IMG/VR virus record: IMGVR_UViG_3300023707_000001
Length of the DNA stretch: 64,000 nucleotides
Source of the DNA: a virus
Lineage: Duplodnaviria; Heunggongvirae; Uroviricota; Caudoviricetes
Strand: one strand, 5' to 3'
Of this stretch, positions 1-64,000 are shown piece after piece. The notes under the pieces were generated by a model. That model was not told the DNA's origin. It searched no databases and saw nothing but the letters and a program-made list of their open reading frames with translations. The translations under genes and the position numbers were made by a program. The first letter of the stretch is position 1, and the number at the start of each line of letters is the position of its first letter.

Positions 1-246
1 TACGATGCCCGCGCAGTATTCCTTATCACAAATGATGTATCCCGTAACGGCCAGAATGCAGAGATTTACTACACGCAGAAGAACGATACGCAGAAACATC
101 CAGTGCTTGAAATTTATTGGGCCAAGAACAAAACCTCCTCATTTAAGGAGCGCACCTACTGTTACTTCTGCCCGGAAAACTCCCTGGCTATTGAAGTCAA
201 GAAAGAACAGCAGGAAGAATTCGACAGCATTATATATGCAGAGTAA
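1..246 (+). CDS. C-terminal end of DnaB-like replicative helicase (partial, frame 1)
   Basis: Frame 1 reads YDARAVFLITND...PVLEIYWAKNKTSSFKERTYCYFCPE...*, resembling the DnaB C-terminal motifs (DAD.v..l / E..iaKnR). Followed by a terminator. Confidence 0.6.
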   Translation, partial: YDARAVFLITNDVSRNGQNAEIYYTQKNDTQKHPVLEIYWAKNKTSSFKERTYCYFCPENSLAIEVKKEQQEEFDSIIYAE

Positions 247-248
247 TT

Positions 249-279
249 AAGACTTGCCTCACGGCAAGTCTTTTCTCTT
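249..279 (+). terminator. Rho-independent terminator
   Basis: aagacttgcc-tcac-ggcaagtctt stem followed by a T-rich tract. Confidence 0.8.
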
Positions 280-316
280 TCTTACTCGTTTTATCAATCT
301 TAATAACAAGTTTTTA

Positions 317-346
317 TTGACAAAATGGTAAGTAAGGATATATAAT
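317..346 (+). promoter_or_regulatory. Host sigma70/sigmaA-type promoter
   Basis: TTGACA-N18-TATAAT upstream of ORF 414. Confidence 0.75.
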
Positions 347-413
347 AAACACATAAAGCAACACAAAAGAATACAGCAAGCGCCAGATATAAGGGCGCGG
401 AAAGGAAAAACAG

Positions 414-632
414 TTGATTACTATTTCTTTAAAAGACACAGAAATCCCAGGACCTCTCAAGGAAATGTGCGTAAGCTACAATCCCGCTACGGAAGGAAGC
501 GTGCTCGACGAGGACCTGACGGTAGAAGAAAAGGCCACCATCCTTAATGGTAAGTTTAAAGATTTGCTCGACAGCTGGGGAAGACTGGTAGTCGGTGACA
601 CAGATTTTCAGCGAGCGTATTTGGAGGGATAA
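414..632 (+). CDS. Hypothetical protein
   Basis: 72-aa ORF after the promoter and an AAAGGA RBS. Confidence 0.6.
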   Translation: MITISLKDTEIPGPLKEMCVSYNPATEGSVLDEDLTVEEKATILNGKFKDLLDSWGRLVVGDTDFQRAYLEG

Positions 633-637
633 TCATT

Positions 638-1378
638 ATGGACACAATCGAATGCAAAGGGCTGACCATCACGATTATGTGTGATACTCCCATGATTGAC
701 AGCAAGGAACTGGCAAGAGAATTTGGGAAGAAACATCAGAACTTCCGAAACGCAACGGAAATTTATTTGAATTCTCTCCCGACAGCGAAATCGCATATTT
801 TGCTGGCTAAGGATGGAAAGAGCTATCTGTTTGACCTGCAAGGCTTTACGTCGATTGCCCCATACCTCGTGGGGAACAAAAACACGAAAGCCATGGAAAT
901 TGCAGAGGCATTTGAAGAAGCTTATCATAAAGTCTCTCGAAAGCGGGAGGAAAAAGCTACTACAAAGTTAAAACAGACGGCCATGCAGCTTCGCGACGAA
1001 CGCGACGATGCCATGGAAAAAGTAAAGGCACTCGATGCGTTATGCAACACGAAAGACTACTACTCTTTCTCGGACGCAGCCAAGTTGATTGGCATTCCGC
1101 GCAAGAAATTAATCCGGGCGCTTGAGGAACACGAATATGTTGTTCGTAAGGCAAGAGCGGGCCGTTACAATCAGACGACACTGATTCCGAAGGCAAAATA
1201 CATGGCAGACGGTTATGGCGAAGGATTGTTCGTATTAAAGCAGCTAAAGTTCGGCCCCGCCTGGAAAAACGAAAAAGGCGAAACTTGTCAGAGCACGACA
1301 ATGTGGCCATACCTTACGGAAAAAGGCATTGTAAAAATGCAAAGTCTCTTGAGGAGATGGGGTGAAATCGCTGCGTGA
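638..1378 (+). CDS. Rha-like / antirepressor (KilAC/ANT-like C-terminus) regulatory protein
   Basis: N-terminal IDSKELAREFGKKHQN (Rha-like); C-terminal YSFSDAAKLIGI...LTEKG (ANT-like); GGAGG RBS. Confidence 0.7.
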   Translation: MDTIECKGLTITIMCDTPMIDSKELAREFGKKHQNFRNATEIYLNSLPTAKSHILLAKDGKSYLFDLQGFTSIAPYLVGNKNTKAMEIAEAFEEAYHKVSRKREEKATTKLKQTAMQLRDERDDAMEKVKALDALCNTKDYYSFSDAAKLIGIPRKKLIRALEEHEYVVRKARAGRYNQTTLIPKAKYMADGYGEGLFVLKQLKFGPAWKNEKGETCQSTTMWPYLTEKGIVKMQSLLRRWGEIAA

Positions 1379-1597
1379 GATAAAGACTTGGAATTCTGCA
1401 CTCGGCGCAGAAAAGCACTGTCCCAATTTTGACCCATGTCCACTTTGTTTTGGATGCAGGAATTATACAGAAAAAGCGGTGCGGTGCGATAAGTGTGCAG
1501 AAGACAATTATAAAAAGAACATATGTAACACGGAGCGTCATACGGAAAAGGCGCTTGGTATGATGATAAGACAAACAGAATTAAAATTGTATGAGGC

Positions 1598-2281
1598 ATG
1601 AGTAAGAAAATGGAAGATTATCGCATCAATAAAATTTACGCAAGCCCCGAAGATATGTATTCGTGGCAGGACAGAATTAAGGGATATATTGCAGGAACTG
1701 AAAATTGTGACGGTATCACAATTCTCGCTCCAGAGGGATATGGCAAAACGTACTTTTGCCGCGACGTTGTAAACGAGGGACTGGAAATGCTTAGTCCTGG
1801 CGCAAACGTGCTGTATTATTCCCCTGACAATAAAACCTGTGACCGTGTAGCGGTAACCAGCGCTTTTATTCAGAAAGGGCATATGACAAAAGACTATACG
1901 GTTACCAATGAAGAACAGCAGACCATTGTGGTTCCGGCCAGCATGGCACAGCTGAAAAAGATTCTGTCCTCTGCTATGAAGTTTGACCTTATCGTCATTG
2001 ACGATGCAGACATGATAAGCAACCCTGTTCTTCATTCTGTAGTCTTGAAAAACATGATTGATGACGGAAAGCTCATTATTGTCGGCACATCATATGAACG
2101 TCAGGAAGTCCAGCTCACGAAAAGCATTTGGAAATGGCTCCTCAATCATCCGTGTTACACTGCATTTGAGGTTATCCGCCCGAGCAGCATAGCAGACAGC
2201 GAAGAGTATGATAGCGGGAATTTGGCACTGAGCCATCTGATTAGCATTCTCCATCCGCAGAATTATCGTTACACAGCATAA
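1598..2281 (+). CDS. P-loop ATPase, terminase-ATPase/helicase-like, possibly degenerate
   Basis: Walker A-like APEGYGKT and Walker B-like LIVIDDAD; only 227 aa, no nuclease domain. Confidence 0.55.
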
Positions 2282-2301
2282 GAAAGCAGGTAAACAAAAA
2301 C

Positions 2302-2607
2302 ATGGTAAAAATTATTCCGATTGGCGAAAAACTGTTAGTTAAGCCGGAAACCGTTGAGACAAAAATGACCGAGGGCGGTATTGTTCTTCCGGAAACACTC
2401 ACGGAAAAGCCGCAGATTGGCGAGGTTGTTGCAACCGGCGAAGGCCGTATCCTGGAAAACGGCAAAATGATGCCGCTGACGGTAAAGGTAGGCGACCGCA
2501 TTATCTTCCGCAAATTTGCAGGAACGGAAATCAAAATCGACAAAAAGGATGAACCGCTTCTTCTTATCACGGAACGTGATATTCTGGGCATCATCGTAAA
2601 GCAGTAA
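2302..2607 (+). CDS. groES: Co-chaperonin GroES
   Basis: PIGEKLLVK...TEGGIVLP...GEVVATGEG...[18 protein letters not shown]...ERDILG. Confidence 0.95.
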
Positions 2608-2663
2608 GAAACTAGCCGTCGCAAAATAGCGGCGGCCGGACTTCTAAAACGGAGGAAATAAAC

Positions 2664-3254
2664 TTGCAATCTAATAATCAAAACGTCAACTATCTCGAGG
2701 AATGGGCTAACAGGCCGGATGTCCTTACCGAATATCTTGACGATAAGCTGACGGAAAAGCTGGAAGATGCCATAAAAAGACTTTACTATCCTGAGCTGCA
2801 GCAGTTTGTTGTGCTGGTTCTTACAAGGGAAAATGAGTTTATATCGGACATCGAAGATGCTCTTGGCGCTTTTCAGCTTGGCCTCAAATACTTCACGGAG
2901 CGTGGCTATTATCACATAATGGCACCGAGCAAGCAGACTTGCACATTCCTGGCATCGCTTCTTCTTCATAATGTTTATTTTAACCACCATGAACATGACG
3001 CATTTGACTGGCTCAGGGTGTTCTCCTTGCGGGATAAAACCGAAGGGCTCGCCTACGCACTGTATGAAAATATGGACTACAATGACCGTGGCATGTTTGA
3101 GTTTGTATATCAGAATGTTGAAGCGCAGCTCGGCGAAGCAATGCCGACTCCGGGCAACCGTCCTGTTCGTGGCCAGAATACGGAACACTTTTGGAATGTA
3201 CTCTGGTTCTATTATAACGGCAGAGTAGATATCTATGATAATCGAGATAACTGA
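2664..3254 (+). CDS. Hypothetical protein
   Basis: 196-aa ORF, TTG start with GGAGG RBS. Confidence 0.65.
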   Translation: MQSNNQNVNYLEEWANRPDVLTEYLDDKLTEKLEDAIKRLYYPELQQFVVLVLTRENEFISDIEDALGAFQLGLKYFTERGYYHIMAPSKQTCTFLASLLLHNVYFNHHEHDAFDWLRVFSLRDKTEGLAYALYENMDYNDRGMFEFVYQNVEAQLGEAMPTPGNRPVRGQNTEHFWNVLWFYYNGRVDIYDNRDN

Positions 3255-3963
3255 AGAACAACTCTTTGATTATATGAATTGTCCTGTGCGGTACGCAATT
3301 AAATATGGTAAGAACCATATCAAAGTACCGCCGCAGGTTACATATCCAAAATTACTGAATCAGGTTGTTTATGGATTTTGCCAATCTCTTAAAGATGGCA
3401 TCATTATGCCGCCCGATAAATTAAAGAGGCGGTGGGATGGAATCTGCAAGCAATACCCTGATAAAGTAACACCAGACAAAATCCGTGAAGGTTTTGGGGC
3501 TCTGTATAGATTCTATGAATATGCAGAGAGTAATCAAATCCTGGTTGCCGACATTGGTTCATCCTATATCCTTCGCGTTAAAGATGGAGAAGATACATAC
3601 ATCTATAATGGTACGCTTGGTATAATCCTTGCTAACCAAAATGGCGAGCCGGAGAACTTTAAGACAGACTTTTCCTCGAAGTTCCCTGACCAAAGCCGAT
3701 TGGACATGAACCTTAAAATCACGTTGGACCATGTAGGGTTTTACAATCTTTACAATACGCCGCTGACTGGCACGCGGGTCCATCATGTTAAGAAAAGCAG
3801 GGATTATTATACGACGCGCGATATACCAAGTGCAACGAAAAAGGTTGGCACGATTATCGCCAATGTATGCAAGTCCATAAAACAGAATATCTGGTATCCG
3901 CATGAAAATCCACTGTGTTCTTCTTGCGAGGTGCGGGATTTCTGCATGATGTATGGCTCCTAA
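3235..3963 (+). CDS. PD-(D/E)XK nuclease-like protein (Cas4/AddB-like Fe-S cysteine layout)
   Basis: N-terminal YMNCPVRY and C-terminal CSSCEVRDFC; the catalytic motif looks altered (ENFKT). Confidence 0.6.
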   Translation: MIIEITEEQLFDYMNCPVRYAIKYGKNHIKVPPQVTYPKLLNQVVYGFCQSLKDGIIMPPDKLKRRWDGICKQYPDKVTPDKIREGFGALYRFYEYAESNQILVADIGSSYILRVKDGEDTYIYNGTLGIILANQNGEPENFKTDFSSKFPDQSRLDMNLKITLDHVGFYNLYNTPLTGTRVHHVKKSRDYYTTRDIPSATKKVGTIIANVCKSIKQNIWYPHENPLCSSCEVRDFCMMYGS

Positions 3964-3994
3964 TAAAGCCAAAGTAGTTTAAGTGAGGTACAAG

Positions 3995-4156
3995 ATGTTA
4001 GAGTTAACAGAACGTGTAGGGGCAAAGCCCAAACTGGTAAAAAGGGTGCCGGGTGTATCGGTGAGTATTGGTGACACCATTCCTTTCGATGAAGCTGACA
4101 TGCCGGAAGAAGTTGCCAAAAAGGTAAAAGAAAACACGGAAACGAAAAAGGGGTAA
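3995..4156 (+). CDS. Small hypothetical protein (53 aa, MLELTERVG...)
   Basis: GAGG RBS; fills the gap between co-oriented genes; below the ORF-track cutoff. Confidence 0.55.
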   Translation: MLELTERVGAKPKLVKRVPGVSVSIGDTIPFDEADMPEEVAKKVKENTETKKG

Positions 4157-4162
4157 TTTCCT

Positions 4163-4771
4163 ATGCCGTTTCTCCGTAGAAGAGCAGCAAAAAAGACAAC
4201 AACCATAAAAAAGACAACAAAGACTTATGAGGTTGACGGAAAGACTTACAGCAGTAAGGCACTAAAAGATTATCACGTAGAGCTAAGTGGATATGTAGAG
4301 TCTGGGCTGATAAAATCTTTCGAATTGCCGGAGGGGAAACTTGCAAAGTCAAAATTTCACTCCATAAAGGCAACTATTGACGGTATCGAATTTGACTCAC
4401 TTAATGAGTCACGTTACTACATCCATGTTTTGGAGGAAGTAAAGGCCGGAAATATTAAGTCTTTTGAGCTGCAAAAAGCGTATGAAATCGTGCCATCACA
4501 TATTCGGCGCGGAAAAAAGATACGTAAAATGGAATACCTGGCGGATTTTGTATGTCAGATGTCGGATGGTACGGAAAAAGTCATCGATGTAAAAGGCATT
4601 GAAACAGATGTCTTTAAGATGAAAAAGAAATTAGTAGAATACCTTTATCCGAATGTTGAAGTGCAATGCGTCCGGTATGTTGCAAAAGAACGAGCGTGGC
4701 TGACGACTAAGGAATGCAAAGCCCGCGAAAAAGCCAAAAAGGCTTCGAAGGAGAAGAAGCTGGCAGGCTGA
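4163..4771 (+). CDS. DUF1064-family phage endonuclease-like protein
   Basis: IDGIEFDSLNE...FELQ...YLADF...VIDVKG..TDVFKMKKKL. Confidence 0.75.
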   Translation: MPFLRRRAAKKTTTIKKTTKTYEVDGKTYSSKALKDYHVELSGYVESGLIKSFELPEGKLAKSKFHSIKATIDGIEFDSLNESRYYIHVLEEVKAGNIKSFELQKAYEIVPSHIRRGKKIRKMEYLADFVCQMSDGTEKVIDVKGIETDVFKMKKKLVEYLYPNVEVQCVRYVAKERAWLTTKECKAREKAKKASKEKKLAG

Positions 4772-4800
4772 CAACTAAAAACTGTTGGAATCTCTAGTGA

Positions 4801-5820
4801 TTGGTAATCTTAAGCAGAAAGAAGATAACCATCATAAAAAAGAGAAAAAAACTTTTAGAAGACGTTGTTGTGCGCGACGTCGATAAAACCCAGGTTTTCG
4901 AAAATGGTTTTGTAACCATCCGAACTGTCTTTAAGGAAGAAGCAGATTATCTCTGGGATTTATACCAGCACGAAGATGAATGGCGCGAAATCGATGAGCT
5001 TGTGCGTCAGTATCAGGGGCAATTTAAAGAAGGGGCCACAGAAGAAGCCCGTCAGATTGCAAACGCAGCTGGCACAGAGCTCTTAAACAGATTCCAGCCG
5101 TTATTCAAAAAGTATGTAATCCTTTTAAAAAATGGCCAGATTAACTTCCATAATAGTGAGCAACGTCAGTTTGTACGCCTGTTTATTCAGGAGCTTCACC
5201 TGCAGAAGGCACTTAGCCGTAAAAATCCTGGCCGGGATTACTGTGAACAGATTACAGCCCGTTTTAACTTTTTGATTGAGGGCTATGGACACCAAGATGA
5301 AGAAGAGATTTATGACGATATGCGGGTGATCTTCTTCATGCTTGTTAAACGATATAAGGACGTGGGCCGCAGTTTCTGCTGTTACGTCTACAACGTGTTT
5401 AAGTACGAGGTTTGCCGTCATATTCAAAAATATCAGCGCAACCCGGCAAACTTTCATTATAAAATTGCAGAACTCGAGGATAACTGCAAAACGGTTATGG
5501 ATGACTACAGCTCTATCGAAGATGTCGTCTATGAAGATGACCAGGGGCTTCCCGATATGACATGGATTCGAGGCGATACATGTTCGGAAATCTTCCAGCA
5601 GTTTACCGATGAAGAACGGCTGATATTCTCGAAATATTACCTGCAGGATTGGAACGATAGTCAGATTGCCCAGCTTCTCGGTATGCATATCAACACTGCA
5701 AACCAGAGAAGAAAGAGCATTACCAGACGCTTATGCAAAACGCTTGGTTTTGACCCGAAGGACATTGTGAGACATCGTAAATCCGGAAAGAAAGCCATCC
5801 TCAACACAGAGGTAGCTTAA
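4801..5820 (+). CDS. Phage-encoded sigma70-family RNA polymerase sigma factor
   Basis: Region 2-like (LLNRFQPL...SFCCYVYNVFKYEV) and region 4 HTH (FTDEERLIF..YY...WNDSQIAQLLGMHINTANQRRKSITRRL); start codon uncertain. Confidence 0.75.
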   Translation: MVILSRKKITIIKKRKKLLEDVVVRDVDKTQVFENGFVTIRTVFKEEADYLWDLYQHEDEWREIDELVRQYQGQFKEGATEEARQIANAAGTELLNRFQPLFKKYVILLKNGQINFHNSEQRQFVRLFIQELHLQKALSRKNPGRDYCEQITARFNFLIEGYGHQDEEEIYDDMRVIFFMLVKRYKDVGRSFCCYVYNVFKYEVCRHIQKYQRNPANFHYKIAELEDNCKTVMDDYSSIEDVVYEDDQGLPDMTWIRGDTCSEIFQQFTDEERLIFSKYYLQDWNDSQIAQLLGMHINTANQRRKSITRRLCKTLGFDPKDIVRHRKSGKKAILNTEVA

Positions 5821-5867
5821 GTAAGGTTGGGGGCAATAAGCCCCCAAAAAATTGGAGGAAATAAATT

Positions 5868-6230
5868 TTGACCCCGAAGAAGAATTTAAAAAGTTTTTCG
5901 CCCGTGGTGAAATGGTCATCAGTAATAGTAAACCTTTTTGCGTGCCTCGCATGGTTATCATCGATAGGCGAAGGAAAATATGCAGCGTGGTTTTGCGTTA
6001 CCAATCTCATTAACACGATTGCGGCCTTTTTGTGGGCGAAGAATTTTTTGTATGACTATGCATTTTGGGCAATTTTAAGTATTATGAGCTTCTTGCAAGC
6101 AGCAGCCTATTTTAAAGACGGTGGCATGACTATGCTTGGCTTAACCTGTTGCTTTGCATTGTCCTTTGCGCTCATAGCGTATATTGCCCGTAAAATACTT
6201 GTGGAGGGATTACTTGATGACGAAGAGTAA
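5868..6230 (+). CDS. Small multi-pass membrane protein
   Basis: About four hydrophobic segments; GGAGG RBS, TTG start. Confidence 0.65.
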   Translation: MTPKKNLKSFSPVVKWSSVIVNLFACLAWLSSIGEGKYAAWFCVTNLINTIAAFLWAKNFLYDYAFWAILSIMSFLQAAAYFKDGGMTMLGLTCCFALSFALIAYIARKILVEGLLDDEE

Positions 6231-6774
6231 AATTATTGCAATTATCGTAGCCGTATTGCTGGCACTGTTCCTGGTGGGGAATTTTAACTCCCTTACCAAT
6301 AAGGATGTGGAAGTCCAGACGGCAGCCGCCCAGATTGATGTTCAGCTGCAGCGCCGTGCAGAGCTTATTCCGAACCTTGTAAACACGGTTAAAGGCTACG
6401 CTTCCCATGAAAAGGAAACGCTTACCGCAATTACCGAGGCTCGTGCAAAACTGCAGGACCCCAACGCAACACTTAAAGATAAAGCTCATGCAGACGGTGA
6501 GCTCACCAGTGCTCTTAACCGGCTGATGATGGTACAGGAAAACTATCCGAACCTTAAAGCGGACGCACACTTTACCGAACTTATGCGTGAACTTGCTGGC
6601 ACTGAAAACCGTGTCACGGTGGCCCGCACCCGTTATAATAAGGCGGTAGCCGATTACAACACTTCTGTTCGCACCTTCCCGGGCAATATCTGTGCAGGTG
6701 TTTTTGGTTTTGAACAGGCTGAGCCGATTGAGGCGACGGAAACCGAAAAGAAAAACCCCGAAGTAAAATTCTAA
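6217..6774 (+). CDS. lemA: LemA family protein
   Basis: N-terminal TM, then IDVQLQRRAELIPNLVNTVKGYASHE...ENYPNLKA...ENR...R..YN..V..YN. Confidence 0.92.
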   Translation: MTKSKIIAIIVAVLLALFLVGNFNSLTNKDVEVQTAAAQIDVQLQRRAELIPNLVNTVKGYASHEKETLTAITEARAKLQDPNATLKDKAHADGELTSALNRLMMVQENYPNLKADAHFTELMRELAGTENRVTVARTRYNKAVADYNTSVRTFPGNICAGVFGFEQAEPIEATETEKKNPEVKF

Positions 6775-6797
6775 ACCCGTAAAGGTGGCGAAATAAT

Positions 6798-7655
6798 ATG
6801 CAGAAAAAGATTATGGGCGCCATCCTTGTAGCCATTGCGTTAATCGTAATGGCTATGGGTGGCTCTTTTTGTCAGGCAGGCTCTATCCATGATGAAGCAC
6901 CCGCCCGCCTCGTCGATACGACAAAGACGTTGACGGTAGAAGAAAAAGCCAAGATTAACGACCAGCTCGAAGCACTCCATAATGCAGGAAAGGCCGAAAT
7001 GGTTGTTGTTATGGTTCCTGACCTTGAAGGAAAAACCGTGGAGGAATTCTCCATGGATATTGCAGAACGCTGGAAAGTTGGCAAGAAGGGCGAAGATAAT
7101 GGACTTCTCCTTGTTATCGCCAAAGACGAACATAAGATGCGTCTTGAGGTTGGCCGTGGTCTGGAAGGAAGTATCACAGACGGTATGGCCGGCGAGATAA
7201 TCGACCGGATGAAACCACAACTCCGAAACAACGATTTCGCAGGAGCAATCCTTAGTGCAACAGCAGATGTGGAATTAAAGATTGACGGCAAGGAAATTGA
7301 GCATGAAGGTGTAGATGGCCTTATCGATACGATATGCGATATTATCATCGTGCTCGCTTGCATTTATGCAGTGCTGATTTTCTTTACATGGTTGTACGAG
7401 GCACATAGGGCAAAATATCGGTACGGATTTATCAACAAAAGTTATGCTTATCGCTTCTTCTCGATTACTGTGTTCCTGTGGGCGGTTGAGAGCGTTTTTG
7501 AAGCAACGTTCGATATACTTATCACCATACCGCTCGATTGTTTAGGCGGTGGAAGCAGCGGCGGATATTCCGGCAGCTCAAGCTCGTTCGATTCAGGCAG
7601 CTCATTTGATTCGGGCGGCTTCTTCGATGGTGGGGGCTCATCGGGAGACTGGTAA
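6798..7655 (+). CDS. TPM-domain (YgcG-like) membrane protein
   Basis: WKVGKKGEDNGLLLVIA...RLEVGRGLEGSITD and Gly/Ser-rich tail ending GGGSSGDW; typical LemA partner. Confidence 0.88.
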   Translation: MQKKIMGAILVAIALIVMAMGGSFCQAGSIHDEAPARLVDTTKTLTVEEKAKINDQLEALHNAGKAEMVVVMVPDLEGKTVEEFSMDIAERWKVGKKGEDNGLLLVIAKDEHKMRLEVGRGLEGSITDGMAGEIIDRMKPQLRNNDFAGAILSATADVELKIDGKEIEHEGVDGLIDTICDIIIVLACIYAVLIFFTWLYEAHRAKYRYGFINKSYAYRFFSITVFLWAVESVFEATFDILITIPLDCLGGGSSGGYSGSSSSFDSGSSFDSGGFFDGGGSSGDW

Positions 7656-7705
7656 AATATTTATAGGGGGCCAAGTCGGGCCCCTAAATTTTATCTAAAA
7701 AACTA

Positions 7706-7734
7706 TTGCTTTTTTACCTTGAATGTTGTATACT
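7706..7734 (+). promoter_or_regulatory. sigma70-type promoter
   Basis: TTGCTT-N17-TATACT. Confidence 0.65.
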
Positions 7735-7764
7735 TAAATCAACGAAAGGGCGGTGGTAAATTAG

Positions 7765-8154
7765 ATGAAGAATGGGCATTACACCAAGGCAGACATTGTT
7801 GAGTTAAATACTTACAAGGAATCAAAGTTTGTGCGGGTTGCCGTAGCGGAGCTGATAAGCGGCACAAAAATATGGAGCAACGGACTGGACGTACAAATCA
7901 TAGAACCGTCTGGCGAGAAACAGATGTATATGGATTTTACAAAAGATAAGATTCCTGCGGTTTACGCAGTGGTTGCTGAAATGGTTTGTAAAAAGGCATA
8001 CGGGCATGGAGGTTACCGGCCTGGCGCCGGCAGGAAAAAAGACGAAAGCAAGGCACCCAAAATCGCATGTTCGTTCCGGCTGACCGCAGAGGAACGTGAA
8101 AAAGTAAAACAGTTTATTAATGATATGCGAGCAGAAAGTGGTGAGAAAAAATGA
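7765..8154 (+). CDS. Hypothetical DNA-binding protein
   Basis: C-terminal GHGGYRPGAGRKK...FRLTAEE motif. Confidence 0.55.
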   Translation: MKNGHYTKADIVELNTYKESKFVRVAVAELISGTKIWSNGLDVQIIEPSGEKQMYMDFTKDKIPAVYAVVAEMVCKKAYGHGGYRPGAGRKKDESKAPKIACSFRLTAEEREKVKQFINDMRAESGEKK

Positions 8155-8756
8155 ATAAGGTTTTCAGAGCACTACTTACAATACTTACTGGTTTATCTGT
8201 TTGGGTATCTGCTGCAGGCAGCAGCGAAGCAACCAATTACCTGGCTATCGGGTTTTGGAATGATGCGGAAAACTACACATTCAACAACACCAGCAACAGG
8301 CTGTGGGCGGAAGAATACATAAGGTCCAAAATGCTTGAAGAGCACGGACAGAGATGGATTGTAGAACACAAGCTCGCCGAAGATATTGGTAAGTTCGACT
8401 ACATGTCGGAGGCCGCCAAAGTTGCAGGAAATTGGGACCCGAACGCATATGTACTCCTGATTTGCGTAGATGAATGTTTTATAAACCATACTGATTTTAG
8501 TCATTGGAGAACCGGACATGTAGACCTCAAGGACCCCTTCGTTGGAATAAACATGTTCCTTTTCACGGGATACGGAGAAAGCATTTGTTCCAAAGGACTT
8601 AGCAAACATTTGTCAAACAGGCAGGAAGAGCCCGCGATACTGTTCAATGCACTGTATCGTCACTGCTTCCGCGATGCCTGGGATAACTTTTTTGACCCAT
8701 GGTTATTTCCAAAAAGGAAAAGACCACAAGGAAATTATACAGAGGATTACCTCTGA
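8151..8756 (+). CDS. Hypothetical exported protein
   Basis: N-terminal signal-peptide-like segment; ATGA overlap with the upstream gene. Confidence 0.55.
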   Translation: MNKVFRALLTILTGLSVWVSAAGSSEATNYLAIGFWNDAENYTFNNTSNRLWAEEYIRSKMLEEHGQRWIVEHKLAEDIGKFDYMSEAAKVAGNWDPNAYVLLICVDECFINHTDFSHWRTGHVDLKDPFVGINMFLFTGYGESICSKGLSKHLSNRQEEPAILFNALYRHCFRDAWDNFFDPWLFPKRKRPQGNYTEDYL

Positions 8757-8779
8757 TAAATATAAGGATGTGAAATACA

Positions 8780-10507
8780 TTGGTTAACAAGTATGTAAAA
8801 AGGAAACCGCCAGCAAATGGCTTCACCCTGCAGGATGTAATTGAAATATCCGCGGTAAGCCAAATTCCTCAAGTTCTTATTGCGGCCATGGCAAATCGTG
8901 GTTTTTCCCCTGCCGAAGTAAAGGATATTATTTTAAACGATAATCCTGCTCAAACATTAATCACAACCCCTCTGCGGGGAGCCGAAGATGCGGCAGAAGA
9001 AATCCTTAATCACATTAAAAAGGGTGATGCTATTGGGATTTTCGCCGATTACGATTGCGACGGGGTAACATCGGGCTTTGTAATGTATGAAGGCCTTAAT
9101 GAAATCATAAAACATCTTGACTCTGTAAGTAAGATTGGGGTATACTATCCACAGCGCAGTGAAGGCTATGGACTTAATATGGACTATTGCCAAAAGGCAG
9201 TAGAGCATAAAGTCGGCCTTGTAGTAACGGTTGATAACGGCATCACCGTAAAGGAACAATGTAATTTCCTTAAAAAACATGGCATTAACCTTGTTGTTAC
9301 TGACCATCACGAACCGATTAAAACAAAACTTCCGAATTGCACAATCGTTGACCCGTGCTTTTCTGATATTGACCGCAGCTATATGGCGGGCGTGGCAGTC
9401 GCTTTTAACGTAATCCAGACTATGGCAAACAAAGTAAATTGCAAGTTGGATATGGAAAGACTTTATCCCGCAGTAGCTATCGGCACCATTTCGGACTGCA
9501 TGCCAATGTGTTATGAAAATTCGGCTTATGTAAAAATTGGTCTGGGGCTTATCAACAATGGTGAAGCAGGGAAGTTCCTGTCCATGCTTAAAGGTGATAA
9601 TCCGTTAGACTATACGCCGACAGATATTTCCTTTAGCATCGCCCCGCTTATCAATGCGGCATCCCGCATGGGCGACACCAGGATTGGGGCGGCAGGGTTC
9701 CTTACGGATGACGACAGTAAAATCTCGGCAATTATCCGTAGTCTGCAGGAGCTCAACAAAAACCGAAAAGAAATCACTGACAATGCAAGAGAAGTTGTTT
9801 CTCATATCGATCCGAAAGACAATCGAATCATTTGCTTTAATGGTGCCAATTACGGTAAGGGAATCCACGGTATTATTGCCGGCGAAATTTCCAAACGCTT
9901 TCCGGATTATCCGGCGTTTGTTTACAACATAAAACCGTTTGATGGAAAAGATGTTGCAGCAGGCTCTATCCGCTGTGCAAATGCTGGCCTTAATTGCATG
10001 GAAATGTTTGACCAGCTGAAAAAACGTGGGATTATCCGTATGGTTGCAGGGCATGCTTCTGCCTGTGTATTGGAAGTCTATGCCGATAAAATGGGAGAGT
10101 TTGTAGCAGAATTTAATTCCATGTATGACAATATGGAAATTCCACCCACGGTAAAAGAACTGGATGCCTCCATCACGATTAAGGAAGCAACCAACAACCA
10201 GACGCTTATCGCACTCAATAAAATCCCGTTCACGGCGCAGGAAGAACCGCTCTTCGGTATTTCCAACGTAATGATTAATGACGTGTACGCCTCCAAGAAC
10301 AATCCTGAAAATGTCCGCTTTACGCTTGCCGATAGTACAGGGTATAAGCAGGCGTGGGCATGGAAGTTTGGTTCTCGTTATAAAGAACTGGGAGAGCCGA
10401 CACAGGTTCATCTTGTCTGCACCATCACGCAGGATTTTATGAACAAACGCTCGCCGAAAGCAACGATTAAGATAGTAGATATGATTCCGGTTAGAGTACC
10501 GGCTTAA
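8780..10507 (+). CDS. recJ: RecJ-like single-stranded DNA exonuclease (DHH family)
   Basis: DYDCDG, TVDNG, TDHH, AIGTISD, APLINAASRMG, GIIAG, GSIR, AGH motifs. Confidence 0.92.
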   Translation: MVNKYVKRKPPANGFTLQDVIEISAVSQIPQVLIAAMANRGFSPAEVKDIILNDNPAQTLITTPLRGAEDAAEEILNHIKKGDAIGIFADYDCDGVTSGFVMYEGLNEIIKHLDSVSKIGVYYPQRSEGYGLNMDYCQKAVEHKVGLVVTVDNGITVKEQCNFLKKHGINLVVTDHHEPIKTKLPNCTIVDPCFSDIDRSYMAGVAVAFNVIQTMANKVNCKLDMERLYPAVAIGTISDCMPMCYENSAYVKIGLGLINNGEAGKFLSMLKGDNPLDYTPTDISFSIAPLINAASRMGDTRIGAAGFLTDDDSKISAIIRSLQELNKNRKEITDNAREVVSHIDPKDNRIICFNGANYGKGIHGIIAGEISKRFPDYPAFVYNIKPFDGKDVAAGSIRCANAGLNCMEMFDQLKKRGIIRMVAGHASACVLEVYADKMGEFVAEFNSMYDNMEIPPTVKELDASITIKEATNNQTLIALNKIPFTAQEEPLFGISNVMINDVYASKNNPENVRFTLADSTGYKQAWAWKFGSRYKELGEPTQVHLVCTITQDFMNKRSPKATIKIVDMIPVRVPA

Positions 10508-10531
10508 GAATAAGATACAGGGGGTTAAGAT

Positions 10532-11362
10532 TTGAGCATAAAAATTCCAGAAAAAGAAGTCGACGTCATGGTCCAAATGTACAATGCTGGAAAAAATACA
10601 ACTCAAATTGCGGAGGCCTTACACCGGGATAGACATGCAGTATCGAGAAATTTAAAGAAGCGTGGCGTTGATGTTAAACCCACTCAATTTACGCAAATTA
10701 GTAAAGATTTTGATAAAAAGTATTTCGACAAAATCGATACTGAACAAAAGGCGTACATATTAGGCTTGTTGTTTGCAGACGGCACCTGTAATAAGTATGG
10801 CTCAACGTCGATACAGTTACAGGAATGTGACAAGTATATTTTAGACGAAATAAAAGCAGAAATGAAGCATGGCGGAAAAATAATAAGAATCGCCCAGAAA
10901 CAAAATTTCAAAGAATGTAAAAAGTCTAAAACGAGATATCGGTTTACCGCGTCCTGCAAATATATGACAGAAAAACTAATACAAATGGGGATGAGAAGTA
11001 AGGAACACATCCCCGAAATGCCAAAAGAAATGATTCCTCACTTTTTAAGAGGGAATTTTGATGGCGACGGGTGTATATATGTGCCTGAAAAACCAAGAAG
11101 TAAAAGTGATGGTTTGTTTTATTTCATGGGGGAGCAAAGCTTTTGTGCTGATATTGTAAAATATTGCAGAGAGAATAATATATGTGATTTTACAAAAATT
11201 GACAAGAGAAAAGGCATATACCAAATTAGGAAAAGCGGAAACAAGCAGGCCATGAAGAATATGTATGGTCTTCTTTATAAAAATGCAAAAATCTATATGA
11301 AAAGGAAGAAAGAAAAATGGGACTTGTACATGAAACGGAATCCGGAGTTATTGCAGGCATAA
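10532..11362 (+). CDS. Free-standing LAGLIDADG homing endonuclease with N-terminal HTH
   Basis: AYILGLLFADG and HFLRGNFDGDG motifs; AT-rich; overlaps the dnaE start. Confidence 0.85.
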   Translation: MSIKIPEKEVDVMVQMYNAGKNTTQIAEALHRDRHAVSRNLKKRGVDVKPTQFTQISKDFDKKYFDKIDTEQKAYILGLLFADGTCNKYGSTSIQLQECDKYILDEIKAEMKHGGKIIRIAQKQNFKECKKSKTRYRFTASCKYMTEKLIQMGMRSKEHIPEMPKEMIPHFLRGNFDGDGCIYVPEKPRSKSDGLFYFMGEQSFCADIVKYCRENNICDFTKIDKRKGIYQIRKSGNKQAMKNMYGLLYKNAKIYMKRKKEKWDLYMKRNPELLQA

Positions 11363-13493
11363 TAAAACAGGAGCACGAGGATAGGCCTGAAATAAAAGAC
11401 TTCGTTCACCTCCATGTTCATACAATTTATTCAACCTTAGATGGGTTGTGTAAACCGGACGTGTTGGCCGCTCGCGCAAAAGAACTGGGTATGAAGGCCG
11501 TTGCGGTGACCGACCATGGTCATTGTGGTTCTGCGCTCGCCTTTCAGACGGCCATGAAAAAACAGGGGATTAAGCCGATTCTTGGTGCAGAACTTTACTA
11601 TACGCCGGATATGAAAATTGCGGCCATGGAAAAAGAGGACCGCGATGCATGGGGTATCCGTGAAGTCTTAAAAGACCAGGAAGCAAGAAACCATTGTGAT
11701 TGGGGTATCACCAAGAAAAAGGGCGACAGAAAAACCCTGGACGAATATATGTTGATGTTGCTGGCAACCATCAAAGATGAAACCAAGCGTGACATTAAGA
11801 ATGTATCGCTGGAAGCCATAAGAGAAGTATTTAATAAAGATGAAATCTCTGCATTTAAGCGCCTTAATGCAGGCATCTTTGAAGAGTTTGCTTACGACAT
11901 GCGCCAGTACCATTTGATTGTGCTGGCCATGAATCAGACGGGCTGGAAAAACCTTGTAGCAATCCAATCGATTGCTTCCCGTGAATGTCAGTATAATAAC
12001 CGTGCGCTCACTGACCTTAATCTCCTTAAAAAATACAACGAGGGGCTTATCGTGGCCACGGCATGTGTCGGCTCAATCTTTAGCCGCTACGTACAGAAGC
12101 GCAGACCTGACCTCGCTGAACAAGCACTGTTTGAATTCAAGGAAGTGTTCGGCGACAGATTTTATCTTGAAATCCAGCCCATCGCAATCCCGCAGCAGAT
12201 GATGACCAATCCATTCTATATGGAAATGGCCAAGAAACATGATATTAAGACCATCGCTACAACCGATACGCATTATGTCTTTAAGGAAGACCATGAAGTG
12301 CACGACGCTTACATGTGTATCAGCACGGGCCGTTATCTGGATGACAAGATTGATAAAGAACGCTGGCTCGAAAAACATAAAAGCGGTAAAACGGAATACA
12401 AGGGGCGCATGAAATATACCAACGATTACTGGCTCCGTGACATCCCCGAAATGATTGATGCCTTCCTTGTGCAGGAAGATTACGGCAAGAACTTTTTCTC
12501 GGAAGGAAATCAATTATCCATCGAAGAATACCGCAAATATTGGATTGCCGCAATAAAGGAAACAGCAAAGGTTGCAGACCGTATCGAAGATAATATTCTG
12601 ATTGGCTCGGCAACAACTCTTTACCCAAAAGTAAAGGATATCCCCAAAGGTTTTACGCCGGACAGCTGGCTCACCGCACAGGCTGTAAATGGTTTGGTCC
12701 AGTATGCCGATAAGATGAAAAATGCTGGCACGCCGATTGACTTCAAGGTTTATTCCGACCGTCTTTTTGATGAGCTGGCCGTTATTAAGACGAAGCATTA
12801 TGCAGACTACTTCCTCGGTGTGCAGGAATACACCAACTGGGCAAACTCCATCAATCCGGAAACGGGCCTGCCGTTCTGTGTTACGGGACCGGGCCGCGGA
12901 AGTGCAGCAGGAAGCCTTGTCCTCTACATGCTCGGTATAACGAAAAATATCGACCCGATTAAATTTAACCTGATGTTTGGTCGATTCCTCACCATGGATA
13001 GAGATACACCCCCCGATGTGGATACTGACTTTTCATGGAAACATAGACCACTTGTTATTAACCATCTTGAAGATGTATACGGTGAAGACCATGTATGTCA
13101 TATCGGCGCCTGGACAACAGAATCCATTTATACGGGTATCAAAGACTTTGCGCGCGTTCTTGCTCGTCCTGTAAGTGTAGCTGATAAGATTAACAAAGAG
13201 CTGCAGGCAATCTGCAATAGCGATCCGAAAGCATGCTTTAAGATGTTTGACGGGATGAAGGAATCTAATCCCGAAGGATACAAGCGCTTTAAAGAACTCG
13301 AGGAAAGCGAACCGCAGGTATTTAATTATGCCAGACAATGTGAAGGCGTTATCCGTCAGTGGACAACGCACGCATCCGGCGTTATCGCTTGTCCGGAAAG
13401 TCTCATTGGACTGGTCCCGACACGATACGATACTAAAGAAAATACCACAGTGGCACTTTTCACTGGTGTGGAATGCGAAGAGATAGGCCTCAT
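11317..13493 (+). CDS. dnaE: DNA polymerase III alpha subunit, exon 1 (PHP domain and palm)
   Basis: HLHVHT.YSTLDG, TDHG, GPGRGSAAGSLV, PDVDTDF, HASG. Spliced CDS = 11317-13493 + 14949-15189 + 16958-18298 = 1252 aa. Confidence 0.93.
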
Positions 13494-14948
13494 TTAATGT
13501 CAGATTTGGTGAGGGATAAAGCGGGTAATATGCTGGAACCCCTAAAGACCTATTTACCACAACGAAATCACATAACAGATGATAAACGTGAAGGTTATGA
13601 AAAACAATAGTGTATGAACCGTCCTGGTAGGCCAGGCTCCGGTGATGAAATGGGCAATCAGCAGGCACGATAAGTTCCGCCTCAGAGAGTATGGGAATAT
13701 CCCACTGCTATATGGGTGACTGTATAGTAGATCCCCGATAAGGTCATTAGACCGAATGATGTACTCCGAACTTATGGGAGACCATAAGATCTAAGCAGAA
13801 ATGACTTAGAAATTACATCTTTGGAATTATTAAGCGCAAAAACATTAGTAATGGTCCGTTTAGAAAGGACTGGTACTAATGACCGCTAAAATTCCGTCTA
13901 ATTTAATACTGGAAGATATAAGACGAGTTATTGCCGAAACAGGCAGTACAAAATTCAAGGATTACAAGAGTAAAGGCAAATATTCAGAATGCGCCGTCAC
14001 GAGGGTAATTGGTAGCTGGACTAAATTTTTGAAGTCAGAAGGGTATGTAAATGCTTATCACCACGGCGTATCAAAAAAAGAACTTGTTGACGATGTAAAA
14101 AGCGTATTTGCCAAAACAGGAAACACAAAACAGGAAAACTATATTCGAAATGGAAAGTTTTCAAGGGCTGTTGTTAAGAGACTATTTGGTTCATGGAACA
14201 AAATGCTGTGTGAACTTGGATATCAGGTTAATATGTTAAAACCAGGACAATATACAAAAGAAGGAATCCTGGAAAACTACAAGGAATTAAAAAAGGACTT
14301 TGGTCGTCCGTTAAGCGCAGCAGAGTTTCGGAAATATGGTAGATATTCTCAGCCAATAATTGACAGGGTCTTTGGTTCTTTTACTAATATGAAAAGAGAA
14401 CTCGGAGAATTGGTTGATGGGCGTTTTGTGTCAAATGAAGAGCTAGAGAAAGATATTAGACAACTATACGAAAAATATGGCGTATTGTCCGAGGAGATAA
14501 TTGGTCAGGAAGCAATCTTGTCATACCCAACCATATTGGCCAGATATGGTACTCTGGATAATTTATGTAGTAAGCTAAAAATACCACAAGGGCCGCTAAG
14601 GAACAAATCAAAATTCCTGATTAAGTGTTTAACAACAATAAAAGAACACCTTGGCAATGAATACGTATTAGAAAAGACCTTCCCATGGCTTCGAAATCCT
14701 GCAACAAATAGGCCAATGTTTATCGATATATTTTATCCAAAGCTAAAATTAGCCATAGAAGTTGATGGCGGGCAGCACCGTGAGATTTGTATGTACACGC
14801 CAACACAAGATGCGCTAAAAAGAATTCAACAAAGGGATAAGGCAAAGGATAACTTGCTGTTGAAAAATGGTTATAAAGTTATTCGTCTAAACAAATCTTC
14901 CTCGTCTTACATAGAAAAAGAATTAAAAGATGTAATTTAACAAAATCG
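13494..14948 (+). mobile_element. Group I intron 1 in dnaE
   Basis: Exon ends in U and intron ends in G. P1 CCUCAU/GUGAGG with U.G pair. P10 TGTCAGATTTG matches the 3' exon CAAATATGACA at 10/11 positions. P/Q/R/S-like core (ATGCTGGAA, AATCAGCAGG, AGAGAGTA, GTACTCC). Splicing restores GLIKYDILGL. Confidence 0.92.
13879..14940 (+). CDS. Intron-encoded homing endonuclease (helical repeats plus Vsr/DUF559-like nuclease)
   Basis: Repeated ~60-aa units (..R.FGSW..) and C-terminal FPWLRN...IDIFYPKLKLAIEVDGGQH; ends 8 nt before the terminal G. Confidence 0.8.
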   Translation: MTAKIPSNLILEDIRRVIAETGSTKFKDYKSKGKYSECAVTRVIGSWTKFLKSEGYVNAYHHGVSKKELVDDVKSVFAKTGNTKQENYIRNGKFSRAVVKRLFGSWNKMLCELGYQVNMLKPGQYTKEGILENYKELKKDFGRPLSAAEFRKYGRYSQPIIDRVFGSFTNMKRELGELVDGRFVSNEELEKDIRQLYEKYGVLSEEIIGQEAILSYPTILARYGTLDNLCSKLKIPQGPLRNKSKFLIKCLTTIKEHLGNEYVLEKTFPWLRNPATNRPMFIDIFYPKLKLAIEVDGGQHREICMYTPTQDALKRIQQRDKAKDNLLLKNGYKVIRLNKSSSSYIEKELKDVI

Positions 14949-15189
14949 CAAATATGACATCTTGGGCCTTAAAACCCTGGATATCATCGAAGGCACGTTG
15001 TTGTCAATTGACAAAGACTTCAACTGGCTCTACGATACCGTAACTATGAATGATAAAAAGACATTCAAAATGATTCGTGATTTAAAAACGGATGCGGTAT
15101 TCCAGATTGAGTCCGACATGATGAAAGGGCTTGTAAAAGACATTCAGCCGGATAACATAGAAGACCTTTCGGCTCTTGTGGCGCTCGGT
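14949..15189 (+). CDS. dnaE: DNA polymerase III alpha, exon 2
   Basis: KYDILGLKTL...VFQIES...LSALVALG, carrying the third catalytic Asp region. Confidence 0.92.
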
Positions 15190-16957
15190 TAACCAGGACA
15201 GGCCGAGGATAAAGCGGGTAATATGCGGGAACCCCTAAAGACTTGCACACTACAACGAAATGTTATCATAATAAACATAAGCGTGACAGTTTTAAAAAGA
15301 AGCAAGTATGAACCATCCTAGTGGGCTAGGCTCTGGTGATGAAATGGGCAATCCGCAGGCACGATAAGTTCCGCCTCAACGAGTATGGGAATATCCCATT
15401 GCTGTATAGGTGACTGTATAGCAAATCCCCGATAAGGACAATAGTCCGAATGATGTACTCTGAACTTATGGGAAACCATAAGAATTAAGCAGAAATGACT
15501 TAATCGAAAGCGAAGATAGAAATGACTAAACAAGAAATAGCTCAAAGATTACAACGAGAATACAAACAATACGGGAAAGTTGACGCAAACAAACTTAATA
15601 ATAATGAATATAATTTTTACATGGAAATTCTTGAAAAGTTTGGAGCCATGTGGAGGGCTCTAAGGTTTGCGAACATCCCGCAGAAAGTTCCTGTAATAGG
15701 AATAACGAAAGAAGAATGCATTGAAGAACTTCGGCGCCTACAAAAAGAACACGGCAAAGTTACTACTAAAATAATAAAAGACTTCTCGTTCGTCAGTGTC
15801 GTTAAGTTCCATAAGACTTTCGGTTCTTTGTCGGCAGCGAAAGAGGAAGCAGGCATTGCGAACCTCCAGCCAAAGATAGATAAAAGAAAACGAATTATAA
15901 AGTGCTTACAGGATATGTATAAAGCAGACGGTAGGGTAGACTCTTATAAACTTAAAGCCCAACATAGCGGAATATACAAAGATATTTTGCAGGAATATAA
16001 TGGCGGTTTGTGGAGGGCCTTAAAAGACGCAGGAATTCAACAGGACTGTTTAGTTGCGAACTTAACAAAACCAGAAGCAATAGAAGAACTGCAACGGCTA
16101 TATAAAAAGCACGGAAAAGTAACAAAAGATATAATAGATGAATACGGGATTATGTCTTCGAGTCTTGTTGGATGTTTATTTGGTGGTATCCAAGCTGCCT
16201 TAGTCGAGGCGGGGATAGAAAAACGCGTTGTTGGGCAAAGAAAGAATATCTCTAAGGAAGAACTCGATGCTGAAATATTTCGTCTGGTGGCGAGATATGG
16301 ATATATCAGCAAGCCAATGATGGAAAAGCATTCAACCATTAACTATAAAGTCGTTAATAGGATATACGGCGGCTTTAAGAAAATGTATGACGAACTAGGA
16401 GTCCCTCATAGTAAAAATGGAAGAACCCCAACCGACGAAGAGCTAATTGATGAGTACCTAAGGATATGCAGTGAGTTTAAAGAGGTGACTCAAGATATTA
16501 TAACTCAGGAGTCCGAATACTCGACAACCTGTTATAAAGATAGGTTTGGTTCACTAAATAAACTTAGGGAAAAGCTAGGAATGAAGCCTAACCCAAACGG
16601 CGTCAGAAAATCTTCAAAAACAGCAGCATGGTGTATAAAAAAGTACGAAAAATTTTTAAAGCGCAAAGCTGTAAAAGAAAAATCATTTCCATGGCTAAGG
16701 AATAAAGAAACCGGGAAAAAGCTTAGAATAGATGCTTACTTCGAAGATTTAAAAGTTGGTATTGAATATAATGGTCCACAACATTATATAGACACTCCTT
16801 TATATTACAAAAATAAAGGCGAACTTGAGCACCGCCAAAAATTAGATAAATTAAAAATCGAACTGTGTAAACAACATGGTATAAAAATCATTTCTGTCAA
16901 ATACGACGATAAAGTCACAAACGACTATATCAAACAATCGCTTTTGTAACAAATTTG
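15190..16957 (+). mobile_element. Group I intron 2 in dnaE
   Basis: P1 CUCGGU/GCCGAG. P10 CCAGGAC pairs with exon GTCCTGG. Terminal G at 16957. Core nearly identical to intron 1. Splicing restores ALGRPGPM. Confidence 0.92.
15522..16949 (+). CDS. Intron-encoded homing endonuclease (helical repeats plus Vsr/DUF559-like nuclease)
   Basis: About six repeats (TKEE.I.EL.RL...GKV...FG....A) and FPWLRN...IDAYFEDLKVGIEYNGPQHY. Confidence 0.8.
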   Translation: MTKQEIAQRLQREYKQYGKVDANKLNNNEYNFYMEILEKFGAMWRALRFANIPQKVPVIGITKEECIEELRRLQKEHGKVTTKIIKDFSFVSVVKFHKTFGSLSAAKEEAGIANLQPKIDKRKRIIKCLQDMYKADGRVDSYKLKAQHSGIYKDILQEYNGGLWRALKDAGIQQDCLVANLTKPEAIEELQRLYKKHGKVTKDIIDEYGIMSSSLVGCLFGGIQAALVEAGIEKRVVGQRKNISKEELDAEIFRLVARYGYISKPMMEKHSTINYKVVNRIYGGFKKMYDELGVPHSKNGRTPTDEELIDEYLRICSEFKEVTQDIITQESEYSTTCYKDRFGSLNKLREKLGMKPNPNGVRKSSKTAAWCIKKYEKFLKRKAVKEKSFPWLRNKETGKKLRIDAYFEDLKVGIEYNGPQHYIDTPLYYKNKGELEHRQKLDKLKIELCKQHGIKIISVKYDDKVTNDYIKQSLL

Positions 16958-18298
16958 CGTCCTGGCCCGATGGGCGCAGGCTCACATAAGCAGTACGCTG
17001 AGTGGAAAAAAGACCCATCAAAACGTGAAGAATATCTGCCGAATATCGAAAACATCTTGGAGAGAACCTCTGGCGTAATCTGTTATCAGGAACAGCTCAT
17101 GCTTATCTCCAAACAGGTTTCCGGGTTTAATGACGGTCAGGCAGACTCTATTACGCGTAAGGTTACGGCAAAGAAAAAACTCGATATGATGCCGATGATG
17201 CGTCGCTGCCATATTTACGGCAAAAAGAACTGTGAAGGTCCAGAAGGATGGGAAAACGACAATAATGCTCCGTGGTATGACCCGGATGGGCATTATGGCC
17301 CGGAAATTCCCGGCGCAATCGCAAATGGTTATACGGCAGAACAGATGGACAACTACTTTGCGAAAATCCAGAAATTTGCCGAATATGCGTTCAACCAGTC
17401 TCACTCTGCCTGCTACGCATATATTTCTCTTCTTAGTGCTTATCTGAAATCACATTATCCGTCCCAGTTTATGGCCTCTGTAATTTCCATGGCACAGACG
17501 GATGAAAAGAAAGAAAAATACATGAAGGCCTGTGAAGACCTCGGCATTAAAATCACGCCGCCGAATGCAAATCTTTCCAAAGAAGGTTTTACGGCAACGA
17601 GCGACACAACCATTTCTTATGGTCTTTCCTCTATTAAGGGAATCAAGCAGACGGCAGATATTATTGCCAATGCGCCTTATAAAGACCTTGAGGATGCATA
17701 TAACCGCATTCCAAAGAAATCCTTTAATAAGAGAGTAGCGGAAGGACTCATTAAAGCAGGCGCTTTTGATTTCGTCAATCCGAACCGCAAGGAACTGCTA
17801 AACGCATATATCACGCTTACCAATGAGGGAAAGACGAAGAGTCAGCAGCGTGAACTTTTAGAGAACACAACCTATGACCGTCTGGAATGCATGCAGATGG
17901 AAGTGGAAACCCTTGGCCGCTCCATTACTTACGAACCGGCATGGAAAGGTGCCCTTGCAGGCGAACCGCTTGAAGGCAATTGCACGCTTAAGGGAATCAA
18001 ACACCACATTGCAAAAACCAGCGGTAAACGCATGGCCATGCTTACGGTCGTAAATGAAACTTACGCTATTGAAGCACTTCTCTTCCCGCGCGAGTATCCT
18101 AAATACATGAACCTCCTGAAAAGCTATGAAGATGGCCAGTTGGTTTACATTAAGGGAGTCATGGACAAGGAAGGCAAGAAACTTATCATAAACAGCATCA
18201 GCGCACCGCAGATTGAAAATGAAGAGCCGGAAAAAGCAGTGAATACGGCTGGCATGCCGGAATTTAACTTTGACCCGTTTGGCTTCAGCGCTGCGTAA
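16958..18298 (+). CDS. dnaE: DNA polymerase III alpha, exon 3 (fingers, HhH, OB)
   Basis: RPGP, GVICYQEQ, YAFNQSHSACY, YLKSHYP, GLSSIKGI, LIKAGAFD. Confidence 0.93.
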   Translation, partial: RPGPMGAGSHKQYAEWKKDPSKREEYLPNIENILERTSGVICYQEQLMLISKQVSGFNDGQADSITRKVTAKKKLDMMPMMRRCHIYGKKNCEGPEGWENDNNAPWYDPDGHYGPEIPGAIANGYTAEQMDNYFAKIQKFAEYAFNQSHSACYAYISLLSAYLKSHYPSQFMASVISMAQTDEKKEKYMKACEDLGIKITPPNANLSKEGFTATSDTTISYGLSSIKGIKQTADIIANAPYKDLEDAYNRIPKKSFNKRVAEGLIKAGAFDFVNPNRKELLNAYITLTNEGKTKSQQRELLENTTYDRLECMQMEVETLGRSITYEPAWKGALAGEPLEGNCTLKGIKHHIAKTSGKRMAMLTVVNETYAIEALLFPREYPKYMNLLKSYEDGQLVYIKGVMDKEGKKLIINSISAPQIENEEPEKAVNTAGMPEFNFDPFGFSAA

Positions 18299-18368
18299 TA
18301 ACCTAAAAGGCAGGTAATATAGGAATCGTACCAGTCAAGTTAACTATCGAGCAGAAAGGAAAGAATGC

Positions 18369-18650
18369 ATGATGGAAAAACCCGATCAGGTAACGATTCA
18401 GAAATCTATTGAGGCTTCCCTGAAGGTGCTGGAAACCATTGGTGACCCGACCGTAGTCAATGAAGCCAAAAAGATTGAAGAAAATGTAGGCAAGATGGTT
18501 CAGATTAACCGTCCCATGGTTGAAGCTTACGCTGCAGAGCTGAAAGCTTTTGACCAGGGTTTGGTTGCCAAGTACGGCATGAAGGTTGCCCGCGTCATCG
18601 AGGGCGTTATCCTCGTAGCGCTGGCAGTAAAGACCTTCTATCTGGGGTAA
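18369..18650 (+). CDS. Hypothetical protein with C-terminal TM segment
   Basis: 93-aa ORF with RBS, followed by a terminator at ~18662-18692. Confidence 0.6.
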   Translation: MMEKPDQVTIQKSIEASLKVLETIGDPTVVNEAKKIEENVGKMVQINRPMVEAYAAELKAFDQGLVAKYGMKVARVIEGVILVALAVKTFYLG

Positions 18651-18716
18651 TTTGCCAAAAGAAAAAAGGCTGGAGCAATCCGGCCTTTTTCTTATTCTTA
18701 AAAAGGAGTCGGTAAG

Positions 18717-18932
18717 ATGCGGCCAACAATACTTAGTGATGACCCGTATATTGGAGAAAAGCGGGAGCTTATTGAAAAAATCCGCAACATCTGTCATGCG
18801 GGCGGAGATACAGGCAGAGCACTCTATGAGCAGATACCAGAGTTTGAACACAGTGAAGGGCCAAACGGAGAATGGATTTACCTGAAACCTGTTAAAGATG
18901 GCTTTTACGGATGGGCAATCCCGGAATGGTAA
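18717..18932 (+). CDS. Hypothetical protein
   Basis: 71-aa ORF with AAGGAG RBS. Confidence 0.55.
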   Translation: MRPTILSDDPYIGEKRELIEKIRNICHAGGDTGRALYEQIPEFEHSEGPNGEWIYLKPVKDGFYGWAIPEW

Positions 18933-19141
18933 GAAAAGACACCGAAAGCGAATCAATTAAGACAAAATTTGATAAACGGCAGTAAAAGGTCCCTACTTTG
19001 GGGCTTTTTATTTTTGAAAAAAACTTTTTTGGAAATGTTTATATGACGAACACTATCTGTAATGTCGGGGTGGGATTGAGCAAAACAGTATACTTTTTTC
19101 TTTCCGCGCATCTTCACTTAAAGGAAAGAGGTGGCAAGGTT

Positions 19142-19405
19142 TTGTTTAAGCAACTTCTTAAAGCGCTTTTCTATGAAAATGGAGAAGCCAGTTTATCCAA
19201 GGTGCTTACTGCTCTGTATTTTTTGCTGTTTGCAGGGGTAAGCATCTATCTCGTAGCGTATGGCATTCATTGGCAGAGCTATGAGATTTTCTCAGCCTTT
19301 GCCGGCGGTGGTGGCGCTGTAGCACAGGTTTCGCATAAGTTTATTAACAGCAAATACAATTCGGTTCCGGGCGGCTTTGAAGCAAACCAAGTCGAACGGA
19401 AGTAA
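19142..19405 (+). CDS. Putative holin-like small membrane protein
   Basis: Two hydrophobic segments and a charged C-terminus; GAGGTG RBS before TTG 19142. Confidence 0.5.
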   Translation: MFKQLLKALFYENGEASLSKVLTALYFLLFAGVSIYLVAYGIHWQSYEIFSAFAGGGGAVAQVSHKFINSKYNSVPGGFEANQVERK

Positions 19406-19422
19406 CCGTGAGGATTTTAAGT

Positions 19423-19821
19423 ATGAGAACTGAATTTTGGAATGAGCTCGAAGAAATCGCGCTCGAAGCCAAGGAAGCTCTCTGGTGTCAGGCTGAAGTG
19501 GAAGACGTCGATATTACCATCAGCGTCTTCCGCCAAGCCACAATTTTCGAAGACTACCATATTGTCATCGACGAGTCGGGAAAACTTATAACTATCGATG
19601 AAAATTTCAAATACAGTGGTGCAGATATTCGCGTAGCGGTAATTTCCGACCGTGGCGAAATTAACGAAGACCAGGTGCAGACATTGGCCGGAGCATTGGC
19701 CGTATTGGTTGACGTGCTCGATATTGAATTCGACGATGAACACATTTTTCTTCCGGATTGCCTACCTGCAGATGATGTTATGACAAGTGCAGAGTGGTAT
19801 CTGGAAAATGGTTTTGAATAA
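19423..19821 (+). CDS. Degenerate Amidase_2-like protein
   Basis: DYHIVIDESG...EDQVQTLAGALAVL...EHI resembles amidase_2 endolysins but lacks the Zn-binding His positions. Confidence 0.4.
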   Translation: MRTEFWNELEEIALEAKEALWCQAEVEDVDITISVFRQATIFEDYHIVIDESGKLITIDENFKYSGADIRVAVISDRGEINEDQVQTLAGALAVLVDVLDIEFDDEHIFLPDCLPADDVMTSAEWYLENGFE

Positions 19822-19837
19822 AGCGGAGGATACCCAA

Positions 19838-20035
19838 ATGGCATTACAAACAATTGAAGTAGCCAGTGATCGCCCTGTCAGCTCCGTAGAGATGTCGAAA
19901 ATCCAGGACATCCTGGTAGAATCCAAATGTGAATACGAATCTCTGAAAAACTCCATTGATGGAGTCACCGGGTTTTATGACGGTGTAATTACAATCGGCA
20001 CCGGCATTGGCTACAAAGCCTATATCGAGATTTGA
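19838..20035 (+). CDS. Hypothetical protein
   Basis: GGAGG RBS, 65 aa. Confidence 0.55.
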   Translation: MALQTIEVASDRPVSSVEMSKIQDILVESKCEYESLKNSIDGVTGFYDGVITIGTGIGYKAYIEI

Positions 20036-20043
20036 GAGCAAAA

Positions 20044-20082
20044 CAAAAAGAGCGGCAACCCGATTAAGGTGCCACTCTTTTT
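20044..20082. terminator. Bidirectional terminator
   Basis: aaaaagagcggca...tgccactcttttt. Confidence 0.75.
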
Positions 20083-20213
20083 GTGTAGAGCTAAGTAGTT
20101 TAAGGAGGAAATAAACGCTTGTCTTAAAGACACTCGCACCCCTATATTACCCGTTTTTTGCTCTATGCTCCCAGTACACGATTGAATAAATTTTAGTTTT
20201 TGAGGTTTTAACG

Positions 20214-20714
20214 ATGGCTTTAAAAAGCATTTACAAGGAATTACTGGAGGCGGTAAGGCCTCCGCAGGATAGCGTGGAAGGTATGGAAATGTTCAGCTCC
20301 TTTATGGATGACATGGACGACGACATTATGTCCCGCTACGCTAAATCAGAAAGCAACCTTGCCTACCTGCCGATAAACAGACATTTTATCGAGCAGAATG
20401 GTTTAAGATTTGATATAAGCAGTATTAATTCCTGCGTCATAAAAGACAAGCTGCCCAAGAAAGTGCTGGACGAATATATCGACGGCAAGTATTTTAACGA
20501 TTATCCTATCGCTGTTTCATTCCTTATGCGGCGGGATGAGTACATCAATATGCAGCGGGAAACCATTTCCGATGGACTGTATAACATTTTGCGGTTCAGC
20601 CGCGGCATGTGTAACGTGTTCTCTCAGGGGCATATCGTATCAGTATATGGAGACTCGGATACGGTTACTGTAATCGCAGGCTTTAGTAAGGAAGGAGAAG
20701 AGTTTGATGACTGA
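20214..20714 (+). CDS. Hypothetical protein
   Basis: 166-aa ORF with GAGG RBS. Confidence 0.6.
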   Translation: MALKSIYKELLEAVRPPQDSVEGMEMFSSFMDDMDDDIMSRYAKSESNLAYLPINRHFIEQNGLRFDISSINSCVIKDKLPKKVLDEYIDGKYFNDYPIAVSFLMRRDEYINMQRETISDGLYNILRFSRGMCNVFSQGHIVSVYGDSDTVTVIAGFSKEGEEFDD

Positions 20715-20988
20715 CTTCATAAAACTTGCCCAGGAATTATCAACAGAAAATGACGGCGTCCTAAATGTCTTTGTCGTTCGTGATTTTGAATATAAACTTT
20801 TCGTAAACAACGAGAACTTTTCCGAAAAAGACCTGCTGCATATTGCGGCGGACGCAGTGTATGTAGATGGCGCAATGCCGCACTGGAAAATACCCATGCC
20901 AAAAAACGGCGAAAAAAAACTCATTTTGGAATCAAATTTATTTCTCCTCTGCTCGAAGGTGTTGGGGAAAACGAAAAATAAGGCGTAA
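20707..20988 (+). CDS. Hypothetical protein
   Basis: Overlaps the upstream stop; AGGAG RBS. Confidence 0.55.
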   Translation: MTDFIKLAQELSTENDGVLNVFVVRDFEYKLFVNNENFSEKDLLHIAADAVYVDGAMPHWKIPMPKNGEKKLILESNLFLLCSKVLGKTKNKA

Positions 20989-21044
20989 TACCCGACTGTA
21001 GAGTAAAAAGTAGTAAGGCTGAAAGCCTTTGGAGGAAAAGACTT

Positions 21045-22238
21045 TTGGAAATCAAAAATGAGTATAACCAGTCTCTTGGTGAGACTTACGATGATTGGAA
21101 ATATCGAATAATCCTTGGCAAGAAAGATGGCCATGTGGATATGAGTTGGGATGAAATCATTAAGATGCTCGGCCTGACCTATTCCCGTGACTACCTGCGC
21201 AAGCTGTCCACAGGTATCGGCGAATATCGTGACTATCTGCGGACGCGTAATGAGGAAACACTTGAAAACGCTCCACAGTCTGCCATTGACGCTATTGACG
21301 ATAAAGAGTTCCAGCTCCGCCGTCAGAAGATGCGGATGCAGGACCAAAAGCGCGAGTTAAACAAAAAGCTGCGCGAATGGGCGCGGGCAGAACATATCCA
21401 GGAAGAATTCGTCAAGGCTATTAAAGAACTGCCGAAGCTTCCCCCGGTAAATCCGATTCACAAAGTCGATGGTGATAAAGAGGGCATTTTGATGCTTTCT
21501 GACTGGCATGCCGGCATGGTATCCAGCAACGCCTGTAACGTATTCAATACCCGTATTCTACAGGAACGCGTGAAGCGTTTGACGGAAAAGACGATTGAAG
21601 CTTGCCTTTGCCACGACATTGGCAAAGTTCATATATTCTGTCTGGGGGATATGGTAAACGGACTTATCCATGTAACCACACGCATTAACAACGAAGAAGA
21701 TGTCGTAAAACAGTCCATGCTGGTAGCCGAACTCATCTGCCAGATTATCCACGATGTATCGGAAGTGGCAGACGTTGAGCTTTATTGGAGCCGGGGAAAT
21801 CATGACCGGGTTACGGCAAATAAAAAAGAGTCTATTTGTGCAGAGAGCTTTGCCGATATGATTCTTTGGTATATCAAAGCACGTATGGAGGGCGCAAAAG
21901 GAATTGCGTTCCACGAAAATGAGGTAGACGATGAGATTATCGTGGCAGACATTATGGGCAACACTGTATTCGCTGCCCATGGCCATAAAGATAAACCGAC
22001 AAAGGCCGTGGAGTCCCTTTCGCTTCTTCTGAAGAAGTTTCCAGATATGGTGCTTCTTGGCCACTTCCATAGCGCTGCGGAGCGTGAGGTCCAGGGCGCC
22101 GAAGTGATTGTGAACGGTTCTTTATGCGGTACAGACTCCTACGCATTTAATTTGCGCAGAACGAGCCATCCCGTACAGAAGTTTTTGGTTATAAACGAAC
22201 AAGGGCGAGAATGTACATACAACATTCGTCTGGATTAA
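21045..22238 (+). CDS. Calcineurin-like metallophosphoesterase (phage exonuclease-like)
   Basis: SDWH, LGDMVNG, GNHDR, HGH, GHFH motifs. Confidence 0.85.
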   Translation: MEIKNEYNQSLGETYDDWKYRIILGKKDGHVDMSWDEIIKMLGLTYSRDYLRKLSTGIGEYRDYLRTRNEETLENAPQSAIDAIDDKEFQLRRQKMRMQDQKRELNKKLREWARAEHIQEEFVKAIKELPKLPPVNPIHKVDGDKEGILMLSDWHAGMVSSNACNVFNTRILQERVKRLTEKTIEACLCHDIGKVHIFCLGDMVNGLIHVTTRINNEEDVVKQSMLVAELICQIIHDVSEVADVELYWSRGNHDRVTANKKESICAESFADMILWYIKARMEGAKGIAFHENEVDDEIIVADIMGNTVFAAHGHKDKPTKAVESLSLLLKKFPDMVLLGHFHSAAEREVQGAEVIVNGSLCGTDSYAFNLRRTSHPVQKFLVINEQGRECTYNIRLD

Positions 22239-22392
22239 TATGTATGGAAAGGTGTTTTTCGCGGTAATATTGCCCATAGAAAAATAATAAACTATCCAGT
22301 AGATATATTATTATTTTGCTAACCCTAGTATAAGGAGAAGAGACGCCTTATCAAAGCACTCCAAAATAACACAAAGGTAAGGATGTGTGAAT

Positions 22393-22797
22393 ATGGAGCT
22401 TGAAGTTGTTGGTCAGGTGGTTGGCGTACTGGGATTCTTGGGCACCGTATTTGGCTTTCTTTTTAAGACATACGGGAAGATCCGCGACTATCTGAACACA
22501 CAAAAAACTTTTCATGAGCGAATGGAGGAAGAGTCCGCTGACATGAAACGTGTTATGACTGGTCTCCGAGAAGAAGTTATCAAGATACGGGAATCAGATG
22601 CCGTACAATCCGAAGGGCTGCAGTGCGTACTCCGTGAGCAGCTGCTGAAAAATATGGAGCCATGCCTGAAACATGGCGTAGCAGATGACCATACCCGTGA
22701 AAATGTTGAGCATATGTATGTTGCTTACAAAGCCCTCGGCGGCAACGGTATGATTGAAGCTATGTATAAACAGTTCGGAAAACTTCCACCGCTCTGA
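22393..22797 (+). CDS. Holin-like phage membrane protein
   Basis: N-terminal TM, coiled coil, and the YKALGGNG motif common in Firmicute phage late genes. Confidence 0.55.
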   Translation: MELEVVGQVVGVLGFLGTVFGFLFKTYGKIRDYLNTQKTFHERMEEESADMKRVMTGLREEVIKIRESDAVQSEGLQCVLREQLLKNMEPCLKHGVADDHTRENVEHMYVAYKALGGNGMIEAMYKQFGKLPPL

Positions 22798-22991
22798 AAA
22801 GGTTAGCGCCCCTATTTGGGGCGCTGGAATTATCCATATGTTTTATAAGACGCAAAAGCCCTTTTCGGGGCTTTCTTTTTTTGTCCGTAACCTTGTAAAT
22901 TTGGAGACTTGCCCCGTAATTAACGGTTGTAATGAGAATCATAAAATGCGCATAAGCTTAATCAATAAACAAAAGGGACGAGGGTATAAAC

Positions 22992-23324
22992 ATGTCAATG
23001 GCTAGTCTATTGCAGTTGAGAGAGGGCAAAGAACTTCTCGAACGACTGGCTAGTTTGGAAGAACAACTGGCAAAAAAACAAAATGGCATTGCGATGGCAA
23101 ACATGGGGGCAGTTGAACGCAACAAAAAATATGACAAAGGTGCAGTTGTGTTTAACGCAGATGAAGATATAGATTTTAGCTGGCTGCTTGAATGTGTAAC
23201 CCCCGGCACTACTGGCAGTATTGCAGTTAAAATTTCAGACGATGCAAAAAATGGCGACACGCTTACAGATGGGGAAGTCGTTTGGAAACTGGATGATTAT
23301 ATAGGGGCTCACAGAAAAGGCTAA
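22992..23324 (+). CDS. Small tail-associated protein
   Basis: LECVTPGTTG...TDGEVVW motif seen in tail-fibre proteins. Confidence 0.5.
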   Translation: MSMASLLQLREGKELLERLASLEEQLAKKQNGIAMANMGAVERNKKYDKGAVVFNADEDIDFSWLLECVTPGTTGSIAVKISDDAKNGDTLTDGEVVWKLDDYIGAHRKG

Positions 23325-23416
23325 AGCATTGCAGATAAAGGTGGCTTGTTGGGCATCATGCTTGTAAGGTCACCACAACAGAAATATTCAGAAAAAACAG
23401 AAGGGGACAACGATTT

Positions 23417-23626
23417 ATGACGCTCGCAAAGATGATAAAGAACGTTTATGAAAAACTCAATGCAAAATTTGACAAGCACGGCGGTAAGGTTGATGGAAAC
23501 GTAACAATCACAGGCACGCTGAATGTCGAAAATATTAACTGTCCGAATTTTAGTGCCGGCGGGAAGGGCCTCAAAGTAAAAAGCTATGACCCGGAAACCA
23601 TGACGCTTGAGCTGGAGGATGCATAA
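23417..23626 (+). CDS. Small tail-fibre-like protein
   Basis: KFDKHGGKVDGNVTITG motif; C-terminus resembles that of ORF 53428 (YDPETMTLEL vs WDPETGVFEL). Confidence 0.5.
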   Translation: MTLAKMIKNVYEKLNAKFDKHGGKVDGNVTITGTLNVENINCPNFSAGGKGLKVKSYDPETMTLELEDA

Positions 23627-23627
23627 A

Positions 23628-24386
23628 ATGAAAGCCAGTGTAATCGTGCCGGTATATAATGTTGGAGGTTATTTGAGAAAATGTCTGGATAGTATACTGG
23701 CCCAGTCTTATAAAGATATGGAAATCGTTATTGTTGACGACTGCTCTACAGACAGCAGCGGCAAGATTTGCGACGAGTACGCAGCAAAAGACGAGAGAAT
23801 TACCCTGGTTCACCATCCCGAAAACCGCGGATTATCAGCCGCCCGCAATACAGGTTTGAACCTCGCAACCGGCGAGGTTTTCTTTTTTATCGACAGCGAC
23901 GACTGGATTGAAAAAGATATGGTGAAAACGGGTGTAGAAGAGCTTGAGCAAAATACCGATGTGGATATCGTATGCTTTAGCTATAACAGAATATATAAAA
24001 GCGGGAAAGCTTTTCCGTACTGCACATTCTTTAATAGCCGAAAGGTTGAACCAGAAAAAGCAATCGAAATGACAATCGATCAAATAATCAGTATTGATGT
24101 CTGGAACAAATGTTTCCGCAAGAGCCTGTTCGACAATTTGCGCTTCCCGGAGGGGCTTATCGGAGAATGCTGCGAAATTACATTCCAGCTCTTCGACAAA
24201 GCAAGGCTTGTTTTATTATCCACCTATATTGCTTACAACTTTGTGTTTGAGCGGGCGGACAGTATCCGTAACTCACAAAGTGATAAACTTGCACAGCATA
24301 CAAGCATATTGATGAAACGAGTAAGCAGTATGATTAAAGCAAAATATCCGAGAGTTTACAGACATATCGAGAAAGAGGGGCTATAA
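23628..24386 (+). CDS. Glycosyltransferase family 2
   Basis: SVIVPVYNV..YL.KCLDS...VDDCSTD...GLSAARNTGL...FIDSDD. Confidence 0.92.
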   Translation: MKASVIVPVYNVGGYLRKCLDSILAQSYKDMEIVIVDDCSTDSSGKICDEYAAKDERITLVHHPENRGLSAARNTGLNLATGEVFFFIDSDDWIEKDMVKTGVEELEQNTDVDIVCFSYNRIYKSGKAFPYCTFFNSRKVEPEKAIEMTIDQIISIDVWNKCFRKSLFDNLRFPEGLIGECCEITFQLFDKARLVLLSTYIAYNFVFERADSIRNSQSDKLAQHTSILMKRVSSMIKAKYPRVYRHIEKEGL

Positions 24387-26101
24387 TGGCAAAAGGTGTT
24401 GGTACGGGAGATAGGTTTTTGCAAAGCGAAAGAAGCGGGTGGTATGCAATATGTACAGATATTTACGAGATAAAAAGTGCCCCAACGCTAGATGAGTTTA
24501 AAAGATTAAAAGAAATATGCTCAAAAGACCCGACCGCAACAAGAGTGAAGCTTCACGAAGCCGGGACGACAGTGGGGTGCTGTTATGGTACACAGCACTT
24601 AAGGAAGCTGGAGGATGGCGCAGATTATAGTGTCGGAGACATTGTGATTGTAGACAAAATCTACATAGCACAGTGCATAAAAGCTGGCAATATCGGCGTG
24701 GTTGACATGGATACATTTCGAGCTGGCAACAAAGAAAATAAAGTTGTCACTGCAACGCAAGGCGAAACGCAATGGAAGACCTATTTTACAAACGGGCGCT
24801 ATTCAATAGAGGAAACCATCCCTAAAACATGCAATATAAATTGGCTGTATTTAATCGAAACAAACAGCCAAGAAAAAATGTATGAAATCTATTATATTTC
24901 CCCTGCCCACTTGCCGGAATATAATACATGGGGCGGAATATTAAAGTGGGCAACAGATGGGCAAGCTGGAGAGTTTGATAGTGAGGTAAACCGGACAGGA
25001 GAAAAAACTGGAAGACATTACTCGGTTGCAGAAAATATGCTCGCTGAATATATAGAGACAATTGGGCTTACATACGAAGAATACTGTGACGATAAAGAAT
25101 GGACAAGTGAGGATGAAACCAGAAAGGAAGAACTCCAAGCCGAATTCAACGAGCTTGAAGAATGGGACCCCGCGTCAACGCCAATAATTTATGACGAGCT
25201 TGTACGGGGTATATATAAGTATGACGGAATCACATATCGTTATAATGGACGCGAGGGGATAAATCTATACTGCAATAATAAGGCGGTTATGTCGGTAAAA
25301 TATAACGGTGTAGTACTGAAAGACGTTGCGTTGCCAAAAACAGACATAACTTTTATACCAATAACTGACGACGAAATAAAAAACGGGGGCGATGAATACT
25401 GGGCTCCCTATCCAAACCTAAAAATGCGAACATACCCATTTAGCGCATTAGACTTTAAAAATGTAACATATATGGGGCACTTGTTCAGCGTGTACCCCTA
25501 CAAACAATACAGCTCAATAGACGTAACAGGATTGCGGACAAATAATGTTACAAGCATGTGTGGAATGTTTGAGTATTGTAGCGAGTTGAAAACGCTTGAT
25601 GCGTCAAATTTTCAAACGGAAAATGTTACCAACATGAATGAGATGTTTAGTGAATGTGGAGAATTAACATCTGTTAAAATACCATTGCAAATGGCAACAT
25701 TAGAGATGGATGATATGTTCTCATACTGCTCAAAGCTCGAAAAACTCACCCTTATGTGTCGCGACAAAGTAACCATCACAACAATGTTTTGTGCGTTTAA
25801 CTTCTGCCAGAGCTTAACGGAATTGGATTTTTCAAATCTTGACACAAGTAACTGTACAAATATGAAAAGGGCGTTCGAGCTCTGCAAAAGCCTTGTTTCA
25901 ATAAAAGGCGTATTCGACTTGAAGTCGGCGGCAGGAGTGGATAATTGGGGACGAAAAGGATACGCGGATATGTTTAGATACTGTACCAAACTCACCGGCG
26001 TACAAATCAAGAATCCGCCAGAAGGCTTTACTACACATGATGCAAAGACCGGTCTTAATCCTGCCGGCCTCCGTAAAGACCAATATGTCATTGTTCAATA
26101 A
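24386..26101 (+). CDS. BspA/DUF285-type repeat protein (putative adhesin)
   Basis: C-terminal T.NVT.M..MF..C..L..LD repeats and a KNPPEGF cap. Confidence 0.75.
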   Translation: MAKGVGTGDRFLQSERSGWYAICTDIYEIKSAPTLDEFKRLKEICSKDPTATRVKLHEAGTTVGCCYGTQHLRKLEDGADYSVGDIVIVDKIYIAQCIKAGNIGVVDMDTFRAGNKENKVVTATQGETQWKTYFTNGRYSIEETIPKTCNINWLYLIETNSQEKMYEIYYISPAHLPEYNTWGGILKWATDGQAGEFDSEVNRTGEKTGRHYSVAENMLAEYIETIGLTYEEYCDDKEWTSEDETRKEELQAEFNELEEWDPASTPIIYDELVRGIYKYDGITYRYNGREGINLYCNNKAVMSVKYNGVVLKDVALPKTDITFIPITDDEIKNGGDEYWAPYPNLKMRTYPFSALDFKNVTYMGHLFSVYPYKQYSSIDVTGLRTNNVTSMCGMFEYCSELKTLDASNFQTENVTNMNEMFSECGELTSVKIPLQMATLEMDDMFSYCSKLEKLTLMCRDKVTITTMFCAFNFCQSLTELDFSNLDTSNCTNMKRAFELCKSLVSIKGVFDLKSAAGVDNWGRKGYADMFRYCTKLTGVQIKNPPEGFTTHDAKTGLNPAGLRKDQYVIVQ

Positions 26102-26262
26102 CACCTCTATAAAGAACCCTCTATTTTGGGAGGCCACTGAAAAACTTTCATTTATGAAAATCTGAAAGTTATCCACAAAAAAGAACCGTACTACTTGATA
26201 GGCATTATCAGGTGGTACGGTTCTTTTGATATATCCGCTTACAGACGGCATATTTATTGCTG

Positions 26263-27747
26263 TCATTCCTCCATAAGCTTGATTATCCTCTTTATATTTG
26301 TTACAAAGAGCGTAGTTGCTCCTTGTAATTCCATGCCTTTCAGGCCTGATGACGATGCTATATCGTAACCATGCCTGTGCTTAATTTCGCTATTCTTAGC
26401 TTCTATCATATATCTCAGAGATGCCAGTTCTTTGAAATGCGCTGTTTCTTGGAAATCTTTCTGTCGTTTATGCTGATCGCATATGATTCTGACAGAATAA
26501 GTTTTAGATTTGGCACCTGGCTTGTAGCAGGCGCCGCACTGCGGGCAATTTTTACATTTTTCAATATCGAAATAGTAGGTAGTTATTTGATTCTTATTTA
26601 CGTTCTTACGGCCAGTACGGGCTTTCCGGATAGCCATATGGCCTTCGGGGCACACAAACATATCGGCGTCCTTGTTATAGTGGAAGCCGCCGTCTCCTTC
26701 TGCGTGAGTGCTATCAGATATAACAGGGTTCAGCTTAGATATAAGTTCAAAAGATTTCTCTGGCGACCCCGCTGACTCTGCCAGCTCAAGATTTTTCTTT
26801 CCTGAATATGCGGTATCACCTATAACCGTATCGACATCCACTCCTGCAGCTTTCGTTTTATTTACCAACATTTCGAGTTGTTCGCCATCGCTGCGCTCCC
26901 CACTGGTGATTACGGCAGCAGTAATAATTCTCTCATCTGTCATAGCAATGTGCGTTTTGTAGCCAAAGAAGGACGTATCAGCAGTTTTGTGACCAGTTCT
27001 AGCGTCAGTATCTTTTGACTGCTGTAGATGCTCAGCATTGTCATTTACAACTTCACTGAGCATGTTCAATTTTTCTTTGACTGCAGGAATAGATGATACA
27101 ATAGAATCTTCTTCAATAACATGTGTTAAATCACGACAATATTGAAGAGCATCTTCAATATTGTCGTTCTCTACCTTCTTGGGGAACTTCTTTTTCCAGT
27201 CCGGGGAAGCGGTCTTATATACTGTCTTACGCAAAAGCTTGGCCTGTTCCAGCAGTTGGGCATAAGCAGACTTCTGGTTATATCTTGCCTTGGTGTGGGT
27301 GGCATCTACGATTATGCGATTGCTCTTGAGTACGCCCTTATCTATAGCTATTTGCACACTTTTAGCGATGAGCATATCCAGAAGGTTCTCATCTGCCAGT
27401 CTCAGTTTGCGGAATTTGGTCAGAGTGGTAGAGTGTATAACATCATCCTCCGGGCGCAGGCCAAGAAAATATTTGAATGACATATCATAACGGCTGCGCT
27501 CTACCAAATCGGCATCAGACATATTGTACAATACTTTAAGGAGAAGATACTTGAACAATAGGATAGGCGATACTGCCATGCGCCCATTATCCAAGCAATA
27601 CTTCTCCCTTAGCTCGTCATATATAAAAGAGAAGTCAACGAGTTTGTTGAATTTTCTGAGAAAATGGTCTTTAGGTATGAGATTGTGGTATAACCCTTCA
27701 TAGGAACTAAACTCAAGTTGCTGAGCGTTGACAAGCATAAATGCCAC
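26263..27747 (-). CDS. IS1182-family DDE transposase
   Basis: IPKDHFLRK, Y....GR....P, IIVDATH, D.DAR.G.K....FFGYK.H, GDTAY, CPEGH, IEAKNSEIK..HG. Confidence 0.92.
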   Translation of the reverse strand: MAFMLVNAQQLEFSSYEGLYHNLIPKDHFLRKFNKLVDFSFIYDELREKYCLDNGRMAVSPILLFKYLLLKVLYNMSDADLVERSRYDMSFKYFLGLRPEDDVIHSTTLTKFRKLRLADENLLDMLIAKSVQIAIDKGVLKSNRIIVDATHTKARYNQKSAYAQLLEQAKLLRKTVYKTASPDWKKKFPKKVENDNIEDALQYCRDLTHVIEEDSIVSSIPAVKEKLNMLSEVVNDNAEHLQQSKDTDARTGHKTADTSFFGYKTHIAMTDERIITAAVITSGERSDGEQLEMLVNKTKAAGVDVDTVIGDTAYSGKKNLELAESAGSPEKSFELISKLNPVISDSTHAEGDGGFHYNKDADMFVCPEGHMAIRKARTGRKNVNKNQITTYYFDIEKCKNCPQCGACYKPGAKSKTYSVRIICDQHKRQKDFQETAHFKELASLRYMIEAKNSEIKHRHGYDIASSSGLKGMELQGATTLFVTNIKRIIKLMEE

Positions 27748-27864
27748 CTCTAAAAAGACATATATTCTTATAATAGATAATTATGCTTTAATCATTATAA
27801 GCAAATCAAATGGTAATATATAATTATATCCTTGATTTTATTTGTTAATTCTGCTACTATAACT

Positions 27865-28009
27865 ATAAGAGCAGAAGGCAACCTACACAATGATGGTCGC
27901 CTGGTGCTTTCTGAGAGAGATTAGGTAAGAACCCAACATCATCAGATTGCCGTCTGATGGAACGAGACTCAACATGGAGGAGCCGCCCTTGCCGGGGCGG
28001 CTTTTTCTT
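27865..28009 (+). ncRNA. Candidate small RNA (antitoxin-like) inside the IS
   Basis: Promoter TTGATT-N17-TACTAT (27832-27860), no convincing ORF, terminator AGCCGCCC...GGGCGGCTTTTT (27981-28006). Confidence 0.55.
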
Positions 28010-28066
28010 CATGTGCTTGCTGAGAGCCAAGGCTAGATACTCACCAAAAAGAAAGAACAATAATTC

Positions 28067-28195
28067 TTAGTATCCCCGGAGGCACCGGAGAATACGAGGT
28101 TTTGCCCAGTGGTATAAATCTTTTCCCATCTCAGAGAAAAAACTCTTCCCAATAGCAGCTCCCATAAAGGAGCCAATAGCTGTAAAAACGCTCAT
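28067..28195 (-). CDS. Candidate 42-aa toxin-like peptide MSVFTAIGSFMGAAIGKSFFSEMGKDLYHWAKPRILRCLRGY
   Basis: Lies in a transcript from promoter TTGACT-N17-TATTCT (~28337-28365, minus strand); hydrophobic N-terminus and basic C-terminus; no adjacent SD. Confidence 0.35.
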   Translation of the reverse strand: MSVFTAIGSFMGAAIGKSFFSEMGKDLYHWAKPRILRCLRGY

Positions 28196-28620
28196 CGATT
28201 TGGTTATGTAGATTTAGGAGCGATAGAAACATCACTCCCTCAAGCTTCGGAGTAAAGCACCAGGAAGCTCGACTAGACTTACTTCGACCATCATTATGCG
28301 ACCGTAGCAAAATACGGTAGATTGCCTTCCTCATATAGAATACCAATAAAACGCCCGAAAGTCAAAAACTTATTGTCCATTATAAAAGTCCACCTAAGTA
28401 GATGAAACTATAGGTGGACTTTTTCAGTGGCCTTCTATTTTGGTTGGGTTCTTTTTGTTTGCACCATATTCAAAATTGTTTTGCCATTTTTCACTATATA
28501 ACAGTCGGTTGAATAAGGCGAAATGTGAAGGTGGAGAAAAATAAAAGTAATATTCCAAACACAGGTAGATAAACGGCGGTTATTAATATACCGCCTATAA
28601 AGATACGAAGAAAGGGTAGT

Positions 28621-28890
28621 TTGAATATGCCAAACAAGAGCTTACTGTCCATGTTTATATCTCTTGCTAAGAAAGTAAGAAATCTTGAAAAAAATGGAAT
28701 TTCATCTGGTACTGGCGGCGGATGTTTATGGGAGCGAGATGAAAACGGCGCCCTGATGCCATCAGATGGAACAAGCAGCGGTGGCGGCGTACCATCAACC
28801 GGAAAAGGAGAAAGCTATTGGATAGAAGATGAAAACGGTGCGCTCGTTCCGGTTCGCTCGGTTCCAGACAAGACAGATTCATCAAAATAG
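28621..28890 (+). CDS. Small tail-associated protein with two W..DENGAL.P repeats
   Basis: WERDENGALMP / WIEDENGALVP. Confidence 0.55.
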   Translation: MNMPNKSLLSMFISLAKKVRNLEKNGISSGTGGGCLWERDENGALMPSDGTSSGGGVPSTGKGESYWIEDENGALVPVRSVPDKTDSSK

Positions 28891-28906
28891 GTAAGGAAAC
28901 GATTTT

Positions 28907-29974
28907 ATGACAAATAATGATGTAGTCCCACGTAAAGACCTAGAGGGCAATCTCGGCACAGAGAAAAAGAAATGGGATACTCTGTGGGTAGATAAGATAA
29001 ACGGTGAGAATGCCGAAGAAGTTATTGCAGGCGCAGTTGGTATCGGCGCCGTGCAACAATTCTTACAGACATCTATCCCGGACGGCTGGCTTTCTCTGGA
29101 AGATGGGATAGAAGTTTCGAGAAATACCTACCCAAGTCTTTGGGCATGGGTACAGGAAAATGCTCCGCTGATTACCGACGAAGAATGGTTGACTAAAGCA
29201 GTTACTCAAAAAGCAGTTGCTTATTATTCTCTTGGCGATGGTGAAACTACCTTTAGATTACCACGATTATTAGGATTCGCCGAAGGCAAAGCCGCTAAAA
29301 ACGTTGGCGAATTAAGTGAAGCTGGATTGCCAAACATTACAGGTGAATCTGGCGTACGATTTATTATGAATAATAATGTACCAAAAAGTGGTGCTTTAGA
29401 TGGTTATGCAATGCAATCAAAAGAAGGGTGCGGCTTAGCCTTCGGTTCCTCTAGCGTTTCCTGTGGTGGTGTTGCTATGGATGCCTCTCGCTCCTCCCCC
29501 ATTTACGGTAACTCCATCACGGTACAACCTGAATCCTTTGGCCTTGTCTGGTGCGTAAAAGCTTTCGGCGCCGCCATAAAACAAGGGGTAGTTAATGTCA
29601 CTTCTCTTTCCCATGATGTGGCAATGAAAGCGAATAGAGATTTATCCAATCTCTCGGATAAAGGCAACCGGAAAGGATTCCCAAGTAAAACATGGGTTAG
29701 TATTCCTATAACGGACAATAAAAAACTAATATATACGCCTCCAGCTAACGGATGGGTTCAGGCTTCAATGAGTGCATCAATTAATAATACCGCTGCTGCA
29801 TGGCTTACATTCGGTAACGGTTCAATGGCGACATTCGCCTACCACAGTACACATGATGCCGGATTGGGATTTGCAAACAGTATTCCTGTGGTAAAAGGAA
29901 GAGGGGTGAGTGTGCAAGCGGAAAACTGCACAATCACATCCGCATCTTTTATCTATGCAGAAGGAGAAATTTAG
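28907..29974 (+). CDS. Tail fibre protein (cassette 1)
   Basis: Collar-like IPDGWL...YPSLW...GDGETTFRLP, EAGLPNITG, DASRSSPIYG..TVQP. Confidence 0.8.
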   Translation: MTNNDVVPRKDLEGNLGTEKKKWDTLWVDKINGENAEEVIAGAVGIGAVQQFLQTSIPDGWLSLEDGIEVSRNTYPSLWAWVQENAPLITDEEWLTKAVTQKAVAYYSLGDGETTFRLPRLLGFAEGKAAKNVGELSEAGLPNITGESGVRFIMNNNVPKSGALDGYAMQSKEGCGLAFGSSSVSCGGVAMDASRSSPIYGNSITVQPESFGLVWCVKAFGAAIKQGVVNVTSLSHDVAMKANRDLSNLSDKGNRKGFPSKTWVSIPITDNKKLIYTPPANGWVQASMSASINNTAAAWLTFGNGSMATFAYHSTHDAGLGFANSIPVVKGRGVSVQAENCTITSASFIYAEGEI

Positions 29975-29980
29975 ATAAAT

Positions 29981-30367
29981 ATGAGTAGTTATATTGCATA
30001 TAAAGAAAATGAAGACGGTTCTATCCAGGTTCTGGCGGGCAGCCCAAATCCTGCTGTGTTCTCAGCAATCCTGCCGGACGGAACCGAATATAAAATTCAT
30101 AACGGTGAAACATTTACAGCGGGCGGCAAAACCTGGCTCGCAAATACTGCAGACGGCTATCTTGAAGCCAAAGCAGAGGAAGAAAAGCAGGCTGCCATTG
30201 CCCAGCTCGATAGTAAGTATAATACCGATAAGGCTTCTTTAAGCGAACAGTATACCTCTGCTATGATGGCGGACGACATAGAACTCGCCGATGAGATTAA
30301 AGCGGAGCTTATTGCACTTAATGAACAGTATGACGCCGATTATACAAAAATCATGGAGGAAAAATAA
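29981..30367 (+). CDS. Putative tail fibre chaperone (cassette 1)
   Basis: Follows the fibre gene; C-terminal helices paralogous to 31749-32078. Confidence 0.55.
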   Translation: MSSYIAYKENEDGSIQVLAGSPNPAVFSAILPDGTEYKIHNGETFTAGGKTWLANTADGYLEAKAEEEKQAAIAQLDSKYNTDKASLSEQYTSAMMADDIELADEIKAELIALNEQYDADYTKIMEEK

Positions 30368-30368
30368 T

Positions 30369-30590
30369 ATGGCATTAATTCCAAGATGCAACCGCTGCAT
30401 CCACAAGATGCGTAACGATGGTACGGAACAGGCACCCAAATGGGTTTGTAATAACAAAAAATGCGTAAAGTATGTAAAACCTGTTCCAAAAGAAGAGATT
30501 AAGCCAGTTACCGAAGAGGTTGCAGAAACACCCGTCACTCCTGCAGAGGATGTAAAGCAGGAAGAACCTGCGGATAAAACACAGGCATGA
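30369..30590 (+). CDS. Small Zn-ribbon-like protein (cassette 1)
   Basis: CNRC...MRNDGT...WVCNNKKC. Confidence 0.6.
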   Translation: MALIPRCNRCIHKMRNDGTEQAPKWVCNNKKCVKYVKPVPKEEIKPVTEEVAETPVTPAEDVKQEEPADKTQA

Positions 30591-30650
30591 AATATAAAAG
30601 CGGGCGGATTAAATTTCGCCCGAAAATTCATGTCTTAAAAGGAGAATCTT

Positions 30651-31682
30651 ATGTTAGAAACAAGAGATATTGTTCCCATGCAAAATGGCGAGGGTAATAT
30701 TGGTACAGAGAGTAAAAAGTGGAAAAACCTCTGGGTTGAAAATATTAATGGTGCAAATGCTGATGGCATACCGGTTGGTATAATTCTCGCTTATGGCGGT
30801 AACGGCAATGTTCCTGCAGGGTATCTTCTGTGTGATGGTTCTACCGTATCGCGCGAGATGTTCCCCGATTTATTCAAGGCCGTTGGAACGGATTACGGTG
30901 CTGGAGATGGAAGCACAACATTTAATCTCCCCGATTACAACCAGGCAAAACGTTTCGTGCAGGGCAGTATGACTGCAGGTACGGTTAAAGAAGCAGGGCT
31001 CCCAGATATCAAGGGGAGAATAATGGATACTCCAGAGGTAAACGGTGGATATGCTGGAACAGGAGCTTTTGCTGTTGACAGTGGGGTTGCAGGGGGTGGA
31101 ACGAATGGTATTACACCAGGAGCTAATTGGGTTGGGAGTACTCTCGATGTTGTGTGGAGAAGTTTTGACGCCTCCCGCTCCTCCAATATCTATGGCAAGA
31201 GCGATACGGTTCAACCGGATGCTCTTACCGCACGTTATATTATCAAGGCATTTAGTGGCCAAAGTGAGGATAGTGCACTTGTAAATATTACGAACTATGT
31301 AAATGACCTTGCCGGCAAAGCTAATCGCAGCTTGAGCAACCTGACGGAAGCTGGAAGGGCATTCAGTTTTCCGAGCGATACGTTTGTGAGTATGGGGATC
31401 GCAGCCAACGGACAGACATATATTACGCCTGCCGATGGCTGCGTTTATCTTACTTGTGTCGCACTCGGTTCCAGTTGGATAGCGTGCACCGATTCCGTTA
31501 GCGGGCTACGTTTTACAGATGTTACAGGTACAGCAAGCCAAATCTTAGCTTTTGTACAACCAGTAAGAAAAGGGCAAACGCTAATAATAGGGTATTCTAA
31601 CGTAGGCGGTTTTGACGCCAGATTCTACTATGCCCAAGGCGAAGTACCTGGTGGGGATGCGCTTGTCGAAAATCCCACTTAA
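30651..31682 (+). CDS. Tail fibre protein with tail-collar domain (cassette 2)
   Basis: PVGIILAYGG..VPAGYLLCDGSTVSR..FPDLF..VGT.YGAGDGSTTFNLPD. Confidence 0.88.
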   Translation: MLETRDIVPMQNGEGNIGTESKKWKNLWVENINGANADGIPVGIILAYGGNGNVPAGYLLCDGSTVSREMFPDLFKAVGTDYGAGDGSTTFNLPDYNQAKRFVQGSMTAGTVKEAGLPDIKGRIMDTPEVNGGYAGTGAFAVDSGVAGGGTNGITPGANWVGSTLDVVWRSFDASRSSNIYGKSDTVQPDALTARYIIKAFSGQSEDSALVNITNYVNDLAGKANRSLSNLTEAGRAFSFPSDTFVSMGIAANGQTYITPADGCVYLTCVALGSSWIACTDSVSGLRFTDVTGTASQILAFVQPVRKGQTLIIGYSNVGGFDARFYYAQGEVPGGDALVENPT

Positions 31683-31748
31683 AAAGCTGCGCTTACCATA
31701 AAGATTTACAGTAATGGTTAGTTAAGAAAAGGAGTAACCAAAAACAAA

Positions 31749-32078
31749 ATGATTTGGTATAACACAGAAACACACGTGATGCAGACAACAAATCCTGCGG
31801 GCGGATGGCGTTCTGCAGAATACATGGCCCAGAATTATCCCGAGTGGAAACAGGTAGAGGACGATTTTGAGCCGCCCGCAGTTGAGCACGTTCCAACAAA
31901 AGAGGAAAAGCTTGCTGCACTGGACAAAGGGTATGAAGCACAGCGCAAGGAGCTGACGGATTACTTTGTTCAGGCAATGCTTTCTGGAGACACAGAACTT
32001 CAGGAAGAAATGCGAACAACGCTGGCAGAACTCAATGAAGAATATGACAGCCAGCGCAAAGAGATTGAAAAGGAGTAA
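31749..32078 (+). CDS. Putative tail fibre chaperone (cassette 2)
   Basis: LAALD..Y......L...F..AM..GD.EL..E paralogous to 29981. Confidence 0.55.
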   Translation: MIWYNTETHVMQTTNPAGGWRSAEYMAQNYPEWKQVEDDFEPPAVEHVPTKEEKLAALDKGYEAQRKELTDYFVQAMLSGDTELQEEMRTTLAELNEEYDSQRKEIEKE

Positions 32079-32084
32079 TGTATC

Positions 32085-32282
32085 ATGGCTTTAACACCAG
32101 TCAAGAAAAGATGTATGCGCTGCCTTAAGGTTATGCGTAATGACGGCACGGAAGAAGAACCGAAATGGGTCTGCAACAACAGCAAATGTGTCCGCTACGT
32201 AGAGCCACAGGAAAAATCCGAAGACAAGCCGGCAGGGGAAGCACCGGTTGTCGAAAGCGCAGAAACGAAAAGTAAAGAATGA
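32085..32282 (+). CDS. Small Zn-ribbon-like protein (cassette 2)
   Basis: CMRC...MRNDGT...WVCNNSKC. Confidence 0.6.
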   Translation: MALTPVKKRCMRCLKVMRNDGTEEEPKWVCNNSKCVRYVEPQEKSEDKPAGEAPVVESAETKSKE

Positions 32283-32293
32283 GCCTGTAGCAC

Positions 32294-33568
32294 ATGGTAT
32301 TAACAGACGCATTAAGGGATTTACGAAGAAAAATAGAATCTCTGTTCAAGCTTCTCGGTGAGCTCAAAGCAAACATGGAAATGGCGGAGACCCGTGCCAG
32401 GGAAGCAGAGGCCCGCATAGAAAAAGCAGAAACTCACATCCAGGAAGTAAAAACAGAGATTATAGAATCCTCCACGCCGAAAGGTGGCGGGAAAGAACCT
32501 GCACCAATTACGGATTTTGTGGTTGGCCAATATGGTTATCAAAGTATCTTTGTTTTTAACGGCTTCGTTCTTGGCAAGGAAAACTATGCAGGCATTCAAG
32601 TTCGCATAGATGGAGAAGACTGGGATTCAGCACAGGAGGTTTGTCAATTCGGTAAATTTCCATACCGTTTTGAAATCCCGGATATTCAGGAAGGGGTTCA
32701 TACCTTCCGCGCAAAAACGATAAACGATGCAGGCCGTGAGTCCGCGCAGGAAAAAACGTTTGTCGTAAATGTAAGAAGCATCGAAGGCGTTAAAAATATA
32801 TACCGCAATAACGACATTGTAAATGGCAACCTGAAAGTTAGTGGGCTTATTCATAACAACAATAATGAGCTGGTCGATATATGGAACGCAGATTTTGACG
32901 ATGTATGGGATAGAAATATTGGCGATAGCGAAATTGTCGATATGGATATTGGAGAAAATCCGTCCATAATTTCAAAAGTAATCGATACGGGCGGCGGCGG
33001 AATGAAAAACGTCAAGTACGAACTCGAATACAATACGCTTCTTGCAAACCCCAGATTTGAGGATGTATGGGATGATACCTTTGACGATTTTTGGAATAAC
33101 GCATCGTTAAAGATAAAAACACAGACTCAATGCCAGATATATATTCGTTATTCAAAAGACAATGTAAACTGGACGGACTGGCAGCTCTATACGCCAGCGA
33201 CTTACATATTCAGGTATATTCAGTACAAAATAGTGTTTTATAACGTGGACGAAGCTGCAAAGATTTGCATCAAAAAGCTTATTCCGAACTACAACGTACA
33301 AAAAAGGGAATATATCATTTCAAAAACAACGGATAAGAAAGGTTATATTCATATAACATTTGATGACGAGTTTTACGAAATGCCAACCGTGATAAGTATT
33401 AGGTCGGAGTCCAGCACCGTAGAATGTGCCGGCGTTGAAAACTTGACAACAAAAGGCTGCGATGTTCGGACGTGGACATTGTTCACATACAGAGACAGCA
33501 ACGGCAACTATAGAGCGCAGAAAACACTGAGTTCAGCGAACTTTACATTAATAGTAAAAGGATGTTAA
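32294..33568 (+). CDS. Putative tail tip/baseplate protein
   Basis: Fn3-like segment and IRYSKDNVNWTDWQ...Y.FRYIQYK motif. Confidence 0.5.
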   Translation: MVLTDALRDLRRKIESLFKLLGELKANMEMAETRAREAEARIEKAETHIQEVKTEIIESSTPKGGGKEPAPITDFVVGQYGYQSIFVFNGFVLGKENYAGIQVRIDGEDWDSAQEVCQFGKFPYRFEIPDIQEGVHTFRAKTINDAGRESAQEKTFVVNVRSIEGVKNIYRNNDIVNGNLKVSGLIHNNNNELVDIWNADFDDVWDRNIGDSEIVDMDIGENPSIISKVIDTGGGGMKNVKYELEYNTLLANPRFEDVWDDTFDDFWNNASLKIKTQTQCQIYIRYSKDNVNWTDWQLYTPATYIFRYIQYKIVFYNVDEAAKICIKKLIPNYNVQKREYIISKTTDKKGYIHITFDDEFYEMPTVISIRSESSTVECAGVENLTTKGCDVRTWTLFTYRDSNGNYRAQKTLSSANFTLIVKGC

Positions 33569-36159
33569 AAGGAAAAATGCAAAAATATAATGACCAGGGA
33601 ATAATCGAAAAAGGAAAGCAGCAGTCAATTCGTGAATACTGCGAAAACCTGCAGAAGAACACGGATGTTTTGCGCGGTAACTTTCCAGGAAAAAAATTCC
33701 CGACATTCCCGGTAGTAGGCCAGCACTGCTTCCGGGAAGACCTGAATGTAGAATACGTCTACACGGAAGATGGCTGGATCGAAAACGATAAATACAATGC
33801 AAGCACAAAAGAGCTGGAGGCTGCACGCGGAACAGCAGAAAGCCTTGCTAAACGTCTGGACAAATCACTCAATCCGGACGGTAGTATAAAAGCGAATGCC
33901 GATGTTGCGCTCAGCTCGGAAAGCATTGCTGTTAAAGGCGTTGATACGATAAACCTGGCCGACGGTGCAGTCACCAACGAAAAAATCGCAGACAACGCTA
34001 TAACGCTTGATAAGATTGCAGAAGGTGTTCTCCGCTCTCAGGATTTTGATGTTCGCTCCACGCGTTTCAAGAATCATATTGCAAGCGGTATGGGTGTCGA
34101 AATCAGTGAAGCAACAGGCGAAGCTGTGGTAACTCCCGGCCGAGCTTTTATTAATAATGAATACCTTGACCTTTTCAAAGAACAGAGCATTCCAGAGCTT
34201 AAGAACAAAAGAGGTTTGCTCTATGCCGAAAAAGCTCCGAATGGCAAAGAGGTAAGTATCGGATTTAAGGAATTTATTCGCCCGTCCCAGCTTCCGCAGA
34301 TTAAAGCAATTCCTGCAGATGACCTGCGCTTTATGGCAGAGTTTGAGGTAAACCCCGCAACTCCTGCTCAGGCCATTCCTGACCTTTCGGGCGGCGGTGC
34401 AAATTTAAGCGTAGCAGGCGCACCCGATACGGTTACTTTTGAAAACCGTGTAGGCTGGATTTCTCCGAGAAGCGGTAAGGCGAACAATACGTATTGGCGT
34501 ACGGCAGATAAGGCATTCAAAGGTATAAAAGCTGGCCCGTGGTCCATGCTTCATTATTTTATACCGGATGAAAACAGCGCCGGCACATTTCCATTCTCCT
34601 TCTGGTGCACGGAAGGTTATGCCTGGAACGTATATTTCAAGCTTTCCGATTACAACGCAAAAGACCAGACGTTTAATTTTGGCGTATATAACAACCGATA
34701 TGAGAACACATCCTCTGGTATCGCTGGCCACATGTGCCGTGTTTACCGTAACCGGCCAAACCTTGTTGTATATGAGATTGACGAAACAAGCTCTTCCATT
34801 TACGTCAATGGTGTCCTGGTTTACAAAATAAAGGCGCAGCACACCTTTGAAGAAGGACGCGGCGGCAGAATTTGTATCGGGGCTTACGCAAACAGCCTTA
34901 ATTATATCGGTTCCCAGATTCCTCTCTTCTCCTGTATCCGCAATGGTAACTGGGGAGAAAGTGCAATCGCTTCCATGGCAAATATGCTTGGATTGCCCAA
35001 TGAACACATGGGCTTTGACGCTAAGACGCCTAAAATTTTCCGCGACATTGAAACGTCGGAACGGCATAAAGGCTTCCATGCATGGAACTTTGCAGAAGAC
35101 TCCGGTATGTACGTTTACGATGAAAACAAGGCCAACCGGATGGATGGCACACTTGTAAACTGCGGTCGAATTGAAAGCGACGGTAAGAGCGACAGCAAAT
35201 CGGTTGCAGTAGTAGCTGCATCACAGGGACACGTATCATTCGGTAATTATGGCCTGCCGGATGAGTTCTCAATGTTTGTATGTTGCTCTATCTATGCAGA
35301 CGGCACAGTAATGTCCTGCTATGATGGCAATACGGGCGGTTTTATTGTCGACGTTTCTTCCAGACAAATCCGTCTCTGGCTTAATGGTTGGAACACAACA
35401 GGGCTGTATATCCCATTTGGCACGCCGGTAATCATCGGTGTGACGATTAATAAGCGCAACGGAACATACCGTGTATACGCAGACAGTCTCGAGTATAACA
35501 GGAATGTATTCGCGCCAAGTACAGCATTTGGGGCATCATCTCCGTTATACATCGGCAGGCGTAGCACTGCTTATTCCACCATGAGCATTCATGCCGCCTG
35601 CATGGCCAACCGTACGATGGCGGACGGTGAGATTAGCGCCGTATTCCGGGCTTACAAAACCCGCAAGTACAGAAACATTCTGGATGATATGGGGCTTACA
35701 GACAAAGCGGTTATCGGTATGATAAAGACGGATGGATACGGCCGCCTGGAACACATGGAAACGTATCCGAGATGGGGCCGCAGATTAAATCCGTACCATG
35801 ATAAATACTTCCTTGGATGGTATCAGAGTGGCGCGGCCGGAGAAGTTACGATTCCCAATCTCTATGGTACGGCAAGAGCGAAAGTAAATGTTTATGCCCA
35901 GCTGGATAAAAACTCCTCCATTATAAAATATATGGGCGGTTTCGTTCCGGGGGTAGCTTCAACCGGAGCACTCTCTGGCACGGGTTTTGATATTCTGGGC
36001 ATTAACTCGGATTGCATTCGTTATTATGTAGAGCCTACTGCAATAGGCAAGGGGATTAAAGCAGTATCTGCCGCTCGTACAGGCGGAAATGTCCCCTGGA
36101 TTGGTTTCGAGATGGAACCTATGGCGGAAAATGAAGAAATCGATAACTCCGATTTCTAA
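33562..36159 (+). CDS. Large tail/receptor-binding protein with two LamG (ConA-like) domains
   Basis: LADGAVTNEKIADNAIT repeat; IYVNGVLV...ICIG and LYIGR...NRTM...EI motifs. Confidence 0.6.
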   Translation: MLKGKMQKYNDQGIIEKGKQQSIREYCENLQKNTDVLRGNFPGKKFPTFPVVGQHCFREDLNVEYVYTEDGWIENDKYNASTKELEAARGTAESLAKRLDKSLNPDGSIKANADVALSSESIAVKGVDTINLADGAVTNEKIADNAITLDKIAEGVLRSQDFDVRSTRFKNHIASGMGVEISEATGEAVVTPGRAFINNEYLDLFKEQSIPELKNKRGLLYAEKAPNGKEVSIGFKEFIRPSQLPQIKAIPADDLRFMAEFEVNPATPAQAIPDLSGGGANLSVAGAPDTVTFENRVGWISPRSGKANNTYWRTADKAFKGIKAGPWSMLHYFIPDENSAGTFPFSFWCTEGYAWNVYFKLSDYNAKDQTFNFGVYNNRYENTSSGIAGHMCRVYRNRPNLVVYEIDETSSSIYVNGVLVYKIKAQHTFEEGRGGRICIGAYANSLNYIGSQIPLFSCIRNGNWGESAIASMANMLGLPNEHMGFDAKTPKIFRDIETSERHKGFHAWNFAEDSGMYVYDENKANRMDGTLVNCGRIESDGKSDSKSVAVVAASQGHVSFGNYGLPDEFSMFVCCSIYADGTVMSCYDGNTGGFIVDVSSRQIRLWLNGWNTTGLYIPFGTPVIIGVTINKRNGTYRVYADSLEYNRNVFAPSTAFGASSPLYIGRRSTAYSTMSIHAACMANRTMADGEISAVFRAYKTRKYRNILDDMGLTDKAVIGMIKTDGYGRLEHMETYPRWGRRLNPYHDKYFLGWYQSGAAGEVTIPNLYGTARAKVNVYAQLDKNSSIIKYMGGFVPGVASTGALSGTGFDILGINSDCIRYYVEPTAIGKGIKAVSAARTGGNVPWIGFEMEPMAENEEIDNSDF

Positions 36160-36228
36160 GTTGTCTACGACTTATAACTCTCCCAAAACTATATTCTCAT
36201 CTCAATATGACTACCATCCGAAATCATC

Positions 36229-36290
36229 GGTAATATATCGGATGAGTGGGGCACGATACGGCGACCGCAAAGGTCGCCTTTCGTGTCTCC
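36229..36290 (+). promoter_or_regulatory. Putative late promoter (GGTAATAT) plus 5' leader hairpin
   Basis: GGTAATATATC(G/C)GATG shared with 40619, each followed by a long stem-loop. Confidence 0.5.
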
Positions 36291-36329
36291 ATGGGAGAAA
36301 ATTCTATATTATATAAGGAGTAGTGTTAC

Positions 36330-37385
36330 ATGTCACTTACCAATCTTTCTCAGATTAAAGGTCTGAAAAATCTTCGCGGCGACGTTGACCTCCTGCTGAA
36401 GTCTTATGACGCAGCCAAGGTTGTTACTCAAATCGCCAAAGCGGAAGGCGAAGGTAATTACAATGTCGAGGAACTGCTCGAAGCATTGAAGGCCAAATTG
36501 GATGCTATCACTGGTACATCTGGAGAAGGCGGAGAAGAAGGCCACTCTCTTGAATCCCTGAAGAAAGCCGTTGATGAGCTGAAGAATAAAGAGCTCGCCG
36601 GCATTATCTACAATCCGGAATACGACAACGACCCGTTCGGCGTTGAGGAGTTTATCCAGGAAACAGTAAAACTTGGCGACGAAGACCAAAATGGCAACTT
36701 TAGCGAAATCCTGGTAAGAACTGCAAACGAACTTGTTGATGCAAAAGCTTATCAGGACGCTCTGGATGCGCTCGTAGCAAAACTTGCCGCCAACAAGGAA
36801 CTCATCGAAGCTGTTAAGGCTCTCGTGGGCGATAAGGGTACGCAGGCCCAGATTGATGAAGCAATCGCTAACGTCAATGCTGCACTGGAGCAGAAGGCTG
36901 ACCAGGCTGACGTTGAAAAGGCTGATGCGGCCGCAAAGGTTCTCGATACCCGCGTTAAGGCTCTCGAAGATGGCGCAACTGCTGAAGTACAGGATGTTAT
37001 CGAACTTGGTGACGCACAGGTAGCTCTGCCGATGACGCAGGAAGCTACGGATAAGGAAGTACGCGTTTATGTAAACGGCGCCGTTTACTACGAAAACGAT
37101 GACTTCACCGTTGACCGCAAGAAGCAGGAAGTTACCTGGACGCTGCCCGATTTCGAGCTGACCAAGGCTATCGCTTCCAAGGTAACGGTTAAGTATTTTG
37201 CTTCCCTTGGTTTAGGCGAAGAACCGTTTGACCCGAGCCTCATCCAGATTGATGACTCCAAAATCGTTCTGACTCGTGAAGAGCCCGAAAAGAGTTTCAA
37301 TGTAACTATCCCGGCTGACTGTACGCTGGAAGTAGTTCCGTCTGACCCGGACGCTGTTGAAGTAACGGTTACGGAAGTACAGTAA
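36330..37385 (+). CDS. Abundant virion fibre-like protein (paralog A)
   Basis: MSLTNL.QIKG...LLKSYDAAKV N-terminus shared with 40726; coiled coil; biased codon use. Confidence 0.6.
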   Translation: MSLTNLSQIKGLKNLRGDVDLLLKSYDAAKVVTQIAKAEGEGNYNVEELLEALKAKLDAITGTSGEGGEEGHSLESLKKAVDELKNKELAGIIYNPEYDNDPFGVEEFIQETVKLGDEDQNGNFSEILVRTANELVDAKAYQDALDALVAKLAANKELIEAVKALVGDKGTQAQIDEAIANVNAALEQKADQADVEKADAAAKVLDTRVKALEDGATAEVQDVIELGDAQVALPMTQEATDKEVRVYVNGAVYYENDDFTVDRKKQEVTWTLPDFELTKAIASKVTVKYFASLGLGEEPFDPSLIQIDDSKIVLTREEPEKSFNVTIPADCTLEVVPSDPDAVEVTVTEVQ

Positions 37386-37472
37386 TCGTTTTATTAGTTT
37401 AGCGCGGCGCCCATTATTAAGGCGCCCTTACGCTAACTATGGTATACCTCATTAGAGATTGGAGATTTTTAC

Positions 37473-38573
37473 TTGAAGACAAAGACCTATAAAGTTGAAA
37501 CAAAAGCGCTTAAAGATAGCGACATTGATTTAAATATCAATATCCTGCAGAAAGAAAAAGTATTGCACACTTATATCCGCAAGATGGAAGCAGACTTAAA
37601 GAAGTATTTCAACATTGATGGAAACAACCCTATGATTGGACAGGCAGGATTTGCGAGTAACGAAATCATTGAAGAATGCTTTATTATTCCGGATTCAGAC
37701 AATGCAAAATTGGGGTATGGAATGTTTGCTGGGCTCAGTGCAAAAAAAATGCTCCATATAAACGAGACTAAAGGAACAGAAAAACTCGTTTCGCTCTCAG
37801 CTGCATTTTATTATAATACCGCATTGGAAGAGCTCAATTTATCCAAATGGAATGTCTCCAATGTTGCCGATATGAGTAGCATTTTTTATAATTGCCCGTC
37901 ATTGAAGAAAATTAACCTTTCGAATTGGAAGGCCGAGTCTTGTACAAATATGTCTGCGATGTTCGCATTGTGCGGCGCATTAACCGAGCTAAAGTTGACG
38001 GATTTTAGAGCACCTGTAGTCACCAATATGAGTAACGTATTTGCAGGCTGCTCTCACTTGACGGAACTGGATGTGTCGGGCTTTAACACATCAGCCGTAA
38101 CAGACATGAGCGTAGCTTTTGGGCAGATTGGCGCAAACGCTGAAAAACCCTGTGTAATTAGCGGATTAGAAAAACTTGACGTAAGTAACGTAACAAACAT
38201 GAGCAACATGTTTATGGAAAGCAATATTACTCATGTGGATATTTCCAAGTGGAATCTTAACGCCAAGGTCGATGTTGACTCTATGTTTAAAGACTCCAAG
38301 GTTAAAGAAGTCACGGTATGCGACTTTTCAAAACTGGAAGGCACGCAAGATATGTTTGCTGACTGCCCGGAACTTACGACAATCAATGGCGTAGTTGATT
38401 TGGCAAAAGCTTTCCCGACTGGTGGCGCGACAAACATGTTTAAAGGTTGTCCTAAATTGAGCGGAGTCAAAATTAGACTACCTAAAGACAGCTTGACTGG
38501 TATCTACAAGCATAAATCAAACATAGCAAATGCTCTCGGTCTTTCTGAGAACCAGTTTGAAATAGTAGATTGA
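37473..38573 (+). CDS. BspA/DUF285-type repeat protein
   Basis: WNVSNVADMSSIFYNC..L..LNLS.W repeats. Confidence 0.8.
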   Translation: MKTKTYKVETKALKDSDIDLNINILQKEKVLHTYIRKMEADLKKYFNIDGNNPMIGQAGFASNEIIEECFIIPDSDNAKLGYGMFAGLSAKKMLHINETKGTEKLVSLSAAFYYNTALEELNLSKWNVSNVADMSSIFYNCPSLKKINLSNWKAESCTNMSAMFALCGALTELKLTDFRAPVVTNMSNVFAGCSHLTELDVSGFNTSAVTDMSVAFGQIGANAEKPCVISGLEKLDVSNVTNMSNMFMESNITHVDISKWNLNAKVDVDSMFKDSKVKEVTVCDFSKLEGTQDMFADCPELTTINGVVDLAKAFPTGGATNMFKGCPKLSGVKIRLPKDSLTGIYKHKSNIANALGLSENQFEIVD

Positions 38574-38643
38574 TTTATTTAATAAGCGGGGAACTCCCTT
38601 AAGGGAATCCTCGCTTAATTTTAAAAATAAAGGAGACCCCCCC

Positions 38644-39480
38644 ATGGATAACAAGATTTATAATGTAACAGTAAAAGGGAAACACTCCGTCGGAGGAGAG
38701 TTAATCTTCAACCTTAGCAGAGATGGCAAATTGCTCGGCAGTGTTAACAAAAAATTGGATGCGGATATGAAAATAATCCTGACCAAAGACAAATACACCA
38801 TGTCCAGTATATTGCCAGACTATTACAAAATGAAAGAAATATATGTAAAAGACCTGGATATAAGCGAACTCGATAGCATGCAAGAAATGTTTTGCGGAGC
38901 AATGGCATTGGAGAAAATTGACCTATCCTCTTTTGATACCAAAAACATAACAAATATGAGATGCTTATTCTTGAACTGCTACCGATTATCGGACATCAAT
39001 CTTTCTGGTCTTGACACTGGTAAGGTCGGCACGATGTGCGATATGCTCTCAAACACCAACATATCCTCTATTGATATTTCAAATTTCAAAACGGACAGCC
39101 TGATTGATATGACGAGAATGTTCAAATCGTGTTGCGAACTGACATCCGTCCGCCTTCCTAAGATAACGGCTCAAAACAAAGGATTGAGTATGGAAGAAAT
39201 GTTCTTCGGATGCAGCAAGCTGACTTCCATTGATTTTTCAAACATAGACACAAGCTCGGTTAAATACATGGGAAGTATGTTTAAGTTTTGCCAAAAACTC
39301 ACCACAATCAGTGGAGTCATCGATATGAAGTCGTGCCTTAACTTTGAATATATGTTTTTTGAATGTCCCAAGATAAGCGGGCTGAAGATAAAAAATCCGC
39401 CGGAAGAATTCATGACTTTTAACAGCGCCGGATATAACAAGGCTTATCTCAATGCTAAACAATTTGAGGTAGTAGAATAA
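38644..39480 (+). CDS. BspA/DUF285-type repeat protein
   Basis: FDTKNITNM..LF..C..L..I.LS repeats and a KNPPEEF cap. Confidence 0.8.
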   Translation: MDNKIYNVTVKGKHSVGGELIFNLSRDGKLLGSVNKKLDADMKIILTKDKYTMSSILPDYYKMKEIYVKDLDISELDSMQEMFCGAMALEKIDLSSFDTKNITNMRCLFLNCYRLSDINLSGLDTGKVGTMCDMLSNTNISSIDISNFKTDSLIDMTRMFKSCCELTSVRLPKITAQNKGLSMEEMFFGCSKLTSIDFSNIDTSSVKYMGSMFKFCQKLTTISGVIDMKSCLNFEYMFFECPKISGLKIKNPPEEFMTFNSAGYNKAYLNAKQFEVVE

Positions 39481-39548
39481 TGGACAACAAGACCCATGAA
39501 GTAAATGTGGCATCCAAAGACATGTTGTCTGTGGTATATGACTTATAA
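39480..39548 (+). pseudogene. Internally deleted cassette remnant MDNKTHEVNVASKDMLSVVYDL
   Basis: Begins like ORF 38644 (MDNK...V.V) and ends VVYDL* like ORFs 39569 and 58493. Confidence 0.55.
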
Positions 39549-39568
39549 TAAAAGGGTGATGATAAATC

Positions 39569-40561
39569 ATGGCTAAAAAACTTAAAAAATATGAGGTATT
39601 AGTTAAAGCCTTAGGCAACTTCTCTTTAGTTAACTTAGATATTAACGTATTAAATAAAAGAGGAGAAAGCGTCTTTAAGAGAATAAAGGAAAGTGCGGCC
39701 AGCGGCTGGCCTAATCCCTATCTTAGTTTTATAGAAGAAAATAAAGAACCGTTTACTCTTAAAACAGGAAAAGCTTCTAAGAGCTGGGGTGGCGTATTAG
39801 AATATTCTACTGATACTCAAAATTGGTCTGAGTGGAATGGCACCGAGATTAGTTCTTCTAATGACGGCAGATTATATTTAAGAGGTACTGGTAATTCCAG
39901 AATTACTGATGGTACTAATCAATTTGTGTTAACCGACAATAGGCGTATTCAATGTTTAGGTAACATAGAAAACTTGCTTGATTATAAAAAAGTTAAAGCA
40001 GGTGGGCATCCAGTAATGGCTCCAAATTGCTATAGCGGTATGTTCCCCAACTGTACTTCTCTCACTAAGGCTCCAGAACTGCCAGCGACTACTTTGGCTG
40101 TGCGGTGCTATAAAGGCATGTTCGCAGACTGCACCTCTCTTACCACAGCTCCAGAACTCCCTGCTACTACACTGGCAGATTATTGCTATGGCGACATGTT
40201 CAAAGGCTGTACATCTCTTACACAGGCCCCAGAACTTCCCGCTACCGAATTAGCTAGTAGTTGCTACCGTATTATGTTCAATAACTGTACCTCTCTTACC
40301 ACAGCTCCGGAACTTCCTGCTACTACTTTAGCTGCAAATTGCTACAACGGCATGTTCTTTGGCTGTACTTCCTTAACTCAAGCACCAGAAAAACTTCCTG
40401 CTACTACTTTAGCTGATTCTTGCTATGGCAGCATGTTCTCTAGGTGTAAGTCTCTTACCGGTGTTATTCATTGTCCGGTATCTACGGCTAACGACTCGAA
40501 TAGGCTTGATGCTAATGCTCAAATCCCCGCTAATACTGCTACTGTAGTTTACGATTTGTAA
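39569..40561 (+). CDS. LRR-like 26-aa repeat protein (CTSLT.APELPATTLA..CY..MF)
   Basis: Five full repeats plus a partial one. Confidence 0.8.
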   Translation: MAKKLKKYEVLVKALGNFSLVNLDINVLNKRGESVFKRIKESAASGWPNPYLSFIEENKEPFTLKTGKASKSWGGVLEYSTDTQNWSEWNGTEISSSNDGRLYLRGTGNSRITDGTNQFVLTDNRRIQCLGNIENLLDYKKVKAGGHPVMAPNCYSGMFPNCTSLTKAPELPATTLAVRCYKGMFADCTSLTTAPELPATTLADYCYGDMFKGCTSLTQAPELPATELASSCYRIMFNNCTSLTTAPELPATTLAANCYNGMFFGCTSLTQAPEKLPATTLADSCYGSMFSRCKSLTGVIHCPVSTANDSNRLDANAQIPANTATVVYDL

Positions 40562-40725
40562 TTCCTAAAATACCTTCCTGTGTCCTAAGGATAGATGTAG
40601 CTAACCTTCCTATCCACAGGTAATATATCCGATGTAAGAGCATGTGAGGTGGCCAGGGTTTTATATGGCCGCCCGCTCTGTCTCTTACAAGAAAATTTTA
40701 TATCTTTTTAAAGGAGAAATGTGTA

Positions 40726-42219
40726 ATGTCCCTTACGAATCTTGCACAAATTAAAGGTGGTCTTCAGCTCCAGGCTGACGTACAGGCTCTTCTGAAGTCT
40801 TACGATGCCGCCAAGGTTCTGACCAAGGTTGCAAAGGCTGTAGGTGAAGGCGAAGAAGCCGCCAACTACAATGCCGAAGAACTGCTGGCAGAACTCAAAG
40901 CTAAGGTTGACGCCATTGCCGGTGAAAGCACTGGTGAAAGTGGCGAAGAAGTGACATCCCTGGCTTCCCTTGCAGCTGCTATCGAAGCACTGAAGGATAA
41001 GAAGCTCAAGGACATGGTCCGCGTTGAGTTCCCGGTTGCCTCCGGCGTAGCTACGCTGCCCGAAAGCTTCGATACGCTGGTTCCGGGCTGCGACAAGACG
41101 AAGGCTCTGCCGGTTTACACGGCTGACAATGAAGTCGTATTCAACGAAAAGGGCGAACAGCTGACCATCGTTCCGGAAACGGGCGTAATGAATGGTGTTC
41201 CGTCTGTAGTAGATGCTGATGCTTCTGCTAAAGCTGAAGACGGCAAGGCCGTTTATAAGGCTATGGGTGATTTCCAGGCCAAGATTTTCCCGGTAGGCGA
41301 ATGGAAGCTTTCCGAACTGCCGACGGAAGCCCTGCTCGACAACAACGAAATGCAGCTCGTTGCTTACAAGACTGCTCTTGATAAGCTCGTTATTGACCTA
41401 ACCCGTGATGAAAACCTCATTGCACAGGTTAAGGAACTCGTTGGCGAAAAGGCTGTACAGGCTCAGCTCGAAGAAGCACTGAAGGCTGTTAACGAAGCTG
41501 TTGCTACTAAGGCTGAAAAGACGGCTCTGGACGAAGTTGACGAAGCTGTTAAGGCTATCGACGAACGCGTTAAGGCTGTTGAAGCTGTACAGGAAACCTA
41601 TGTATCCGAAAAGATTGCGGTTTCCGGTCCTGTAACCGAATTCACTCTGGCCAATAAGCCGAACGATAAGCTGGTTGAAATGGTTATTAACCACCTCGTA
41701 TATCGCGAAGGCGAAGACTTCACGGTTGACCGCGAAGCAAAGAAGGCAGTTTGGACGCTGGGCGCCGATGCAGACGGCTTCGATATCGATGCTGACCTGA
41801 CGGACGCTGTACGGTTCAACTATTTTTTTAAGGCCGCCGGTGGGGTAAATCCTGCACCGGCCCCGACAGATGGAGGCTGGGAAGTAACCGTAAACGTTCC
41901 CAAGAGTGCAACAACGCTTGACCTTCAGAAAGTCCTGACGGCTGAACAGCTCGCAGTAATCACTGACGAGAATGCTGCCGGCCCGGAATCTAATGGCGTA
42001 GGCCGTAAGATTCGCTGCTATGTGAACGGCGTAGAACTCAAATGGAGCTACGAAAACAATGGCGACGAAGAAGTAGAAGCTGCTCTCGTGGCTTCCGGCC
42101 TGACTAAGGGTAAGGAGTTTGTATTCGGTACTTATGAACTGGATAGCTCCAAAATCCTGAACTTCAGCTGCGGCTGGAACGAAACCGGCTGCGACGTAAA
42201 AATCGTTTACAAGCCGTAA
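40726..42219 (+). CDS. Abundant virion fibre-like protein (paralog B)
   Basis: Paralog of 36330 with different internal and C-terminal domains; GGTAATAT motif at 40619. Confidence 0.6.
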   Translation: MSLTNLAQIKGGLQLQADVQALLKSYDAAKVLTKVAKAVGEGEEAANYNAEELLAELKAKVDAIAGESTGESGEEVTSLASLAAAIEALKDKKLKDMVRVEFPVASGVATLPESFDTLVPGCDKTKALPVYTADNEVVFNEKGEQLTIVPETGVMNGVPSVVDADASAKAEDGKAVYKAMGDFQAKIFPVGEWKLSELPTEALLDNNEMQLVAYKTALDKLVIDLTRDENLIAQVKELVGEKAVQAQLEEALKAVNEAVATKAEKTALDEVDEAVKAIDERVKAVEAVQETYVSEKIAVSGPVTEFTLANKPNDKLVEMVINHLVYREGEDFTVDREAKKAVWTLGADADGFDIDADLTDAVRFNYFFKAAGGVNPAPAPTDGGWEVTVNVPKSATTLDLQKVLTAEQLAVITDENAAGPESNGVGRKIRCYVNGVELKWSYENNGDEEVEAALVASGLTKGKEFVFGTYELDSSKILNFSCGWNETGCDVKIVYKP

Positions 42220-42293
42220 AGCTAAATGCAGATTGATAGAGTGCTCCGCCATGGGGCGCTCTATTATTATCTTCTTTTTAGAAAGGTGAGCCA

Positions 42294-42830
42294 ATGGCAT
42301 ACGATAAAACAAATGATTTATTTCCAATTCAGAATGATGTTTTGACAACACTTCTGACGAATAATACCAAAATCTCCAAGCTGAATGGCCTGAAGACTGA
42401 CAGCAAGTCAATCGTAAAAGCAATCAATGAATTACTCGGAAAGCTTACTACGGCCATCGAACAGGTTACTACGGCTACTCAGCAAGCAAATGAGGCAAAA
42501 GGAAGCGTCGCTGAAGTAAAAACCGAAGTCCAGACAATGGTTACTGAAATTGCAACCCAGAAAATGACGGAGGTTGTATCTGGCGGCATCCAGAATGATG
42601 AATTTGCTTGCGAGGACAATCAGACAGTATTCAAGCTGTCCAAGGCACCTGTCGACAAAGACAATATCTTGCTCTATGTTAATGGAGTAAAGTATAGAAA
42701 AGCTGATTACCGTTATGATGAATCGGCAAATACTGTTGAATGGGTTAATACGGACATCGATGAAAATCATCCGCATCCGTTCTACTTAAAAAGCACAGAT
42801 GCCGTGTCAGCCGTATACATGAGTAAATAA
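42294..42830 (+). CDS. Tail-fibre-like protein
   Basis: LKTDSKSIVKAINEL motif; LYVNGV.Y...DY domain shared with 36330 and 40726. Confidence 0.55.
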   Translation: MAYDKTNDLFPIQNDVLTTLLTNNTKISKLNGLKTDSKSIVKAINELLGKLTTAIEQVTTATQQANEAKGSVAEVKTEVQTMVTEIATQKMTEVVSGGIQNDEFACEDNQTVFKLSKAPVDKDNILLYVNGVKYRKADYRYDESANTVEWVNTDIDENHPHPFYLKSTDAVSAVYMSK

Positions 42831-42847
42831 TAGGAGGTTTTTATAAT

Positions 42848-44095
42848 ATGCTTTTAGACGCTAAACAGTTGGATCCGAAATTCGAGCGGTGGTACAAGGA
42901 ATTTATGGCTACCAAGTTCCCGACAGTGAAGTCCGTCGAAATTAATATTCCAGCGTCAGATTTAAAATACGAGAAAAAAGATACTGGCGTGCGAGTTGAA
43001 GTACCTATGAATAGCACGATGGAGAGTATTGTGCTCCCTGCGACGGCGCACGTCAAGTTCGTAAATGCTCCGGAAAAAGATGTAAGCATATACTGGAATT
43101 CAATTGGTCGTTTTGACGGAAGAAATATGGAAGAACAAAATTTCTCCCTTACTCTTGAATACGGAAATTATGTTCCCGACAATGTATCAATCCCAATGAT
43201 GACCATCCAAGCAAAAGACATGAGGTTACCAAAAAATTATTATCGATACATGATGAATAAATTCCCATCTAACAAAACAACGGTCAGTTATCAGGCAATT
43301 GAAACAATCCCTGCGGATGTAATCAGCGAGCTAAAAAAAGATTCTGAAACCACCTACGTCTCCGACGCGCACGAGATGTTCTATGGATGCGGAAAATTAA
43401 AATCTCTTCCGAGCGTAGGACTTGATTTTACGAAAGCTACCGATGTGCACGATATGTTCTATGGATGCAGAGGCATTAAAACAATTCCGCCGGAATATCT
43501 CAATCTTCCTAGCGTCACGAATGCAAAAAATTTTATGCAAGACGTGATTTTAGATGAGATAGATTTTAATCAATTAAAATTAGATAGTCTTGAAAAAGCA
43601 GATAGTTTATTATATAACGCAGAATGGAAGAAACATACAGGGAAGTTAATGCTGAAGAATGTAAAAAGCGCATACAGAATAGGTGGCGGCTTTGGCTCTG
43701 ATTCTTATCCTGTGATAGAGCTCCCGAAAGCTACAAGCATATCAGGAATCTTTACGGACCAGCCGCTATCATGTTCGGTGTTCGATGGAATCATCGCGCC
43801 CAATGCAACGAATTGCAGCGGAATGTTCGCTAACAATTATGGCATTACAGAATTAAAAGTCTTGGAAGTCCCCAATAATAAAAATCTTTACCATGCATTT
43901 TATAACTGCTTCAAATTAGTATCTTTGCCAGTTATTGACCTAACTAATGTTACCGATGTAACGGATATGCTCTTCAAATGCAAGGCTTTGACGGAAGTAA
44001 GGTTCAAAAATGTTCCACAATCATTGGCCGACAAGCTCACTCGAGAAAATCTTGACACTTCTGGAACAACGACGTTCGATATAATTATAGAATAA
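42848..44095 (+). CDS. BspA/DUF285-type repeat protein
   Basis: MFYGC..LK.LP...LDFT.ATD...MF repeats. Confidence 0.7.
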   Translation: MLLDAKQLDPKFERWYKEFMATKFPTVKSVEINIPASDLKYEKKDTGVRVEVPMNSTMESIVLPATAHVKFVNAPEKDVSIYWNSIGRFDGRNMEEQNFSLTLEYGNYVPDNVSIPMMTIQAKDMRLPKNYYRYMMNKFPSNKTTVSYQAIETIPADVISELKKDSETTYVSDAHEMFYGCGKLKSLPSVGLDFTKATDVHDMFYGCRGIKTIPPEYLNLPSVTNAKNFMQDVILDEIDFNQLKLDSLEKADSLLYNAEWKKHTGKLMLKNVKSAYRIGGGFGSDSYPVIELPKATSISGIFTDQPLSCSVFDGIIAPNATNCSGMFANNYGITELKVLEVPNNKNLYHAFYNCFKLVSLPVIDLTNVTDVTDMLFKCKALTEVRFKNVPQSLADKLTRENLDTSGTTTFDIIIE

Positions 44096-44129
44096 TTCGC
44101 GCAGCTAACATTAAAGTTTTATTAGAATA

Positions 44130-44170
44130 TAAGAGTCTCTTAACTATTAAGGGGCTCTTTTTTCTCTTTC
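44130..44170 (+). terminator. Rho-independent terminator
   Basis: aagagtctcttaa-cta-ttaaggggctctt followed by a T tract. Confidence 0.7.
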
Positions 44171-44265
44171 TACTGAAAAAATCGGTGTTTATAGGGAATA
44201 TCACCGTTAATATAGGATAAGATTTCAAAATAAGGTTTACATAAAACCAGAAGAGGAAAGATAAA

Positions 44266-45795
44266 ATGAATACAACTCGCGGCGTACGCAAAGTAAGCGA
44301 AAATATATTCTCGCATGGAAGAGCGGTAATTCTGACCGAGAAAGATAAAGACAAATACAGGTGGAGTGATATTCCTGTTGGCTCCAAGTTTATTGATACA
44401 ACTACAGGAATCGAAATGGTTAAGCTTCAAGGGGAAAGCGACTGGGTTCCTGCCGGCCTTAAAAATGACGGAACTCTTTGTATTGCAAAAGACTCCCGTT
44501 TTGGGGTAGAACGCTTTGTCGTAAAAGACTTGGTTGATGACCTTGACCCGAGAAAATTTAACTATGTAAAAATTACGGACGATGACAAAGAGCTTGCCCG
44601 AAAAGGATACATCCTATTTCAGAACGATGTAGGAGAACTTGGCGAACTGGACTGTTACGGTAAATTTGCTTCCTGGGATGCTTACCGAAAGGCGAAACTT
44701 TTGGATGACAATGCTCCGGAAGAAAAATATCGGAATACAAAAAAATACGGCTTCGTGTTCAATCTGGAAGATGGTGACTATGCTCTCCTGCGCAGCCATC
44801 TTGATGTTATGATTGACGGCGTTCTCTTAAGAAGCGGTTCGACTGGAACACTCCTTGAGATAGATGAAACACGTTTCTGCTTATTCCAGGATGATATTGA
44901 AGCGGGCATGGAAATCACGGCGAAGTACATCCAGGGGTTCCGCCTTGGCCATCCATACCCCAGAACCTTTATTGGGGACGAAGAACCAAGCGAAAAAGCA
45001 GCGGAAGCTGGCGATTTTTGGCTGGACACGGATGCTGACCTTGAAGATTTGGACCCGTTGGGTGATAAACTCGAAGATGACCATATGATTGGCTGGGGGA
45101 AAATCCGCCCGGAAACCAGGCCAACTTCTTTGGCTGGATATGGTATCAAAGATAACGTGTCGTATGTTGGCCATATGCATGACAAAAGTGAAATTATTGG
45201 ACTCCCCGATAACTTCAAGGCAGATGGTGGCCACGCCGATACAGCTGACAAAGCAAGCAAAGCAGACGTTGCCGATTATGCAAACAAGGCAAATTTTGCA
45301 AGCGCAGCGGGCGCAGCAAGCATTGCAACCAGCGACACGGCCGGCCGCGAAATTACAAAAACGTATGCCACAAAAGACGAACTCAATGAACAGAAAAAAC
45401 GTCTTGACGGCAACGAGTTCGTGAAGAATAACACGTCGAACAGAAATGTCGCCATGCGTGTAGAGGTAGAAAACGGTAAGGAAGTTGTCAATCCGTACAT
45501 TGACGGGCAAAAAGTATCGCTCGGCGGCTTGTCCAGTACACTTGTAGCAGAGCCTGCTTTTGGCCCAAATCATTCCATTTGGGACCAAACAATCAACAAT
45601 TGTTATTTTCGCAATTGCGGCTCCCAAAAAACCGGCTTTTTAAGCATCAATCCCGTATTCGCGCAAGGGCAGACGTATAGTCTGGATGATGTATTAAAGA
45701 AGCTAACATCTTATGCACACAGTCACACTGAAAAACACGATGTCGTAAATAACTGCAACTGCAACTGTAACTGCGGCAGTGACCACTCCCATTAA
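44266..45795 (+). CDS. Tail-fibre-like protein with C-terminal (Asn-Cys)4 tail; putative radical SAM substrate
   Basis: Fibre motifs RPTSLAGYGIKD, GHMHDKSEIIGLP, ADTADKA..AD.A..A and DTAGREITKTYATK; ends VVNNCNCNCNCGSDHSH. Confidence 0.7.
   Translation: MNTTRGVRKVSENIFSHGRAVILTEKDKDKYRWSDIPVGSKFIDTTTGIEMVKLQGESDWVPAGLKNDGTLCIAKDSRFGVERFVVKDLVDDLDPRKFNYVKITDDDKELARKGYILFQNDVGELGELDCYGKFASWDAYRKAKLLDDNAPEEKYRNTKKYGFVFNLEDGDYALLRSHLDVMIDGVLLRSGSTGTLLEIDETRFCLFQDDIEAGMEITAKYIQGFRLGHPYPRTFIGDEEPSEKAAEAGDFWLDTDADLEDLDPLGDKLEDDHMIGWGKIRPETRPTSLAGYGIKDNVSYVGHMHDKSEIIGLPDNFKADGGHADTADKASKADVADYANKANFASAAGAASIATSDTAGREITKTYATKDELNEQKKRLDGNEFVKNNTSNRNVAMRVEVENGKEVVNPYIDGQKVSLGGLSSTLVAEPAFGPNHSIWDQTINNCYFRNCGSQKTGFLSINPVFAQGQTYSLDDVLKKLTSYAHSHTEKHDVVNNCNCNCNCGSDHSH
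45751..45774 (+). repeat. Hexamer repeat (AACTGY)4 encoding NCNCNCNC
   Basis: aactgc aactgc aactgt aactgc. Confidence 0.9.
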
Positions 45796-45815
45796 TTTTA
45801 GAACGAGGTTTTACA

Positions 45816-46490
45816 ATGCTTAAGGTATATACAACATATAAGGAAGAAGATAAAGACCGAAAAAAGCTGGATGTGTCCCTGGATGGGGACATTATCCGCT
45901 TGCAGATTAACGACAACATAGGACGGTATGACGTCAGCAAGCTGGAGAAGAACACGATTTATAAAATTTTCTACGACTTTGGTGGATTTTACCCGACACC
46001 GATAAGGGTGCAGGACGCACCGCAGGGGAGTCAGATTGATAGGTACAGGATGTATGTCGGTAAAGACGGGAACGTTTTACTATCCACCAGCCATAAGGTT
46101 ACGACAACTGACGAGGATTGCGAGATAATAAGTGTCGAAAGAAATTTCTCCCTCCGAAAAGCGGTATGTACGCTCTACCCGGAATACGAAAAAGAAGAAA
46201 ACAAGGTACAGCGCAGATACCGCATTATCGACTCCCTAAATGCAAATATGAGCCTTGCCGTTATCGATGCGCAGCTGGAGATTGTTACAGAACTTCTTAT
46301 GGCTGTCGTAAAAAACAATCTGGATAAACTGGATAACGAAAGCAAAGCCCTGTATGAAATCCTGGAGAAGACATTTGAACAAAACAACCTCTTAAACATC
46401 AAATCCATTCAGAGCATCCAGAGTGAAATCCTGGATAACAAAGCAAGGATTCGTAAAATACAAGAGTATTATTACAACGAAAAAAGGTAA
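45816..46490 (+). CDS. Hypothetical protein (rSAM cluster accessory or fibre chaperone)
   Basis: 224-aa ORF between the fibre and the rSAM genes. Confidence 0.65.
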   Translation: MLKVYTTYKEEDKDRKKLDVSLDGDIIRLQINDNIGRYDVSKLEKNTIYKIFYDFGGFYPTPIRVQDAPQGSQIDRYRMYVGKDGNVLLSTSHKVTTTDEDCEIISVERNFSLRKAVCTLYPEYEKEENKVQRRYRIIDSLNANMSLAVIDAQLEIVTELLMAVVKNNLDKLDNESKALYEILEKTFEQNNLLNIKSIQSIQSEILDNKARIRKIQEYYYNEKR

Positions 46491-46495
46491 GGAAA

Positions 46496-46699
46496 ATGGA
46501 AATAAACGCTAAGATTCCTACGCTCTACAAAGCGGCCATGGAAATTTATGAAAATGTAATCGAGAAAAAAGAACAATATTTTTTGGTGAAGCTACAGCTC
46601 CAGCCGAATGATGACCTGTATCTTTTGCAGGTGTTCTTGGAACTGGCCAAAGAAATCAGTGATGACTTCAACGTGCAGGTAGAGCTGCAAATGGTATGA
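46496..46699 (+). CDS. Small hypothetical protein
   Basis: 67 aa; ATGA-coupled to the first rSAM gene. Confidence 0.6.
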   Translation: MEINAKIPTLYKAAMEIYENVIEKKEQYFLVKLQLQPNDDLYLLQVFLELAKEISDDFNVQVELQMV

Positions 46700-47682
46700 C
46701 TGAGAAGTGCATAATTTATCTGACTGAAAAATGTAACATGGCCTGCAAGCACTGCTACGTGAAGAAGAGCGGGCGGGAAATGACAAAAGAAGTCGCAGAT
46801 AAACTCATCGAGTATCTGAAAAACTTGCCGCATCGTTATGAGAACTATGTTTTTATGGGCGGAGAAACACTTCTTTCAACAGATATCCTGCTTCGTTTTG
46901 TACACGAACTTACCTTTGAGAATACAAACTCCATTGCTATTATGACAAACGGGACGGTGCCTATCCGTCCTTTTGATGAGCAGTTAAGCGAAGCAGAGCG
47001 AAAAAAGATTTACTATAACATATCCGTCAAGGAAATCGGAGCTGTTCCGCCCAAGGGGTTCCTGGAAAACATTGCGTACCTAAAAGAGCGCGGCTTGTAT
47101 TTTTCCCTGCTTGCAGTAAACACTCCGGCCAATATTGATAAGCTGGAAGAGTTTATCCTGTATGCAAAAAATATAGGCAGTGATGCAGCCATTGTACTTC
47201 GGCAGCATATGATGGGTGATTTTTGGACGGAAGAAGACGTCAAAAAATACGCCCCTGTATTAAAACGGCTCCTGCACATGGTTGCATACTACCAGCAAGC
47301 AGCACCTGATTTTCGGATAAGCCTTCCCGGCAAGCCGTTTCTGACCATTGAGGAGGGGATAACCTCCTATCAGAAATACGGAATAAACATTGTTGACCAG
47401 GATTCATTCTGCCAATACAAGATTGTTGGTATGGATGGGACGGTATATCACTGTGACGGCGCCTGTGGCCAGAAAACACACAGCTATGGATACCTGTGGG
47501 AGGAGCAGGAAGATCCATGGATAAGGGAACTGGGCTATCAGGATACGCTTTACGATTACTGTGAGCTTGCCAAGAACAAGGTATTTTTGCCATTTGATAA
47601 GTTAAATGATGCGTGCCGACTGAAACATAAGAGCAATATAGAGCGAATTGGTTTATTAAAGGAAGAAGCAAATAAAATATGA
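46696..47682 (+). CDS. Radical SAM protein 1 (Twitch-like C-terminus)
   Basis: CNMACKHC, MGGETLL, MTNGT, FC....GMDGTVYHC. Confidence 0.9.
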   Translation: MTEKCIIYLTEKCNMACKHCYVKKSGREMTKEVADKLIEYLKNLPHRYENYVFMGGETLLSTDILLRFVHELTFENTNSIAIMTNGTVPIRPFDEQLSEAERKKIYYNISVKEIGAVPPKGFLENIAYLKERGLYFSLLAVNTPANIDKLEEFILYAKNIGSDAAIVLRQHMMGDFWTEEDVKKYAPVLKRLLHMVAYYQQAAPDFRISLPGKPFLTIEEGITSYQKYGINIVDQDSFCQYKIVGMDGTVYHCDGACGQKTHSYGYLWEEQEDPWIRELGYQDTLYDYCELAKNKVFLPFDKLNDACRLKHKSNIERIGLLKEEANKI

Positions 47683-48527
47683 TTGAAAGAACATACAGTA
47701 ACGATACGACCGTATCGATACACCTTACCCATAAATGTAACATGAGATGCCCGCATTGTTATCAAAAGGACTATTCTGGCTACAACGAGATAATGGATGA
47801 AGAAAAGGTATTTTCTGCCGTAGATAAAATCAACCCTGAGACAATTATCATTTATGGCGGCGAGCCTATGCTTTTCCCCAAACAAGTCGCGCGCATTTTT
47901 GACCGATACGAAAAAGATAAAAAGGTTATTATTGCTACGAACGGTACTATCTGGAATAAAGAACTGTATGACCGTGCATATATCATTATGACAACGGTGG
48001 AGAGTTTCTTCTTTTCATTTAATAAGGAAAACCGTCCTTACACCAAAAACCAGTTCAACAACCTGATAAAGCTCCTGGAAACATACAAAGACAAAATCTT
48101 AGTCACACATAATCTTTATCCGAAGCACAATGACCCATATTTTTACAAGATGCAAGAACTCATGGGGCTTAGTGGGCAGCCGTATCCGATTATCGATTAC
48201 TGCGAAGATACGGACCTGGATATAAGAACCATCACGGAATACAATGTGAAGATGGACCAGCTCATTGTACCTAAACTCCGCGTGCTGCCGGACGGTACAA
48301 TTACAAAAGATATGCGTGGTGTATACAACATCTGCAAACCGGAAGACTGGAAACCAGAATATAAAGACGCAGAAGTTCCCGTACATGAAAAATGCAAGAC
48401 CTGTCCGTACAAGGAAAGATGTCCCGGATACAAGATGTTCCCGCATTTTTGCAAGGACGTTCTGGACAAAATAGAGGAACCACACTTCTGTAAGACCGCA
48501 AAATATCTGAGTTCACTTGAGGGGTAA
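47679..48527 (+). CDS. Radical SAM protein 2 (partial SPASM)
   Basis: CNMRCPHC, YGGEPML, ATNGT, CKTCPYKERC. Confidence 0.9.
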   Translation: MIERTYSNDTTVSIHLTHKCNMRCPHCYQKDYSGYNEIMDEEKVFSAVDKINPETIIIYGGEPMLFPKQVARIFDRYEKDKKVIIATNGTIWNKELYDRAYIIMTTVESFFFSFNKENRPYTKNQFNNLIKLLETYKDKILVTHNLYPKHNDPYFYKMQELMGLSGQPYPIIDYCEDTDLDIRTITEYNVKMDQLIVPKLRVLPDGTITKDMRGVYNICKPEDWKPEYKDAEVPVHEKCKTCPYKERCPGYKMFPHFCKDVLDKIEEPHFCKTAKYLSSLEG

Positions 48528-48528
48528 G

Positions 48529-49350
48529 ATGGATAAAGGAATATTTTTCGAAATAACAAATGCCTGCAATCATAATTGCATACACTGCTGTAAGAACTGG
48601 GAAGATAACAGCGAAAAGAGAACCGCCGACAAGGCGGTTCTTGACAAAATACTGGCTTTTCCAAAAAGACACCTTACAATTTCCGGAGGAGAGCCTTCGC
48701 TTGTAAAAGACAAGGTAATGTATCTTGTCGAGCGGGAAAAGACCAAAGTTATCATCAACACCAATATGACCAACTGGACAAAGGAAGATATAACATATCT
48801 TGTTGGCCATGGCGTGGAGTTTAATGTATCGGTAGTATCTCTTGACCGCACAGCGTACAAAAAGATAACGCGGGCGGATACTTACGACATGATGTTTGAA
48901 ACCCTGCAGGAGATTCCCAAAAACAGTTTTATCACGATTGTCGTAAACAGGCTGAACCGAAACACAATTGACTACACTGTGGCAGTTCTAATCCTGATGG
49001 GCTTTACAAATATCATGGTTACACCACAGAAACCGACACAGGACGAACACGTTGATGTGGATGAAATATCCCGGTATGCAGAAAAGCTCCATGAACGGTA
49101 TAAAAATGTCGCGAACATTATGACGCAGGGATACTGCAATGTGAAATTCTGCGACCACCTATGTAATGCAGGCATAGGCCGATTCGTAATCGACACAAAA
49201 CAAAACGTATATCCATGCGCCCCAATTCATAAGGAATGCTTGCTGGGGACGATAGATACTCCATTTGCCGAACTGGAGGAAAACGGCAGGAGGTTCTATC
49301 TGTCGTACCCGGAAGAACAGAGGCATGCTTGTAAGGGGTTCATGCTATAA
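48529..49350 (+). CDS. Radical SAM protein 3 (Twitch/SPASM)
   Basis: CNHNCIHC, SGGEPSL, CNAGIGRFVID....VYPC. Confidence 0.9.
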   Translation: MDKGIFFEITNACNHNCIHCCKNWEDNSEKRTADKAVLDKILAFPKRHLTISGGEPSLVKDKVMYLVEREKTKVIINTNMTNWTKEDITYLVGHGVEFNVSVVSLDRTAYKKITRADTYDMMFETLQEIPKNSFITIVVNRLNRNTIDYTVAVLILMGFTNIMVTPQKPTQDEHVDVDEISRYAEKLHERYKNVANIMTQGYCNVKFCDHLCNAGIGRFVIDTKQNVYPCAPIHKECLLGTIDTPFAELEENGRRFYLSYPEEQRHACKGFML

Positions 49351-49377
49351 AAGCTAAGTAGAAGGTATAAGGAATAT

Positions 49378-50499
49378 ATGCTAAAGATAAGACACTACGT
49401 AGGAACCATATTTGTAATGCTTGGGAGCAGCTGCAACCTAAACTGCAAATACTGCATGCAGCACGCTTTAATAGAAACGCCGGTGCCAGCAAGAAACCTG
49501 GATGCAGGTATCATTGATTTTATCGCCGCCCACGCGGCAGAGTCGGACAAACCGCTTGATGTACGTTTCTATGGCGGAGAGCCACTTATATATATGGACG
49601 ATATCCGACAGATTGTCCACCTGCTTAAGGAAAAGCAGGCCAACGTAAGATTCTCCATCATATCCAATGGCAAGCTCTTAACAGAAGAAATCGTGCAGTT
49701 TTTCAATGCACATAATTTTGAAGTCGCAATAAGCTGGGATGGGGACAACGTAAGTGATACAAGAAGGTATGATGTCGTAAAAGAACATCGCGCTGAGCTG
49801 CTGCAGATAGACAACCTTAGTATTGACGGCGTCCTTACCTCATATAACTATATATATGATTTCCTACAGGCAAACGTATCCTTGCAGGACGAATACAAAA
49901 AACTCCATGGATACACATACAAAGTTTTTACCGATGAAATCATGGATTGCGATAACTCAAGCCGGGAGCTTACAAATGTAGACCTCAAAAGGGTGTACGA
50001 GCAAAGCGAAGCGGTAGTAAAGAAAGCTCTAAGTGATGAGGTAGAGCACAGCACGCTGAGCAGAATGTGTTTTGAAATCTTTTACCGGGCTGTATTTAGA
50101 AGCATGATTTCTGAAAAGTCATGCCTGAGTAAGGATTATTGCGCCTGCAGCAATGCAGTTTGTACGATTAACCTGGACCTGGATGGCAACCTGTACCAGT
50201 GTCACAATAACTGGAAAAAGGTTGGCAATATATTCCTGGATAACTATGAAACATACATGGCCCATGCAGTTATCAACGAGAACATATCCAGACATAACCA
50301 TGAAAACCACTGCAAGGATTGCGAAGCATCCCTTATGTGCTCAACAGGTTGTCCGCTCATCGGGCAGCCCATGCGTGAAAAAACGGGGTACTGCGAAATG
50401 AAAAAGGCATCTTTTCTTCCTTTTATCAAAGAGATACGGAAGATGCAGGAGCGGCCAGAGGAATTTTCAATACTACAAAGCAAGGATATGACGGAATGA
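49378..50499 (+). CDS. Radical SAM protein 4 (full SPASM, anSME/peptide-maturase-like)
   Basis: CNLNCKYC, FYGGEPL, ISNG, ISWDG, DLDGNLYQC, CKDC.....C.TGCP, YC. Confidence 0.92.
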   Translation: MLKIRHYVGTIFVMLGSSCNLNCKYCMQHALIETPVPARNLDAGIIDFIAAHAAESDKPLDVRFYGGEPLIYMDDIRQIVHLLKEKQANVRFSIISNGKLLTEEIVQFFNAHNFEVAISWDGDNVSDTRRYDVVKEHRAELLQIDNLSIDGVLTSYNYIYDFLQANVSLQDEYKKLHGYTYKVFTDEIMDCDNSSRELTNVDLKRVYEQSEAVVKKALSDEVEHSTLSRMCFEIFYRAVFRSMISEKSCLSKDYCACSNAVCTINLDLDGNLYQCHNNWKKVGNIFLDNYETYMAHAVINENISRHNHENHCKDCEASLMCSTGCPLIGQPMREKTGYCEMKKASFLPFIKEIRKMQERPEEFSILQSKDMTE

Positions 50500-51653
50500 A
50501 AACAGCTTTCTTTAAAAACACAGACACGACCACTATCTATATACAGCTCGGCAACGCTTGTAACCTTCGGTGCAAGTATTGCTACCACAATAATGACGAC
50601 CAGAATTATTACCCGCCGCCAAAAATCAATGACGATATTTTCAGCTTCATTGAGGAATGCTGCGCCCGTCAGAAGAGTAAGGTAAAACTCCGCTTCTTCG
50701 GCGGAGAACCGCTTATGTACGTCAAAGAAATCAAATACATTGTAGAGCACCTGACGCATATTCCAAACCTGGAAAATACATTGATAACAAATGGCTCCCT
50801 GATAACAAGGGAGCTTGCCGACTATTTTAATGAGCATAATTTTAGCATTACGGTAAGCTGGGATGGACATCGTTTCTCTAAAAAATATCGTGGATATGAT
50901 GCCCTTGAGGAGAATCGGGATAATATTTTTCGGATAAAGAAACTAAATATACTAACATCCATCGTAGAGCTTACCAAAATAAAAGAGATTATTGCTGACG
51001 TCGAAAAAGAGGTAAACATCTATTATGCCAGACAGAAACGTGCATTTGGTATGTCCTGGACGCTAATTGACGACCTCGGTACACAGAGCGAATTTGTCGA
51101 CAAACACAGTAAAGAGGAAATTTCTGCAGAGTTTAGATGGTTTGCAAACAGGATAAAAGAAGGGCTTTTCCTTCCGCCGAACAAGAAACAGCCCATCGAT
51201 ACAGTGTTGGAATCTTTATTCTATGCTGACTTACAGGGCGCGACATCTACCATATATCGCAGTCAGAGCATTATGCGTGGCAGCGACAATCCTACAACAT
51301 TCTCCCTTGACCTTGAGGGGAACCTGTACGAAATGCATAGATTTCCGGAAGTATCCAAGTATTCAAAAAAAGTTTGCACAATCTATGATAATTACTTTGT
51401 ATATCTGCAGCGGATATTAGGTAATATAGACTTCAGAGAGCAAATGAAACGCAACAGTTGTAAGATGTGCAGTTGTTACGGTTTATGTAAAGCTCCCGGC
51501 CCAAAACTTGATGTAGCGGCTGAAAATGAAAACTGTAAAAACAGACAGGCTACTTTTAGACCGATTATCGAAATGATTGAAGAGTTATGCGGTAAACCAC
51601 TTAAAGAAGCTCTTATGGAATGGTTTTATACAGGAGATTACAAAGAACGTTAA
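50496..51653 (+). CDS. Radical SAM protein 5 (SPASM-like, paralog of protein 4)
   Basis: CNLRCKYC, FFGGEPL, ITNG, VSWDG, DLEGNLYEM, CKMCSCYGLC. Confidence 0.9.
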   Translation: MKTAFFKNTDTTTIYIQLGNACNLRCKYCYHNNDDQNYYPPPKINDDIFSFIEECCARQKSKVKLRFFGGEPLMYVKEIKYIVEHLTHIPNLENTLITNGSLITRELADYFNEHNFSITVSWDGHRFSKKYRGYDALEENRDNIFRIKKLNILTSIVELTKIKEIIADVEKEVNIYYARQKRAFGMSWTLIDDLGTQSEFVDKHSKEEISAEFRWFANRIKEGLFLPPNKKQPIDTVLESLFYADLQGATSTIYRSQSIMRGSDNPTTFSLDLEGNLYEMHRFPEVSKYSKKVCTIYDNYFVYLQRILGNIDFREQMKRNSCKMCSCYGLCKAPGPKLDVAAENENCKNRQATFRPIIEMIEELCGKPLKEALMEWFYTGDYKER

Positions 51654-51669
51654 AAGGATGTAAATAAAA

Positions 51670-52902
51670 ATGACTCCAATAAAGATAAGTTATCGGGATT
51701 TGTCACCAGAGCTTAAAAGGATGCTTGCGGGGCAGGGAATCCCCGATGAAGCATTAAAAGCCCTCTTGCAGGATTATCGCAAGAAGGATGAAAACATCAG
51801 AGAAAATGATATTGAACTCAAATATCGTGACCGCATTGACGGACGGTTCGATGAAGTAAATGATAAAATCGACAAACACATCCTGGATTACGAGGAGCTG
51901 CCACTCGATGTTCTGACGCCAGAGCTAAAAACGCGGCTGGAATCGTTGGAGAAGGCCGCCAAATATGAGGACGATAATATAAAATCCCTTCAGGGTGTTT
52001 TGGATAAACTGGAAGAAAAAATCCGTTCACTGCAAACTATCCAGGAAAACATTATCAACAGTGGCGGTGGGGGTGGAACGTCCGCCGATGAAGTCAGTGG
52101 CTCCATTGTATTGCTGGATGAATCCATTAAAGACATCAAAAAAAGGATTGAAGACCTCAAGGAAACGCTGCTCACAAAACGGGATACAAATGTCCCCATT
52201 ACAAGGTCGGATCTGGATGACACGATTGCCAGCATGTTGAACACCCTTGACGAGAACAATCAAAGGATTGAAGAAAAAATCCAGCAAATTGACAAGATTG
52301 TGGAGCAGATTAATGGCTCTGAGCCGGGGAACTTTATCGGTGTTGATGACGAAGGCGCTATAAGCACAAAGGAGCTTAGCATGACGCTTCCGATTGCATA
52401 TACAATGAATGACCTTAACAGCTATTCAAACGACGCTACTGCAAATAATGTGCTTGTGTATTCAGAAGGGCAGATGTTTAAGAAGCTGAAAGACGGTGAA
52501 ACGCCGGCCGCCGAAACATTAGAAAAATATCCGAATATCCCAAAAGGATGGGATATAGACAAGGAATATTTTTTAAACAACCAGACTGAGCTTAATACGA
52601 TTATCTACGACCGCAAGAAAAAGCATGCGGTAGGAATCACGAGAAGTGATGGCGTAATCCGCTTTGTGCTGGACTATAAGACAGGCTTTTCCATTACACT
52701 GGATGTCGATGAAAAGAAGGTTGTTCCAAGAAGCAACACCTCCAGTAGGGAAACACCTATTATATACATCAAGACGGTAGATGAAGATGGCAATGAAGCA
52801 TACCTGGATTCTGATTTTTATGTATCCGTTATTTATGGCGAGTCTTCATATACACTGGAAAACTTCTCCGGCGAAAAGTTGGAGTTACTATTACTGGAGT
52901 AA
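51670..52902 (+). CDS. Coiled-coil, putatively structural protein
   Basis: 410 aa with a heptad-rich N-terminal half. Confidence 0.6.
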   Translation: MTPIKISYRDLSPELKRMLAGQGIPDEALKALLQDYRKKDENIRENDIELKYRDRIDGRFDEVNDKIDKHILDYEELPLDVLTPELKTRLESLEKAAKYEDDNIKSLQGVLDKLEEKIRSLQTIQENIINSGGGGGTSADEVSGSIVLLDESIKDIKKRIEDLKETLLTKRDTNVPITRSDLDDTIASMLNTLDENNQRIEEKIQQIDKIVEQINGSEPGNFIGVDDEGAISTKELSMTLPIAYTMNDLNSYSNDATANNVLVYSEGQMFKKLKDGETPAAETLEKYPNIPKGWDIDKEYFLNNQTELNTIIYDRKKKHAVGITRSDGVIRFVLDYKTGFSITLDVDEKKVVPRSNTSSRETPIIYIKTVDEDGNEAYLDSDFYVSVIYGESSYTLENFSGEKLELLLLE

Positions 52903-52907
52903 GAGCA

Positions 52908-53423
52908 ATGGCTTTAATGAAATGGTTGAAAAGAAATGAGAATGGTGAAAGGGAATGGATTTCTCTTTACGCAAATGCCATTATAAATAGGCTTCGGCGG
53001 GACAGGAACTTAAGCGACCTGCAAAACCCCGCCAAGGCCAGAGAAAATCTGCAGCTGACAGAAGAGGTTATCGACCACTGGCACGACAAACACTACCAGC
53101 CGATGTTTGACCAAATCCGCAAAGAAATGGCGCAGCTTGAAATTAAGCTTATGACGGCGATTAAAGATTTGCGCAATGACGTAAAAGCGGTAGATGACAC
53201 CCAGAACAGGGAGATTGAAAACTTAAAAGAGATTATCGAAGGCAAGAGCGTCGGCGTAGTCGCTATGAATTCAGAAGCAGCACTAATAAGGGGTGCAATC
53301 ATCGAATGGGCGGGCGCCCGCGATGCTATTCCGGACGGATGGCATATCTGTGACGGGACAGATGGTACACCAGACCTAAGCAAAGACTTTACGGAAAACG
53401 TATGCAAGATTATGAAACTGTAA
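52908..53423 (+). CDS. Tail-fibre/collar-like protein
   Basis: RNLSDLQNPAKARENL and GAIIEWAG...IPDGWHICDGTDGTPDL. Confidence 0.7.
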   Translation: MALMKWLKRNENGEREWISLYANAIINRLRRDRNLSDLQNPAKARENLQLTEEVIDHWHDKHYQPMFDQIRKEMAQLEIKLMTAIKDLRNDVKAVDDTQNREIENLKEIIEGKSVGVVAMNSEAALIRGAIIEWAGARDAIPDGWHICDGTDGTPDLSKDFTENVCKIMKL

Positions 53424-53427
53424 GGAG

Positions 53428-54189
53428 GTGGAAAGATTGCTACTTACAAAAGCAAAAATCATAAAGGACTTTTCCGACAAAATCTCCTTTTTGCTTACTG
53501 GAAAAACCAAGATAGAACAAAAAGTTGCAGACATGGATGAAGACCTGAGCAAAAAAGCCTCCACAGAATATGTAGATAAAAAAGTTGCAGACCTGGTAAA
53601 CGGAGCGCCTGAACAGCTGGATACACTGCAGGAGCTTTCCAAAGCCCTGAATAACGACACCGATTTTGCAACAACGGTAAATAAGAGCCTTGCTGAAAAG
53701 TTACCCCTTACAGGCGGAAAAATCGACGGTAACCTCGAAGTTAGCGGGGCGATTACAGGAGGCCATATTGTCGCCAATATGCTGCTATGCGCAGATGCAC
53801 GGGGAGACAACAGGACGCCGGAATGGTATATGCATGGCGGTGCTGGCCAAAAAAACGAACTGAAAACCAAAAATATTATCGGTATCGACGGTACAAAAAC
53901 GCTCGTAGAAGTATCCACCTATGTGCCATGGAATACGGCTGACGGTGGCTATCCCATGCAAATTGCCCGTGATTCCGTGGAGGGCAAGGTATATGTAAGA
54001 TACGGCCTGACCTCTGTAACATGGAGCGACTGGAAAACGGTAGCATTTACCTCGGATAAAGCAGCTGCTGCAGTGACAGCAGACACTGCAAAAAGCGTTG
54101 CCTGGGAAAACATAACGGGAAGGCCCAAATACATGAAGGCCGTTAATTGGGACCCTGAAACAGGCGTATTTGAATTAGTGGAGGGCTAA
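53428..54189 (+). CDS. Tail fibre protein
   Basis: LVNGAPEQLDTLQELSKALNND.DFATTV, KLPLTGG, WSDWK. Confidence 0.8.
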   Translation: MERLLLTKAKIIKDFSDKISFLLTGKTKIEQKVADMDEDLSKKASTEYVDKKVADLVNGAPEQLDTLQELSKALNNDTDFATTVNKSLAEKLPLTGGKIDGNLEVSGAITGGHIVANMLLCADARGDNRTPEWYMHGGAGQKNELKTKNIIGIDGTKTLVEVSTYVPWNTADGGYPMQIARDSVEGKVYVRYGLTSVTWSDWKTVAFTSDKAAAAVTADTAKSVAWENITGRPKYMKAVNWDPETGVFELVEG

Positions 54190-54354
54190 CCCGTTGTTCC
54201 TAACTGTGGGTAAACACAAAGCGCAATAACACAGTTACCCGCGAAGTACCTTCGTTCCTACGCCAGTGGCAATCCGTTGAATAGTACATAACCGTAGGTA
54301 ATATGAACTAAGAAGAGGGAATCCTCCCTCAGTATATTCGAAAGGAAGTATATA

Positions 54355-54900
54355 ATGCGAGTATTTTTAAATCCTGGCCATGACCGTGATTACGATTCGG
54401 GCGCCTGCCACTGGAGCGGCACCCGCGAAGCGGATATTGCATGGGAAATTGGCAACAAGGTAGCCGAGTATCTGGAAAACGCAGGCGTTGAGACCATGGT
54501 AATGCAGTCTGATAACCTCTGCGGCTGGGACTGTGACCGTGAGGACCGTCCGGAAGCGGTATGCCCGACTTCCGATGCATGGGGAGCAGACCTTTTTGTT
54601 TCCATCCACTGCAATGCATTTGACCAAGTCGCACAGGGCACGGAAGTAGAGTACTATTCCGAAACGGGCGCCATTGCCGCACAGTTTATCCAGGACCAGA
54701 TTGTTGGTGCTCTTGGTACTGTGGACCGCGGTATTAAGTTCCGGGATGACCTGATAGTATTGAAGCATACGGACGCACCGGCAGTTCTTGTTGAATGCGC
54801 TTTTATTGATAGCGACAAAGACCATGAAAAGCTGGTAAACCGCACGGATGAATTCGCTGCAGCTATCGCACGCGGTATCACCGATTTCCAGAGTGCTTAA
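54355..54900 (+). CDS. N-acetylmuramoyl-L-alanine amidase (Amidase_3) endolysin
   Basis: VFLNPGH, E, FVSIHCNA, PAVLVECAFI. Confidence 0.9.
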   Translation: MRVFLNPGHDRDYDSGACHWSGTREADIAWEIGNKVAEYLENAGVETMVMQSDNLCGWDCDREDRPEAVCPTSDAWGADLFVSIHCNAFDQVAQGTEVEYYSETGAIAAQFIQDQIVGALGTVDRGIKFRDDLIVLKHTDAPAVLVECAFIDSDKDHEKLVNRTDEFAAAIARGITDFQSA

Positions 54901-54913
54901 GTGAGGCGATGAT

Positions 54914-55516
54914 ATGTCAGTATTCGACCTTTCCCGCTGGCAGCCGGCAGACCGTATTGCGGAGCTGGTTGAAGGCGGAAATTGCGACGGCGTCATCTTA
55001 AAGCTCGGTGAACGCAATGATAAAACGGGCGAGATTGAACTTGACCCGATGTTCATTACCCATGTGAACGAGGCAGTTCGTTTTGGCCTGCCCTACGGTA
55101 TCTATATTATGGGCCGTGCAAATAATGAGGCCGAGGCATTGGAAGAAGCCGAATGGGTAAACGACCGTGTTGCAGAGCTCTTAAACGGACAAGAACCGTC
55201 ACTTGGCACATGGTTTGACTTGGAACGGCAGGAAGTAAAACGCGATGACGTTTACGAAGATTACCGCGCCGCTATTATCCAGCTCCGTGAATGGTGGGGC
55301 GGCAGCCGTAAAATCGGTATCTATGCGTCGTTTTCCTATTTTGAAAGATTCCTGTGTATCGGGGATATGGCCGCAAACAGTATTCCGGTATGGAATGCCC
55401 AGTACGGATTTACGGACTCTATGAAAAATGAGTATCCGTATATTAAAACGGTTTTGTGGCAGTTCACGACACACGACGACTATCAGGATGAGAATGTGTG
55501 GTACGGCTGGTATTAA
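54914..55516 (+). CDS. GH25 lysozyme (muramidase)
   Basis: FDLSRWQ, WFDLE, GIYAS, WNAQY, LWQFT. Confidence 0.85.
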   Translation: MSVFDLSRWQPADRIAELVEGGNCDGVILKLGERNDKTGEIELDPMFITHVNEAVRFGLPYGIYIMGRANNEAEALEEAEWVNDRVAELLNGQEPSLGTWFDLERQEVKRDDVYEDYRAAIIQLREWWGGSRKIGIYASFSYFERFLCIGDMAANSIPVWNAQYGFTDSMKNEYPYIKTVLWQFTTHDDYQDENVWYGWY

Positions 55517-55574
55517 GCCGCCCGCAATAATTAAAGCGCCCCACCGGGCGCTTATTTAATAGAAAGGACGAAAA

Positions 55575-56132
55575 ATGGATTTTCTGAAAAAGAACAGCAA
55601 AACCATTATGGCAATCATTATTGTCATATTAATAGCTGCGCTCATAAGGTTATCTTTTTTTAAAAAAATGCCCGAACCTGAAATAGTGACCGTACCTGAT
55701 ATATCACAGCAAAGCCTCCAGACGTATTTCCCTATGGAGACAAAAGCTACGATAAAGGATATGGCACACCAGATTCAGCGGGCAAAAGAAACCCAGGCTC
55801 CCCAGTATCACTATTATACCGTGACACAGCAGGAAGCGGATAATAAAGCAAAGGAATACGGCAAAATCCAGAAAGCGGACAAGATTGTAAAAGAGACGCA
55901 CGAAGTCGAAGTGAAAGATGATAAAGGGGATAAAACCCACGTTATCGAAAACGACTATTATGCAATCAACCTTGAGCGCAAACACAGGATTAAAGCCGGG
56001 GCGGCCATGATTGACCATGACGCCTATATGACAATCGGTTATCAAAACCGAGATGTGGAATATAAAGCATACTATTCGCCGTCCGCTAAAAAAGCAGGGG
56101 CAGGAATAGAAGTTACCATTGCAAAATGGTAA
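55575..56132 (+). CDS. Membrane-anchored lysis accessory (spanin candidate)
   Basis: N-terminal TM; C-terminal alternating beta-strands ending in W; follows the lysins. Confidence 0.5.
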   Translation: MDFLKKNSKTIMAIIIVILIAALIRLSFFKKMPEPEIVTVPDISQQSLQTYFPMETKATIKDMAHQIQRAKETQAPQYHYYTVTQQEADNKAKEYGKIQKADKIVKETHEVEVKDDKGDKTHVIENDYYAINLERKHRIKAGAAMIDHDAYMTIGYQNRDVEYKAYYSPSAKKAGAGIEVTIAKW

Positions 56133-56226
56133 ATAAGGTTTTTGCTTAAATACATACTTGCCATTTTTTCATAAATGATGTAATATGATTAAAAGGGTTA
56201 TTTTACTTATCAGGAGGGATAGGAAA

Positions 56227-56427
56227 ATGGCAAGAAAAGCAAATTATGATGAAAAGATTTCTGCGCTGGAAGCAAAAATCGAAAAGAAGCATGCGGAGCT
56301 GAAAGCGCTGAAAGCTGACCTCGACCAGCTGAAAGCAAAGAAGTCGAAGGAAGATTACAGAGAGCTTACGGAATACATGCAGGCAAACAATCTGTCCGCC
56401 TCCGAAGTTCTCAGTATGATTAAATAA
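56227..56427 (+). CDS. Small coiled-coil protein
   Basis: 66 aa, AGGAGG RBS. Confidence 0.6.
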   Translation: MARKANYDEKISALEAKIEKKHAELKALKADLDQLKAKKSKEDYRELTEYMQANNLSASEVLSMIK

Positions 56428-56446
56428 GCGTTTCCATCCCCATTTA

Positions 56447-56480
56447 AAAAGGTGGCCAGCTAACAAGCCGGCCACCTTTT
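56447..56480. terminator. Bidirectional terminator
   Basis: aaaaggtggcc...ggccacctttt between convergent genes. Confidence 0.8.
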
Positions 56481-56727
56481 ACAGTGCGGAGATATGTTCG
56501 TCGTGTGCTTGCCTTGAAAAAGGGTCAAGAATCCCATACTTTCTCAGAGCTTCCTTGAGGCATGCGTTCTGATAACGCGAAAGGCCGAGCTCTGTTTCCA
56601 ACATATCGATTTTCCTGGCATGTCGGCGGCGCAGTTCATTTAGGCCCACAAGAGCTACAATCCGTAATTGCTCCTCCGACAATCCGATGACAATGCGCGC
56701 GACTCTTTCCTCGAAATCCCTTACCAT
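56479..56727 (-). CDS. Hypothetical protein
   Basis: 82 aa with RBS; divergent from the XRE gene. Confidence 0.55.
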   Translation of the reverse strand: MVRDFEERVARIVIGLSEEQLRIVALVGLNELRRRHARKIDMLETELGLSRYQNACLKEALRKYGILDPFSRQAHDEHISAL

Positions 56728-56881
56728 AAAAATCCCCCTTCCTTTATTGAAATAACTTGCGGAATAGCAAGTCGTGTGCTAAAATAATGACAAACAGCAA
56801 ACTACAACACATTATGTAGTACGCTTCATCAACTTCATAACCTATTGTAGTTGAGTACATAGCAGATGTCAAGGGGGAAAT

Positions 56882-57283
56882 ATGGCCACATTCGCGGAAA
56901 AACTAAAAATGATGCGGCATAAGGCTGGCTGGTCGCAAAGAGAAGTTGCGGAGAAATTAGGAATAACACCGCGTGCGTACGCGGCCTACGAGCTGGAAGG
57001 CAGCAAGCCGAGGGATATTGAAAAGTATTACAAGTTGGCCAACATATTCAATGTTTCCAAAAACTATTTTCTCGATGAACCAGATTTTTTCCAGGTATGC
57101 GCGGAGAAAATCTTCAACGGGCTTACTGCTGCGAGAAAAGAAGAATACTCTCCGGATGAGTTGGCAGATTTTTACGTAGCGGAACTAAAAACGTATATGC
57201 TGGAGGACAAAATCTCACCAGAAAAAAGCGAGAAAATAATTAAAGAGCTTATGACGGCATACTGGTTTGCAAGAGGAGTGTAA
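56882..57283 (+). CDS. XRE-family HTH transcriptional regulator
   Basis: KLKMMR...GWSQREVAEKLGIT..AY..YE....P. Confidence 0.88.
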   Translation: MATFAEKLKMMRHKAGWSQREVAEKLGITPRAYAAYELEGSKPRDIEKYYKLANIFNVSKNYFLDEPDFFQVCAEKIFNGLTAARKEEYSPDELADFYVAELKTYMLEDKISPEKSEKIIKELMTAYWFARGV

Positions 57284-57285
57284 GA

Positions 57286-57744
57286 ATGGAAACGGTAAAT
57301 GAACTCAACAAGCTTCTTCAGGAATTTCGCGTGAATTACATGAAGCTCGTAAAAAAATCCATGACAGACGCTTATAAAGAGTTTCGGTATACAGCGGAAA
57401 AACAGCTCAATGCCGACCTACAAGAACAGCTGTTCAAATCTCGTACGAAGGAGCTTTCGGAATATGAATTATACCAGTTAATCAGCGTCGTTCAGGATTT
57501 TGATGACAAGATGATGTTGAATATGGTAGATATATGGCTGCTTGCACGAAAAGAGAAAGGTAAAAAATCCATCAAATTTCATACGTTTGTCGGTACAGGG
57601 CTTATGGCTGTTGAAGAAGCCAAAAAGATGTTAGGAGGGAGAACCGAGGTAAGAACAGGCCGGGACGAAAAAAAATACGTTATTGACCTTGATACACAGA
57701 ATAAAGTGTATGTACATCCCTACTGGAGCGCATTACTGCAATAA
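57286..57744 (+). CDS. Hypothetical protein
   Basis: 152 aa, immediately after the XRE gene. Confidence 0.6.
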   Translation: METVNELNKLLQEFRVNYMKLVKKSMTDAYKEFRYTAEKQLNADLQEQLFKSRTKELSEYELYQLISVVQDFDDKMMLNMVDIWLLARKEKGKKSIKFHTFVGTGLMAVEEAKKMLGGRTEVRTGRDEKKYVIDLDTQNKVYVHPYWSALLQ

Positions 57745-57953
57745 AACATACGGGTATATATAAATCCCGGCGGATACAACACGCCGGGGTTTTGTGTGCA
57801 GGAATATAGCAGGAAAAAGGAGATTGAACGAGTCAACCACTTTTTCTGTATGTAAGGAAGAAAATGCCGAAATGAAAAGGAGGCGGCATTTTCGAGCTGT
57901 TAAAGCGGGCCGTATTTAAAGTTCCGATAATTTATCATTATCGGAAGTAACCG

Positions 57954-58271
57954 TTACACAACCTCTATAATGCGGCCGGGCTCCACATAACTTTGAGCAA
58001 ACCAGTCGCAGCACAGCTCCTCATCCCCGTTTTCATAATGTTCCTCCCAGTCATCAACAGGGTCATATATCATATCATATGTCTGTATGACGCCTTTTCG
58101 ACCGCGATCTTCGGCGCGGATTGCCTCCGCACACCAAACTTCATTGCCTTCTCCTGAGCCTCCGACGATATGAGAGTCCTCAAGCCAAATATAATTATGG
58201 CCATCATGCTCGATAACGCCGAACAACTTGGTACGTGAAAGTATATCCTCTAAAGACATCTTCTTATTCAT
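57954..58271 (-). CDS. Hypothetical acidic protein
   Basis: 105 aa, AGGAGG RBS. Confidence 0.65.
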   Translation of the reverse strand: MNKKMSLEDILSRTKLFGVIEHDGHNYIWLEDSHIVGGSGEGNEVWCAEAIRAEDRGRKGVIQTYDMIYDPVDDWEEHYENGDEELCCDWFAQSYVEPGRIIEVV

Positions 58272-58492
58272 TTTACAAAACCTCCTTTACTAGAACATTC
58301 TACAACAATTTTTTGAAAAAAGCAAATATTTCCAACTGTGGTTAACGTTAATTACACACAGTTAGATATGAATATAGACTTGTCATATTTACAATTCAAA
58401 ACAATAGAGAATAATTACACCGTAAGCAAAAACAATAGAGATAATATATGTAGAGAAACCCACCACAATAAAATATGAATGGAGAGTATGTT

Positions 58493-59239
58493 ATGACACT
58501 TAAAAAACACCTTGTAAACGTTAAAGCCCTCAACAATATTGAACTAATCAATATTGGAATCAATATCCTCAGAAAGAACAAACTTATGATGGAAATTAAG
58601 AAAGAAGTGACAGCTTCTGGCTTTCCTGTTCCTTATCTTAGCTTTATCGAAGAAAATAACGAACCGTTTACTCTTAAAACAAGCAATGCTTCCAAAAACT
58701 GGAATGGCACCCTTGAGTATTCCCCCGACACTCAAAATTGGAGTGAGTGGGATGGCACAGAAGTAAGCTCCTCTAACGATGGTAAACTTTATTTAAGAGG
58801 CGTAGGAAACAATAAGGTTAGCGACTATAATAAACAGTTTATATTAACCAGTAACAAACATATTCAATGTCTTGGCAATATAGAAAACCTGCTTGATTAC
58901 AAAACAGTTAAAGTTGGCAACCATCCAGTAATGGCTAATAAATGCTATGGCTCCATGTTTAGTGGTTGTACTTCTCTCACTAAAGCACCAGAACTTTCTG
59001 CTACTACTTTAATTAATTATTGCTATTATGGCATGTTTAATAACTGCACTTCCCTTACTAAAGCTCCAGAACTTCCTGCGACTACTTTAGCTAAGCAGTG
59101 CTATAATTGCATGTTCTACGGCTGTACTTCTCTTACAGGACAAATTCACTGCCCGGCTTCAACGGCCAATGACCCTAACAGACTTGATGCTAATGCCAAT
59201 ATTCCGGCCAACAAAGCTACCGTAGTTTACGACTTATAA
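58493..59239 (+). CDS. LRR-like APELPATTL repeat protein (paralog of 39569)
   Basis: Colinear with 39569 but with only two full repeats plus a partial one. Confidence 0.8.
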   Translation: MTLKKHLVNVKALNNIELINIGINILRKNKLMMEIKKEVTASGFPVPYLSFIEENNEPFTLKTSNASKNWNGTLEYSPDTQNWSEWDGTEVSSSNDGKLYLRGVGNNKVSDYNKQFILTSNKHIQCLGNIENLLDYKTVKVGNHPVMANKCYGSMFSGCTSLTKAPELSATTLINYCYYGMFNNCTSLTKAPELPATTLAKQCYNCMFYGCTSLTGQIHCPASTANDPNRLDANANIPANKATVVYDL

Positions 59240-59298
59240 AACCAGCCCTTCCTTACCGGAAGGGCTAATCTTTTACATAAAATTATGCGCCACTGTTA

Positions 59299-59634
59299 CT
59301 AATCCATATTATTAAGTACTTCTAAGAACTTCTCAAAATCCTTATTTAGTACTTCCACCCTTTTTCTTAACTGTTTTTCAGTATTATTGTACAGGCTCTT
59401 ACTTAAACGATCAAGCTCATCTCTTGACTTTATTTCTATGCTTTTGTAGTCGATTATTGTTGTGCGGTTCTTTCCGATTAGTCCATTTGCAAATTTCCAA
59501 TACTTTGCATCCATGTACTTCTCAAAATCTTTCTGCTTTTCTTTAAGGGCATCTTCTGTCTCACGAGCATGATACGCCATAACTGTCAGTACCCTGCCAC
59601 TAGCGCGAGAAAACTTTTGCTCCGAAGAAGTCAT
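59299..59634 (-). CDS. Hypothetical protein
   Basis: 111 aa; start overlaps the stop of the upstream small ORF (TAATG). Confidence 0.5.
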   Translation of the reverse strand: MTSSEQKFSRASGRVLTVMAYHARETEDALKEKQKDFEKYMDAKYWKFANGLIGKNRTTIIDYKSIEIKSRDELDRLSKSLYNNTEKQLRKRVEVLNKDFEKFLEVLNNMD

Positions 59635-59807
59635 TACAACAGCATCGGTAAAGGTAAAGTATGACTGGGTGTGAAATTAATCCCTTTTAAAAATCTTCTG
59701 AACCGGTTGCATTTCTTCTCTACATAGTCTGGACGAACCCTTCCACCAGTTTCTGTAAAAGTTATATCATATAAGAGGTAAATATCCTCTTCGATGATTT
59801 CTTTCAT
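59634..59807 (-). CDS. Small hypothetical protein (57 aa, MKEIIEEDIY...)
   Basis: AGGAGG RBS; could instead be a frameshifted N-terminus of 59299. Confidence 0.45.
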   Translation of the reverse strand: MKEIIEEDIYLLYDITFTETGGRVRPDYVEKKCNRFRRFLKGINFTPSHTLPLPMLL

Positions 59808-59824
59808 CTTTGTGTCGCCCCTCC

Positions 59825-60328
59825 TTATTTTATGTCCCGTTCATAATCACAAACATATTCCCAGAGCTCTCGCATTCTTTTGCTGGCCAACCCAAGAATA
59901 CTCGTCGCTGCTTCCCATTCTTCTCTGTTGGCTCGAAAATTAGCTGTGGAAATAAGGTCTCGTATCTCGGGAAGGACGTCACGAATGTCATTCCAGCTAT
60001 TCTTAAGGCGCATAGCCTGGGAGCCAAGGTTCTTGTCTTTTTCTTTCTCATAGGTCTTAAGCATTTTTAGGAGCTCAGGACCAATTCCTTCGGTTTTTCT
60101 TAGCCTCCATTTATTCTTCTTTACGCGCTTTACAAATTCACTATTTACAAAATCCATAAAACCTTCCGTTGTCATTGTAAAATTGACAACAATGCATCTG
60201 TCGTCGGCGTCTATGAGAGATTTGTATTTCGCCATTGCATCTTCCAGATTCAAATAGGCATACTTTTCCAGTGCTTCCAAATCTTCATCTTCAACGGCAA
60301 CCGTGTAAACAGTGTCGTGATATGTCAT
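59825..60328 (-). CDS. Hypothetical protein
   Basis: 167 aa, AGGAGG RBS. Confidence 0.65.
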   Translation of the reverse strand: MTYHDTVYTVAVEDEDLEALEKYAYLNLEDAMAKYKSLIDADDRCIVVNFTMTTEGFMDFVNSEFVKRVKKNKWRLRKTEGIGPELLKMLKTYEKEKDKNLGSQAMRLKNSWNDIRDVLPEIRDLISTANFRANREEWEAATSILGLASKRMRELWEYVCDYERDIK

Positions 60329-60443
60329 AAAAGCATCCCTCCTGACTAAATTATACTGCTGGAATTGCAGGTTTACAAGGGTTTTGTACTCCTTTATCCA
60401 TCCACCATAATACTAATACAAACAGCGCGTAATTTACGAAAAA

Positions 60444-60989
60444 CTATTCGCAATACTCTTTAATCCACTCCATTGTCGCTTCCGCAGAATAGATGTTGCT
60501 ATCAACCACTTTTAGTTTTTTCTTCTTATAGTCGTCTACGATCGCACTAACGAAGAAGTTTTCATATGTCGTGACTACATCGTTGTCCTTGTCGGCAACC
60601 ACGAACAGCTCACGCCCTTCATTTCCGGCATAATAATTCATGGTATCCGAAAAGGCAATCAGGTGGGCAGTATAGCCTCCGTCGCAAAGAAAAGTATCTG
60701 GCGTATTATACCCGGCAAGATTATATGTTACAGATGCTTTCATTTGGACGATTTCCGGAGCCACATAAAGCCACTCTACCTCTTGGTAGTTGTTGATATA
60801 AGCCCGGATAATCGCTTCTCCTTTATCCTGTGCCGTAATTTGCACTCCCGCAAAAGTCTCACCAAATTCCTTTTGCTTGCGACCATTAACCCTAACTATA
60901 AAATCAGATTCGAAGAAGTCGTTCTTATCGATTTCTCCATATACTTCAAACAAATCATTATCACTTTTAGCGCTGATTAATTTTATCAT
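60444..60989 (-). CDS. Hypothetical protein
   Basis: Start MIKLISAK after an AAAGGA RBS. Confidence 0.6.
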   Translation of the reverse strand: MIKLISAKSDNDLFEVYGEIDKNDFFESDFIVRVNGRKQKEFGETFAGVQITAQDKGEAIIRAYINNYQEVEWLYVAPEIVQMKASVTYNLAGYNTPDTFLCDGGYTAHLIAFSDTMNYYAGNEGRELFVVADKDNDVVTTYENFFVSAIVDDYKKKKLKVVDSNIYSAEATMEWIKEYCE

Positions 60990-61061
60990 AGAATATACAC
61001 TTCCTTTCATATTGAAAATGATAGAACAAAGCGATATAATAATATAAAAGGAGGCGATTTC

Positions 61062-62057
61062 ATGCCAGATAAACAGATTGTAGTACAAAATGTTTTACCA
61101 GGCTTAAATGCGGATTCTCTGGATGAATCTGCTATTACGCCAGACTTTTATGTAATGTATTATTTAAAATTTTTGCCGCGCTATATCGCAAATGGCCGTC
61201 CATCCGAAGATACGCTGCGTGATTATAAAATCCATATCGATAGTTTCATCCGCTGGTGCGCAGAACATGACCGCCATCCGTTATCCATGCACGATTATCA
61301 AATGCGCATATATATGGACTGGATGATTAATCGGGAATATACGGATAACACTATGGCCATCAAACTTACAGCTATCCGAGGATTCTATCAGGCCGCGTTA
61401 AAAATCGGGCGGATTGATTTAAACCCCTGCGATAACCTAAAGGCAGAACGAAAACTCATGTGGGACGAAAAGTTTCGCTTTTATTCAACAGAGCAGATTA
61501 AGCTGCTGAATGATTATGTTAAGCTTACCTCAATAAACGACTTTATCCGCTATCGTGATATGACTATCCTCTACCTAATGAGTGTGGAAGGCCTTCGTAA
61601 TGTCGAAATCCACCGTATGTGTGATGAAGATATTGATTGGGGATACAAGACCATAGTCATTCGCGGAAAAGGGCATGGAGGTGTTATTTATCCATGCGAA
61701 GAAACATTCGAGGTGCTTAAACGTTATCTCGATTCCCGCCCGTCCAGCAAAAAAGAAAACGGACTAACTCCTACCGTTGTATCCGACCACAGGCATAAAT
61801 ATAGAAGGATTTCCCGCAACGGCATCCGCAATATTATGAACAGAATACTAGAGGGGTGCCAATTAAAGCACCCCGGATACTCTTGTCATATATTCCGGCA
61901 CAGCTGCGGGACAAACCTCTATAATGAAACCAAAGACATTCGCTTGGTTCAGGAACAGCTTCGTCATAATGACCCTAAGATGGCTGCACGATACAGCCAT
62001 GTCCATGAGCGTCTTACAATAAGGCATACTTCCCGTATTGCACCGGAAATCTATTAA
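61062..62057 (+). CDS. Tyrosine recombinase/integrase (XerC/D-like)
   Basis: SAM-like N-terminus (SEDTLRDY), GLR.VE, RGKG, HIFRHS, LRH, RY catalytic residues. Confidence 0.92.
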   Translation: MPDKQIVVQNVLPGLNADSLDESAITPDFYVMYYLKFLPRYIANGRPSEDTLRDYKIHIDSFIRWCAEHDRHPLSMHDYQMRIYMDWMINREYTDNTMAIKLTAIRGFYQAALKIGRIDLNPCDNLKAERKLMWDEKFRFYSTEQIKLLNDYVKLTSINDFIRYRDMTILYLMSVEGLRNVEIHRMCDEDIDWGYKTIVIRGKGHGGVIYPCEETFEVLKRYLDSRPSSKKENGLTPTVVSDHRHKYRRISRNGIRNIMNRILEGCQLKHPGYSCHIFRHSCGTNLYNETKDIRLVQEQLRHNDPKMAARYSHVHERLTIRHTSRIAPEIY

Positions 62058-62086
62058 ATAAGCGAGCGGAATTACCGCTCGCTTTC

Positions 62087-63814
62087 TTATTCAATACGGC
62101 CTTTAATCTGCGCATCCAAAAGGTCAAGATTGTAATACGACGTATACAAAATCTTGCCGCTTTCCGGCGTATTTGCCGAAGCCTTCATTGTGCAAGCATG
62201 GGAAACATTGTTGGTGTTGATTACGAGAAGGTCAACATCGTTAAGCTTTTGCGTGTCAAAACCCTTACTGTTTCCAATATCCTTAAACTTAGGATGACGG
62301 GCAATTACTTTTGCGCGCCAGCTGTCCGTTCCGCCAGCCACGGCAATCTTAAGGTTGGTATCGGCAAAGATGTCCTTCTCGGCCAGTTCCTCTTCAGTGA
62401 CAGCAACGGGCTCTTCCTCAACTACTTCCTGTACAGTCTGAGCCTCAAGTGCCTTTGTCTTTTTACGAAGCTCCTCCCGTAGTTCCGAGATTTTATCCGA
62501 CAGGGCAATCTTTTCACTGATTGCATCCTGATATTTATGGACGTAATCCTCTTTTTGCTGGGATAGCTCGTTAAATTTACTCCTCAGGTTATCGTAAGCC
62601 ATAGACAGCTTAACCAGTTCTTTATTCTGCTTCCGATTCGCACCATTTGCAGAGCGTTTCTGGTTGGCCACGCTTTTAGATAAAGCATCTTGGGACCTAG
62701 AGACTTCTTCAAGCTTATTCTCCAGTCCGATATTCTTACGGGTAAGTTCGCCTTTTTCTGCTTTTAGCATAGAGATTTCATTATTCTTCTCGGCAACTTC
62801 CCGTTCAAGACTTGCAACCTTATCGGTAAGAGAGTTAATGGTGCTGCGTTTATCGGAAAGTTCTCCTTTAAAGAACTGAATTTGTTCGGTGTCACTATGC
62901 ACCTTGTAACGATAATACCACGATGGCTTAAAAGCTGGATGCATACGGGCCGCTAAATATTCTGCTGCCGTAGAGTAAAAGTTAAAATCCTCGGTAGTCC
63001 ACTCGGACACAAATGGTTCTGCAGGCGCACATTCGGTAAATTCTGTTTCTAAAACCTGAAGGCAATTATCGATGTCGTCAGGGCGGATAATTCCCTTCAT
63101 AATGTCACGGGCGCAGGCGGAAATTTTCTGACACAACCCCACGTCATCACTTATCGTGTACATGCACTCGGCTACTAATTTCATTTCTGTGGCCCGCACA
63201 AGGAAAACATTGCCTGGAAGATCACGGCTGTAGAATGTAATCAAATCATATGCCATGCCGGCACAGATAAATTCTTTATTGAGGAGGAATAAATCTTCTT
63301 CGGTAAACTCTTGAATAGAAACCTTATAGTCTTCAAGAATAGTACGAAGTAATTGGACGGACGGCATTTCGTTGTAATGCGCCGTAACCAAATCATCGAA
63401 CGAGTTTTTCTCATCACCATAGTTCATATCGAAAATGAGCTGCCAAATATCATAGATTAAGGCCAAACGGATATTTTTTAGGGCCTCCATTCTACCAGTA
63501 TCTGAGACAACCAATGAACGGTAACAAGCGGCGAGGTAGTTATAAAACATCCCCTTAACCGTACAAAGCATAAAAAAGCTGGGATTGCGCTCATAATATT
63601 CGTCATGAATATTTTTAGCATTCTTTGTAAGAAGCTCGATAGCCTCTTCGAACTTCTGTTCTTCCTGTAACTTCGTCACCTTTTCAAAAACCTTTGCGAT
63701 ACGTGTTTTGGTAAAAGGAACAACCAAGTCACTGGCTAATCGGTTTGTGTAAAGCTTGGCAAAATATTCACCAGGCTGAATACTTGTATATGTTTCATAG
63801 GACAAGATAATCAC
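62087..63814 (-). CDS. Coiled-coil protein with C-terminal DUF2325-like domain
   Basis: Long heptad region, then KIAVAGG...DVDLLVINTNNVSHA. Confidence 0.6.
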   Translation of the reverse strand: MIILSYETYTSIQPGEYFAKLYTNRLASDLVVPFTKTRIAKVFEKVTKLQEEQKFEEAIELLTKNAKNIHDEYYERNPSFFMLCTVKGMFYNYLAACYRSLVVSDTGRMEALKNIRLALIYDIWQLIFDMNYGDEKNSFDDLVTAHYNEMPSVQLLRTILEDYKVSIQEFTEEDLFLLNKEFICAGMAYDLITFYSRDLPGNVFLVRATEMKLVAECMYTISDDVGLCQKISACARDIMKGIIRPDDIDNCLQVLETEFTECAPAEPFVSEWTTEDFNFYSTAAEYLAARMHPAFKPSWYYRYKVHSDTEQIQFFKGELSDKRSTINSLTDKVASLEREVAEKNNEISMLKAEKGELTRKNIGLENKLEEVSRSQDALSKSVANQKRSANGANRKQNKELVKLSMAYDNLRSKFNELSQQKEDYVHKYQDAISEKIALSDKISELREELRKKTKALEAQTVQEVVEEEPVAVTEEELAEKDIFADTNLKIAVAGGTDSWRAKVIARHPKFKDIGNSKGFDTQKLNDVDLLVINTNNVSHACTMKASANTPESGKILYTSYYNLDLLDAQIKGRIE

Positions 63815-63890
63815 CTCTTTTGATTAAAATAATTATAACAAAAAAATTTGGCCGCCTCAAGAAGAAGCGGCCAATATATGTGGTTCTTAA

Positions 63891-64000
63891 TTACTGTTCT
63901 CTTTTAATGGTCAAAGAGCCTGTTTCATTTTCCTTGCGGTGACAATGCGGGCACTCATTTTCAATAATGCCTGTATATCCGCAAACCGGGTCACGGTCAA
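63891..64000 (-). CDS. nrdD: C-terminus of anaerobic ribonucleotide reductase (partial)
   Basis: DRDPVCGYTGIIENECPHCHRKE...*, the NrdD zinc-site region. Confidence 0.7.
   Translation of the reverse strand, partial: DRDPVCGYTGIIENECPHCHRKENETGSLTIKREQ

Follow-up and report, generated by a model that had tools for sequence, protein, structure and literature searches.

A recurrent trio of fibre-tip domain, helper protein and radical SAM enzyme suggests chemical cross-linking of phage fibre tips

Known radical SAM maturation systems and the phage locus

In the CteB-CteA, PapB-PapA and NxxcB-NxxcA systems, a SPASM-type radical SAM enzyme is encoded next to its Cys-rich target, and a similar arrangement was found in the window analyzed here, a 64,000-nucleotide stretch of a tailed phage (Caudoviricetes; IMG/VR record IMGVR_UViG_3300023707_000001). 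The targets in ranthipeptide and SCIFF systems are, however, short leader-core peptides, whereas here the target would be the C-terminus of a 509-aa virion fibre. Moreover, the phage locus has no RRE, leader protease or exporter, it contains five enzymes and a new helper family, and its enzymes all score far below the family cutoffs; the features of a canonical RiPP cluster (short leader-bearing precursor, RRE, leader protease/exporter) were not found. The spacing of the Cys residues also differs, being CxC in the phage protein and Cx3D or NxxC in isolation in the ranthipeptide and NxxcB targets, while in the CXXX-repeat system (TIGR04115) Cys recurs every fourth residue instead of every second.

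SPASM enzymes are also known to cross-link whole proteins, as described for QhpD/QhpC and, in 2026, for CrpC/CrpA from Methanococcus voltae (PMC13692751). In both pairs the enzyme puts Cys thioethers on a large or folded protein encoded next door, and they are the nearest mechanistic precedent for the "giant precursor" that the original prediction saw in the fibre. Their substrates nevertheless belong to cells, one being a subunit of an enzyme and the other a Cys-rich protein of an archaeon, and their enzymes use RRE or N-terminal domains; here, the candidate substrate is a phage structural protein, and recognition would presumably take place via a helix-HxH segment or the helper.

HxH metal sites occur in trimeric phage fibres, namely at the tip of T4 gp37, where they bind iron, and in gp12. 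The tips described below resemble them in that HxH is invariant and lies close to the distal end of the fibre protein; those fibres are not known to have a Cys ladder or a maturase.

The fibre-like ORF, u224, u67 and rS1-rS5 were all recovered where the original prediction had placed them (Table 1), with the five intact radical SAM genes spanning 46696-51653 within a tail-fibre/lysis module. The second, upstream NNCYFRNCGS motif of the 509-aa ORF and the three ATGA overlaps (u67/rS1, rS1/rS2 and rS4/rS5) were confirmed as well, as were further tail-fibre genes downstream: the products of 52908-53423 (171 aa) and 53428-54189 (253 aa) match PHROG tail-fibre families and are followed by two endolysins, and the 410-aa downstream protein is a coiled coil. 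Translation of rS3 probably starts at ATG 48529 rather than at TTG 48517. A terminator-free stretch from 44.2 to 54.2 kb had also been claimed. This holds for the cassette itself, which contains no terminator and has a strong terminator-like hairpin immediately 5' of it, although one weak candidate, the only other one on the + strand before 54.2 kb, lies at 52866-52884. The survey of ORFs agreed with the reported absence of a small precursor, protease and exporter: no small Cys-rich precursor ORF was found in the window, as all small ORFs that encode Cys overlap others out of frame and the tip HMM matches the fibre only, and neither protease, exporter or immunity genes nor nucleotide or cofactor pathway genes were detected at the cassette.

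Table 1. Positions of the cassette and of its flanking features in the window.
Feature	Position	Strand	Remark
Terminator-like hairpin, 13-bp stem + T run	44131..44159	+	Ends preceding gene; upstream cassette edge
509-aa tail-fibre-like protein, putative substrate	44266..45795	+	On 16 contigs, several samples
Upstream Cys pair NNCYFRNCGS (C446, C451)	45595..45624	+	
Amphipathic helix + HxH motif (GQTYSLDDVLKKLTSYAHSH)	45667..45726	+	Family signature
(Asn-Cys)4 run, proposed modification site	45751..45774	+	
u224, 224-aa helper	45816..46490	+	
u67, 67 aa	46496..46699	+	Zero Cys
rS1, radical SAM, 328 aa	46696..47682	+	
rS2, radical SAM, 282 aa	47679..48527	+	
rS3, radical SAM, 277 aa	48517..49350	+	273 aa from ATG 48529
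rS4, radical SAM	49378..50499	+	Full SPASM Cys set
rS5, radical SAM, rS4 paralog	50496..51653	+	Partial SPASM
Three more fibre-module genes (410 aa, 171 aa, 253 aa)	51670..54189	+	Bracket the cassette

The identity of the 509-aa protein as a phage tail fibre rests on its genomic context and its homologs. No match was found in Pfam or the PHROG tail families, and the predicted fold of its N-terminus (pLDDT 74) matched known tail spikes just faintly, with nothing in the PDB at E <= 0.001 and uncharacterised viral proteins as the sole matches. Its N-terminal ~330 aa are common to more than 100 phage proteins bearing other C-terminal tips, the homologs exchanging the tip for Collar or other fibre tips, and tip-bearing proteins from other loci match PHROG tail-fibre families with E-values down to 1e-70. 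The C-terminus reads ...NNCNCNCNCGSDHSH, and the corresponding (NC)4 DNA pattern was detected a single time in the window and never in 100 shuffles.

The tip domain, its helper and linkage to radical SAM genes

The last ~75 residues constitute a sharply bounded domain for which no model exists in Pfam or NCBIfam. It is ordered as an amphipathic helix (GTYxLxxLLxxL), an HxH, a linker of 7-18 aa and a (C-N/D/Q) run of 3-6 Cys, and was defined by G-x-Y-x-[LI]-x2-[LIV]-[LI]-x2-L, followed by HxH and, 7-18 aa further on, by three or more (Cx) units, located at or near the C-terminus. The tip of the window has all of these elements; it was the second-best match of the profile (E = 8e-19) and was also matched by an independent HMM, A2 (E = 3e-18). 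The profile search retrieved 191 clusters (50% identity), and among the 149 clusters listed, 148 have the (Cx)n run and 143 an HxH 7-18 aa before it. Between the Cys residues of the run, N is commonest (54%), followed by D (26%), Q (8.5%) and then A. As the domain was found on varied fibre scaffolds, in small stand-alone proteins of 57-120 aa, or followed by a Hint domain, the tail is portable, with the helix-HxH segment as a candidate recognition site and/or trimer metal site. Complex prediction with three copies of the tip gave a score of 0.00 with an uncertain partner fold, which is taken neither as support nor as contradiction.

The original prediction had proposed testing whether fibres ending in (NC)n or (xC)n have radical SAM genes as neighbours, and this test was strongly positive in three independent ways. 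A DNA-pattern scan yielded 71 viral ORFs ending in (NC)4, with a radical SAM gene in the locus for 57 of them, downstream and on the same strand in 54 cases; for 12 of the 14 ORFs without such a gene, the DNA ends less than 2.7 kb downstream. Counted per locus, radical SAM genes were present in 56/70 (NC)4-tail loci versus 2/50 control loci drawn from the same scan (p = 3e-18). These neighbours were called by HMM, as most of them escape a CxxxCxxC regular expression limited to the first 60 aa. The linkage was found in 10 of 11 informative protein families, and every one of the 11 loci retrieved with the tip profile and having at least 3.3 kb of downstream DNA has a radical SAM gene downstream. 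Full-length homologs of the fibre with a CxCxC tail (L001, L003 and L006) all have radical SAM genes directly downstream. Against the linkage stand locus L087, in which an (NC)4-tailed ORF with a 10 kb flank has no radical SAM gene, and locus L009, with an rS4-type enzyme and no tip.

In locus L010 the tip is attached to a different scaffold, corresponding to the N-terminus of the 171-aa downstream protein of the window, yet it is accompanied by one-to-one orthologs of all seven downstream genes (u224, u67 and rS1-rS5; 26-61% identity). The upstream Cys pair has a counterpart in the L010 ortholog (KDCSHGNCTF) and is missing from aligned tips accompanied by 1-3 radical SAM genes (L094, L001, L003 and L006). 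The number of enzymes does not follow the number of Cys residues across loci; a rule of one enzyme per Cys was rejected, as L094 has (NC)5 and a single radical SAM gene.

The two ORFs between the fibre and rS1 had been described as unknown. They are not bystanders, as u224 belongs to a helper family recurring with these systems and adjoining a radical SAM gene in L010, L001, L094/L145, L133, the L035 group and phage JWF (gp029). The N-terminal half of u224 is beta-rich and the C-terminal half helical, the AF2 model of the helper having a pLDDT of 58. A word-index search with u224 retrieved its own cluster only, atlas searches with u224 and u67 gave no usable match, and the sole ortholog of u67 detected was L010 p79. 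Likewise, GenBank phages gave no match to the cassette by megablast or to two tip proteins by tblastn, and genome contigs gave no relative of rS2. The recurrence of the tip-helper-enzyme trio in many unrelated phages suggests that these fibre tips may be chemically cross-linked.

The five radical SAM enzymes

All five enzymes belong to the radical SAM superfamily, with scores of 44-62 bits against Pfam PF04055 (cutoff 29.5), and have the CxxxCxxC motif originally noted, at residues 13-29, as well as an intact GGE motif. SPASM domains are characterized by 7-8 C-terminal Cys and twitch domains by about 4, which serve auxiliary [4Fe-4S] clusters, and Pfam SPASM (PF13186) was not reported in rS1-rS5 at E <= 0.01. 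The SPASM/Twitch-type Cys patterns attributed to the whole set hold fully for rS4, in which 8 Cys are conserved with the ortholog, including a CxxCx5Cx3C aligned to the SPASM domain of CteB. For rS2, rS3 and rS5 they amount to approximately one auxiliary-cluster set: rS2, 61% identical to its L010 ortholog, conserves CxxCx5C and two more Cys, which would suffice for about one auxiliary cluster, and rS3 and rS5 have five and four conserved C-terminal Cys, respectively. The pattern is almost absent from rS1, where two C-terminal Cys are conserved with the L010 ortholog.

The core and SPASM domain of rS4 aligned with CteB (5WGG; E = 1e-16), a SCIFF maturase that forms thioethers, and its best NCBIfam match was PapB. 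No enzyme of the five reached the cutoff of a curated NCBIfam maturase family: against the PapB family (NF047865, cutoff 340 bits) rS4 scored 102 bits, the best value, and its paralog rS5 (27% identity to rS4) 86.5 bits, while rS4 scored 86 bits against SCIFF maturase (TIGR03974, cutoff 425 bits) and 70 bits against anSME (TIGR03942, cutoff 349 bits). The CXXX-repeat maturase model (TIGR04115, cutoff 350 bits) was matched by rS1 alone, with 25 bits. An RRE is absent, the alignment of rS4 with CteB beginning only at residue 98 and the CxxxCxxC motif of the enzymes being preceded by about 13-25 residues. Partners of the tip elsewhere are almost all of the rS4/rS5 type, the rS4 type being the commonest and the rS5 type the second for (NC)n tails. 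The universal partner of the tip is an RRE-less, CteB/PapB-like SPASM enzyme of this type along with a helper of the u224 family.

Proposed tip maturation and alternative explanations

The evidence consists of genomic associations. It establishes which genes are present, the domain family, the co-occurrence, the orthology and the class of the enzymes; that the tip is their substrate, which chemistry takes place, what the helper does and how the phage gains from it are inferred. We consider it reasonably probable that the co-transcribed cassette modifies the fibre tip, the core reaction being most likely the formation of thioethers by rS4, probably with rS5. The 509-aa protein would belong to the numerous receptor-binding fibres that a large phage from gut-type metagenomes carries, and late expression of the cassette would allow its tip to be modified before or during fibre assembly. 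As the enzymes have no RRE, the helix-HxH segment and/or u224 may present the tail to them. The links would most likely be of the ranthionine type, with the sulfur of Cys attached to the beta or gamma carbon in a neighbouring Asn/Asp/Gln, either inside a single chain or across the three that make up the fibre, and the product would be a disulfide-free covalent knot resistant to proteases and reducing conditions. The enzymes rS1-rS3 would be lineage-specific extras that may target the upstream Cys pair or add other modifications. On the wider proposal, that phages of many environments build a ladder of thioether or other radical cross-links into the fibre tip with a (C-N/D/Q)n domain, a u224 helper and an RRE-less SPASM enzyme, here expanded to five chemically distinct enzymes, our opinion is evenly balanced.

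That the tip is the substrate of a chemistry other than thioether cross-linking seems to us rather unlikely. The options include Cys-to-formylglycine conversion (anSME-like), D-epimerisation, C-C or C-O cross-links, and a metal or iron-sulfur centre assembled by the trimer on its Cys/His ladder. Five different enzymes do suggest more than one reaction, the best structural relatives of rS2 include the epimerase YydG and viperin-like enzymes, and the invariant HxH and terminal DHSH/NSH look like the motifs with which trimeric fibres bind metal; a tip so rich in Cys and His might equally well be a metal site. Full-length matches of rS4 and rS5 include anSME, but its target motif (C/S-x-P/A-x-R) is missing from the tip. 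Furthermore, among characterised enzymes those nearest to the universal partner type are the thioether formers CteB, PapB and QhpD, and the N/D/Q bias between the tip Cys residues fits known thioether acceptors, both the range reported to be used or tolerated by NxxcB (PMC9389541) and the Asp/Glu to which PapB and QhpD link Cys (PMC13692751).

To two further readings we give little credence. Radical SAM genes for DNA modification occur in phages, and the cassette enzymes resemble MoaA, QueE and viperin weakly and in a generic way; they might make or modify a cofactor, a nucleotide, a DNA base or a host target, their location in the fibre module being incidental, as the tipless rS4-type gene of L009 would allow. 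We regard this as very improbable, since it does not predict near-obligate linkage to a short C-terminal motif in 10 unrelated protein families or co-inheritance of the tip and the whole cassette on a different scaffold, and no nucleotide or cofactor pathway genes accompany the cassette. Least probable of all in our view is that the tailed proteins are oversized RiPP precursors, with the fibre part as leader and the Cys-ladder peptide cleaved and released as a bacteriocin-like product or signal. The stand-alone versions and the self-cleaving Hint domain beside the run in some members could be read in this way; the Hint domain is, however, C-terminal to the run, and the fibre would therefore keep the run after cleavage. 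In addition, the N-terminal parts consist of bona fide fibre scaffolds common to fibres with other tips, the cassettes sit between structural genes and lysins, and protease, exporter and immunity genes are lacking.

Receptor-binding fibres set phage host range, and their covalent maturation by radical SAM enzymes lies outside current models of phage assembly; a literature search found no paper describing such maturation of fibre tips. If true, the tip cross-linking proposed here would constitute a new class of post-translational maturation of virions, account for a widespread, unannotated domain and for puzzling radical SAM genes in phage tail modules, and reveal a very large reservoir of protein-modifying radical SAM chemistry. 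Together with CrpC/CrpA, it would bring large structural proteins within the reach of RiPP-type chemistry and provide redox-independent stapling of trimeric proteins. Fibre engineering would also be affected, because a tip transplanted to a new phage on its own, lacking the maturase kit, might fail to fold or work.

The literature on relatives of Achromobacter phage JWF discusses neither the radical SAM gene nor the Hint-fibre. JWF is a cultured phage with the system (gp028-gp030, gp029 being the u224-family member), in which tip maturation is directly testable.

The cassette and its surroundings

The cassette lies within a long plus-strand stretch of late genes of a large phage, with genes for a DnaE-type polymerase, RecJ and an exonuclease upstream and at least 12 fibre-like or adhesin-like genes from about 28.9 kb onward. 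Many paralogous adhesin-like genes upstream of it (36330-44095 and 24386-26101) encode BspA/DUF285-type leucine-rich repeats with the motif ..CTSLT..ELPATTLA.., and the phage seems to be exceptionally rich in alternative receptor-binding proteins.

According to the original prediction, a tail-fibre-like protein ending in four Asn-Cys repeats, (NC)4, is followed by two ORFs and five radical SAM genes, three of them joined to the preceding gene by ATGA overlaps, and is not accompanied by a small precursor peptide. All of these genes were present, ATGA overlaps were found at three junctions, and no small Cys-rich precursor ORF was detected in the window. As an HMM of the tip matched only the 509-aa protein in the window and the radical SAM HMM only the rS1-rS5 ORFs, the observation was confirmed in every detail. 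The (NC)4 DNA pattern was found a single time in the window and was absent from all 100 shuffles. As listed, the rS3 ORF begins with a TTG at 48517, within rS2; translation more likely starts at the ATG at 48529, which lies 2 nt past the stop codon of rS2 and has GAGGGG ahead of it.

Features of the cassette and neighboring genes (conserved Cys are those shared with the orthologs at locus L010, excluding the CxxxCxxC motif)
Feature	Position	Strand	Conserved Cys
Strong terminator-like hairpin, 5' edge of cassette	44131-44159		
509-aa protein with (NC)4 end	44266-45795	+	
(NC)4 codons	45751-45774		
u224 (224-aa putative helper)	45816-46490	+	
u67 (67-aa protein)	46496-46699	+	
rS1, radical SAM	46696-47682	+	2
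rS2, radical SAM	47679-48527	+	5
rS3, radical SAM	48517/48529-49350	+	6, 5 of them C-terminal
rS4, radical SAM	49378-50499	+	8 (full SPASM set)
rS5, radical SAM	50496-51653	+	5, 4 of them C-terminal
Two endolysins	54355-55516		
Integrase	61062-62057		

The tip module and its association with radical SAM genes

Alignment of the tips of the 509-aa protein, its homologs and the L010 protein revealed a module of ~75 residues composed of G-x-Y-x-[LI]-x2-[LIV][LI]-x-K-L, S-H-x-H, a short linker and an (xC) run, with 3-4 Cys in the aligned sequences, for which neither Pfam nor NCBIfam holds a model. A profile built from eight tips was searched against 1.84 billion representative proteins (E <= 1e-3), yielding 191 clusters. 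Among the 149 clusters listed, excluding the window's own protein, an alternating run of 2-6 Cys was found in 148, an HxH 7-18 residues N-terminal to this run in 143, and a run no more than 15 residues from the C-terminus in 126. The residues between the tip cysteines were Asn (54%), Asp (26%), Gln (8.5%) and Ala (3%). The tip was located at the C-terminus of proteins with about 100-640 aa, in stand-alone proteins of 57-120 aa or, in 22/149 (P0141, P0139, P0153 and ~19 others), ahead of a further 140-210 residues. In P0141 (PF05203, E = 2e-10) and in gp028 of Achromobacter phage JWF, these residues make up a Hint (intein-like autoprocessing) domain that starts at or directly after the last Cys; if the domain cleaves itself, the mature protein would end with the Cys ladder or carry a reactive thioester at that point. 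The (NC)4 codons of the window form a near-perfect AACTGC hexamer repeat, in which slippage could alter the number of Cys (2-6 in the family, nearly always 3-6).

Radical SAM genes were located directly 3' of the CxCxC-tailed homologs of the 509-aa protein on every such contig (L001, L003, L006), and at L008 both the tip and the radical SAM gene were absent. For an unbiased scan, viral contigs were searched with a DNA pattern for (NC)4, blind to radical SAM genes, revealing 71 ORFs in which (NC)4 is in frame and no more than 25 residues from the C-terminus. The fetched DNA contained a radical SAM gene for 57 of them, always on the same strand: 10-5300 bp downstream in 54 cases (53 within 3.1 kb) and ~300 bp upstream in three. 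Of the 14 unlinked ORFs, 12 had under 2.7 kb of sequence downstream. Counted per locus, radical SAM genes accompanied 56/70 C-terminal (NC)4 tails and 2/50 control loci of that scan, in which the pattern does not form a C-terminal tail (Fisher p = 3e-18). With the tail removed, the 71 ORFs fell into 13 sequence families, 10 of them with linked members; the other three comprised one without flanking DNA, one low-complexity ORF and one real exception (L087). A separate locus search with the tip alignment detected 14 loci, with radical SAM genes downstream in all 11 whose downstream DNA extended for 3.3 kb or more. Both searches thus bore out the predicted co-occurrence of such tails with adjacent radical SAM genes.

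At L010 there are six radical SAM genes, five of them one-to-one orthologs of rS1-rS5 (35-61% identity), along with orthologs of u224 (29%) and u67 (26%). Its tip protein (243 aa, ending ...SHVHSSSVAQCTVNCNCNCNCHSSNSH) has an N-terminus unlike that of the 509-aa protein, resembling instead the window's 171-aa gene product at 52908. The whole eight-gene unit was therefore kept while the tip changed scaffold.

Two other loci, L021 (3051-11662, minus strand) and L073 (240-6597, minus strand), carry stand-alone tip proteins of 67-79 aa between fibre genes, with the sequence ..ML.IL.EL..HTH.F.DDYST.CNCNCNCNC.RGIL, followed downstream by radical SAM genes (four at L021, at least three at L073) and unknown proteins of ~240-420 aa; these loci are a second multi-enzyme system of this kind, independent of the first. 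At L009 (13385-15600), an rS4-type gene follows a 351-aa Gly-rich PF12810-like protein with 9 Cys and no Cys-ladder tip, which may represent a different class of fibre-associated substrate.

Putative fibre scaffold, enzymes and putative helper

Over residues 1 to ~330, the 509-aa protein is 40-58% identical to more than 100 phage proteins from metagenomes. These carry different C-termini, among them Collar domains and several further recurrent types. A modular scaffold with swapped ends is usual among receptor-binding proteins. In five full-length homologs (447-448 aa), the C-terminal sequence is ...SSHEHKTN..NCRCRCDNDHG or ...CHSHS..RCRCDRDHG. No match to the 509-aa protein was found in Pfam or PHROG, and the fold predicted by AF2 for its first 400 residues (pLDDT 74) resembled only gut myovirus proteins that are uncharacterised (E = 5e-13) and, weakly, the N-termini of tail spikes. 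We consider it a putative fibre, an identity that its context and homologs support well but do not prove. Several (NC)n-tailed proteins are clearly structural: those of L060 and L032 match collagen-like tail-fibre PHROGs (E = 1e-48 to 1e-70), and those of L049, L065, L127 and L035 show weaker tail-fibre PHROG matches. At L132 and L135-L141, the genes for the tip protein and the radical SAM enzyme are separated by a fibre-like gene.

All five enzymes passed PF04055, and none reached an NCBIfam cutoff. The paralogs rS4 and rS5 (27% identity) gave PapB, SCIFF/CteB, QhpD, CcpM and anSME as best matches. rS4 aligned with residues 98-418 of CteB (5WGG; E = 1e-16), which comprise the core and SPASM domain, leaving the N-terminal RRE region of CteB outside the alignment. 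The radical SAM partners at all other loci are almost all of the rS4/rS5 type, and beyond the L010 orthologs rS1-rS3 have at most distant counterparts at a few loci (L021, L027, L029). The putative helper u224 had no match in Pfam, PHROG or NCBIfam and no relatives in a word search. An HMM built from its five recognisable relatives detected JWF gp029 (E = 3e-8) and, in the largest (NC)n family, the ORF of ~232 aa that immediately precedes the radical SAM gene (E about 1e-7 to 1e-9). The conserved core therefore consists of a tailed fibre, a putative helper and a SPASM enzyme.

Genes similar to rS4 were also detected in the tail modules of two isolated phages. In Achromobacter phage JWF, gp028 (L147:3664-5115), annotated as T4-gp36-like with Hint, contains ...QNCNCDCNCNCSCF immediately before the Hint domain, and is followed by gp029 and the radical SAM gene gp030. 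Ralstonia phage RSP15 has a side tail fibre, gp048, that ends in ...NTNCQCGN and is encoded three genes ahead of the radical SAM gene gp045.

Proposed modification of the tip

The most economical reading is that the SPASM enzyme(s) would modify the Cys ladder of the tip. Thioether formation is the reaction of the closest characterised enzymes, and the residues that alternate with Cys are the known acceptors: NxxcB joins Cys to the beta-carbon of Asn, tolerating Ala, Gln and Asp (PMC9389541), and PapB and QhpD use Asp and Glu (PMC13692751). Whole proteins are substrates of CrpC and QhpD (PMC13692751). As the enzymes lack an RRE, the tip would probably be recognized through its conserved helix-HxH segment, the helper, or both. 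The invariant HxH may, instead of or besides serving recognition, constitute a trimer metal site; T4 fibres have comparable sites. If the ladder is indeed modified, we speculate that a thioether knot would keep the fibre tip stable whatever the redox state.

We found no description of such a tip/helper/radical SAM fibre system in the literature searched. Maturation of a Cys-rich target by SPASM radical SAM enzymes is already known; what would be unusual here, judging from the sequences, is a candidate target that is a host-recognition protein of the virion. Many of the contigs carrying homologs of the 509-aa putative fibre measure 210-340 kb, a length suggesting jumbo-phage genomes and not prophages, though the window does have an integrase.
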